Shown here: positions 1 through 64,000 of the stretch, piece after piece
How the letters are laid out: each line of letters opens with the position of its first letter
Position numbering within the stretch: the stretch's first letter is position 1
NCBI GenBank assembly: GCA_964035545.1
Contig: OZ037766.1
Coordinates: forward strand, 22,928,767-22,992,766
DNA length: 64,000 nt
DNA from: Bugula neritina
Taxonomy: Eukaryota > Animalia > Bryozoa
Reading direction: 5' to 3'
Program-made: the position numbers and the translations under genes
Notes under the pieces: generated by a model
The model's database searches: none
Seen by the model: the letters and a program-made list of their open reading frames with translations, nothing else
Told to the model about the DNA's origin: nothing

Positions 1-146
1 TAAAATATTGCCCACAAATGTAGTGTGGCATTTGGCAGCGTAGCCTATTAAAAACTAGCTGGCATAGTACATTGCAAATTCTGGAAGAGCATAAAAAATT
101 ATACATATGACGTTTAACTGTAATAAGCAGAAGTATAATAATTATT

Positions 147-260
147 AGAACAAACATGGGCAAGTTGATAGAGCAAACATGGGCAAGTTGATAGAGCAAA
201 CATGGGCAAGTTGATAGAGTAAATGTAGACATGTTGATGGAGTAGATGTGACCATGTTGA
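147..260. repeat. 23-bp tandem repeat (agagcaaacatgggcaagttgat), ~3 copies plus a degenerate tail
   Basis: Direct inspection. Confidence 0.85.
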
Positions 261-365
261 TGGAGCAGGTGTAGGCAAGTTAATAGAGCATTTAGGGTTG
301 GTTGTAGAAGATGGGCAGCACAAAGAAATGAGAGATATTTAAGTTATAGAGATATGTTAACTTAC

Positions 366-3300
366 CTATGATTGGTTGGCTCTTCTGGTAATGTAGCCAA
401 TGAGCTGCCTTGATAGAGTGACACAGATCTGGCAATTCTTTCTTTCAACATACTTGCAGAGCTGCTGTTGAGACTAAAATATTATATACCACATCATTAT
501 TGTTATGATTATTGAATAATTATAAAAGACATGTTCACAACTGCTCACAGAAACCGAGTTCTTTTCACATGCTTTTTCTAGCTATAAGAAAAGATTCATG
601 CTGTAAAATACCAAAGCTGTTTAACACTAGATTAAATTATCTAGATTCCAGACTCTAATAGAGCATTAAAATACTTATTTAGTAGGATTGATGATGCGTG
701 TTTGAAGAAATTCAGATGTACATTCAGAATAAGAAATTGAAAACTTTTGGCTAGCCAGACAAATAAAACCCAACTTCTATGTATGTATTTATCTGAATCT
801 CACAAGAACAAGAGTAGGAACAAGGTACAAAACAATATAAAGACAATTGATTATGCTTAGTGTGGAACTAACTTGATGCATCTTCTTAGCAAGTGGCAAA
901 TATACAGGTTATACTTTTATTAATACTAGAAATATCTTGAATATCAGTTTTATAAAATATTTTACGTTAAGTACTCGTTACAAGACAACAGAAAACACTT
1001 ACAGATCATGTTCATCTTCATCTACTTCCTGTGTGTTATCATGTAAAGTATTGATCAGTTCTTCAAGCTGCTTATCAGACTTTCCAGGAAGTAACAGTTT
1101 CAAACTCTCTTTCAACTCTGACCTTTTGAGCTTTCCCTGTTGAACCTAAATATGAATTATTAGCTCACCCTCATAAAGATACATATGCTTTCAAAAAAAG
1201 TGTAAAATTAAAAAAAACAAGTTGAATGTTTCAGCTAATTAATTACAATTACATTTTTATACATCAATTACAAATTACATTCAACTGCCTACTTGAAAAC
1301 ATGTAATTAATTACAACAAATTACAATTACAAATTACAATTACCCCAACCCTGATACGCACTAAATCATGGGGACGGGCGTGGCTTTCGCCGGCGTCGGC
1401 TCTCGCGGGCCGGCGTCGGCTTCGTTTGGCCTAAACGCACAGCATGGGTAAGGTAGTATCTTGGATAATTTTACAGATCTATTTTTAGGACAAAACGTTC
1501 AAACATCACAAACTGAAGTATGCAACTAATTAATATATAACTAACCAGACTGGCTACAAATCTCAACTCAAGTTCTTGAGTGAGTTTGGTCTTCTTAATA
1601 TTATGTTCCCTTCTTAGTTCTTCTAATGACTGACTAATCTCTTTCTCCATACGAATTCTGGAGGTAAACCAGATGTCATGTAACAGCAAATGATATTTAC
1701 TGGTTAAAGCAAAATTTGAAAGAGCAATTCTATTTATATTTACAAAAATATTTCACAAAGTGATAGTCTTCATTTTACACATGAATCATTAATAAAAAAA
1801 ACCTTAAGCCACGAAAAAAAAGTTTAGACAAATCAGAAACTAACACATAAAACCCCAAGAGATTAATATGCAAACAGTTCAATAATATGTGATCGATTGA
1901 TAAAAATAATAAAGACACGTAAATTACTAAAAAAATACTAACTTAAATTCTTCAATAGCGACGGATCTTTTGTGCATAATGGCAGCTTTTCGCAACTTGG
2001 CAGCTATTTTATTAGATGATTTGTCAAGGACTTCCTTTAGTCTGTCCTCATAGCTGTCTAGTAGAGTTTTTTCCCGTGATTGCAAGCGATCCGCAAGTTT
2101 CTTCTTCAACATCTGAAAGTGAAATCAAGACTAGTTAAACCAGCACTAACTACTACTAATATCAAAATGAGCAAGTTGTACAAAAGTAAGTACATGTGTG
2201 GTGCAAACCTTTTCTTGTTTGTCTTTCTCATTGTCTAATTTTCTGGTCAGTTTCTCCTGCTGCGCACGATGTTGATCAAGACACTGCTCAGCTTCTATAT
2301 CTGACATCACACCTCTCTCATTCAGATCATCTATTAGATTGGCTTTGAGATCATTGATTGCCCTCTGCTTTTCATCTATCTCGCTCAACTACAGTTTGCA
2401 AAAACTAGCATAAGGCAGATATACAGCAAGTATTTTAAGTACACAAATGTATGAGCATGTGTTATAAAGTTAAAATACTGTAGATGATTATCCATCCAAC
2501 AAAAGTGGCACCAAAGTAATCCATACTGCACAGATTTACTGTCCCCAACTCCTAGATCTCCTCACCTCTTTTGCTTTGTTGAGTTGCAGCTGGGCAACCA
2601 TCCCACCCAACCTATCCTCTTGCTCTCTCAGGGCAACTGCTCTCTGCTGCAGAATTTCCAACTTCACTTTTTCTAACTCCTCATCAAAGTTTGTCTGCAA
2701 CAAAATTTTACAGCTTAGAAAATGAAATATTAATGAAAAGTTTGGTAACATTCAATGCCTTGTATCCACTGCATGGAACAAGACAATTCAGGCATTTCGA
2801 AATTCTGTGGCTGCACAACATAAATAGTGACATTTAATGACAGTCATTCCAGCCAACTGCTAGTATCTAAAATTAGGAAATAATATAAAAAACAGAAAAT
2901 TATAACAGTTAACTTTCAAATGACCAGTAACTTAATGGCAGTTAATAGTTATATTTGATTTGTGAGATATTATAGAAATCATGCTTCAAACTTAAATGCC
3001 AAACCCCAAATTAAAAGTCCAAAACCAAGCACAAACTTATGTCTCCACACTTAAATGTGCTGCTAGTATAGCGCTGTAGCAACATCTGCTTATTTAAATA
3101 CAAAACACACATATAGACATACTTTTCTACTATTATTGCTAGAATTTATGTAACTTATACATTGAATTTGCTAAGATTGTATCTCTTGCTTGGTATGCAA
3201 ATCTACAAGTGTGCTCGAGTAAACAGGATATCGAAGAGCTAGTCAGATTGGCAATGTTATTCTTGCTTATAGAAACATTTTGCCAGCAACTAATGGATTA

Positions 3301-6300
3301 TCTTAGGTCATGTGACCTGTGACTCAACATGAAAAGTAAGTTGCTGAGTGTTTTATATTTTAGTGAATATAAACTATATTACTGTAAGTCTCAAAACTGT
3401 AAAGTGTAAGTCTAATCTAACATTTACATCTTTAGTATTAGTTGCAATCATACACACCATAACAATATCATGTAAAAGTTTCCTCGCAATGTTGTAACTA
3501 TTGTAATATTTGTAATGTTATACAAGATAATTTTAAGATTCTCTTACTGAGGATATCTTATTCATGATGTGTAGCCACTTTAATGCCTGCTTAAACAATT
3601 ATAAGAAATAATCTAAATTGAATCTCTCCATCAAAGATATGATGAATAATTTCCAAACTTTGAATTTGCAGTAGGCAAGAACTTTGAAAAATGAGTGACG
3701 GTGATAGCACCACCCTTACCTCGGCATCCTCTTCAGTGAGCATGGCTACTCTCTCTTCAGCTTGTGATTTGAGCAGCTTTAAAGCAGCAACTTGCTGATC
3801 TTCTTCGTCATCTTCTAAATGTCTTTTCTCATTTTTCTGATGCAAAAAGTATGAACATAATAATACTTATAGCTATATACAATTAGCACATACAGTATTC
3901 TTACAGCTATATACAATTAGCACATACAGTATACTTACAGCTATATACAATTAGCACATACAGTATACTTACAGCTATATACAATTAGCACATACAGTAT
4001 ACTTATAGCTACATACAATTAGCACATACAGTATACTTACAGCTATACACAATTAGCACATACATTATACTTACAGCTATATACAATTAGCACATACAGT
4101 ATACTTACAGCTATACACAATTAGCACATGCATTATACTTACAGCTATATACAATTAGCACATACAGTATTCTTACAGCTACATACAATTAGCACATACA
4201 GTATTCTTACAGCTACATACAATTAGCACATACATTATACTTACAGCTACATACAATTAGCACATACATTATACTTACAGCTATATACAATTAGCACACA
4301 CAGTATACTTATAGCTATACACAATTAGCACATACAGTATACTTACAGCTATATACAATTAGCACATACATTATACTTACAGCTACATACAATTAGCACA
4401 TACATTACACTTATAGCTATATACAATTAGCACATACATTATACTTACAGCTATATACAATTAGCACATACAGTATACTTACAGCTACATACAATTAGCA
4501 CATACAGTATACTTACAGCTATATACAATTAGCACATACATTATACTTACAGCTATACACAATTAGCACATACAGTATACTTACAGCTATATACAATTAG
4601 CACATACATTATACTTACAGCTATATACAGTTAGCACATACAGTATACTTACAGCTATATACAAGAAGTGACAGGATTGCAGAGTAATATATTCAAACTG
4701 ATACTCTAATATGAAATGGGACTAACAGAAATGCAAAACTAATTTGAGAAGATTTAAACCAACAGTTTAAACAGGGATTCTCGTAATTCAAGCCAATAAA
4801 TCTATTGAATGAGATGCAGAATTATAATTGCCGTCAGCAAATTACTATTAGCTACTTTATGATATTATTACATAATCATAGAGCAACCTAGATAAAACTA
4901 AACCGACGCCCATTGTACAGCTAATGAGTAACTTATTCAACTGTTATCCAATAGCAAGGCTTGTAACCACTCAAACTCTTATGTTTTAGCAATTATTCAC
5001 AATACAACTGCAATCATAAAATCATTTAACAAAACATTTTACATCTACCACACTCAAACTATTATATTCCAGTAACCTTAGCTGCTGCCAGCTGTTGCTG
5101 CTCAAGTTGTTCCATCCTCTTAGCTCTCTTTTCTGCCAGCTTTTCTTCCAATATTTGCCTCTGTTTGAGTTTGTTCAAGGTCAGGCTGTTTTCTAGTTTA
5201 ATCATATTTTTTTCATGTTCTCTCATTATCTTCTCTCTTTCGTCAACAGACATCGTGAACTGTACAAAGTGAAATGAACGGACCTTATCAACTGCATAAA
5301 ATTGACAAAGTTGAACTCAAATAATAAGGGAACTGAAGTAGAGGACCATTGTTACTGATATGATGTCAGGTAGTATTTTATTGCTATTAATAGGAATCTC
5401 TGACGAACTTCATTTATGCAGTATTAAATATTTATATAGATATTCGCTATCATACACAGACTGTTTGAAAGTTATTTGCTCAAACAGTCTTGTTCCATAA
5501 GACATTATGTGTTCAAACTAATACTGTTTCCAGTTGGCTCTGAAGTTGTGGTATTATAAGACTAAGAGTAATTATCACTGACTTTCGTTGCATGCTATTC
5601 TTAGCTGCCGCAACACGGAGCTTAATAACAGAGCTGGTTTGAAAGTGCGAAGTTCAAACTTTCAAACAGCCTGTAGATAATAGCTAGGAGATATAAATAT
5701 CTTAATACTGCATACGTGAAGTTCGTCAGGAAGTTTCCAAACTCCTTGATTAACAGGAATAGCATTTTACTCACTTGACTATCTACAATCTCATTAACCA
5801 CTGAAGCCTCTTGCTCTCTCAGCTGGGCCTTTTCCTCTTGCTCCTGAGCCATTCTCTTTTCCCAGTCACGTCTGCGCTTCTTCAGACGCATCTACAAAAT
5901 TAGTCATAACTTAATAATAAGGAACTAATTGATATCTTTAGTAAATGAGAGGCAAAACCATTCTGTGAAATATTTGGCCCCCATTGAGATTCGAACCGCA
6001 GACCTCTGGGATGTAAGCTAGCTTGATAACCATCAAACCCCTACTACTGGGTAATCTCAAAACTACACATTTCCACATGCTAGAAACCATCGTATTATAA
6101 TAGCAAACAATATCTACTTTTAGGTTCTCGTCTTGTTGTTGATACGTCTGCAAATGCCGTGCCTCTAATGTCTCAATATCAGAGTTATGCTCTTCCAAGA
6201 TGGCCTCCATTTGGTCATCAGTTAAACCTGAAGTTACAAAGTTCATTAGCTAGTAATAAATAAATAGTATTATTAAATCAACAGTAAATGTAAATGAAAT

Positions 6301-9300
6301 GAATGAAAAAAATCACTGCTTGTAGTAAATCTACAACCTGGTAGAACAGTGACAACTGACAGAAAGTGCCTTACGGTAGTACCTTCAAAGTTCAAAAGAG
6401 AGCGACATGCTCAGAAAACACACTGTTTAGCGTTTACATATTTTAAAAATGTTTCATACCAGTTGCAGTATATGTAATAATAAAAATTGATCATTTGACC
6501 TACAATCTAAAGCTGGTGATCAGTTTGACAAATATTCCTTACCATCAGACCGCAATTCCTCCAAAAGTCTTTTTTCTCTTTCCATTAGCCTATTTTTATA
6601 CGTCTGATTCATTTTACTTCGCAAGTCCTTCAACTCATTAGCATTTTGTTGGTCAATCTAAACAAATTCGAAGTTTTTCTTTATAAATTTGACAAATTGC
6701 AGAGCATATTTAACCATAGTAGGTAATTATAAGCAACTAGCGTACCTGTATCTCAGTGGAAGCCAAGTCAATCTCATGCCTAGCTATCAGCTCAAGACGT
6801 TCTTCTGCTACAGATACGGGACTCAAAGACTCCCCAGACCTTTGATGTTCCTGCTCTTGTTTCTGACACTTTTGATTGAATGCATTGAGCTCGTTCTCTT
6901 GATCCTTGACCTACAATTTAACGCAAAGTTCTTCAAAGTGAAGGAAACAATTTTGGTTAGAAAAGAATTTTTGAGACCAAATGTTCTATTTGAAAAATTA
7001 AACTATAATAAAATAGCTAAGCTTAAAATTTATGGAAAAATAACACTGATTAAATTATCTACCAGTAACTACCAGTGTAATTATAATGCCTTTTTCATAA
7101 ATTTGTGCATTCAACTTATAAACATTACTCCTCAAAACCAGCAATAATTAAACACATCAACAAAATTAAAAATGTCTCATAACTTCAAAAATGCATAAAG
7201 TTGATACTTCGGTATGCTCAATAAGCATTTGTCTTTATTTAGAAGAAAGAAGATGCCTACAGATAGGGATGGTGATGTAGAGAGTGGTAAACAGATTAAG
7301 ATGCAAGCAGTACCTTAGCAGCCAGCTGTTTCTTCTTCAGCTCACTGAGTCTACTGTGAAGAGCTCCTTCTTGCTTTGCCATATCCACTTCCATACTTTG
7401 TTTGTACTTCATCAGATCACCCATGATCTCTTCACTCTTTTCCCGAGCTTCTTCTGTCGACAGCATCTTTTTCCTGAGTGAGTCGTTCAATATGATTATT
7501 AAAAATAATGAGGGCCGAGAAAAATTTCAGCATAAAAATAAAGGTACTGCCACATAGAGCAGAACTTCTCGTGTAAAATTGTTAAGGCAAAAATTCGCTG
7601 CCGGAGTTACCTCCCACACAACATGTTGTCAGCGAAAACAAAACTAGAGTAGCCAATCGTGTTTGCCATCTCTACTGTTATGCTATAAATTATTCTTTTA
7701 TGAAATCTCACACGCTATTCTCAATATTGCGCAATAGCTTAGAATAAAAACATAAAATTGAAACTTAACAAGTGGACTCACTAAAAAGTGATAAGCTAAT
7801 TTGATCACTATTGCAGAAACATTTCACAGTATTCGACTATATAAAATCTGCACAAAACAGTCCATTTTTCAGCTTGTGCAAAGTTTTCGCCAGCAACTTG
7901 TGCAAAAATCTGCGCCACATGGTAGCACCTTAAATCATGATACGAACTTTTTAGCCTTTTTTAGAATGTCCATCTGCCCTCCAGCAATCGTGTTCAGAAG
8001 CTCGCTCTGGTTTTTCTCTTCAAGATCCTAAAACATCAAGCAAACCATGCCAACATTAAGCCACAGACTATCTAGTATGTACACGCATATCATACAGACA
8101 AATCCTACCCATACAAAAGCAACACACATCTTGCTCAACTTACACTTAGCTCTGCCAATGCGCGTCTTTTGGCCAATTTTTCCTCCAGAACTAGTTTCTG
8201 TCGACATAACTCGTCATCATGAATCTTTTCAAGGTGAGCCACGTTATTTGCATGTTCCTTCATCAACCAGGCAGCCATTTCATCTGGCATCTCAGTTTTA
8301 CTTTTAAGTTCATTTAATGTTGCTTGTTGCAATTCCTTCATCTGAATTCGCTTTTTCAATGAAAACTCCTGTTGAAATTTGAAGTTTTATCAAAACAATT
8401 CCCATTTAAGAGTGGTAATTTGAAGCTCAATCACAAAAAGTCCTATGTTCACAAATCCATAATAATGCTAAGCATAGATATTGGCAAGTTGCCACACTAA
8501 TCTACAACTCTTTGCTCATAACTTTAAAATAATAACTTATATAAAAACAGAGATACTTAAATACCCAATGGAATTTCCAAGAATTTATTTCCCAGATTCT
8601 GAGTAAGTTTACCTTCCTTATCTTTTCTGCTTCCTCATCCTGCTCTAGTTTGAGTCGGTATGAGAGATCGTCTTGCTCAATCTGACACTGTGCATCAACT
8701 GACCGCGTCAACTCTTTCTTCTCATCGTCGGACATCATGTCTACCTTGCTCAACAGAGCTGCCTTGTCAGCTCGCTGTTTATCCAACAGGTCACCCAAAT
8801 GGTTCTGAAAGCCATAATAAAATTCATTTTGCAACGTACATATAAAACAAAACAACAATGATAGCATAGCTTATCATAAGCATAATACAACAAATAAAAT
8901 GGTGCATTTACGGAGTGTTAGATTTTGCTAGTAGCTACTAATATATTGCGGGATATTTTTAGGAATATGTGCATCTGTGATGAGTTGCTCCCTGTAATAG
9001 ATACACTGTGAGTTAGTTTTAGTTATCAGAGATAGGCTAAATATGCTGACATCTAAAAACTAATGAACCAACTTATTGGCTATAGCTATATCAACTTACT
9101 AAACATATTCCGTTGCAGTTCACAGAAAATACAATTATTGAAACATTTGTTGATTGTTTCCAATTCCACTGGTCACCTATTGAACACTTAGTTGGGATTG
9201 CCTACAATATTGAGCAGAAATAGTTGCCATATAATTATTATCATATATTACCCTGTTGTGAGTTGCTTGTCTTCTGGTGAATTCTGTAATGGCCACATTG

Positions 9301-12300
9301 TATTCAGCAACGAGTCTGACATCGAGTTCTTTCACAGACTTTACGAAGACAGACATCTGCTGGTCGTACTGTTGTCTGCAAAACACAGTCATTCCATTTC
9401 AAATAAGACATCAATGAATAAACATGAAATGATGTAAATGTAAATGGTACTTTAAATACCAAATATAAACAAAGCTGAGAAAAGATAATGTGCAAAAAGC
9501 AGGTGTCTAAACTCTAAAGTAAATTTTCACTGAGCAAAAGATGTGAATACTATGAGTTTTTTTCTCAGACAATTGCTTGTGCCTAATCAATCATAAAGTT
9601 ACTTGAAAAAGGGATATCTCTATTTAAATACACATGTTTGATAAACTAATGTTCACTTGTTTAGCTTTTAATGTATTAAATCGTAATGCAGCCTTATATA
9701 AACTTAACACCGGTTCGTCCAACAGAATTACACTGCCCTGAGTGAGTCACTCCAATTGCCTTTTGCAGCAAACATATCTGGAATTACTCGTCTTAACACA
9801 ATGCAATCTTGAGTAACTTTTTTACCTCAACTATATTCAGTCTTTTGAATCAATAGGTTCAACAACTATTTTCTTAAAATTCAATTACAATAGAACTTCT
9901 TCACAAGGGAAAGCTCTCTCTAGAAATAGAACTATACATGATAGTATATGCATTGTGTAAAAATGCACTAAACCATAGTAACATCTCACTTTGTTATATC
10001 ACCATTCTTCACCATTCCTAATAAGATTTGTTTCAGTAAATCATCCATTGACTTCAACCTCTGAGCTTCCATTCTCTTGTCCACTTCTACAGTTGCTTGG
10101 ATATCCAAACTAACAATGAAATAATTCTTAATACAGATAATATACAGACAAAATAAATTACAAATTAAAAATTGTATTAGTAATGTTAGAACGATAAAGA
10201 TCACATTATTGTCAACAATTTATAGTACATATTCAATGATTGCAACAATAAATAATGCTGGCTAGATTTCCAAGTATATAATATATATCTCTTGCAATAA
10301 ATATCCATGATTGGTCAACTGGGTAAATTTCAAAAGTAATACTGAATTATGAATGGCTACGGAGCAAAATGCTCAGCAATGATTGGTTAGATCACTAGAA
10401 CTCACTTATCCAGTTCTCTGTTGGTAGTAAATCTATCTTTTAGAGCAAGAATAGACACAATACTATCATCCACAGCCACCATTGATAAGTTGAAGCCATG
10501 TTTCAACTTTTGTCCTTCATCTAACAGCAAAGCATTTGTCTTTTTCTGTTTGGCAATCTAAAACAAAACCAGAATTTCTTAGTTCTATTAATATTGACAC
10601 ATTCCCAGAAATATATACATTTTTTAAGCCAATAGCAATAATAGAAGACATTCTAAATCAAATTGAATCAGCAGAGGCTTATACAAAGGAAGCTAAAACC
10701 ATATCGCGTTTTGTGAAGCTGCTATACAAGTTTTTAATGATTGTGTGGCCGAATAGCTTTGTCTCATCACTTACGTAGTCCATTTACGTCACCATTAAGT
10801 TATAAATTCTCTCAGTTATGGCACCATTAAGTTCTTATATCATCAATTATATACTATACCATCAAAATGTAATTCTACCAACTTAGAACAAAATAAATTT
10901 TCCACACAAAAAGTAAGAAGGTACAAAAACAAATTAAAACTCCATTGGAAACTTTTAAGAAGCATGCAAGGATTATTTACATTAATTAATAGTAACATGT
11001 ATATTTGGTTAGTTTGGGTACATTCGGGCACTGGAATACATATATGACTCATCATAACATGGCAACAGGACCTTACCTGCCTAATATCACCTTCCTATAC
11101 ACAACAAATCAAGCTATAACTTATTTACACATAACTGTATTAGTGCTGTCACAAAACACAACCTTTTAATTATGCTATATATAGATTACATTCTGGCTAA
11201 CATGCTATGCCTTTGTTCAAGCAAATCACTTGCTTTTATAGTTACAACTAGAAGTCATGAAAATCCATTTAGATGCAGTAGTTAAGAAATTTCAATAGCC
11301 TAATTTTTAAAAATTAGCTCTATACATTTTGGTTTGGGGCTCGGGGACATAACTTTTTGTAACATTTCTAATTTAGAACACAGGCTTTTCTCAATTTCTT
11401 CTTTACTGCACCTATACCTCAAAAACTTAAGTCTTTGTAATGTTTGCATGCACGATGTTAAATGAAGCAACCAATATATGCATTGATCTATATACTCATA
11501 AACCCCACCTATAGCTGTAAACTATTTTATTATATTGAGTCACAATCTATAGTAGCCTACTAGTTTCATCAAACAACTAACCGATTGGTAGTCAGTAGTA
11601 GAAGGTCCAACGCTAGTGGCAAGATTTCCTCTTCCAGATTTTTTCATGATGATAAGTACGATAAATATGACAAGGGGTATAAGCAGCAGACCGATAATAA
11701 ACCCAGATATAACAACTACAGCTATGATGAGGTTGATAATTCCAGTTTTGCGTTCAGTAGTTTCTTTCTCAATGCTCACTCTCTCTGTACAGCTGGATAC
11801 TTTCTGCTCTACTGTCAGCGATCCCACCTGAAACATTGAGTCAACTGAAGCCTGTCTTCTGCTGTTTTGAGCTAAAGACAGGAAACTAACAATGGTTCTA
11901 TTGTAGCAACTGTTGGCAACATTTGAATATCTCCACCTATAGTTGACTTATTACAGTTGAATAGACTCAGCTCACAGTATACCACACTGTAACTACACCT
12001 ACACATAGTTGCTAGCAGTTACTACCTCTTGAGTCTAGTTAGACACTATAGAGACTAGGGCTAATTATTATATTGGAAACTTTGCTACTAAAAGGTAACA
12101 GCCATGACTCAAGTTTCCTCGAATTTAAGAGTAAATTGAACTTTTATTGAAATGCTAATGACATATACACGCTTGCAAAGTACAAATATAGCCTTAGTTT
12201 AAATCTTCTTCACATAAAGCAAGTCTGTCTACATTGGCATCTAAGATATGCGAGACAAACACCTACTAAATATTGATGAGCTAAACCTAATTTTGTATCT

Positions 12301-15300
12301 ACACAGGACAGTTACATGCAAGAAGTAGACATTTTATTACCACAAGACCTGCCATCTTGCCTCTATCTAGAATATTCCAGCGACTAATTCAACAACCAAT
12401 CACTGAAAACATTGAACAACCATTTCCCTATCACTGCGTTTCCATTACATCCATCATGTGAATCGATACTCACAGGGATGAAATTGTGGTTGCAGTCTGC
12501 ATGAACTTATGGTTATGGTTTCATTGGATCCAACTGTTTCCATACACAGAATGAAAAGTCCATTCGTATAATGCAGAAGCTTGGAAGTACAGTGTATGCA
12601 AGAGCTTTAAAATGTGTTTCAAAATGCTAGCAGCATTTGCAATCTTGTAGTCAAGTTATAGGAAAGCATTTGAATGGAATTAGTTCATATCATAACATAA
12701 ATACGATATTTACTACCGAAGAAGATTTTGTAGTGCGATATCGGAGTATTGCATCATTGTAAGAAGTGCCTTCGGGGAAGTCAGCATCACCGAGTGCGTC
12801 AGCTTCAAATGAAACAACTATAGGACCTGTATTAGCTTTGAATTCATCTACTGCCAGTCTAACTCCACCATTTGTATAAAACCCGATATCCGAGACATTA
12901 GATGGCGAGTACTGAAAGGCTGTAATATACAACCAACACATGCATTTATAACAATATAATTTAACTATATTATAATCATCATACTGATTCTAAAAGTTTT
13001 CACAGCTTTATGGTTTGATTTCCCAAGATAGGTGCAGTAACGAAGAAGTTTGAAAAAAGATTTCTGGAAAAAATGAGTAAGATTACCAAAGATGTTATGT
13101 TTCCACGAGGTTGTCAACCTGCACACCAAAATTTATAAAAATAAAGAACTTGGGCTGGTGAAATTTCTCTGTTACTGCATCTAAATGAGTTTCCTCATGT
13201 ACACATTGATGTAATGAATAGTATTTAAAACAGCGTGGGTTGTCGTTAGCCAGTAGCTAGCTAGTGCTCAAAGGCACTACATACATCATAGCTCACCATT
13301 ATTTCCTATGTTTGGGTTTTAAAGCCTAAAAGTTTATTATAAGCTGCTAGTGCCTGTAGAAGAGCAATTTTATAGAGCATACCTCAGTTGCAGCTCACAA
13401 GAATATCTGTATTAAAATCTTTGTTACTGGTTTTTACTAAAATCTAGCTGTTGGTGCAAAATACATAAAAAAATTATTCTATGCCCCACTTTAAAACATT
13501 GTACCACTAGCAGCTATATTATTTGCTATAAAGTGTAAATCATAAATCAGTAACTATACTACAAAAGCTCATGTGTGTTGTCAAACTAAACTATAAAGAG
13601 TTGTCCTTACATATATTTATCTTATGTAATAAAGTTGTCAGAAAAAACTAATATATGAAAAACATAAACTTACCTGAGTTAATGTTAGCTACACAAATAA
13701 TAACATGTTCATATAGGTATAGGTTTTAGTAGTGGCAACAGCTTTGTAACATTTCTACTACTATGTGCTATTATTTGTAATCAAATTGATATTTCACTGC
13801 CACCAACTAAAGCATTGTCTCTACTTGAACCATAAAGTTGCTGCTAAATATTCATTCAGCATGGTTTTCCGTAATAATTATCATTTAGAAGCTTACACTT
13901 TCTTACAACAAAGCATTATACTTCTTAAATAATATTCGGCTCTAGTATAGCACACTTTCAGCATAGTCTGTATTCCATAATATATTGTTCATACTATAAT
14001 ACATAGACTGCTGTGTTATACATGATGCAAGACCAAGCTACGAAATTTAATAACAAGTATAATCATTTTTGTCTGCTACTGCTTCAAATTAGCCAGTTAC
14101 ATTGTAAAATCAGTATGTTTTGCTTATTTATCAACATCTGGCTATCACCAACTTTGCTTTAAGCTAATGTACTCTGATTAGTTCACTAGATCAGAAACAA
14201 CTTGTCTTCGCTTAAGCAAGCATGCATATTTTTCCACAATACTAAAATATCATAATAAAGCAAGCTTTTTTAATTTTTTTCAAGTTCTTGTAAAAAAAAA
14301 CATGTCTCAGCAAAAGCAACACATCAATATTCACAATGAACTTCAACCTTAACATAATTTCATTAAGTGTGTAATGATACCAAAATATTAGATTTGTAGT
14401 TTTGTAGCAAGTGCCGCAGAACACTTTTATTTTGGATTTTCATAGATGCACTTACTTTACAAAAAAATGTCCTTACCAATAAAAGCTGCCATCTAAATAT
14501 ACCTATCTTCATATATATTTCATTTTCACCAATGTTTCATGAATAACAGAAAACATTTCAGCAATAAGAAGTTGTCATCTCATGCTACAACTTTTGACCT
14601 TTTGTTAAAAAAAACTTGACCTTTGTTAAATTTGTAGGTGTAAACACAAAATGTTTATGTCAACTTCCACCAAAATATAAAAAAGTTCTTACAGCCATCG
14701 ATGTTGAAACCATCTTCTGCTTCTAGAATAACGACATCGTATGCAGATCCTGTGGAGCTAGACAAATGTTCCACCGTCACAGTGACAGCTATAGACCTCC
14801 GAGCTTGTGTACCATACTAAAATACATGTGTTCAGTTTTCATATAAAGACAAATTTTATATATACATGATAAATAAACATACTGCAAGACACTGACTCTA
14901 CAGTACATCTTTAGTAACTTGAATTTTAAGCGTCACATACACTCTATTACATTCATTTTGAAAGTAGTGTATTCATTTTACTATGACAAAATTAATTTGC
15001 ATTCAGGCAATATTTGTAACATAGAAATAGACAAACAGTTTAGAATTTAAAATTTGAAAAAAATTGTAGTTTCTTCTTCTTTATCCACAAAAGTAATGCA
15101 ATCAATACAAAGCATAGAAATATTTGTGCAGAGAAGATAACTCTAGTAACTTGTATATTACGCACTCTGCAAATGTGAAACACTGGAAGTTATAAAAGAT
15201 ATTGCTATGGAAAACTCACAATAAAATATGTAGCCAGATACTATGTGATAGGCATGCTTTGTGATAGATATACCAACTGGTAACTATATTATGTAGTAAC

Positions 15301-18300
15301 TAGTAGATATCCTATATGGTAAGTATACTGTGTGGTAGGTATAGTATATGGTAGGTATAATATTGGGTAGGTACACTACATGGTAGGTATGCTATGGGGC
15401 AGGCATGCTATGTAGAAAAGCATACCTTAGTTTCTTTGGTAATGTTGAGCAAAGGACCAGCTGTGTTTGAGGTGATTATAGACCCAATCTGAGCTTGAGA
15501 TCCAGCATAGCTTAAAAATGCAGATGTTTGAACAGATGACGGGAATTGAGAGCTTCCAGTTGGGTAGAAAACAGCCTAAAATCCATTTTATTTATCATAG
15601 TAAAAGTGACATACAGAATTTTTGTGATGAGTTTTTTAAGAATCAATTCTAGTTATCACCACAAATCTGTTTTTGTCTTGCTTTTCTATTGTAAGAAAAA
15701 TACTTTCAGAAATTTATAAAAAGTGTAAATTCTGATGAGTAAAAAGTACTTACCGATATATTAATAATGGCGGGTGCACCTCTACTAGCCGGGTTAACTA
15801 CAGTCCCGGCATTGACAGCTAGCTGACTTGGGCCGACAAATCGACGTCTTCTCTTTTTAGATGCTTCAGACACAGACACGGCATTGTCAGATTTAGTGAT
15901 CGTCTCCTCGTCCAGCACAACTTCCATCAAGCTCGAGTCGTAGATCAAATCTACCCATTAGAGATGTTACATTACAATCAAATTGATTCCGGTACATACT
16001 TCAACGATGTCATCGCACCTTATTAATAGTTAATTGTAAGCCAGCCTAGTGATATTCACATTTTAGTGCCCGTTTTTGTCAAGTTTATTTCCTATTTTGC
16101 TTGCTAAAAGCAGTCATTACCTTTGTGTAGTGTTATTAATGGGTATCGTTAATTAAATGTATAAATGGATAAATTGTTTGTGACCTGTAACTTTATTGTC
16201 AAAACCGAAACGTAAAATGTGGAAAAGTATCGATCTATAGAAAATGTAATCTGCAGAAACCGGAAATAACAACCAACGACCTCTAAGCTGATCTGCTGTA
16301 CTCACCAATAAGAAGAGAGACATCATTGAGTGTTCCAGACGGGACACTAAATGATGAAAAAACTTGTGCAGCTTCTCCGAGATTCCAGACAGCGGGAACA
16401 CTGAAATATGAGTCAGCGACAGATATCTCTATGTCTTTAGATCGAACTACTTCAGTACATCTTTCAGAAATTACCTCCCCATTCACTGAAAATTAAAACT
16501 CATTTGTACAATAACAAAAGCGCAATAAATAAATTAAAAAGTTAAATCAATAACGACAATGCAAATGATAAACTTGCAAATGAGTAAAAATTTGGGTGAA
16601 TGTTCAACAGCAAGACAATGCATAATCAAGCTGCATAGGAAAATGTAATGTTTACTTCAACACATTTTGAAATAACTTTAATTGTGAAGATATGTCAGTC
16701 TACACATCCACTATTATGCAAAAATTTAGCTAAGTGAATAAATATTTTATTCAAATACTAGAAAGTGGTTGTTTCAGATACCAGTGTAGAATAAACTCAC
16801 ATGGGTTTATAGTCACCATCCCTGTGAGAACCCCTTATGGAAAAGGTTTTTAGCAAACTAAGGACCTGTTCTCTATTATGACCAAGAAGGAAATATGACT
16901 AAATGCCCTTCTTAACATCACCAACGGTTTTTACTGAGATTCAAACAATTAACCTTGTGTTCACTAAACCAGTGCCCTAACCACTAGACATGACTGCTTC
17001 GACCTCAGTGTAAAATAGCGCAAGTGAAATGCTGTGTAAAATTAGGTGTAGCCTGAACTGTACACCGCGTAGCCTAAACTTAGGCCAGATGTTTTGAGAA
17101 TCTGGGGTAGACTGACCCCCCCCCCCTTAAGAGGCTATGCTACTACATTATCATTCAGGAGTAACTTACCACTTTCACTCGACCATGAAAAATCTGTAGT
17201 GATATTTATTTTTTCTTTGCCTAGCGGTACGCTGTCTTGTAAAGTACAAGTTCCAATAATAACAACATCACCAACGTCTGCTGAGAAAAACGGGAGATCA
17301 ACAGTCCGTGTTCTCTTGTTTGTGGGCACAACTTGTATCAGGCGATCTAATGTTCCATTAGGTAGAGGAGTGGTAATGTTTAACTCGTTAACACTGCAAT
17401 GTGCGCTACTATTTAGTATAACCTACAATCACATTTGAAGCAGCTATATAACGAAAATTGCAATTATGTAATACTGATAATAACAGAAAAATTTTTCTCA
17501 ATAATAAGATTAACGCAAATAAAGTCCAAAAACAATTCCCTCCCAACTTTCCTACTTTTATTTATTTTTAAAAATGTTTCGGCAACTCTAAACTCTGCTC
17601 TTGTATGCTGAAACCAAAAATGTAAACTTTCCAAAGTATACAGTAAACAAGTATCACACTTACTCTGAAATTTGTCGCATTTTCACCTGACCACCAACTG
17701 TGACCAATAGAAAAGCTGAACTCAATAACGTCACCAGACACAGCATTTACCAGGTTTCCGACAGACACACTCGTGCAGGATAATCCAGCACCGCTCTGTA
17801 TGACTTCCATGGTACCATAAGATGACACCTCCAGCTGTGATAAAAATATACATGTATATCAGGTGACAAAATTTACCAAATTCGACTTACGATGTCAGCT
17901 ATTTTCTAGCTCATTTATCACAAAAAATGTTTTTTAAAACTTTTCAGTGCAACTTTTTTCAAATAATTTTTTGTTATTCCACTTTTGACCTTTTACTTTT
18001 TGCATAAAATGCGTTCTAAAAAAAGATTTGAGTACCACCCTTTAAGTCTACGTGAAGAAAAATTATTTTGAAACTGTATATCGTATAAGTTTGCTTTGGA
18101 CAAAAATAGATGCATGCACATACTATAACTATATTTTGGAAATACATAGCAGCTAATATTTTTTAAATCATCAATACCAGTACTTCTATTTCAAGCGGTC
18201 TATTTTTAACCTATAAAAAAATGAAAACGTAATTGAAATGATTTTTTCATCATTTGAATCATGTATGAAATGAAGGAAGTTGACGATACAATTTCTCTTT

Positions 18301-21300
18301 TGCTGGTTTTGATACCAGATGATTGATGAAATTTTAGAAAATAAAATACTTTGTTTACAAAAAAGACTTTTATTAAGTCTTTAATTACATAAAACTAAAA
18401 GGGCATTCAGAAGAAGACAATTGATACAATGATGAGAATAAAAGAGATACTTGCATCTGGGTTAGGTTGCAGGCAAGTAGAGCAATTGACGAGCCCATTA
18501 TATGACTGAATCACACTGTAAGGGCTATTCAGTGAGCAGTTGTCTTTCAAGGTCAGCGAGGATATGTACTCGAAAGCAGCGTCTGTTGGTTTATAGATCA
18601 CATCTAAGTTACTTATGGAATTATTGGTCAAATTGTACAAGTCATACAAATAAGTGTCTTCCATAACAATGTCCTTGTAACTCCAGTCAAATGGTGTCAA
18701 GGAAACTGTAATGTGCTCCTCGCTGTACGAAGGGAGATAGCATGCAAACTTCCATGTAAACGGTACCGTTATCAATAGTTCTTCCTGCCAACACAATGGA
18801 AACAGTCTGAATGATAAATTACAACTTAACTTTCAATAAAAAGAAACAAACAAAACATTTAAGTGACCATTTGTTAGCCAAAGCTTAACCATCAAAATAT
18901 AACAATTGATTTCTTATTAGACCACAGCAGCCAAAATTAAAATTTTATCAATTTTGAACTCAATCCAACTGAGTATTGAAATAGAATAAAGGTTTAGACT
19001 TTAGCAGCTGTCTTCACAAATAGTTTTCTAACTTTTCTACCATCACAAAAGTTCAAGGAGCTTATACTTCTTTGTGGCCAAGAGCTTTTCATCATTAATT
19101 TTACTCATTCATGCAAACAAACCTTTTCACATGTTTTGAGATTGTCAAGATTAGTATAATCTATCCTACGTATTGCCGAATGTGAAAAATATACATTAGT
19201 AGCAAAATTAATTGTAGCCAATTTTTCACTTTACAAAATGGCAGAAGCTCGCAAATCAGCAAAAAAATTCATTTTAAACATAACAGCTGTGGACACCACT
19301 CGAATTATCAACATGGCCCAGCAGTCACAGAGCACCTTGTCACGTGCATATAGTCACAGAGCACCTTGTAATGTGCATATAGTCATAGAGCACCTTGTCA
19401 CGTGCATATAGTCACAGAGCACCTTGTCACATACACATTAGCAGATAGCATATAGTGTTAGCATGTCTTACACTAGGAGAAAGCATGGTGTCATTATAAA
19501 CTACAAAATCCATGATCCAGGCACCATCAGCACTTTCATAGAATGTCGTGTTGGCACCAGAAATGTCGATTGAGCTGATGGCAGAGTGGAGACTGGCCTC
19601 TTCCCAGGACATGTTCATATTTATATAGCTTGGAGGCCATATTGACAACCTGCGTTATAACAGAAGCAATACAGCAACATAAACTAGCCATGAAGGTAGA
19701 CAACTCACACGCTGACTATAAGGTTATAGTTTATAGTTCACTGTTGAATGGATAAGTGATAACAGCTACACCATAATGGAGTGCTTTGAGACTAGCTCCT
19801 GTAGGTAAATATTTCAATTTGATTAGATTATTGCAGTGAAAAGAACTATGGATTATTTATGGAACTATTTATTTACTTAGTTACAAGAGCTTCCTTATAA
19901 TAGAGTGCTGATTTAATAGGCTAGTAAACAAAACACAAAAGTAGTCATAGCATAGCTTTTATAACATAGCCACCAATGTATAGATAAATTTGAGAACAGC
20001 TTTTAACAGGTTAAAATATTATAGTAACTAACAAAACGAGAAATAAAAATATTTTCGTCAATAGTCTTAGTAGCAAATAATAATCCACAAAATATTTTTA
20101 TTAATCAAAGGCCAAGGAATATTATTCTAAAACTAAAACTGCCATATATGTGATGATTATATTCAGCACATAAATCATTTAGAAGTTGTGTTTTTTTCAG
20201 ACAGTTTGAGGACTCCTTGTGTAGAATTAATTCATTCAAACACTTGCAATTGATGCCAGGACTCAAAACTAATACAGTGCTCCCTCTATATTTCACAGAT
20301 CTAGCTCTAGCTAAATTACATGGGTCACAAGAAGGGCTTAGAACCCATTTTTTGGCTTATGTATATGTATATAAGGTCAAGATGGCTGAATTTAACGGAT
20401 CCGTGAGTTAAATTTGGTATTTTACTATGAGGTCTCCGTACTTGTAGCTTAGCGAGATACAGAGGGAGCACTGTAGTATATTCTACAAGCTACAGTTTCT
20501 ATAAGGGTGATTGCTAAACTGATTGCATTAAAACTGAAGCATTTTCTAAAGTTATGGTATATTATATAATTATACTCTATATGAAAATCCTGAACACTTT
20601 GACTAGCATTAAAATTCAAATATGTATATTATGCATAATGAAAATAAATTGAAGTGAGCATCATTGGCAATAATTTTGGCTCGAGAAACTAACTTGACTA
20701 AAACAGATGGATCTAAAAGACCTATTCTATTTATTGAGCACTTATTTACGCACGTTGGGATTATTTAAAAAAAAGTACTACAATCAATGCTTCCACAAAT
20801 TTGTATAGCATAAATGATAAAAATAATAAAAATAAAAAAACAGCAAAAACAGAAATTTCCTGCACATGGTAACAGCCTATTCATCTACTTTTTTATTTAA
20901 ATTTACTTTTGCAAACGTTTATTTTCTTGTTAGGAAGCGTGCATAAAGACATTAAGGTAGTCTCTAAAAATGGCAATTTTTTTAAAAGTTTGAACATTTT
21001 TTGCATTTTGAAGCCGGCCTATGTTATTACAAAACTTTCAGTAATGGAGATAACACCAATCTATAATTCTAAACATTCCAGATAAGACTGTTGTCAATAC
21101 AAGTTACTTCTATAACAAAGACTCCTCTTATTTTTGTCCAACATTATCCAGAATTAATAAACTAACCTGAAAGCATGGTCCCGTAATGTAACATTATGTG
21201 ACCCGTTATATGAGGGCCTTGTATCATTCCACATAAAATAATCAAGAGCCAATTCTTCTGGTAGCCTAATTTCTAAATTTCCATAGCCAGGATCTTCATC

Positions 21301-21414
21301 ATGGTAGTGCAAAGTAGGCACACCATCTTTAACACCAGTACCGTTGTGGTGTACGGTTACATTTAGAACTGTGCTCATTAGGCTGAACAACAGGCTAAAT
21401 TCAGTACACAGCAT
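366..21414 (-). CDS. EVC2: EVC2/limbin-like type I membrane protein (multi-exon; 3' end beyond left edge of window)
   Basis: GT-AG exons join into a signal-like N-terminus (MLCTEFSLLFSLMSTVL, 21414), a long beta-rich ectodomain, one TM helix (IINLIIAVVVISGFIIGLLLIPLVIFIVLII, ~11650-11740) and a long E/K/Q/L coiled coil. The post-TM segment (VDDSIVSILALKD...LDIQATVEVDKRMEAQR...LGMVKNGDIT...EQDDLSYRLKLEQDEE...AAWLMKEHANNV...RQKLVLEEKLAKRR) resembles the EVC2 family region as I recall it. It sits head-to-head with an EVC-like gene. The last visible exon (366-473) ends in a GTAAGT donor. One phase inconsistency lies near 18760 (see findings). Confidence 0.8.
3862..4663. repeat. 34-bp minisatellite (acttacagctatatacaattagcacatacagtat), ~23 copies
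   Basis: Direct inspection; in an EVC2 intron, ending next to a splice acceptor. Confidence 0.95.
5972..6048 (-). mobile_element. Degenerate tRNA-like sequence (SINE head or tRNA pseudogene)
   Basis: The - strand has a box B (GGTTCGAATC) and tRNA-like spacing, but the T-stem and acceptor stem do not pair. Confidence 0.5.
16792..17000 (-). mobile_element. tRNA-derived SINE-like element, copy 1 (degraded)
   Basis: Shares aaactcac..gtttatagtcac.atccctgtgagaa, gact..atgc.ctt..taaca.caccaa and gtgttca.ta with the 28013 copy. Confidence 0.65.
19323..19431. repeat. 29-bp tandem repeat (agtcacagagcaccttgtcacgtgcatat), ~3.7 copies
   Basis: Unit starts at 19323, 19352, 19381 and 19410. Confidence 0.9.
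20275..20473. mobile_element. MITE family A copy 1 (Tc1/mariner-pogo-like termini)
   Basis: TIR CAGTGCTCCCTCT...AGAGGGAGCACTG, flanked by TA on both sides; the interior is similar to the copies at 26783 and 41584. Confidence 0.85.
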
Positions 21415-21949
21415 CTTCTTACTTTAGTTTCTCTAAAATTGAAGCCAACAATCAAGTCAGACTTTGATTTGTTGTAGCTTACTTGAAACAACAGAAAGTT
21501 TAACAGTTGTTACTTATACTTCAGCTGTGACATATGCTATTATATGTGTAAGTTAATCAATACCTAATAATTACAATAGATATTGTTATCTTGATGACGC
21601 ATTGATCAATGATACTTACTCAGTATTCTGTATATTTTCAAGTTTACAAAGGCTATCACAAAAATAATACTAATAGTAATACTGGTCAACAATCATCATG
21701 CTCATATTGAGTAGACCTACCATTAAGTTTAATCATGAGCTGAGTAAAAATTGGGTGCTAGTGCAATCTAAAAATAAAATTTTTAAAAAGTTTAAATAAC
21801 TTTTCCAAACTTGGAGCTTTGATTTACTTACAAGTTACAACTAAAACTAAAAGGTAAATTAAGTTGTAATAATAAAACTAAGAACAATCACAATGAATAA
21901 TCAATAACTAGCACATACTTGCAAAGAGGCGCAGATAAATTCCATAAAA

Positions 21950-22352
21950 CTTCAAGTTCTATAAGTTAAGTTTTAAAAACTTTCTTCCCATTAAATTAGC
22001 TCAAAAAATATCACCGCTAGTAGCCTGAAATGCTGTTGAATGCTTTTAAAATGTGAACCATTTTTAACAACACTGAAGAGCTCAGTAACGGAAACAAGAC
22101 CTAGTTGCTAATAACGCTCATAACTGCGGCGTTCGCAATAGGCTCTCGCAAAACTGATATTGGTATTTGAAAGATAGCAAGCTGTTGTGGAGTAACATAG
22201 CAACCGCCTAACAGATTAACAGGTCGTTCAATAGCAAGTGGTTACTCATGCTGCGCCCGTCCAAGGTCGCCTCAGTTATCGGTGTGCCTGAGTGAAAGGC
22301 AGTTCTCAGTCACATCTTATTACTAATGTAACTAATCAGTTTAATGCCAAAG
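21950..22352. promoter_or_regulatory. Putative bidirectional promoter of EVC2/EVC with X-box-like motifs
   Basis: A locally CpG-richer segment lies between oppositely oriented splice donors (- strand GTATGT at 21918; + strand AAG|GTAAGC near 22352). It contains GTAACATAGCAAC (22192-22204) and GTTGCTAATAAC (22104-22115). Confidence 0.55.
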
Positions 22353-23510
22353 GTAAGCATCATGAACCCATGTTGAACATTCGACAAGATATTTTTGTTC
22401 GAGCAACCTACACGGTAATTTATAATTATTTTATATTAGTGACTGCAAGTTAGTGTTACTGTTAGTAGTTACAATCTGTATCACTGCCCTAGTTATTAAC
22501 CAATTGAAATATATATAACTATATTTTATTCAAATTTGATGCTGAACTTTTGAAATATTGGAAAATCATTAGGAAACAGTTTCTTAGTGGTTTTTTGTTT
22601 TCTATCAGTGTGATTAATTACTTTGTGAATAAAATATTATTTTATAAATAGTAAACACAATATTTTTATGTTATCAAGTTTCCAAATAGCAATTTTATCT
22701 TCTATAAGGCTGTCACTGTGCCCCATTTCTATGACATTGTGTATTCAATATTTAGATACTTACTATAAACTACATCATGTAAGTTTAGAATGCGTCTCTT
22801 GGCAGGTAGGAGTAGCCTGTCACATTTGAGAGGAATTATATTTGTACACTTTGTCTATAGAAAGAAATTGTGTCCTACCGGTATTTCTTGCACTCTGCCA
22901 CCAGTCCTAAATGCCATTCAGCTTATGTCATTTTTCTTATATATATATATGACTCGTATTTCACTAACCATTAATTTCTAGTTTCCTTGCTGCCTTGCTC
23001 TAGTGGCGATGTCTAATATCAGTTAAAATTTTTTTGAAAAAAAGGCCTTCTCATAACGCACTCATTGTAGCAGTTTCACAGCTATCTCTGGTATGTCATT
23101 TGTCCATGAAGCCAGATAGAATGCCTGCTTGACCCACAGTAGAGGATTCTCAGGTAGAAACATTCATGTAGGTTTTATTTGATGATTGTCCCATTTCTCA
23201 TAAGCTGATCGTTTTCAATGTCACATTTCATTGGTTCATCTGTCTACAAAAATGACACTTGATCACAACTTTGGCTTTGTCTTTCTTAACAACTGTATCA
23301 CCCCACTTACTCTTTGCTGAATGCTATGTCTTTTCAATGCGCTGTTAGAAGGACACATGTGCTTATGTGCGCATATATAATTATGTATATATATGTATAT
23401 ATATATGCACACACATTTTCTGTTTGTAACTTTCAAAGGCTTTGTAAAATAGATTGAGCTTTGCATTTTGTAAAGAAAAGATTGCTTTTACTGTAGAATC
23501 AGTAACAAAA

Positions 23511-26500
23511 ATGTCGGCTCAAGCTTGTTTGGAAATAGACGTGGATGTGGAGAAAATTATTGAGATTCGACTTCCTGAACCACTCGGACCTGGTCTCGGC
23601 TTTTTGTTTGCTTTTCTTGTTGGTGGAATTCTCGGAGCAGTTTTAGCGAGGTTTTGCTTCCGGGATTATCTTAAAAGTAAAGTAAGTATTGTTTTAAAAT
23701 CTTCAATAAGCCAGCCTGTTGTTCACATATTAGGTTCTATAACTTAGTTAAGTTATCAAATATTTGTTTATAATTTAGAATCAGGATGAAGAGAAAGCTA
23801 CTCTAATAGCACAAGGAATACCATTACATTTGAGAGGACGGGAGAAAACCATGGCATTTCCTGCCACAATGTCAACAACAGCAGTCGTGTCAAATGAGGT
23901 AAATAATAATCTTATCTTTAATCTTAATTACCCAGCAATTTGTTTCCAACTTTCAAAGTGATTAAATTATAACTAATTACAGCATTACAGCCGTCATATT
24001 CACATGCTGCTACAAATACTAGCAAAATTTATTAAGGTTTTCTGCAGCATTTCTATTCAGTGTTATGTTCGCAGATGTCACTGGCAACTCATGATGACGA
24101 GTGGAGTAAGAAAGATCCCAGACCTGGCACGGCTTCTCCAACAGCCGTAGCCTTAGATACAAGTGATGTTCAGTTTATAGGCTTATCTGCTGCTCTCATA
24201 AAGCAGACGGGAGAAGGAGCTGAGGCTGAGATCTGTCACCAGGATTGCAGTAGCTTTCTGAGTCTGGAGGAACAGTTTCGACAAGAACGCATTGAGGTGA
24301 TTATGTTAATGATATAAAGCGTGTGCTTGAGTATTTAGTCAACATTTTTCCTGCTGGGTTGGAAATGTATGGAGAGTTCTGCATCCCTCGCATTCAGCAC
24401 ACAACAACATTACCTTTATGCTGTGTTAGTTGCAGTTATTATATTTATGCTGTAGAGACTACACTTGGTTGAGGGCTAAAAACTATCTCTCTATTTGTAA
24501 ATTTTCATCTTATATATACAGAACATGACATCATACAGTTGCCAAACATCATCTGATTCATGCAGTAATAACAAACAACTGCATTCCTCACATTCAGCAC
24601 ACAACAACATTACTTACATCATGTAGCAAAATTGAAACCTACTCTCTTTTTTTGCTCAAAAGTAGTGTAAAAATTGAACATGTAGCTTTAGATAAAATTG
24701 ATGCGGACAACTTTTGTTACGTGCTTGGTTGATGATAACTATATAATCTATATTAAATATACTGCTAATAAACCTGCAGTATTTCATACTATCACTAACA
24801 TAGGGTATTATAATTACTTCAAGTCAAATTTCAATTATTTTGATAACTTATTTATTTTAATTTACTTGTAAATGTCCATGTATGTAGTTTTTCAATGATT
24901 TATCCTTTTAAAGGCAATTAGCTCTTGTTTTGCAGTCCTTGGTGTGTGTGGTGCGAATCTACCTCAACAGGCTGGCAGCCGGTAATAAAATAAGCGAGGA
25001 AGACGCCGACAGAATAGTTCGGGAGTTGAAGAAGAAATGTACAGAAATAGTGGAGAGGAACACCAGTGATGAAACTGCTGCTATACAAGTATGTATTCTT
25101 TACTGCACTTCTTTATGTTGAAAACAATGTTTAGGTGATCATGGCTGTTGAAAGAAATAGTTTGGTAGCCCAATATCACAATTTATAGATTTAGTAAAGT
25201 TGCCTACAATATATATGCTTAGCTAATATTTTGGTCAAAATTATGTGAATATATTAATCTTTCATTTAAACATGAAGAAAACTGCTATTTGTTGTGTGTT
25301 GAAAGAAAATATAGCGTAATTAAAATTTGAGTAAAAGCAGAAATTATAAATTTAAAGCTGTTGTACTAGCAGGGTTTAAATGGCAGGCCAGACAGTAATT
25401 TAGCTCACTGTTAACATTAATAGTTTGTCTAGTAGAGTAGATATGCCACCAGACAATTTATTTCAGAAGTTTCAGCCTCTAAACTTTCTGCACGTTTTGA
25501 TATTTAGAAGCACTGTCTTGTTCAGACATCTTACACTTGATACCTGCATTTCAGTTGTATCATACACTGTTTATTACCAGGCATTAACAAATGACCCTAA
25601 ACTACAGCAGAATAGCGTTGCTATGCAGACAGAAACAGATAAAGTACATGCAGAATCTGTGCAAAAAATGGTGAGTCAATTATTCCATTGTTTAATTTAC
25701 AGCCTCAGATGGTCTGCCACAGAAAGTATATATTACATCTACTGTCCTATAATAAAAAGGGATTCACTATTTAAACTACTTTTTGTTATTCAACTAAAGA
25801 AGAAGTTTAACTGAAATGAGTCTAGTTGTAAGCTAGTGTTACTGATGAGTCTGAGAGTTTTGTGTTTCAGCTCTAATGTAATAATACATGCTATATTAGC
25901 TGTAGCTCATGCTATTACTGATAAATTACAATGTTACAGAACAATGAGCTGTCTATGTTAGAATCTGACTTGCCACACATGTTAGCCACCGTTGACACAT
26001 TAACCGATGCTGACATTGATGCCCTCATGAACAAATTGAAACATCAGCTTGCAACGAGAGAGAAAAAAGTCAGCGATGAGACAAACAGACAGATACAGGT
26101 AAAGATAGTTTATTTAGTCCCTAATTCAAGTTTTAACCTATGAATTTTTTTTCATAGTTTTAGCTAGTTAGTTAGTTCTTCCCACATTGAACTTGGCAAC
26201 ACATTTTTGACTTTATCACTTCAGCCCTGTATCTTAAGTGATGGCTAATATCCTCAAAAGAGTTGAGTTTAACGATATTGAAAGTATTTTTTTACTGCAG
26301 GCATTAGAGGAGAGACTAGCTCGAAGGAAAGAGTTAGCGGAACAAAACCGTTTGGCAAAGCAGGTTGCTAAAGATACAGTAGAGACCAAAGTCCATCAAC
26401 AGTCTGAGAATCTCAAAATTCTCGTTAAAAAGTCCAGTTTGCCAGCTCAGACCGCAGAAGAGATTTTGAAGAACTATGAGAAAGATCTTTGGAAGTTACA

Positions 26501-29500
26501 ACAAGCAAATGATGATGGTGAGTAGACGTTCTAAATACAGTATACAGAGCTGGTGTGCATTATTAGTTAACTTGTGTGATTGTTCACAACTTAGTAGGCA
26601 GAATTTGTGGGTATGTATGGTGAATAAAATTAAAAAATGCAGTTATTGCATTTATAATAAGTTACACAAGATCATGCAAAGTTTTCATGTTGATATATAT
26701 TAACATCATGAGGTAAAGATAGAATTTTTTTGTAGTTGATAAATGATGTTCTAAATCTTTTTCCCCTTGACACTTTCTCAAACAGTGCTCTTCCGTATCT
26801 CACTGAACTGTGGGTCCTAAAGCCTCAATTCGTGGCATAGTAGAATACCAGAGTTAACTCATAGATCCGTTAAATTTGGTCATTTTGTCTCTATACACAT
26901 ACATAAGCCACAAAACGGGGGTCCAAGTCCTTGTCGTAACTTATGGAATTTTTTGAGAACTGGATCCGTGAGGTTTGAAAGGAGCACTGTACATCAATTA
27001 AATCACGAGGAGAAAATATTAACCTGCTTGGTATATTTCATCTATATTTAGAGCGCAGTGAACAAGAGCGTCTGCTGCACGAGAAACTAGCTAAGAAAAG
27101 AAGGAGTCGTCTAAAGAAACTTTCTAACCAACAGAAGAAGGCAAAGGAAGAGCTATATTCTAAATTGGGCAAGTCTTCCAACCCAGCAGACGTCAAGGTA
27201 CGTGAATTTTCAACTGTTGAGTGATATTAAACTTGTCCCTTACACTGTAGAAGAGTTAACTCGTTTTTGATTTTTTTATTATTTATTATATTGTTAAATT
27301 CGTCAATAAAAATGTTGATACTTTCAATTTTTAACATACATTTTTGTAACGGACTGTTTGATGCTTTGTTAGTCATTTTTACTGAAAGTGCTGTGTTTCG
27401 CACAAAGCCGTATAAACATCTCCATTTGTTGGCAATAAAAATGAATTTCTTTAAAACGCAGAATTTTGACCGTATATTATACTTCTTTTCTGACCAGAAC
27501 TAATTTCTCAGATTTGGCTGATGAACCAAATCATATTAAGTTCACTGATAATAAAAACTACAGCACTTTTCCATGTGTCTATAAGCTAAATATATCCTTA
27601 AAACCTGCTCCATATAATTTCAGGCATACGATGAGATGTTGGATCAGTTACATGAGGAGATGGAAAAAACGGTAGCTGAACTGGATGCTGAGGAAGCCAA
27701 ACAGATGACGGAACTGGCTCAGTCATACCTTGAGAACCTCACTTCTTCAACTGGTGAAGTGGATGAACAGTTTGCTAACCAGCTGGTAGAAGAGGGAAGT
27801 GTCAATGAAGATGATGTTTCTAAGATCATTAAGCTGCATAAGGCGGAAATGAAAGAGTATAATCGTGAGTATGAGACATCATTCGTGAATTCTATGGTTT
27901 ATAGTGTTGAACTTCTTACAAGAAAGATGATTTGTATAATGCAAAAATGATTAAACTACAGATCTGTTGATTTTGAAAAGTTCAGGTTTATCTCAGCTGT
28001 TTTACTAAAAAAAAACTCACGCAAGTTTATAGTCACTATCCCTGTGAGAAACTTCTGGTAGAAAGGGTTTTTGTTAAAGCGGGCTAAGGACTTATTTAAA
28101 CGAGGCACAGGAGCAATTATGACTGGATGCTCTTCCTAACAACACCAATGGCCTTTGTCAGGCTCGAACCCATGACCTCGTGTTCATTAGCCCCTAGACC
28201 ACGGCGCTCCTCAGCTGTTTTACTAAATACTGATTGTATTTATGTTTATATTGTTCACAGGAAATAGAGCGGCTGAGCAGAAGGCGATGGAAAGTAAGTT
28301 AGAAGGGCGTTTGGCGTTGAGGAAGAAACAAAGAGAAGAAAGCAAAGCTGAAGATCAGAGAGTATTTCAGGCTCTGAAACATCAGCAAGAAGAGATGGTG
28401 CAGACGGTTATTCAAGGTCAAGCAGACATTACAGAAGAGTAGGTTATGTAATACTTACTACTTTTTAATGTAATATTCACTACTCTGTTATGCAATACTC
28501 TGTTAGAGACTTGGTAGAAAACTCAATATTCTGTTCATTCCATTGAAATGTAAACTATTTTCTAAAATTTTGAAAATTGTTTCTTTAGTTTGCTGGCTAA
28601 ATAAGTTAGTCATTATCATCAGTTGCTGTTTATTACTTCGTGAAATTACTGATGAGAACAGCTTTTTTGCTTGACTCATCTAAACTGTATAGATGTGTTA
28701 GTGGTTATGAAGCAAATTGTAAACCTCCAGGAAACTGCTTACTCTAGTATTTGGCTAATTTGTGGATTATTGTGTTTAACAGAGCTGCAGCTCGAATCAT
28801 GGAGGAGCATAAAAGAAATATGGAGACCGTAAACAATCAGCTAGCTATGAGTAAACTCCGTCAACAGAAACAGTGAGTATTCTACGTAAGGTGCTGGTTA
28901 TACAGAGCTGTTCTATTGGATATAAAACTTGTAGTACTTTAGGTAACTATTTAATGTAACCAGTAACTGTAGTGCTCTGTTTAGTTAATATTTGTATTAT
29001 CTAATGTAAATACTGTAGTGCTGGATGTGAATAACAAATTTATGTTTTGTATTGCTTAGTAATTGTATATACAAATATGTAGCCTACATGCTTGTACATG
29101 TGTACATATGTGCATTTGTAGATGTATGTACATCGTACAGTATATATGTATACATTTATAAATGTATACATATATACTGTACGATGTACATACATTTATA
29201 AATGTATACATTTATATATGTATATGTGTATGTACTATGTAGTAATCAAAAAATAGTTGTGTCTTCAATATCATTGTTATTAGTCTGTTGCGTGGTGGTA
29301 TAATTAAACAGGCTAGAAGAACGGCTGGCTCAGAGGAAAGCCCGACTTGCTGAGAAAGAGAAAGCTCAAGAACTTAAAGAGCATGCAGGTGAAAAGCAAT
29401 CTAAAAAAGAGAAAGAAAAATTAGAGCAGGAAATTGCTGATGAAAAGAAAAAGATTAAAGATGTGAGTTTAGTTGTATAGTTTATTAAAAACGTGGTACA

Positions 29501-32500
29501 TACCAAAACTAATTCAAGTCACTTGATAGAAGAACTTAGAAGTAACTAATGTTTTTTTGGAGCCTATTTTTTACAGCCTTACTACACCCAATGTGTTTTG
29601 AGTCAACTTTCTTTCAGTCACATTCTAAACTCTAAAGGCTAAGAAACTAAAGGCATACACTGTAGTTTGAATCACTAACTGCTTAGCTGAATTACAGGAT
29701 CAAGAGAAAGAGCTGGCAGCTCTCAGAGAAAGGCTAGAGGATGAGACTAGGCAAGCCCTATTAGCTCAAGAAGCACAAATAAGTCAGCTGATTGGACAAT
29801 TGGAAGTGGGTCAAGCTAGGCGAAAGAACATTATTCAGAAGCAAGACAAACTAATCACTGAACTTGAAAATCAGTTAGCTAATAAGGTTAGCATTTTAAT
29901 GTTTCTAAAACTGGTCTAGTTATCTAAAGGTCTGTTTATTTCTTCAGAGTTCATGTGCTATGCATTATGATATGTACAGTGCATGTCTCATGGTTTTACA
30001 TCAGTGAAAGTAGCAAAAGTACTCGTAGCCATGTCTTAGGTGTTTGGGATTGTGTTCTACTCTAATACAATTTATTATAATATAATATCTTTGATATTAC
30101 AGGTCAATTCTAAGGTAGGTGGCAATAAATCCAAAGCCAGTGTTGCTTTCTGATATTTCTTTTCTTGATTTGAAAAGATTTTTCTACAAAATTTATGAAC
30201 CTGATCGTTCCCATAGTATAGTCAAACTCGGTGTTGTGCTACCAATTTTGTTTTTCTGCAATCATGGCAATAGTATGCGCTTAATAATTTTCATCTTTGT
30301 GCCTACTGGATAATTTAAATTTTTAATGTCATCTGCCATGAAACGAAGCTAGTTGAAATTTGCTTCTCTTGTAAATATAGCAGATTATGCTTTAAACATT
30401 TTTTCAAACTGTTTATTATATCGATTTATTCATGGATAAGTATTGGTACATATTGATAATAATATGTGGGTTTGCAAACTGTAATTAATAAAATATGACG
30501 TTTAACTAATCAAACTAAGTAACGCCTTCGCCTCAAAAGCTGTAAAGTGCTGTGTTTACCGCTTTTGTTTTGAAATTGGTAAAGGTGGGCGAGAATCCAA
30601 AGGGCTATACGACTACTACCGAGTTAATGCAGAAACATTATGGACAAGTAGACAATCTCACCGCAACTCTTCAGCAAACTAAAGAGAGACAAGAACAAGC
30701 TCTGCAGGAGCGTCTGGAGCAGAAGAAGTTGAAGCGAGAAGCGTGAGTTGTTACGTCATGTCATGCTGACACTGACACTATACACTGAGACTGTCAGCTT
30801 TGTTTATATCATGTGCTGCCTGTTTACAGAGAAATCAAGCAGCAGATTAAGATGGAGGCTCAGCGAGAAATGGAGAACCAAAGAGCCAGAGGTGCTGGGT
30901 AAGTGAATGGAACGTGTCAAGATCTTAACTAAAAAAGTGACGAATAAATATGACAATATTTTGTTTAGATGACACATTTTTGAATAATTTTCGTTCAAGG
31001 GTATATTTTCTGTTCTTTTTCATAATCGTTGGCAAAATAATTATCCAATTTGTGGTTCGAATACTTTGAATTGCGCTTGAAGTATTGGATCTATAGGCCA
31101 GACTTAAACTAAAATAGCACCACATAGAGTTTTACTTGTACTTACGCGGCCAACAATTATTTAAACTCAAAATGTTTATTTCTGTCCTAATTTTGTTATT
31201 GTGACGATTTTATCAACGCATTAAAGATTATGCATGCTGATTATGTTGTCATATAATAAGATTAATTTGTGTGTCTAACGTATATGTAAAGTTATTTTTA
31301 CAGTTTTAATAATGCAACTTTCGAACTTGGCTGTGTAGCACACCAAACTAAAGTTAATTAATGTAATATTATAAGAAATAAATCCAAAATTTTATAGTGA
31401 CTCACTTATGCATTTGCTGCTGCATTGTCTTGTAGGGTTGCCTCCCACATTCTTCTCGACATGATGTTACAACAGAGACATGAAAGAGCCATGCAGGAAC
31501 TTGAGATTGAAATGAAAGTGGAGTTGCAGAGGTCAAAAGATCAAATAAATAATGAGCTGAATGCAGAAATGATGGCTGCCCTTAGTGTAAGTACATAAGA
31601 AATAATGACTGGCTGTCCTTAGTGTAAGTACATAAGAAATAATGACTGGCTGTCCTTAGTGTAAGTACATAAGAAATGATGACTGTCCCTAGTGTAAGTA
31701 CATAAGAAATGATGACTGTCCCTAGTGTAAGTACATAAGAAATGATGGCTGTCCTTAGTGTAAGTACATAAGAAATGATGGCTGTCCTTAGTGTAAGAAC
31801 ATAAGATTTGTTCTCCTGTATTGAAGAGTTATTAAGCTAGCCTGACATCTACTATACATACAATTTGGGTTTAACCATTATCAACAGACCACTCGGATTT
31901 TAGCATATGGTCTAAGTAAAAATAATCTGCAGCGAAAATCAAATGCACTCCCATAATAAATGTAATGTATTGGTTGAGTTCAATCAGTGTTTTGCTCTAT
32001 TTCGTTTTATGAAAGGAAAAAGGTGATAAGCATATAATTTGCTTATTAAAGTTTATCTGTTATATTCACACAAATTTTTGTGCAAAACAAAATCATTTCT
32101 TATATCATTATAATGGAACACAGGCTTTAAGACTTGTCTGATATTACACCAAACCTCCATAGGTATATTTTTTTAGAACTAAGCTGTAGATTTATTTATG
32201 GATGATGTTTTAGGATGAAGGGAAGAACTTTATGGCCCAGATTGCTGCCAACAGCGGAATAACCAATGAAGATCTGACTGCAGCCATGCAGAATGCTGGA
32301 AATTGTATGCATTATTTATTTATAATGATCTTGCAGTAAATACCACATTCGAAACACATCATAGATAATCTAGTCTTATGCACATGTTATACTCAATGTG
32401 AACAAAACTATTAAGATTATGCTTTAAGAAAGTTGTTATAATAAATAATTATAGGCAGGCTATTATATGCTGTTAAACTTAGGAATGTAAATGTTTGCTT

Positions 32501-32875
32501 AGAGTAGGCAGATAACTTTACATGCTGGCAAGGGATATATATGTCAAAGTCAGCAACTTAACACCCACCCATCTTTTTACGTTAAAATTGTTTAGTTTTT
32601 AAACCTTCAACCAAGATTGAAGCTATTAATTACACAAGATAGTTTGTTAACTTTTTTAGTAATTTGTAGCACTATATTAATTTTACTCTGCTGTCAAGAA
32701 CGCGAAACTTCAGTCAAAAAATTTCTCAATATGTACTTTAAAGTAAAATTTTTAAAGTATATTTTCTGTTGTAGCAATTCAAGCTAATGATCAAACTGTA
32801 AAGAAATTAGCGAAAGAAATGAAGGTTCGAGTCAAGACAGCTAGAGGAGAGAGAAGACAACAACAAGAGTATTAA
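23511..32875 (+). CDS. EVC: EVC (Ellis-van Creveld protein)-like, N-terminal TM anchor plus coiled coil (multi-exon, apparently complete)
   Basis: ATG at 23511 (MSAQACLEIDV...) is followed by an N-terminal hydrophobic anchor (GLGFLFAFLVGGILGAVLA) and then coiled-coil exons with EVC-type motifs (ALEERLARRKEL, LHEKLAKKRR, LEERLAQRKA, LQERLEQKK). The last exon 32775-32875 ends ...RRQQQEY-TAA. It is divergent from the EVC2-like gene, as in known EVC/EVC2 loci. Confidence 0.75.
26783..26989. mobile_element. MITE family A copy 2 (opposite orientation)
   Basis: CAGTGCTC...GGAGCACTG|TA; the interior (gatccgttaaattt, catacataagcc) is the reverse complement of copies 1 and 3. Confidence 0.8.
28013..28210 (-). 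mobile_element. tRNA-derived SINE-like element, copy 2
   Basis: The - strand head has box A-like TGGTCTAGGGG and box B-like GGTTCGAGCC; the body is shared with the 16792 copy. Confidence 0.7.
29122..29195. repeat. Perfect spacerless 74-bp palindrome
   Basis: 37-bp arms atgtatgtacatcgtacagtatatatgtatacattta / taaatgtatacatatatactgtacgatgtacatacat. Confidence 0.9.
31565..31805 (+). repeat. 33/37-bp tandem repeat spanning an EVC exon-intron junction
   Basis: Unit agaaatgatggctgtccttagt|gtaagtacata; GTAAG at 31587, 31624, 31661, 31694, 31727, 31760 and 31793. Confidence 0.9.
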
Positions 32876-34447
32876 ATATCAACTGTTGATGTGATTCGGT
32901 CATGTGGCTTAGCAAAGTAAGACATACATCCTCTCTGTAACTTTTGTACACATACTCAGCCACTTACTAGTGGAGAAAGTTGAATTTTCTCTTGAAATTG
33001 ACATTATTTTAAAGAGTGCTATAAATAAAGTAAGCTAGTGTCACATATTAGTAAAAATTTCAAATAAATTAAAATATCCTTGTTTTTAAAAACAATAAAG
33101 ATAATGATGGTACATTTCACCTCCAAGCTCCTTTAAACAATGATGTGCTACGTACCTTAAGAGAAAATTGCAATGATATACAAAACAGTTCCAAGCAACT
33201 GTTAGTTTTACATACCTATAAATATTTTGTAAATATTGCACAGAAATACTTGGAAAACATGATTTTCATATGTTTAATTTTCTAGAAGAAATTGCTAAAG
33301 GAGGACACAACACTAAATGATCTAAAGGACTTATAAACAACTTGAATGGTTTTTATGCCATGCACAGATTTTGCAGTTTCTCTAAGTTTCTGTCTTCCTA
33401 TCCAAATGATATTCTTTCGCTGAAAAATCATATGTTGAAGCTGTTAGCCACAAGTATGTGCCATGGCCTGGTAACCTGAATGGTGTAGTGCAAGATATGA
33501 GTTATCTTAAAAGCAGCCATGCTATATATAAACTTCAGATAAATGAAACAACTTGTATTTCAAGCGTAATTTCCTAGTCCATTTATATGTTAGATCTAAA
33601 ACTAGCATTTCAAGTTGGCAAATATCAGCCCAGAGTTGTAACTAAGTTATCAAGGCTACAAATGTAAAGTTGATTAGGGGCCAGGAAGCTGCTGATAAAC
33701 ATTATTTATGTTCATTTATTATTTAAAATAAAAGTCTCCAGTTGTTGTATTACGGAAAAGTATTTTTTCTAGAAGTTAGTATAATATTCTCCTATGCAAT
33801 ATGTTTTAAATCAATATTCTTTTCATAACACCCTACTTTCTATTGTTGATCTCTACCTTAATTTGGATGCATTTATAACTTTGAGTATAATTTTTATGGT
33901 AATATAATATTTTTATGATTAGTTTCGTTTTTTAAAATAAAATGTATGAATTGTCAAAAACTTAAAAATTTTTCGACTTGACTTCTTTTCTATTTCTTTA
34001 TTATCTAAAACACAATTGCACCATTAATATGTAAACATTCAAATTTAGAAAATATATAGTAGCAATTTAGAAATTTTGGATTAGTAAATTAAAGAAATCA
34101 AAGAAAAAACCGGATTAGATTCATAGCTTTCTTGTTCAGCATATACAATGTTATGAACAAAGGCCTAGAAAATTTCAAAAAATATGACAAATCTGATAAA
34201 AAGAGAACGACTCAATGATTCAAGTGAAAATTTTAGATTACTCCAATATTAGCTAACAAAATAATTTAGAAGATACATATATTATGCACATAAAATATCA
34301 TTCGATATAATTGCTATAAATAAAGCTAATTGTAATTTTTAGAACTGTGAAGCCTGAAATAGGTTGATTTTTTCAAGAGGTCACAACTCTGTATAGTTAG
34401 TGATTGTACGGTGAGATGTAAGGTCAAAGGTGGACAATTCTTTGCAA

Positions 34448-37400
34448 TTAGTAATTGCTTAACAGACTCATAGCTTCAGCTGCTTTACTTCTTACTTTAA
34501 AATCAGGGTCCCCGAGTAAAGCAAGCAAAGCTAAAACATAAATTTTTAAAGATATATCTAGATAATCTATAAATACATTATCACAGCTTATTTTAGAGTT
34601 GATTTGGAAAATGAATAATATGGAAGCCTATAGCTCAACCAGTTATAAGCTTAGAAATCTTATACCTCAAACAATTTTCAACTCAAGTACTAAAAAATTA
34701 GAAAAAAAATGTAACTAAAAATAAAAAATCATTAGTAAAATCTTCCAATACAAAATCTTACCGCTAGAGATGTGGCTATGATTAACTAAAGAATGAGCAC
34801 TGTCTGGTAAAGCATTCATCAGAAAACCTAAAAATATGGCTGCATTGGAGCGAATTTCTGGCCAGGGGCTCTTGAAAGCAGTAATGATGCTGGTGATGAA
34901 GTTAGGAATATGCTCTTTAAAATCTATGACCTACAAAACAATTCGTGTTATTAGCTAATTATGGTTAGCTCACACGACAGTACAGCTAGCTGATTCTTTA
35001 ATATTAGTCATTGACCCCATTTTTTGGGCAGCAATGTCAGTTGTTGTCACTATCAACATAAAATTGTATTTTAACTCAATGTTCAGTCATTTGTTAGCTT
35101 CCTAAAAAGATAATCAGAATTATGAAAACATTTAAGATAATTTTAAAAGTAAATCAGACTTACAATTTTTTACGTAAGTATTACATAAAATTGCATTATA
35201 TTTTCGCACTCAGAGCCTAAGAGTATAGCCTGCCTACCAGAGATTTACACAAGTCATTTATAAACTCTCCATAGTGAAGTTGAGCTGAGTCTATCATGTA
35301 TTTCTGGAACATTCCATTTGTACTTTCAGAGTTGAGAAGAGGACCAACCAGTCTTAGAGTGTGTTTACAAGCCTGTAACCAATTAGCATGCATGTAACAA
35401 AACTAATGAAAGCAGTGTATTAATTGGTTGAAAATATGGCTGGATAAAATATCCAACAAACTGGGTTGAGTACAAAACATCTCAAATATCAAAAATTAAC
35501 TTTTAGTGGAAGCACTAGATATTTTAACCCACACTGTATATGAGTGTCTTTGTAACATAGAAAGACAATCATATATCCTCCCTCACACCACTATATATTA
35601 GCACCTTGTAATATTAAGCACAAGCTTCAAATATTATGTTTCTAGGTCACCGTCACCCCCAACCCCCTGTATATCTATTTCTATTCTATATAATCCCCAA
35701 TGGAATAGTTTTTTGGTCATGCTATTTCAGCCTCATAGAAAAAACTAAACATGAATTTGCTGACATGGAATGCCCACTTAAGACACTACTTAGTATGGGA
35801 CAGCTTATACAACACAACACTGTCAAAGAAGAACTGTCAAACAGAGAATATCTTAGCTTGTCATTAAATGTATGGGAACAGATCAGTTATATTGTAAAGA
35901 GGTATATTAGCCATTGACACTGTAACAAGTGATGATTTAGCTAATAGCGTGGCAGTATAAAAAAGGATTCACAGTAAACAAAATAACAACAGATGGAGTG
36001 AGACAGATTGGAGCTGCAATAATGTTGATGTATTCACTGCTGTTGATTTATTTCTCTTATATAACATTCACAGGTAACAAGTTCTTAATGCCTATTTAAG
36101 ATTTACTAATTACTATATATCTTGTGTAGTCTAAAGCATTGAGTTGGCTAGAATTCTTCTTGCAATTATAGTTATAGGAAGCATGTTTAGGATGTTTATT
36201 ATAGTAAACACCACATTTAGGATGTAAACACAAAATTTAGACTTAAGATCCTTGATTTATATTCAGATTTTCAGAGTGTAAGATGATACTATGAAAGTGA
36301 CAAAGAGATTTCAGTTGATTGGTCACTTTAACAAACATTTTACACATGCTTCTTGCAATTCTAATTGCAATATGTAGGCATAGATTAATTGCATCATTTA
36401 CTACATTATGTCCATGTCAAAGTTCTACAAGATGCCAAAAATGAAAGCCATTATAATTTTATCTTTATTTTACTGACAGAGGTTAAAAAAGTTAAGCAAC
36501 CAATTACTCTACCGGATTTAAACCTTAACCAAACACTGAAGATTGGAAACCTCCCAGAATGCTGGCCCATGCTGACAGAACGAGTGTTTTCCAGCCATTC
36601 TAAATACAGTTCAACATATAGATCCCATCTACACTGTGTTAGAATAATAGAAGGTAAACCATAACGCTACATATGATTTTATGAAAATTGTGAGCCATCA
36701 GGCAACTGCATTATAAGCCGACAACTTATTACTTGAATAATCAAGCTTTTTAGATTAAATTTCTCTAAGAAAATGAAATTTTATTTTTTAACAAAAACTG
36801 GTAGCTCCCGTGGGATACAGAGTAGTGGTTTCGTTTGTCAATGGCTACTCCCTTCAAGAAGACAAAACAGGAAATAGTACCGTCTGCCGAGACTATCTGA
36901 CATTCCAAGATGGCCTTTATGATTTCTCCCCAGTTATAAAGATGGTATGTGGAAAAAAGAAGAAAAATGAAGTGCAAAAGATTACTTCAACCTCGAGATT
37001 TTTACGAGTTGTTTTGCATACAGATCATAATGTTACAGAGAGTGGGTTTAAGATGGAGTATGAATTTACAAGTAAGTTATAGCCCATACCTACTTTTTCA
37101 ATCACGTTCATTTAATAATATTTTACCTTTTCATACATGATGTGTAGTTATCAATTATAGTACTAAAATAATATTTTACACTCACTCTACAGCACACAAA
37201 TTAAACTTTGCAGCATTCAAGTCCTAATCTATAGTACTTAGGTCATACTGTGTAGTACTCAAGTCATACTGTGTAGCACTCAAGTCATACTGTGCAATAC
37301 TCGAGTCATACTGTGCAGTACTCAAGTCATACTGCACAGCAACCATGCCATAGTTTTGTTTCTACGATCAGAGTTTCCCACTCAAACACGTTGATAGTTC

Positions 37401-40400
37401 AATAATTTCTTTAACTTAGTATTTTATTCTACGGCTAGGCAAGCCATGTTCATAACACACAATGTGTAACATTACATTTGCAAATAATGCTGGTATTTCT
37501 ATTGCAGGTTCTTCAAAGACATCAGAAGGTAAGTAACTAAAATAGTTGGCCAAAGAAGTAAAATTAAAAAATTACAGTCAACTTGTATAAAAACAAAGCA
37601 GAAAGCAGTTCTTCTAGTCCTCATTATGTGAATTTTTAGAATTTTATTTTCTTATTTCTTCTAATTTATTTACTTATTTCTTCTATTTTATTTACTTATT
37701 TATTCTATTTCTTCTATTCTATTTACTCATTTATTATATTTCTTCTATTTTATTTACTTATTTATTCTATTTTATTTACTTATTTATTCTATTTTATTTA
37801 CTTATTTATTCTATTTTATTTACTTATTTATTCTATTTTATTTTCTTATTTATTCTATTTTATTTACTCATTTTATTTACTCATTTTATTTACTTACTAT
37901 TTATTAGACTGCTACAACTATATACAAGTGAAAGATAAAGAAGAGTTCCAAATCGAAATCGAATCTACAACTTTGGGAGACTCTGAGATTGAGAACAGAC
38001 AAAATATAAGTTGTGTTTGGGACATAGAAAGCTCACTCACACATGTAAGTGTCAACAATTGATAGCAAATTAATATATATCAAATGAAACTCTTAAAGTA
38101 AATATCCTTTAACAAAACAATAATTTTTTACTATGTTAATCTAATGAGTTAAAATCCCTTTTGTGATTCACCTGCACTCAACCTTTTATTGATGCAAACT
38201 TTTCAGCAAGTACTTATAATTCTTTCAATTTCCTCTGAAAATAGCAACTGCCAATTTTTGTTTTGTTTTAGATGATAATTGATATGGCCAATGAAACGAA
38301 TTGGAATACAGCGGCAAACCCAGGTGAAAAGAGAGTGCAAATCTATGGGACAGACTCCTATAGTTGGACACATCTGGAGTTGCTAGAAGAGCTAAAACCA
38401 GACAAAGTGGGATTTAATAAAGTGGAGAGTAGAAAGATGGTGAATAAAAGCAGATGTCTGTTGTATGTATTTGCAAGGAGACGAGAATATTTCCCAACAT
38501 TCACTGTTCAAGTCATGGCCTACACTAAGAGAGGCACAGGTTAGTTGACAATACCTATTACTATGTACTGTCTTCATAATGGTTTTGTTTTAGTTCAGTG
38601 TTTAAAGAAGAAAAGAATTCAAATGCATGCACATTATGCTAACATATTCTTGAAAAATACCACCAGCCTTTTGAATTGATCTTAGTAAGTAAATAAACAT
38701 AATTTTCAAAGTTAAAACTAATACTTTTAGAATGACTTTTGGAAAAGGAAGTTTCTAACTCTACCCGTTCTTGCTACAACTCGTTAAGTTACTTGTAATA
38801 AACCCAAGTTCAAATCAAAACTATTTTTGAAAAAATGAAGATGTTAAAAGATATTAACTTCAAGAGCTTATTATCTATAACTGCAATAGTACTATCAGTG
38901 TAATGAGCTCCAAACCTGACTATATTGTTGGTAGAGAGGTGTATTGATGAGACATTTGACTGCAAAACTGGAGAGATCGAGTGCATACCGGAAACACTCA
39001 AGTGCAACAATATCTCAGAATGTCTAAGTATGGAGGATGAGAGAACATGTATGATAGACTTGCCAGAATTACCAAGTAAGTGAAGTCAAGTATATCTACA
39101 GTAGTACTAGTATTATAGTGTGTTACTATTATACAGTAGTACTAGTATTATATTGTGTTACTATTATACAGTAGAATGAGTGAGGTATTAGTTATAGAAC
39201 TAGTGTAGCACAGTACTAGTGTAGTGTAGTATTAGTGTAACGCAGTACTGGGGTAGTGACTTAACATGACTTCAGTATAGTGATATTGTCACAGTCATAG
39301 TACGTATGCAGTAGGTGTATTTGTAGTGTGCCGAAGTTGTACTGAAGTTTACTATACTATGTTGTAGCAAGAAGTCGACTAGCTGAAATTATGAGATATC
39401 TACTAAACATGTTGGGTGCGCTGGTTTCACTCGGACTACTTATAGCATTGTCGTGCATCGTGGTCAAATTATTACAACACAAAGCTAAATTTTCGGCTTT
39501 ATTGACCTTATGGCGAGCCAGCCCAGGTCTACAATCTGCCTAGTCACATGACCATTGCATATAGATGTGACACAGTCAACACCTTTATTTTAATTATGTT
39601 CACTGACATTTCTTTAATTATAGTAAGCACAGCTGGTGCATTCAGTGTGTAGAGTATAATAACACAGCTCCTACTGCTTACATTTACAAACTTCCTTCCC
39701 AAAATGTTTTTTGATGAGTTCAACATTAATATACTATGTATATAATATTAATTGGATCACAATAGAGGCTCTTAAGTTGTACAATTATAACTGAAGTATG
39801 ATAAAGATGAATACAAATAAACCAAGTACAACCCTTTGAGATGTTTTACATCAGAGAGATATAAATATAGTATGTTACATTGTAGACATATGTGCTACAT
39901 CTTAAGACATATTTCCATGAGTTAAGTAAATATAGACCTAGATATATACACTACATAGACATAGATATATACACTACATAGACCTAGATATATACACTAC
40001 ATAGACCTAGATATATACACTACATAGACCTAGATATATACACTACATAGACCTAGATATATATACTATATAGACCTAGATATATACACTACATAGACCT
40101 AGATATATACACTACATAGACATAGATATATACACTACATAGACCTAGATATATACACTACATAGACCTAGATATATACACTACATAGACCTAGATATAT
40201 ACACTACATAGACCTAGATATATACACTACATAGAAATAGATATATACACTACATAGACCTAGATACATACACTACACAGACATAGATATATACACTACA
40301 TAGACATAGATATATACACTACATAGACCTAGATACATACACTACACAGACATAGATATATACACTACATAGACCTAAATATATACACTACATAGACCTA

Positions 40401-43400
40401 GATATATACACTACATAGACCTAGATATATAAACTACATAGACATAGATATATACACTACATAGACATAGATACTAACCAACACCACTCCAGTTTCGTGG
40501 TCATTCAAATGAAGTAATATTGACGTCAAATTACAGGTAATCTGTTCAAGGAAAGGCATAGCTGATGGACCATTTCCAAACTTAGCCAAGTTTCCGAACA
40601 GTTTGAATGCAGCTGCTCTCACTGACGACTCACTCTACAATCACACACAGCGGGTTCTGAAGCTATATAGTAATCTAACAGCCATTATAATAACCTGAGT
40701 GTTTTCTTACAACCAACCTTTTCAAAGCAGGGGCGTATTTTGAGAGCGATGTTAATTAGTATCGGCCTGATATGACTTTCATTAATAGAAAGCAGAATCT
40801 TTGATAGGCCAGACATGGCTTCTGTTGTTACAAGATTATCAATATCATCTCGGTCATCCATTCCAGACATCATGGCCGACAATATGGTGGTTGAGTATTT
40901 CTGGACCTGTTATATACCAAAATACATAATATAATAATATGAGTGCTGGCCAGGGAACAGTTGTAGTAGTACGGTATAAAGGATAAAACTTGTAGCTAAT
41001 AGTCTAAACCAAATCACTAACCAGACCATTAAACAATAGCTTTAATTGCTTGAGTAATAAGCTTGAGTTTGAATTTCTGTTTAGTGAGTGATAAGGTGCG
41101 TGACTGAGCAAGTGAGTCAGTAATTGAGTGAGTGAGTGAGTGAGTGAGTAAGTAAATAAGTAAGTGGGTGAGTGAATGTAAGTGAGTGAGCGAGTGAGTG
41201 ATGAGTGAGTTAGCAAGTGAGTTACTAAGTAAGCGAGTGAGTGAGTGACATCACTGCACACTAAGAGAATAATACTATCAAAGCTTACCATCTCAGTGCC
41301 GGTGTCTCCTATGTTACCCAGACCTCTGACACAAAGCCTGCGCACCTCAAGACACGAGTCAACGAGACGTCCCATAAGACTCCCTACTAATGTGTCTACC
41401 AGAGAGAGATCTCCGCCACACTTGTCTTTGATCAACTATATTAGAGAGAGAATTTATAACAAAATGAGGTTCAGAATTCAAATATCACATAATATAACAT
41501 CATAGCGTGTCACATCTTCTCACTGAATTTCACATATATCATACTGCATTAAATATGATATATTGCAGTCCTGATTATATATACAGTGCTCCCTCTGTAT
41601 CTCACAGTACCCTTTTTCACGAAATTCTACAGATCATGAAAAGGGCCTGGACCCCATGTTGGGGCTTATGTATGTATGTGGATAGGAACAAAATGGCCAA
41701 ATTTAATGGATCCGTGAGTTATATATCTGGTAAATTACTCTGTCACGAATTGAGGTCTTGGGACCCGTAGCTTAGTGAGATATGGAGGGAGCACTGTATT
41801 GCATTCCTGCTTATCATACATAACATTATTTTATACTGTATTATAGCTGGCATATCCTATTATAGCATGCCATCATATCACATCATATAAGATGCTATTA
41901 CAGCATGTAAGATCCCATCACATGTAATATCCTACAACAGCATGGTATATGCTATAATAGCATGTCATGCTATATCACAGCATAACAAAACTGTAGTGCT
42001 GAGGAAATAGAGAAGACAACTACCTGGCCGAAGAGAGCTGCAACTACAATTCTGTCTGTGTCATAGAGTGTTGAGAGGAAACTTCTCAAACTGGATATTA
42101 TATTGGTTATTTGACTTGGATTGTGCATAGCGAGACAACTACGGTAAAGAAGATAGTAGTAATATAACAGATATTTTAATGATACTCGGCGTATACTAAG
42201 AACAAGAAAGATATATCACACTGTACTCTACAAACAAGCTAACCTTGCTAAGCTCTCAATACCACAAACGTAGTCTGAAGTTGACTGTAGTTTTATCCAA
42301 ACCTTCTGCTCTTCTAAAACCGTACAAATGTTTTCGTTGTCTGCAATTTCAAAGAATGTCTTTAGAGTTTCCACACACAAGCTAAAACACAAAAAGAAAG
42401 TTCTCTAAATCTCATCCCCAAGAAAACTATTACAGAATTTTCTAGAACACATGTAAGAAAGCTGACTCAAGGATTTATTTGTGTAAATGAAACCTTTCTA
42501 TTAGAGGCCATTCAGCTGCTTCCTCTTTTTGATATGTCATATTCAATATGGTATTGAGCAAAAAAGCTTACATAATAATTACAATTAAATAGACAAAATA
42601 AGTAGACGACTCCATAGCACTACAACCACACTCAGGAAACACATCACTTACACGGACGGCACTATATCAACTGCTTTGCCAGGTTTAGGTTTGGAGGGAG
42701 TCTTGGATTTCTTATCTGTGGAGATCTTCCTTGTAGGAGGTTCAGCCAGAGTTGGGAATCTCACCCCGTGATACGAGCCGACCTTCAGCACCAAGGCTCC
42801 AAACAGGTGGTGGTAGTATTTACCAACAGTCTCCTTGACCTCAGGAACCTCCAGCATGTATTTCAAGGCCATCACAATCTACAAACAGATCCATGTCACG
42901 TTCATACTTTTAATTGCTGTCCAGGTGAATGTGAAGACCAAACAAACGTACGAGACAGTTGGATGGTAAATATTGAAAAGGTGATATGTGTGATCTTGTC
43001 GCATGCATAGACTATGCAGCTAGTGTTGGTCCAAATTTAAATTATAAGTCTGTAAGGGTATCCAATTAATATTATGTCTGTCGCATTTAACTGATAACCC
43101 GGCAAGCTCAGTTATATTGCTGCAAAATTTGAATAAAGGCATTCACCGAAAGAGGTTGGAGTGTGGCAACTTTTTCAGACGCCTTCTTATCTGCCGAGCT
43201 GGTCTTTTCTTCATACGGCATGTTTTGCTTGAGCATCTCCAGAAAAGTTTCAATCACTCTATCTGCAGATGAGGGGTTCTTGGCCAAGATTTTCCAGAAC
43301 TCTACTACACTGTGAATGTGTATGGTAAAGATATATATAATTCATAAAAAAGTAATACATATATCAGCACGATTCTAACAGAAGTAATTGACTCGACTAG

Positions 43401-46400
43401 TGACATTAATATGACACCAGTGTGACATCATAATCTAGTGTCACATCAATTTAGCACTAATATGACAACTGCAACAGGTTGAATATTTGAGATATATGCA
43501 GGTAAAAAAAAACAACAGAATAATACAAACAGCTTAAAATTTTACCTGAATCTTTGAGAGCACTAAATAACATTCACAAAACATAAGACATGTATGCTAC
43601 TATATTATGTCAATAAAATTTTCAAATACATATAATGGATAGGAAACACAAACCTCTCGTCGTATGGCAATGAATAACTTAGCAAGCACTGTATGAGAGT
43701 GTCAAGATGATGATCTGAAAGAAACTTGACACACCTAAGAGCACCTGTGCGTGTCTGCTCATATTTAATGTAGTACAATCTGGCATGTAACTTAGCCAGG
43801 AGGTTATCAACCTAAAAAGAGTTCACCATCCCTATGTTGTAACAATACTATACAACCAGATATATATGTCAAACTTAGCGATAAAACTTTTTCCTGTGAA
43901 GCCTAAGTGCATTAGATGAGCACTTTTTGAAAAGCTTATAATTCAGCTAGACTCTAAAGATATGGTAAAAGCAGTTTTTAATTTTAAATCATTACAAAAT
44001 CTAAGATTTTCCAAATACAGACAATTTTAAAAGTGAAAAATCAAATTCTTCATAGATCTAGAAAAAAAACAAAGGAAAGCTGTGCAAATTTTTTTGAAAG
44101 ATAATTTAGTATTATGGTAAAGTACGAGAGTCAAATAACACACAGATATGTAAACCTTACACAGATAAAAGCTAGTAATTGCATGAATGCAGGCAGATGA
44201 ATGCAGGCAGATGAATGCAGGCAGCTGAATGCAGGCAGATGAATGCAGGCAGATGAATGCAGGCAGCTGAATGCAGGCAGATGAATGCAGGCAGATGAAT
44301 GCAGGCAGATAAGCAAAGATAGGTATCGGAATTACCTGATGACTGAACTCAGCACCTCTAAGTTTAACAACTCCGTTAAGTACAACACAAGCACCGTTAG
44401 AGCACAAGGCCTGGCTGTCTGCCAAACCTTCTATCAAGACATCAACTAAAGAGGTCAGCTGAGTACCGGTTGGAAACTTCTTGGCTATCACCTGCAACCA
44501 TTCATATTTACAATAAAATAAAATTAGTAATTGTATGAAATAAGACAGATTAGTAGATGAACGGTTAGCCTCGTGAGTGAAGACTAGGTGAAATAGTGAA
44601 TAAATAGAACACACCTTTGCCAAATCATTAACAGCATTGAATAAGACGGACGCATCGCTCTTTTGCAGCCTCTCTTTGAGAATTGGTAGAGCATCAACCA
44701 TCTTATCTGCTGTATCTACAGGAATGTCTACAAAAAAGTTGAAAACACAAAATAGCATGTAGCAATACAGTTACATACTGAAAAGTTGGTAAAATGTTAG
44801 TTCTAATTTACAACAGAATACCCCTAGTTTAGTTTGTTTTAAAATTTACAAAACTTTTTAGTCATTATCTACTTTTTTTATAAAAACAAGAATCAACAAC
44901 ACAAATCAACAATAAACCGAACACACAGGTTAAATAATCACATCATCAAGAATTTAGTATGATTAATATTCACCTGTATAAACCAGGTGTATTCTGAGCA
45001 TAGCCTGTATCGCCATAATAGCTTCATTTCTAACAGAAATGGTAGGGTCAGTACATCTGGGTATGAGTTTGCCCACAACCTCCCCCAACACTACCATATC
45101 TTCACTCTTCTACAGAACAGATGAAGCTTGAAGATGCAAAGACTATATTTTCGAGCATTAAATAATAATATATTATAATCACAAAACAGGTCATACATTT
45201 TGGCTGAAACCAGCAGTTGCTGTGCCTCTCCAGCATACATAGATTATTTATCAACAAGTTACCATCAGATTTAGAGAGTCTGATAGTTTTTCTTTTAATT
45301 AAACAAATTATCATCTAAGTATAGTAATATGCAGACTTGACAATGTGACTCAATCTTACATTAGACATGTCCATGTGGTCTAGGTAGTATTTGACAAGGA
45401 AATGAAGTATAGACACGGCCTTCTCTCTCTCGTTGTCTTTCTCTGAACTGACCCACGGGAGTATGTGCTGTAATTATAAACTGACTACATGTACATGTGC
45501 ACTCTCATAACCAGTTATTTGAAACTTAGTCTCTAAATTATGATATAACATCAACAGGTACACCCAGGGTTGTGATGAGTATTACATCATGTAGCACATT
45601 TCAGTAAAAAAGTAATGAAATATTAAAGAAACGAAATATTAAGTAAAGCATAGTTTAAACTTTTTATTCTCGGTTTAGCGTTTAGTTTTGTGATAACAGC
45701 TATATTCAGCACAAAAGACATTGTTTTTACATTAAATTCTTGACTAATAGAAACATTTTTGGCACCTGGCCATAAAGCAGTGATGAACAACCTCTAAATA
45801 TACACTATATATAGACTTACAGAAATCAATAGGAAATAAAACGACCATTGAACATTAAAACACAAAAAATAAACTCAGAATTGCAAAATTACCACCTTGA
45901 CTATGGACTGAAGATTGGTGGGAGAAAAGTTTGTGAGCAGAAATTCTTCCAGTAAACTATTTAGTGACTGGACCGTGGAGTTGAGAAGTTGTTGCTGCAT
46001 GACCTGCTGTTCATATGTCTCAGACTTTCCTTTAGCTGTACTCTCAGGTAGACTGAGTACAGACGTGATGCAGGTATGTAAAACATTATGACTATCAGCT
46101 TCTGATAACAGTGGCTCAAGTTTACTAGATACATGAAATAAGGAATATTTACCGCAGGCACATGTGATGAAAATATCTAATAATTTATTTTACTAATAGT
46201 TATGTGATAGTCGCACATGTATGACAGAAGGAAGTTCGTTAGAAAGGATACACCAGAGCAGCACATGCACTGAAGACGCAGATTCTTATCTGTCCAGTGA
46301 GTTTTTCGGTCGATTCATTCTTCACACAAGTCTAACAAAATATGAAAATATTTTACTCTTCAGCTCAGAGCAGTTATTACAACTTTAGACCTCTAAGCAA

Positions 46401-49400
46401 GACATATTCAAGTAAAGAAAATATTATGCTTGGAACTAATAACTGTACGGTTTCGACAATCGGACAGCCAAATTGAGTAACTGTGAAATGTGATCTATTA
46501 ATAGCAGTTTTAATGCAAAATGAGTATCATGTGTTTCCCATTTTTGGTACAGCAAGAACTGTATACTCTGGTGGTAATTGAAACAAACACCAAAAATGAA
46601 CTGAAATATACAAAACCAAACCTACATAAAACACAGTCTTTGTTTTTCTACAAGATTTTGATACAGATTGATGCTTGAATGAAAAAATTATTAATCTGCA
46701 TGACTAATGAACCCCTGCTTATGAAAGTTAAAAATGCTGACTATGGTATTGAAATTGCAGCCGGAATTACTTTGTATGTGTCTTAATGACTTGATTTGTT
46801 GCGACCTATTTGTATAGCCGTAATTTGTAATAATTTGTAGGAGTTTATAGAGATGTGGATTATTTACTGGTTCTTTAAGTTGAATTATTTTATAATATAA
46901 AACACAGTATTTATATAGCTACAATAAGTGGGAAGGGCTTACAATATTAAGAATTATCATATTATGACAGTATGGCTATTTATAAATGATATGTTCTTTG
47001 AACTAGAAATACCTACCATGAGATAATCTAAGAATTGTGTTCTCTCGGAGAAAGGGTGTTTCCTGTGTAAATGAAGAGGGTCTAAGGACTTGGCTATCAG
47101 CTCTATCGTGTTTATCAAATATTTCTTTAGTATAGGATCCTTCAACATCACAAAATATATCTTGTAGACAACATATATTATAATAAATATTAGAAGATTC
47201 AAACCTTCATTTAAAAAAAACAACACTATTACTTTCCAAAATTAAAAGTAACAAATTTGTGTATAAAGCTACATGTCGAGAAAATTAAATGAATAAAATG
47301 GTAAGTTGTCTTCTTTGAATTAACCAGTAAAAATATATATTCTTACTTTTTGATTGGAGAAATGAGGAGTAATATTTCGCACTATCACAGCATCTACTCT
47401 AGAGGTGACAAGAGAGACTGGTGCGTACAGAGTGACGTAACCATATGACATCATCACCGTCTGTTTCAAGAGCAAATTGTCAGCGTTTTCGGATGTGTTC
47501 ACTTTCTCCTGTTTAAATGAGACAGATTTGAATTTAAGCTGTTTTATCCTCTTGTTATTGGAGTACGTTCTGTCAACACACAATCAAATCAACTTCAGCA
47601 GCTTTAAACTAACTCTTTTTCACCCTTTAACCTGTGCTGCCATCTAGACAACACATTTCTAGACCAAATTGGCTGTGCAGAATAAGAAAACTTTGGCAAA
47701 AAAGGCAAAGCAACTAGCAACACTTTGTTACCTTGATAAAACTGATAAAGCTGGATGTCTTTTTACCACCATCCAGTTTGATAGCTTGCTCTAGCTTGGT
47801 GAGAACAGAGTCGAAGTGGGCAGCAGAAGCAAAGCCTAGACCTGCAGCCAGTCCTTGTTGCTCAATCTATATATAATAGATACATACACTATGTAAAAGG
47901 CGTAGTACACACATTACATAAGGGTCATTTTACTTAAATTAGTACATACTGGAAATCTCAAGTTTTTAGCTATTTTTTACTATTTAGTTGCTAATGAACA
48001 TGGATTTTTGCCCAAAACTAGCAAAATATCAATAAATACACCTAAGTAATCAAGGGTTTTTTAATTTTTCTTGATTTCCTATGTTTTTTTCCTAATTACA
48101 GCTACTTTTGATTGCGGACCGTTAGTTGTTTTGTAACGGTCTGCAATCCAAATAAGCTAAATTAATGAGAAAAAACATGGGAAATCATGCAAAATTACAA
48201 AAAACCTTGATTATTTAGGTGTATTTCTTGACGTTTCACTAATTTTGGGCAAAAACCCATGTTCATTAGCAGCTAAATTGTGAAAAATAACTAAGAACTG
48301 GAGATTTCCAGTGTGTACTAAATTAAGTTAAATGACCCATAAACATATACAACTGTTGAATAATCATAGGATTCACAGAACAAAGAGATAGATTTATACA
48401 TCAGATAGATACAAACTATACACAGTGAAATTATCTTTATATATACACAATCATGCATATGAAATAAACTGCATAAACATGATAAAGACTAAATAAACAT
48501 ACTATGATATAGAATATAGATTATACCACATAGACTAATATATAACATAAGTATATACTCCACCTACACAACACATATATACAAAGACACCAAGGTATAT
48601 ACTACAGGGACACAGAAAGATATACTACACAGACATAAGGATATATATTACTTACTTCTTTGTGATGGTTAACAGCAGCAAACATTGCCTGCATACAACT
48701 CTGAATGAACTCTTTCTTTGTAGCTTTCTTCATTACCACTCCAAGACATTTGAGACAGAAGCCCTGAAGCAGAAATGTACACATCATAGATGCCCATCTC
48801 TGTACACACAAAAGAATTATTCACATATATGCACATCCACACATAGATAAGCATACCTAAAAAATCATCGAGGAGTTGGTTAGAGATTGCTACATTGACG
48901 CTGAGTTTATAATTCAATTCTTAAAAACATTCCTAATTTTTTGCAGTTATGAGAAAAAAATATTAACATAGCACTAGTATCACCGATAGATGCATTAATA
49001 TAGAAACTAAAAGTATACAAAGACATGCAAAACTTATATATAGTGGAGTTATTCTGTTTGCTAAAACTTGTAATTCTTTAAACAAAAATGACATTTCTTC
49101 AACAGAAGACTTCAAAATTTACTTAATCAATCTAGCACAATGATATATAAAAATACAATAGTGAATAGATCATATCTATGAAAAAGATACATCTATCTAG
49201 TAAATGCATTGAGGTGATTAAATAATCATGTATTGACATCATATTTAGGCATGCTTACTCTTTTAGATTTTTACAGCATACATAACTTTATGTTGAATGA
49301 AATGGTTGAAAATCAAGTATATTGAAAAGAAAAAAGTTTAAACATTGGACTAACCTTTTCTTCGGGATATTCTTTGTACAGTTGAAGCTGCTCTTCAAAA

Positions 49401-52400
49401 GCTTTGCCTAACTCAATGGTCCAATCTTCATCATCTACACAGTCCAGAGATTTGGAGAGAAGCTGGTAATGATTATATTAACAATATACAACCCTGACAG
49501 TATCTTACAGTAATAAACTGTGCTCATGTGTGTGTAAAACACACAAACAGTGGACTGCTATTAGAGTAAAGGTGAAGTAGCTTACTTACATGTATGCAGT
49601 CTACAAGTAGAGTAATATACTTACGTGTAAAATGAGGTCATTCCAATTTTTCTGTGGAAATTCATCTTGATTTTCGTATTCTACAGAACATATGCACTGC
49701 TCATAACTAAGCACAGCCAAACACAACAGTAAACACAACAGTAAACACAGTAAACTAGTCATGGTCAAATGAGCAATGCAAAGTTTACTAGCTGTCTCAC
49801 CTTCAAGCTTAACCTGCATTTTAGGAATCACTTCACTCCACACACCAACGATATCCTCGTGTAGATTGGGAGCCAGAGAAGCCATAGCATTCAGTACATG
49901 GCAGCCCCTTTGTCCCCCGTTCTCTGGTATACCAGACATTACAAAGAACCTGGCTATCAACTGCCTGGCATTAGGCAAATTGGCTATAAGGAAACAGTAT
50001 CTTTATACTAAAGCAGGGCGGAGAACATCTGTTGATTGCGGTTTTTATTACAAAGTTCCAAAACAAAGAAAAATTGCAAAAAATGTTGCTAAAATATTTC
50101 CATCAGTTTTCGACCTTAACAATCAACTTGACGATTGTCAACATTTCACAATAAGATACATGTATGTAGTAATATACACATGTATGTAGTAATATACACA
50201 TGTATGTAGCAATATACACATGTATGTAGTAATATATACATGTATGTAGTAATATATACATGTATGTAGTAATATACACATGTATGTAGTAATATACACA
50301 TGTATGTAGCAATATACACATGTATGTAGTAATATACACATGTATGTAGTAATATACACATGTATGTAGTAATATACACATGTATGTAGCAATATACACA
50401 TGTATGTAGTAATATATACATGTATGTAGTAATATATACATGTATGTAGTAATATACACATGTATGTAGTAATATACACATGTATGTAGTAATATATACA
50501 TGTATGTAGTAATATATACATGCATGTAGTAATATATACATGTATGTAGTAATATACACATGTATGTAGTAATATACACATGTATGTAGCAATATACACA
50601 TGTATGTAGTAATATACACATGTATGTAGTAATATACACATGTATGTAGTAATATATACATGTATGTAGTAATATACACATGTATGTAGCAATTTACACA
50701 TGTATGTAGTAATATACACATGTATGTAGTAATATATACATGTATGTAGTAATATACACATGTATGTAGTAATATACACATGTATGTAGTAATATACACA
50801 TGTGTGTAGTAATATATACATGTGTGTAGTAATATACACATGTATGTAGCAATATACACATGTATGTAGTAATATACACATGTATGTAGTAATATACACA
50901 TGTATGTAGTAATATATACATGTATGTAGTAATATACACATGCATGTAGTAATATATACATGTATATATGTATATAATTATATAAACGGCAGTAAATAGC
51001 ATCACTAAAGACAGTGCGTAATAATAGTATATAGAAACAATTTAGATATCTAAGAATAATCTACAAAATCTGCCACCTTCGTCTTCATAGTCTATCAAAT
51101 AGTCGGCATCATTTCTCTTCTCTTTTCCTCTCAGCTAAGGAACTCAAGTTTTTGCAGACAACTCCAAACGCTTCTGTGTACGTATTAGGAATAATAAACT
51201 CAAGAAGGAATGGCCACAGAACCTACCAGAAACACGAAACAATGGGACGTGAAGCTACCAACACACATATAGAGTAAAGTTTTCAAAGTAGCTGTGGCTA
51301 CAACCCTTACACCAGACTCGCTGTGTACATTTTTAAAAGTTTTGTAACCAAAATTTTAATTGGTTACAACTTGCCAAAAAAATGTATATACCGCCCAACC
51401 AAATAACATGTTCCTTACAACAATGTTAGGCTATAGCCATAAGCAAAGCGTTAGAGTATGTTGAAAATATCTTGAATATATGTGAGTTTTGTTTGAGTTT
51501 GAAAACAATAAACATGTATACATACAAAAATGAAATATATTAGTAAAGTACATGTTTGATACCTTTTCCATGATCTCTACGGTAGTTACAACTAGATGAA
51601 GAACACTCTCACACATAGATCTCAATGCTTGTGGCGAGGTGTGGTCTGGATCCGCAGGTTTCTTAGTTGGAACCTTGAAAACAACACCAATGGTCAAATT
51701 AGTCACACAGTACGTGCCATGATTGATGTATATAAAATGTAGTCAAATTTCCAGCTGGAATTATTACAGTCGGTACCAAAATAAAACAAAACATCTGAAA
51801 AATGAAACTTCAAACGAGTTCAGCAATATTTAATAAAAGTTGTCTTCATTACAAAATTATAATCATTAGAAAATTAGTTTTAAAAGAGCCATGATTAGTG
51901 ACGCGAAAACTAAAATATCAACAGGGTTGACAGCTATGATCACTTTTGAATTACAGTTTAAATAATTTCAAATGTGTATGAAATTATTTCAACAAAAAGT
52001 TAAAATCCTAAAAAAAAGTTTCAAAATTAATCGAATTTTTGAGCTCTACCTAATTTGTTTAACATAAATTTATACACAAATAATGTCTAAAATTTATAAG
52101 AGGTATTACTGATTTAGGACAAAGAAGATTCGTTTACCAAACCAAATAATTATTTAGCCATTTCATGAACTACAGACAGAAAAATTTTCTTCTCTATCAG
52201 CTTTATATTTCCCCAATTTGCATTGTTTTTATAGTTCGTTACAAAAACAAAACAATCTTCATCTAAATAATAAAACTGAAAATGACCAAATACTTGTTAC
52301 TAGTATTTATTGAAGTACTGTGCTATAATTTTCATCACTTTAACTTACAGAAGCATCTTGCAAAGTACATTGTCTCACAATAAATTCTATCATCATCTCT

Positions 52401-55400
52401 CCACCCTCCAACTCCAGGTAACCGTGATGAGCCATGGCTATTATAGTCTGAACAAATACCTTTCTAACCTGCGAAATCAACCCAAGGCTATGACACATTG
52501 AATTATTGAAAGGAGCATACAGAATTCATAGAAACTAGTATATGCATTAAAATTTATATGTTTTTATAAACTGTAAAATAGTACCCGCATCCTTTTCAAA
52601 ATAGTAGTATGACACTATGATATATCAAAAGGAAAATATAAGAAAATTGGTCCTTCTCTTGCCAGCTTGTGTGTGAGCTTACTGAATGATATGGCAACTT
52701 TTTTCTAATAATTTTTAATTTTTACTTTTATTGTTGCCTAAAATGTGAGGTCACTCTGTTTAATTTGAGCAGCAACATTGCATCATATCTAAACTATTTC
52801 ATTTCCGGTTATTTATTGTTGTTTTTCATTTATTGTCTTATTTTTGTATGGACATAAAGTCCATTTTTGTAGCAATATTGTGCCATGTAAGAAACTCAAC
52901 TAGGCTTGTATGGTTAAAACTTAAATCAATATATATGTTCAACTGTCAGTTCAAAGCGTAAAATATATCACAACTCTAAAGTGCTTTCAAATAAAATGAA
53001 ATTTAATCTATCGAAATAAATTTATATGTGAGTAGACAATTCTCCACTAGTCACTTGTTTGAACTCTTTACAAATTTTTTTGTGTAATAGAAGGCACCAC
53101 ATAAATCAGCCACTAAACAGGCTGAGGTATTAAATGGCCGAATTAGCAGCAACTGAGTGACTCTAGTTTCTGCTAAAGAATAGAAAGCGATCAGAAATCG
53201 CATATTAATTCATGACATGTTTGCACAAAATTGATCATAAAACAAACCTGTTTGAGCATAAAACTCTCAAACAGTTTGAGATGATAGCTGAGATATATGC
53301 ATACAATTATTTTAATACTGCATAAATAAAGTGTGTCAGAGATTCATTAACACTCCTTTCACATTAAAACATTAAATAAAATTAAAAGCTTAGACACACC
53401 TTTAGACTAGGCTCCTGAGTGAGTAGCTTAAGACCTGAAATGATGAGAGCTTTCTTTATATCCATATGATGACCGCCCGTATTGATCAAGTGTCTCAGTA
53501 TGAACAGAGCACCGATTCTAATTCTCTCTTCCTTCTGTTCCAACTTGTGAAGAAGATTTGCCACAACTTTGTCAGAATACGTTCTGTCTGCATAGGATAT
53601 TAGATAAAAAACAATTAGTAAACAAGATGTTGAAGTAATTAATGCTCTCTGGGATAAGGGTTCCTAACAACGGAGCAGTGCCCTCTGGAGGAATTTTGAA
53701 CTTTTAGGGGAGACTGAGATGCGCCTGAATTCCAATTTTTTGATCATGCAGTGTGAGTGCATTGCATAATCTGAAAGGGGAAACAGAGCAAGGGCAAGAT
53801 ATTAACCTCTGTTCTAAATAGTCTAGCAAATCAGTTTAAAAGTACCAATAGAGCATTATGAGAAAACTGCAAGAAACTATAACCAGATAAAAACATCAAC
53901 ATTATGGAGTATAAATTTACTCACTAAGCATTGCAAAACATCTGAGCAACTCGTTCTGATTTTTCACTTGATCGTTGTTAGAGAAGTCGACAGGCTGGCA
54001 GATGAACGAATGCAGCTGATTGGTTATTGGCTCCCATAGAGTTTCTAAGTTAAGGGAGTCGTTTTGAGTTGCAGAATCCAATACCATACAGAAACTCTAA
54101 AACGATACTAAGAGATATACTTTATGCAGGGTGTCATACAAGGACTCTAGTATATAGCTTAAGAAATATGATGTATAGACAGCAAAATATACTATTATAT
54201 AGACACTATATAATAGTATAGATATTGTAGTACCAGTCATAGATTATAGAGCAAATGAGCAATACGTAGAGCATCAGGCAGAGAGATTATGCAATAAATA
54301 TCACATATTGTAAACTATATTCAATCTGCTGAATCTAACACAGGGCATACGTATAGTTAATTTTGATTCCTGTATCTTAAAGACTATAAAGACATATGAG
54401 TTTCATACCTCAGTAATAGCTAGGTGGTCCAGGAAGCTGCTATGCTTTTTGTATAAACTTAAAACACCAGGTATCAGTTTAGGAAGCTGTTCCGTTAGCT
54501 TTGCTTTGCTTATCACATGGGAAACATTACCAAGAGCTCGAATGATGCCAACTCTCAACTAAAACACACAATACAGTCAACTCTCACTATGCTAATTCTA
54601 AACTAGAGCCAATGCACAGTCCTATATATCAAGCTGTAACATATATTAGAATGAGACTTAAAATTAGTGTAAAATCAACGGATAATAATGTTATTAGTAG
54701 AACTAAAAAACATAAAATTTCGATTTTGTGATTAGAATAACACTGGGCTATCTAGCACATCACAGATAAGGAACTGGACAGTCTAATGAATAGTGAGTAC
54801 AACGTCACATTGATAACAATGTGTAATCTCCAGTTGTTCCATCATCTAACATAATACAATATAATAGAGCTTCTGACAACACCAGCTGATAAACTGCATT
54901 TAGTTGGAATAACAAAGCAGCTCAAAAATTTTTGTGATTTCCTATGATTAGCCATGTAAAAGTTATTTGATTGTGAGTGTATGTTCAAGTTCTCCCATCA
55001 CCTCCCACCTTGTATATTATAGCTTTGACAACTTTCTACATCATTATCCAATTTACATAAAGACCTGGCTATTAAAAATGAAGGCAACATTTAAACAGAT
55101 TTTGTAAGAATAAATGGTACATTTTTGCCACCCTCATATTTCTACGCATTGTAGAAAACATTTCTACAGTACACAAAACTATACACAGGCTGTAATAAGC
55201 TAGTCTGTAGCTTTCAATTGAAATAAAAAATGTTATGAGATGAAGAATATTATTAAATTAAACTAACAATAACAATTATTAATGAAGCACATTATGCTAT
55301 CTGCATATAGAAGACTGATCTATTAAAATATTAGTAACGAAATAACTTTGACTTACAAAGAGAAACTAGACCTAAAAAAAATTAAAAATCGGAAGGAATT

Positions 55401-58051
55401 GAAAAGAACTGCCTTTTTAAAGTACCAAAAGTAGAACCAATTGGCTTCTAATAGCCTACGCTGTAACATATAATACACCAGCATGCTATAGATTTAACAG
55501 GATATCATACTTTGCTGTCTTTAGCTTGAGGGAGCCAGACATTAAAGAGCATTTCATATACTGAATAGAAGGCGTCGGAGAAGACCTCTACCTTTACATT
55601 GGGGTCTGGAGCCTGGTCTAAGTTCTCTACATAGTATACTATGGATTCAGCAAACTTGGCTAGAGCTGAAAGTAAAATAAGCTGTATTAACAAATGCATA
55701 CCAGGCTAGACAAACTCTGTATAGCATAGACAGGTGCAGAATAGCATAGAAAAAGTGTATAAAAACATAGACAAGTGCAGAACTAAATATAGTGTGGCAA
55801 ACTGGTTTTAATAGCATCCATATAAATAAAAAAATATTTGTCATAATGAATCCGGATTTAAACATCACTAAAAACAGCAGACAACTCACTGTATGAGAAA
55901 ACCCATCTCAAGTTCTCCTGCTTTGCCATGCCTAGCATGGGTAACATAGTTCCAAGGGCCACATTGATAAATGGCACCATATTGAAGGCTAAAACACATC
56001 AACCAATCATATAAATTTAGGCAATCATGTGAAGAGGAATGATTAATCTAGGAAGACAATTGCCCTGCAAATCATAGCAGCAATCATTAGATTTTTACCA
56101 GCAAAAACACAACTGAGTAATGTTTTGGAAACACAAAATACAAATGAGCACTAATCAGTAGTTATGAAATCTTTTATAGCATAGAGGACAAGCCAACAAG
56201 GCTGTACATAAGCACATATATATCATACCATACTTGATGCAATGTCATATCATACTCTATATCATCTCGCACACCATACTATATACGATACCATACAGTA
56301 TACACTATAGTCAACACCATAACAAATGCAGAACAATAATATAAGCTACGAGCCCTTACAAACTCTATGCAAAGTAAAATGGCCAAGTACACTTCATGTA
56401 GCACGTAAATAAACCAATAGAAATTAACAAAAAACTCACCACTAGCCACTGCTAACTTGCCCAACGTCTGAACCACAAAGAAGTGAGGAAGAACACCAGG
56501 TTGGAAGTGATGAGTCAGTTCTGCCATTACTTTGTTGGTGAACTTATGGCCGGCAGCTACCAGCAGGTTGCTAGCTGCTGTCTGCCACACAGGTACAACC
56601 TCCTGTTGTATCAAATCAACATGACTCATAGATGACTGATAGATGACTCACAACTACTCCATAATTGACTTAATTATATACATATAGAAATATGAATTAA
56701 TTAGAAAATTTTTCCAGATCTGATTCATATGTTAAAATTCCGTACATTGAATCATTGGCATGGTTTCTGTCTAAAAATCTAAAATAACTATTTTTACATT
56801 CGGCCCTCCAGAACTGAAGTTCCTAGGTCTTTTGTAACATATTGATTTGCCCTAAGTATACACACCAATTGTATCAAAGTAAAGTATCTAACTAAAGCAA
56901 TTATCATAAATTGTAAGCTAAAGAATTGACAATAAATAAGACTCCTATCAAATCTAAACATAAGTAACATACAAATATTTACAAAAAAAACACTAATTCA
57001 GATTACATACGTATCGACTCTTGGGCATATTTTTGGGTTACAAAATCTTGGTACTTTGCGAAAGATCCTTCGGACAATTTCAATGAAATCCGTGTATTTT
57101 GTCGGGATTAAAACGGGGTGGCTAAAATTTCTAAATTTTACTTTCAAGTATACCAATCATTCTTTATGCCATGATGTTAATTATTTTTAATAAAAATATT
57201 TATAAGAAAAACTTCCATTGAAATAAACAAATGAAATGTTTAAGCCACTCCTCCACAACAAATCTCACCTTGCAAGATGTCATCTCCGATACAGCTTGTT
57301 TCACTACGTGGTGGGCTATATTGTCATCAATAACATTAATATTGTCCAGAACTATCTTTTCCATAACCTGCAGTATAGCCACTCTATGATCAGTCGACAG
57401 ATCCTGAAAATATTGCAGGCTGAGCATGTAAGCAAACCCAAAGAGTTTGTAAAATTGGATAACTTTTATAAAAGTAACTTGCAATAAAAATATAAATAAC
57501 AGTATCTCTTTTGGAGCCTTTATATAAAAACTTGTGAATTGATAGCTGATTTTTATAAGCCAATGTGGCTAATATGAATATTATAAATTTGTAAACTATA
57601 ATCATTATTATTCATTGCTAAACTAATGTGTACAGCAGAATATATTGAATTACCCTCATGTTGACAACCAAGAAATGTAAGCATGAGCTCAGCACTAACT
57701 CCACATGTTTGTTACCAAGGGAATGAAGAGATTCACTGATGGCTTGTTGCACCAATTCATTCTTGTCATCAGCATTTTTTATTAAACCTTCGACAAAACC
57801 TAAAAGTATAAATAACTATTATTAGTAACTGTGATGTGGTGCTGCACAACATCAAATTGATTGACGACGCGGATGCAAAAATATCAAAGTAGGTGATAGT
57901 GATGAATGAATTGCTAAATCTAAACCTAAACTCAAACTGAAAACTTCAACATTTATTTGATTTGCATGCAGAGTAAATTTGAAATTTAAACAGACTCACT
58001 GTCCACTTTTCCACCGGTTTTGAGAACTTTGATTTCATCATCCATGGGCAT
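34448..58051 (-). CDS. MROH1: Maestro heat-like repeat family member 1 (HEATR7A)-like, multi-exon, apparently complete
   Basis: The start MPMDDEIKV at 58051 is followed by recognisable MROH1 segments: DDKNELVQQAISESL, WQTAASNLLVA, FQPGVLPHFFVVQTLGKLA, AMAHHGYLELEGG, RLCVRGLGNI, IRPCFEK, RAAAFKLFGNL, LLHLND. Terminal exons read by hand are 35238-35372 (ACKHTLRLVGPLL...LHYGEFINDLCKSL), 34762-34930 (...FKSPWPEIRSNAAIFLGFL...) and 34448-34530 (LLALLGDPDFKVRSKAAEAMSLLSNY*). Their splice phases are consistent. Confidence 0.9.
35956..35963 (+). promoter_or_regulatory. Candidate TATA box of the nested NETO-like gene
   Basis: TATAAAAA lies ~65 nt upstream of ATG 36022; a candidate AATAAA at 39816-39821 lies downstream of the stop. 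Both are weak evidence in AT-rich DNA. Confidence 0.35.
36022..39543 (+). CDS. NETO-like (neuropilin/tolloid-like) CUB-CUB-LDLa single-pass membrane protein, nested antisense in an MROH1 intron
   Basis: Exons 36022-36073, 36480-36653, 36805-37071, 37508-37528, 37908-38044, 38272-38539, 38935-39075 and 39368-39543 join in frame (1236 nt, 411 aa plus stop), all GT-AG. They encode a signal peptide (MLMYSLLLIYFSYITFT), CUB1 (CVRIIEAPVGYRVVVSF...CRDYLTFQDGLYDFSPVIKMVCG...LRVVLHTDHNVTESGFKMEY), a degenerate CUB2 (CVWDIE), a 6-Cys LDLa (CIDETFDCKTGEIECIPETLKCNNISECLSMEDERTC), a TM helix (MLGALVSLGLLIALSCIVV) and a short tail. Confidence 0.85.
37233..37335. repeat. 21-bp tandem repeat (agtactcaagtcatactgtgt), ~5 copies
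   Basis: Direct inspection. Confidence 0.8.
37645..37900. repeat. T-rich degenerate tandem repeat (ttatttattctattttatttac-like)
   Basis: Direct inspection; abuts the acceptor at 37907. Confidence 0.8.
39931..40473. repeat. 22-bp minisatellite (atagacctagatatatacactac), ~24 copies
   Basis: Direct inspection; begins within a few bases of the MROH1 donor at 40478. Confidence 0.95.
41083..41248. repeat. Degenerate (GAGT)n microsatellite
   Basis: Direct inspection. Confidence 0.85.
41584..41796. mobile_element. MITE family A copy 3
   Basis: TA|CAGTGCTCCCTCTGTATCTCAC...GTGAGATATGGAGGGAGCACTG|TA; shares ggcttatgtat and ggatccgtgagtta with copy 1. Confidence 0.85.
44183..44310. repeat. 14-bp tandem repeat (atgaatgcaggcag), ~9 copies
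   Basis: Direct inspection. Confidence 0.9.
46125..46251 (-). other. Putative U12-type (minor spliceosome) GT-AG intron in MROH1
   Basis: 5' splice site GTATCCTTT; TTCCTTAT branch-like motif ~12 nt before the AG; the join restores ...CALVKLEP... in frame. Confidence 0.75.
47922..48338. mobile_element. Foldback/MITE element, almost entirely palindromic, with 4-bp ATAA direct repeats
   Basis: GGGTCATTT...AAATGACCC termini; ~200-bp imperfect inverted arms around gattgcggaccgtta-gttgttttg-taacggtctgcaatc; ATAA at 47918-47921 and 48339-48342. Confidence 0.85.
50157..50965. repeat. 20-bp minisatellite (catgtatgtagtaatataca), ~40 copies
   Basis: Direct inspection; source of the repetitive YITTYMCILLHTC ORFs. 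Confidence 0.95.
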
Positions 58052-60980
58052 GAGTGTTGAGCCGGAGACCCGAGAGGGTATGTATCAATGATGATATATT
58101 ATAAAAACACTTGGATCTGACTCGTACTTTAAGAGTTAGGCTAATTTTCAATTTAGTTTTTGAATAAGTAAGACTAAGTGTACGACTAACAGTAACAATA
58201 ACAGTAACTCTAACTTTAAGACTTAGAGCTAACAGTTATCTATTTCTATTTCTAAATCATTCGACTGCTTCGAGTAATTATTCTCAAGACAATATTTTTA
58301 CAGTTCTAAATGCAAGTTTTAGTAACTGTAAGCTTAGGTTTAGAACAGGCATAATGATGATATCAGAAATCTAGCTCTATACATCCTGAATCCTAACTCT
58401 GTTGCATTTCTGACAGTTATAGTAATAGTTAATGTTATTATTGTGCCAGTTGAAAAAGTTAGTCAAATTTCCCAGTCACGTGAAGAGTGTTAGCGCTATT
58501 TTCAGATTTGTTTTATAGATCGTGTCGTCATTTATTTGCCTCGCACAAAGTTACTGAAGCAATGATCATGAATAAGTCAGGGTCGTTGCCTTTGTTCTAC
58601 CCGAAAACTTCAAAGTAAAACAAAACGACTGGAATCAGAGTACACCCACTGAAATAAAATATACTGTATTAAACTTCAGCAAAAACTAATTTTTGTTGTT
58701 GTAAAATTGCTTAAAGCAACACTAAGATGAGAGTCGTTGAGTGCAGTAGTTCAAGGTTCTTGAGTTTGAATTTGCAGGTTTAGCGTTGTTTTTAATGAGC
58801 CCAGATTTTGCGCTGCTTCTAGTTGTTTTTAACTTTCTTTTAATTAATAATTACTATTACTATTACTATTCCCATTAGGTTGTATTTCAGTGACTGGTGG
58901 CACTGACTCTCGGTGAGTACACCACTAAAATGAACCATCAACATGAATGTCAATATGAATATGTATGTAATACTAATACTTATACTTATAGTTATACTAT
59001 TTAGATTTGTATTCCTTCTCCGTGGAGTACATCAATTGATATTGTCTTGGGCAGACAACAGCTTGGGATTTTTTTTCGTGTAAACATTTTCAATTTGAAT
59101 TCGAATTCCTTTCTTGCCTTGTTCTCCAATTGGCAATTACTATTAATAATACTAATAGTATTAGTGTTACTATTGCTGAATTACTATTAGTATTAATATT
59201 TACTATAACTAATTTACTATCAGTATCAGTATTACCGAATGCGATAATCATTGTGATTGTCATTATGATTATGATTGTCAATATGAATATAATAATATTT
59301 AATTTGATAATCATAATCACGATCTTGAGAATTAATCATTAAATTTAATGACAATCATAGTGATGGTGATCAACTCATAATAACATTAACTGAGTTATGA
59401 GTTTGGCCACTTGGAGTTGGTCGTCACGGTGAGGTGCTTTAACTTGCAGTTTGGGTTTAACTTAAAGCTATTATTGAAGCACATAAGCTATAAACTTAAA
59501 GTGATAATCACCATGATAAAGTCATTAACATTCATATTGAATATTATTGATAGAGTTGAACTGTTTTACTTTTACTTTTTTGAGTTTAGGACAAATAAAA
59601 TAATGCTTAATAACATTAATTTTAAATTTATACATAGGCCTATAACAATATTGATAATACTAATTACTATGATTATTAACTAACATTTGATGTTGTTTGA
59701 ATAATCAATTTTGATTTAATAATTTGATTTTATGTTATTATCATAATTAATATTATAGTCATTCTTATTTTAATTTTTCCAATTTTTCAATACACTATAC
59801 TATATAATAATATAAATATCAATTTAAAATTATTAATAGTTTTGTCAATGTGAAACTGAATGTGGTCATAATTATAATAATTTATTAAAATAAAGTTTAC
59901 TAAGAATTATTTTTTGAGATTGATGCAGAGAATTAAATGTGATAGACATAGATGCAACATGAGTATCACCACCACATGTAATTTCAAGAGTATGACTGTT
60001 GCTCAAGTATTTATGAGTATGAGCAGTAGACTGAGTGGGATTATTACATTCAGTATTACTATTACAGTGAATGTGACACTAGTAGATCAGTATTAGTAAG
60101 GCTTTGGCTTTTAACTTTGATAAGTGTAATTCATGACCGTATACATTTTTTGTTCTTGATTTTTCATTTTAGTTCGATTTTAATTTCAACTTAATTTTTG
60201 AATTTTCTAGCATAAGATAATCACTCTTTAAAACTATTTTATGGCATACACTAAGAGCAATTTGTGTGTCAGTGTAGCCTCCCATTGCTGCATATAATAC
60301 AAATGAGCATTGCTTGGTTCAACCTTCAGCTCCTTCACAGTTTGAGGTTCACAGTTCAAATCCTGCCACTTGATTCTGCAATGGATCTATTCCATCTGAT
60401 ATTGCAGCATCAGAGCATGGAGGATATGTTGAACCCATCTGTACTACTTGTGCAGTACTCATTACTGTAACCTGATAGTGAATGAAAACCTACACGAATC
60501 ATCGGTTGTAAATCAAATGGTTAGGTTTAGTGGCTAGCAAAATCATGACTTAGTTTCAAATATGTATTCCCAATCTTTTAGTACCAAATTTTTTTAAAAA
60601 TTTGGTCAATCTACATTTAAATGTCTATAGTTTATGTTTTTACTGAAATTGTTCAATAATTATAATGCTTGGTTCTATATCAACCACACTTAGCATAATC
60701 TGATGAATTATCAGCAAACTAGTAAATCATTTCAATGATGGAAGTTCTCTTTTATATGACAGAGAAATATATCAACAATTGAACGAAGGTTAAGCAGTTA
60801 GCAATTATTTGCTAGAATTGAACTGTCTCAAATTTATAGTAAACTCATTGCTATACATTATGGTTACAAGTTATTTTAGTTGTAGGATTATTATATAGTA
60901 TAGTGTTTATCTTATTAAGCTAATAGTAATCTAATGCAACACTCTCTAAAATTTGATTTAATGCCGTAGTATTTTTAGAC

Positions 60981-63900
60981 ATGGCACAGCGATGGAGTCA
61001 TATCAAAAAGCTGTTGGAAAGAAACTCCCCTTTTGTTCACCCTGAATTTGAACCATCCTCTGAAACTCTTGGCATTATACAGAGCAGCATAAAGATCTTG
61101 GTTATTGGAGCTGGTGGCTTGGGTTGTGAGCTTCTTAAAGATCTGGTAATATACTATTATACGTAATTTCTTCTGCAGCACCATTATTGTTATATCTCTT
61201 CTATTTTTCTACTAATGTTGCATTTTCTCTTTTATATCTGTCTAGCTTTTTTTACTTCCCTTTTTATTGTCATTGATGAATTCTTTTTATTACTTATATC
61301 TATTGTATGTTAAACACATGTGAATATTGCTCTAGATGTTTGAAAATAAATGTTGAGTATTCAATCAGAGAAGCTAGTTAATGATGTCATTATATTTTGT
61401 TTTTAAAGTCAAATCAATCTCAAGTCAATGGTAAGTAGCTGTTATATGTTTTGCTGTTGCTTCTTTACAGTATGCAGTGTCTGTTACAGGCTTTAAGTGG
61501 TTTTACTGACCTAACTGTCATAGATATGGACACTATAGACCTTTCTAACCTCAACAGACAGTTTTTATTCAGGTATTTTTGCCACCTTTTCAACATAAAG
61601 TTGCACTGTGCTTTTATTTTTTGGTGTATATTATAAATTGTAGAAGTGTTTAATATAGTATTCTTGTATTCATCATTGCAACAGCACTAGTAGATGTGGG
61701 TGTATCAAATTGATTGTTGATCAAGTCCACATAGTTGTCTGCATACTACACAGTTTCATTTCCTATGCTTGTTTTAGAAAATGTGATGTAGGAAAGTCGA
61801 AAGCAGATATTGCAGCTGCTTTCATCAATAACAGAGTAAAAGGGTGTCATGTGAAAGCACACTGTAAGAGAATCGAAGATTTTGATGAGTCGTTTTATCA
61901 GCGTAAGTTACTCTGAGTTATATACTTACATGTACAATAGTTTTGGCAGTTTTCAGCGCCAGTTCTTTATTTGAGATGAAATTAAAAAAATGAGCAGTCG
62001 ATTCTGTTTGTAAAATATTTTGATAGCATTGGTAAGCTATACTAATTGTTTCAAATTTTTTTCTGTTCTCTTTCGTGAAAATACATCAATGTTTTAATTC
62101 TAAAAAGAAGAATTTCAAAATGTCAATACTGGCTGGTACTAACACTAACACCTTGTTTTGTGATCACATAGTTCCATTACATTTAAGCTCCACACTTTTG
62201 TTATTATCAACGTTTTTGTAGAATTTCATATCGTAGTCTGTGGTCTTGACTCTATCATAGCGCGCAGGTGGATGAATAGTATGTTGGTGAGTATTATATG
62301 ACGTATGTTTCTTTAGCTATTTATTGTCTACAATGTATTCAGTGTTTTTTCTCTATAAGATCAGTTGGTATACAAAGAGGAAAGACATTTTAGCTGTTTC
62401 TAGAAAAACTAATTTGATTCCAAGTCCAAAATTTTCCCATGAGGCCTTAACTTTCTGGATTTAAGTTCTGTCTATAAAGGTTTGACTATTTTCATATTCC
62501 CCAATATATTATTATATGTGTTGAAAGTAAATATTTTATTTTATTTTCTACATGTTACGCTTCTTTCTTCAAATTTCATTCAGTTGTTGTGAATTTCTAA
62601 TTGATTTTATAACGTTTGTATTTCATCAAGCTTTTGAATTTGCATATTTTAAAAGCCCTAATACTATCTGCAGGTAGGTTTGTTGCGCTATGATAATAAC
62701 AATGAGTTAATACCTACAAGTATGGTGCCACTCATTGATGGAGGAACTGAAGGATTTAAAGGAAATGTGAGAGTTGTCCTACCAGGGATCACAGCCTGTA
62801 TTGAGTGCACACTAGACTTATATCCACCCCAGGTATATGTTGTGTTTTGTTGTCAGGAGTTAGCATCTCTTGGATTCAAATGAGCTTGTGGTGTGAACTA
62901 CCTGGATACTTGTTGTAACTCTGTTGCAACTTTTTATGCCACTAGCAGCCTTTCTACATTATATGTTCATATTATGTACACTATCTGTAGGTGTGTGCTT
63001 GTGTGTAGGTATATGTATTCGTGTGTGCGCACTCTGCTGTATGTATATTACGTTTGTTAGATTCTGTTCAGTTACAGGATACAATTATTCTACTTTTACC
63101 ATTCAATCCCTTATTGTTTACATTCACTTTGTGCTAATTATGTCTACTACTTATTGAAGGTGAATTTTCCTATGTGTACGATTGCACACACGCCTAGACT
63201 TCCTGAACACTGCGTAGAGTATGTAAAGTTGTTACTGTGGCCGCAAGAGAAACCTTTTGGCCTGGAGGTAAATATAGATGGTGATGATCCTCGCCACATT
63301 CAGTGGATTCTGGAGAAGGCACAGGAGAGAGCGGCAGAGTTCAACATTTCCGGCGTCTCGTACCGGTTAACTCAGGGTGTGGTGAAGAGAATTATACCTG
63401 CTGTTGCCTCCACTAATGCTGTCATAGCGGCAGCGTGTGTCACGGAGGTGTTTAAGCTAGCCACGAGGTGAATGTCAGCAGACTTTACTAACCTGCAACA
63501 TTGAATATATAAATGGTTAAAAATGATACTGTGTTACTGTTGAATAAAAACACATATGCAAAATGACACTGTTTTACTTTATTTATAGCTGCAGAATGCA
63601 TTTAAACAACTACATGAATTTCAACGACATTGAAGGAGTGTACACGTATTCATTTGAGGCAGAACGTAAAGCTGACTGTCTTATCTGCTCCAAGGATTCT
63701 CTTTCAACTAAAACCTTAGAATTTAATGAACAAAGTCTGCTTGATGATGTCATCAATCATCTCATGAATAGCCCCAATTAGTAAGTATTGTCCTCCTTCG
63801 TCAGGTTAGTGCAGGTGCTCTTTAGCCTAGTAACTAAGTGTTAATCAGTATTCTATTGTCTGCAGTCAGATGAAGTCTCCTGGTCTCAGTGCTATGGTGA

Positions 63901-63984
63901 ATGGCCAGAACAAGACTCTGTATATACAATCAGTACAGTCGCTAAAAGAGGCTACTAAACCTAATCTCAAGAAAACGCTGACAG
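60981..63984 (+). CDS. UBA3: NEDD8-activating enzyme E1 catalytic subunit (partial; continues past right edge)
   Basis: Motifs include [70 protein letters not shown], the catalytic-Cys segment [17 protein letters not shown], and [15 protein letters not shown] splice acceptor just before ATG 60981 means an upstream exon may exist. Confidence 0.95.
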
Positions 63985-64000
63985 GTAATGTAGCTTGAGA

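Follow-up and report, generated by a model that had tools for sequence, protein, structure and literature searches.

Vertebrate NETO1 and NETO2, Drosophila Neto and SOL-2 of C. elegans are auxiliary subunits of ionotropic glutamate receptors. They are type I membrane proteins, whose ectodomain comprises a CUB domain, a second domain and an LDL-receptor class A (LDLa) module, followed by the membrane anchor (PMC9083331). A related protein of Drosophila, CULD, consists of CUB, LDLa and a transmembrane segment and was placed by its authors in the CUB/LDLa family of NETO (PMC4732287). As to gene arrangement, young duplicates inserted in introns are, according to two studies on Drosophila and mammals, the commonest form of gene overlap and a described class (PMC5174743, PMC3814207).

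The DNA analysed here, termed the window, is a stretch of 64,000 nt from the bryozoan Bugula neritina. To our knowledge, bryozoan synaptic proteins have not been studied. Within the window, a late intron of the housekeeping gene MROH1 contains, on the opposite strand, an intact gene for a predicted membrane protein, which is likely to be a member of the NETO group.

Host gene and enclosing intron

The host gene is located on the minus strand and extends from about 57.7 kb down to 34.4 kb of the window. Its 3' part was delineated by alignment with L036, an ORF of 1655 AA representing full-length MROH1 of another animal, and consists of the following features:

40479-40634, minus strand: MROH1 exon ending in HLNDHETGVVL (L036 alignment; its upstream limit, 40634, was set by eye), with a donor GT after GVVL
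35373-40478, minus strand: MROH1 intron of 5106 nt enclosing the nested gene, GT...AG, phase 0 (gap in the L036 alignment)
35238-35372, minus strand: MROH1 exon of 45 codons, ACKHTLR...CKSL, beginning after ttacag in phase 0
34762-34930, minus strand: penultimate MROH1 coding exon, VIDFKEH...HISS (L036 alignment; HEAT match weak)
34448-34530, minus strand: last MROH1 coding exon, ending in AAEAMSLLSNY and TAA (HEAT repeat, E 0.002)

Residues 78-1631 of L036 are colinear with window positions 57400-34754. Among the best 120 relatives of this ORF, nearly all of the named ones are called MROH1, including that of Watersipora subatra. The Pfam models HEAT_MROH2B_1st, HEAT_Maestro_2 and HEAT_Maestro match the host exons in canonical order between 56.6 kb and 44 kb, and PF23227 matches the full-length L036 protein. 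For PF23210, at least eight matches were obtained, which cover model positions 29-649; among the matches listed in the 216-Mb genome, all are found at this locus. Because it is the only Maestro-family locus among these matches, it is the MROH1 orthologue by default. Judged by these sequence matches, the host gene is MROH1 and is present as a single copy.

L036 residues 1478-1526 map to 40631-40485 and residues 1524-1576 to 35387-35226. Between 40485 and 35387 nothing of L036 aligns and no host residue is lost, thus 35373-40478 is one MROH1 intron. Both flanking exons are conserved: 40479-40634 has colinear tblastn matches in about 15 other animal contigs, and 46 of 47 residues of 35238-35372 are unchanged in a sister species (see below). 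A first-pass annotation of this DNA had proposed that MROH1 does not end at 40.4 kb, but is spliced in phase 0 from GVVL (40479) to ACKHTLR (35372) and continues with two further coding exons to the left. The colinearity of L036 across the intron bears this out, and the two exons were found at 34930-34762 and 34530-34448, the latter with the stop codon TAA. The annotation of MROH1 is therefore corrected by three additional coding exons.

Structure of the nested gene

On the plus strand of this intron, a gene of eight exons (36022-39543) was rebuilt from the sequence. All of its introns are GT-AG, and the coding sequence of 1236 nt gives 411 codons plus TAG without internal stops. The features are:

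35956-35962, plus strand: TATA-like box TATAAAA, 66 nt 5' of the ATG (pattern scan; same in sister contig L019)
36022-36073, plus strand: exon 1, ATG and hydrophobic N-terminus of 17 residues, putative signal peptide; donor GT, phase 1
36480-36653, plus strand: exon 2, linker and N-terminal third of CUB1 with two Cys; AG/GT, phase 1 in and out
36805-37071, plus strand: exon 3, C-terminal two thirds of CUB1 (Pfam CUB)
37508-37528, plus strand: exon 4, micro-exon of 21 nt, linker between CUB1 and CUB2; AG/GT, phase 1
37908-38044, plus strand: exon 5, start of a second, CUB-like region with Cys and a CVWDI motif (likeness to paralog); ends in phase 0
38272-38539, plus strand: exon 6, remainder of the CUB-like region, divergent, one Cys only (exon model)
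38935-39075, plus strand: exon 7, LDLa module with six Cys (Pfam Ldl_recept_a)
39368-39543, plus strand: exon 8, predicted transmembrane helix, cytoplasmic tail of 22 residues and TAG (exon model, hydropathy)
39816-39821, plus strand: AATAAA, candidate polyadenylation signal 273 nt 3' of the stop codon (pattern scan only)

The complete gene, TATA box and AATAAA included, lies inside the single host intron. The earlier description of an intact antisense gene of eight exons and 411 AA, having its own candidate TATA box (35956) and polyA signal (39816), thus agrees with the open frame, the GT-AG introns and the pattern scans. For annotation, this adds a previously unannotated CUB/LDLa receptor gene to a bryozoan genome.

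Domains were searched and folds modelled for each exon separately; exons were joined only for the frame check, the Cys count and the dN/dS calculation. Exon 3 matches Pfam CUB (E 7.2e-8, 33.2 bits, cut-off 21.4) and exon 7 matches Ldl_recept_a (E 2.8e-7, 31.1 bits, cut-off 24.1); the acidic calcium cluster of the LDLa module reads as weakened or degenerate. Mean hydropathy is 1.57 over the 17 residues of exon 1; in exon 8, a window of 19 residues reaches 2.63 and is followed by basic, K/H-rich residues. By hydropathy, the protein is predicted to be of type I, crossing the membrane once and carrying a signal peptide at its N-terminus.

Searched exon by exon, exons 5 and 6 had no match in Pfam, PDB or Atlas (for exon 6 in Atlas the value was 0.88, i.e. 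noise), and exon 2 alone had none in Pfam or PDB. Modelled alone by AlphaFold, exon 6 reaches a pLDDT of 41.9, too low for a fold search. The interval between CUB1 and LDLa has the length expected for a CUB domain, the first Cys pair and a C-x-W-D-I motif. Of the domain order signal peptide-CUB-CUB-LDLa-transmembrane helix, which had been claimed before, the signal peptide, CUB1, LDLa and the membrane helix were recovered by Pfam and hydropathy, while the second CUB found no match. The suggested HMMER check gave the same picture, with CUB on exon 3, Ldl_recept_a on exon 7 and nothing on exons 5 and 6.

Tandem repeats and integrity of the assembly

The arrays reported by Tandem Repeats Finder include:

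39932-40473, no strand: minisatellite of 23 bp, 23.6 copies, with its end 5 nt away from the splice donor of MROH1
37641-37896, no strand: minisatellite of 22 bp, 11.6 copies, in intron 4 of the nested gene

A misassembly around a 22-bp minisatellite had been considered before; the period of the array beside the host donor is corrected to 23, the 22-bp array being a different one, in intron 4 of the nested gene. Tandem repeats could have joined two unlinked pieces of DNA and so have produced the nesting as an artefact. Minisatellites are indeed present at 37641-37896, 39097-39249 and 39932-40473, the last of them 5 nt from the host exon, and the segment 39175-40478 is spanned by no independent contig. 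On the other hand, the window sits in a contig of 33.6 Mb, and a sister species, assembled independently from seven samples (JGI and Logan), has its last three MROH1 exons linked to nested exons 1-7 with order and orientation unchanged. These assemblies run through the 22-bp array, which is crossed by the contigs L019 and L020 with the flanking exons in the same order. We regard an artefact as extremely improbable.

Conservation in a sister species

The sister species is represented by contigs from Bugula neritina metagenomes, which differ from the window by about 12-13% at silent sites and in introns. Window positions 32191-39174 have a colinear counterpart in contig L019, where the order of the host exons and of nested exons 1-7 is unchanged. 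In the alignment of L019 with the window, gap columns number 0 in 1060 exon nt and 709 in the introns. All splice sites and 13 of 13 Cys are kept, and 353 codons can be read without a stop. Exon 1 is identical at 49 of 52 positions without a gap; exon 4 is identical at 20 of 21 positions with both splice sites kept; and exon 6 is 87% identical to the sister ORF P0151. Over the nested exons, dN/dS is 0.36 (40 non-synonymous changes vs about 104 expected at the synonymous rate), compared with 0.95 and 0.67 in the two wrong frames. For the second, CUB-like region the value is 0.64, i.e. constraint is relaxed. Neither the sister metagenome contigs nor a word search yielded a counterpart of exon 8. 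Tandem arrays flank this exon on both sides and interrupt short-read assemblies, so the missing hit does not mean absence.

These data bear on whether the copy is a decaying or never-expressed duplicate, a pseudogene merely looking intact. Such a state would fit the exhaustive protein search, in which the spliced product of about 411 AA was absent and only unspliced ORF fragments of the nested gene were returned; the relaxed second domain, a fast-evolving branch (see below), the degenerate calcium site and the exon 8 unrecovered in the sister species point in the same direction. It is hard to reconcile with a frame that is open in both species at this divergence, with Cys and splice sites kept and no indel in the exons compared to the many gaps of the introns, with a dN/dS well below that of the wrong frames, and with a TATA box kept in the sister species. 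A pseudogene is therefore considered very unlikely, and purifying selection on the nested gene is supported by the comparison of exons 1-7.

Affinity to NETO

The previous assignment to NETO was followed up by comparison with solved structures. In the PDB, exon 3 matches NETO2 CUB1 with 25.3 bits as a single stretch; in total scores of the nested copy, NETO2 reaches 25.3 bits vs 25.5 for neuropilin, and NETO2 is ahead in the single-domain comparison only. A paralog of the nested gene (see below) is more telling. Its CUB1 exon matches NETO2 CUB1 with 50.5 bits vs 31.6 for the next CUB domain, and the two have the motif DGPF-x-FSP-x-I in common. A profile of the family matches NETO2 CUB1 with 69.2 bits in one stretch vs 41.5 for the best neuropilin domain. 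This ranking applies among solved structures, as SOL-2, CULD, LEV-10 and LRP3/10/12 are absent from the PDB. In the exhaustive protein search with the CUB1-exon profile, very large proteins with many CUB domains made up almost all of the best 150 hits, and their summed scores masked proteins with two CUB domains, e.g. NETO; three useful ORF fragments were obtained (P0031, P0138 and P0146). The paralog's CUB1 hit only generic CUB clusters in Atlas, and its CUB2 exons had no match in Pfam or PDB.

The NETO identity is thus partly supported, through CUB1, where NETO2 is the best single-domain match of paralog and profile; for the nested copy itself the match is weak, and the second CUB is without a match. 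Based on CUB1, membership of the nested gene in the NETO group is likely, short of proof, and this bryozoan would accordingly possess a pair of NETO-like genes.

A gene that is real and nested could also be assigned, together with its paralog, to another CUB/LDLa family, either CULD-like or specific to bryozoans, in which case a glutamate receptor would not be its partner. Pfam verifies one CUB only, the CUB2 exons of both copies are without a match, and CULD, which has exactly the composition CUB, LDLa and transmembrane segment, acts in endocytic trafficking of rhodopsin/TRPL, not on glutamate receptors (PMC4732287). Such an assignment would leave the 19-bit lead of NETO2 CUB1 over any other solved CUB for the paralog, the common DGPF-x-FSP-x-I motif and the CUB-like character of the CUB1-LDLa interval to be accounted for. 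We rate it as unlikely, yet it deserves to be taken seriously.

Origin of the nested copy

The paralog maps near 0.65 Mb of the same contig (contig 2), 22 Mb from the nested gene, and the two are reciprocal best hits within the genome. Exon 2 is 30% identical to its counterpart (E 3e-7), both ending at the same position with CVR(I/V)I(E/K)G; exon 3 is 38% identical; and exon 5 is 30% identical to exon 5 of the paralog (E 1e-4), both ending in phase 0. A counterpart of micro-exon 4 is absent from the paralog. Five intron positions and their phases are common to both genes, which argues for duplication at the DNA level and not for retroposition, as had been suggested. In a small tree of CUB1 exons, the family is grouped (81/90) and the nested branch is fast-evolving; orthology of P0138 with the nested copy is neither supported nor contradicted by this tree.

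The orthologous MROH1 intron measures 556 bp in Watersipora subatra and 0-1405 bp in about ten other animals, and in none of these were exons of the nested gene found. Inspection of this intron, short and empty in these animals, supports that the nesting is lineage-specific. The nested gene is a young duplicate, which was inserted into the intron on the Bugula branch, once Watersipora had split off. It provides a dated case of a duplicate landing in a short intron and enlarging it, present in two Bugula-type species and lacking in Watersipora and other phyla.

Taken as a whole, the data are probably best explained by a bugulid MROH1 intron that carries an antisense NETO-like duplicate. A late intron, short and empty in other animals, would have grown to 5.1 kb with the insertion of a DNA-level duplicate, introns kept, of the paralog near 0.65 Mb, the more canonical of the two NETO-like genes. 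The copy would since have evolved fast under purifying selection and may be transcribed from its own TATA promoter. By analogy with NETO, Neto and SOL-2, its CUB domain may bind the extracellular part of an ion channel, and the nested protein would cluster or tune that channel, for which an ionotropic glutamate receptor is the most likely candidate; the short tail would allow little intracellular scaffolding.

The copy might instead have been neofunctionalised. With a degenerate second CUB, a weak LDLa calcium site and almost no tail, it could have a different partner or act as a dominant modifier of the paralog, its expression being coupled to that of the ubiquitous MROH1 via transcriptional interference or shared chromatin. 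We consider this quite improbable.

Comparison with known systems

Under the preferred reading of an antisense NETO-like duplicate, the nested protein resembles NETO, Neto and SOL-2 in being predicted as type I protein with a CUB, a second region, an LDLa module and an anchor. It differs in its second CUB, which is not detectable by sequence and has one Cys only after the first pair, in the weakened acidic cluster of LDLa and in the tail of 22 residues, which lacks a PDZ-type ending; the tails of NETO proteins are long. Of the two copies in this genome, it is the paralog that looks canonical. With CULD, compared here by architecture, the nested protein shares a verified CUB, an LDLa module and a transmembrane segment. 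CULD has a single CUB, and about 135 more residues lie between CUB1 and LDLa in the bryozoan protein; the architecture of CULD is compatible with the nested protein if domain 2 is not a CUB.

Among the papers listed in a literature search, none described an MROH1/NETO-like nested pair. Because nested young duplicates are common (PMC5174743, PMC3814207), the event is of an ordinary kind, and the general view is unchanged, since good descriptions exist of both young nested genes and receptor helpers of the CUB/LDLa type. In line with the descriptions of that class, a short, young and fast-evolving duplicate lies wholly in an intron of a larger, older and broadly conserved gene on the opposite strand. 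The pair differs in that the ancestral intron was short and was enlarged with the insertion, instead of a long intron receiving a gene.

Host gene MROH1 and its neighbours

The - strand exons matched the Maestro HEAT families in order (Pfam), and PF23210 was matched in the whole genome at this locus only, such counts being lower bounds. Metagenome contigs were searched with one host exon, which returned 24 loci. One of these (L036) bears all four Maestro Pfam domains:

103-5070 of the 5.9-kb contig Ga0170475_103389468: full-length MROH1, one uninterrupted ORF of 1655 aa

Nearly all named relatives of this protein among the best 120 were annotated as MROH1, from sponges to fish and including the bryozoan Watersipora subatra. 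L036 either derives from a transcript or comes from a protist or animal whose MROH1 lacks introns. Its protein was aligned to the window in strict order from 57400 to 34754; residues 1478-1526 match 40631-40485, whereupon residues 1524-1576 match 35387-35226. Since the residues run on across 40485/35387, the region 35373-40478 is read as one MROH1 intron which interrupts no residues. Three coding exons were found beyond it:

35372-35238, - strand, MROH1 coding exon
34930-34762, - strand, MROH1 coding exon
34530-34448, - strand, MROH1 coding exon

The proposal of the first-pass annotation that MROH1 reaches past 40.4 kb is borne out by these exons and the colinear alignment.

Another MROH1 intron contains a 20-bp minisatellite (50158-50965; 40 copies, 95% match), which produces long spurious - strand ORFs of 190-270 aa. 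Near the MROH1 3' end, charged coiled-coil-like exons (E/K/Q-rich) lie on the + strand at 24000-31600, for which two Pfam probes gave no match; the single Pfam probe of 21157-21414 gave no match either. In Watersipora subatra (OY755161.1, region L056, 45986-46878), a gene with an EVC_C domain lies tail-to-tail directly downstream of MROH1. The window also has exons of the following gene:

60981-63781, + strand, ThiF-family E1 enzyme (weak Pfam ThiF matches in two exons; a motif of 11 residues)

This gene stands head-to-head with MROH1 and probably encodes UBA3, the catalytic subunit of the NEDD8-activating enzyme.

Structure and domains of the nested gene

The window spans positions 22,928,767-22,992,766 of contig 2 and has a GC content of ~33% and intron-rich genes (source assembly 216 Mb). 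The antisense gene within the MROH1 intron (36022-39543, + strand) comprises 8 exons. Its splice sites were located in the sequence and the frame was checked: every intron is GT-AG, the phases are 1, 1, 1, 1, 0, 1, 1, and the coding length is 1236 nt (411 codons plus TAG). The 8 exons and 411 codons are as first proposed. TATAAAA is found 66 nt upstream of the ATG and AATAAA 273 nt downstream of the stop codon. A two-codon upstream ORF (ATG GAG TGA, 35993-36001) precedes the start codon by 29 nt and is identical in a sister species.

Domain searches were run exon by exon, and exons were joined only for frame and substitution counts. Exon 1 is hydrophobic, and exon 8 encodes a transmembrane stretch followed by 22 residues up to the stop. 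The suggested CUB and Ldl_recept_a profile searches placed a CUB domain in exon 3 (33.2 bits, cut-off 21.4) and an LDLa module in exon 7 (31.1 bits, cut-off 24.1). Of the SP-CUB-CUB-LDLa-TM layout, the first CUB, the LDLa and the hydrophobic ends stand, and the second CUB stays a candidate: exons 5 and 6 (domain 2), each searched singly, had no match in Pfam, PDB or Atlas. Features of domain 2 that fit a CUB are its length, the CVWDI motif with the first pair of cysteines, and the match of exon 5 to the paralog (below). For exon 6 by itself, the structure model was too poor to use (pLDDT 41.9).

Substitution analysis with a sister species

An unspliced ORF with 90% identity to exon 3 (P0031) was obtained by profile search; P0151 is a homologue of exon 6. 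The contigs bearing them derive from seven samples. The sister-species contigs from JGI metagenomes are ~88% identical to the window in introns, and the longest contig of the set (L019) is colinear with 32191-39174. An exhaustive protein search gave only unspliced fragments of the nested gene among the matches listed, and no copy of exon 8 was recovered from the sister species in metagenome contigs or by word search.

The comparison spans exons 1-7 (353 codons). Gap columns numbered 0 in the exons versus 709 in the six introns. In the sister copy every acceptor and donor site is intact, the frame is open and 13/13 cysteines are conserved. We obtained dS 0.135, dN 0.049 and dN/dS 0.36, with 40 non-synonymous changes observed versus ~104 expected at the synonymous rate; the two wrong frames gave 0.95 and 0.67. 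By region, dN/dS was 0.24 (CUB1), 0.64 (domain 2) and 0.25 (LDLa). The indel-free exons, the kept splice sites and cysteines and the low dN/dS show purifying selection on the protein, somewhat relaxed in domain 2.

Paralog and origin of the nested gene

The nested gene is single-copy in the genome at the DNA level. Protein comparison within the genome gave a reciprocal best match, an exon on contig 2 at 648.8 kb. A gene model was built on the surrounding region (L012, contig 2 644000-653999):

about 4339-9583 of L012, + strand, exons of the paralog, the first exon left undefined

The paralog has the layout of the nested gene, including a CUB1 (46.5 bits, Pfam), a CUB2-like region of three exons with both Cys pairs, a canonical LDLa with the acidic cluster DGDDESEE intact, and a tail of ~130 residues after the TM segment. 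Nested exon 5 is 30% identical to its counterpart. Five intron positions and phases are common to both genes:

inside CUB1, after CVR(I/V)I(E/K)G
upstream of domain 2's first Cys
inside domain 2, after CVWDI..., phase 0
before the LDLa
after the LDLa

An additional phase-2 intron and an intron in the tail occur only in the paralog, and a 21-nt micro-exon only in the nested copy. The shared introns are the signature of a DNA duplication rather than of retroposition, in agreement with the earlier view that the gene moved with its introns.

The orthologous MROH1 intron measures 556 bp in Watersipora and 120-1405 bp in about ten other animal contigs, and is missing in L036; nested-gene exons were found in none of these. 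Judged by these empty introns, the insertion is specific to the Bugula lineage; a lineage-specific paralog had been supposed.

CUB1-exon homologues of other species were seen in L018 (Logan SRR31252261) and L024/L025 (ENA, sample label BRYA16-1). P0138 has an insertion before the third Cys in common with the nested copy (42-48% identity), and P0146 resembles the paralog (55%).

Probable relationship to NETO proteins

Kinship was ranked among solved structures (PDB), which do not include SOL-2, CULD or LRP3/10/12. With the paralog CUB1 exon, NETO2 CUB1 scored 50.5 bits and the next-best domain, of neuropilin-2, 31.6. A five-sequence family profile gave 69.2 bits for NETO2 in one stretch and 41.5 for the best neuropilin domain; the nested exon alone gave 25.3 bits, also in one stretch, and 18.8 for the best domain of neuropilin-1. 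These matches support kinship with NETO, whose domain order fits that of the nested gene (PMC9083331). CULD, consisting of one CUB, LDLa and TM (PMC4732287), is a described alternative, under which the nested gene would be CULD-like instead; because of it and the composition of the PDB, NETO membership is rated likely only. As a family name, the label "NETO paralog" is probable but unproven. On the likely NETO assignment, the nested gene would have a NETO-like function. The paralog probably represents the true NETO orthologue in this bryozoan.

Overall, the initial observation was confirmed and its interpretation was largely right except for the unverified second CUB and the unproven family label. 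The nested gene belongs to an ordinary class, the young duplicates that sit inside introns (PMC5174743, PMC3814207).
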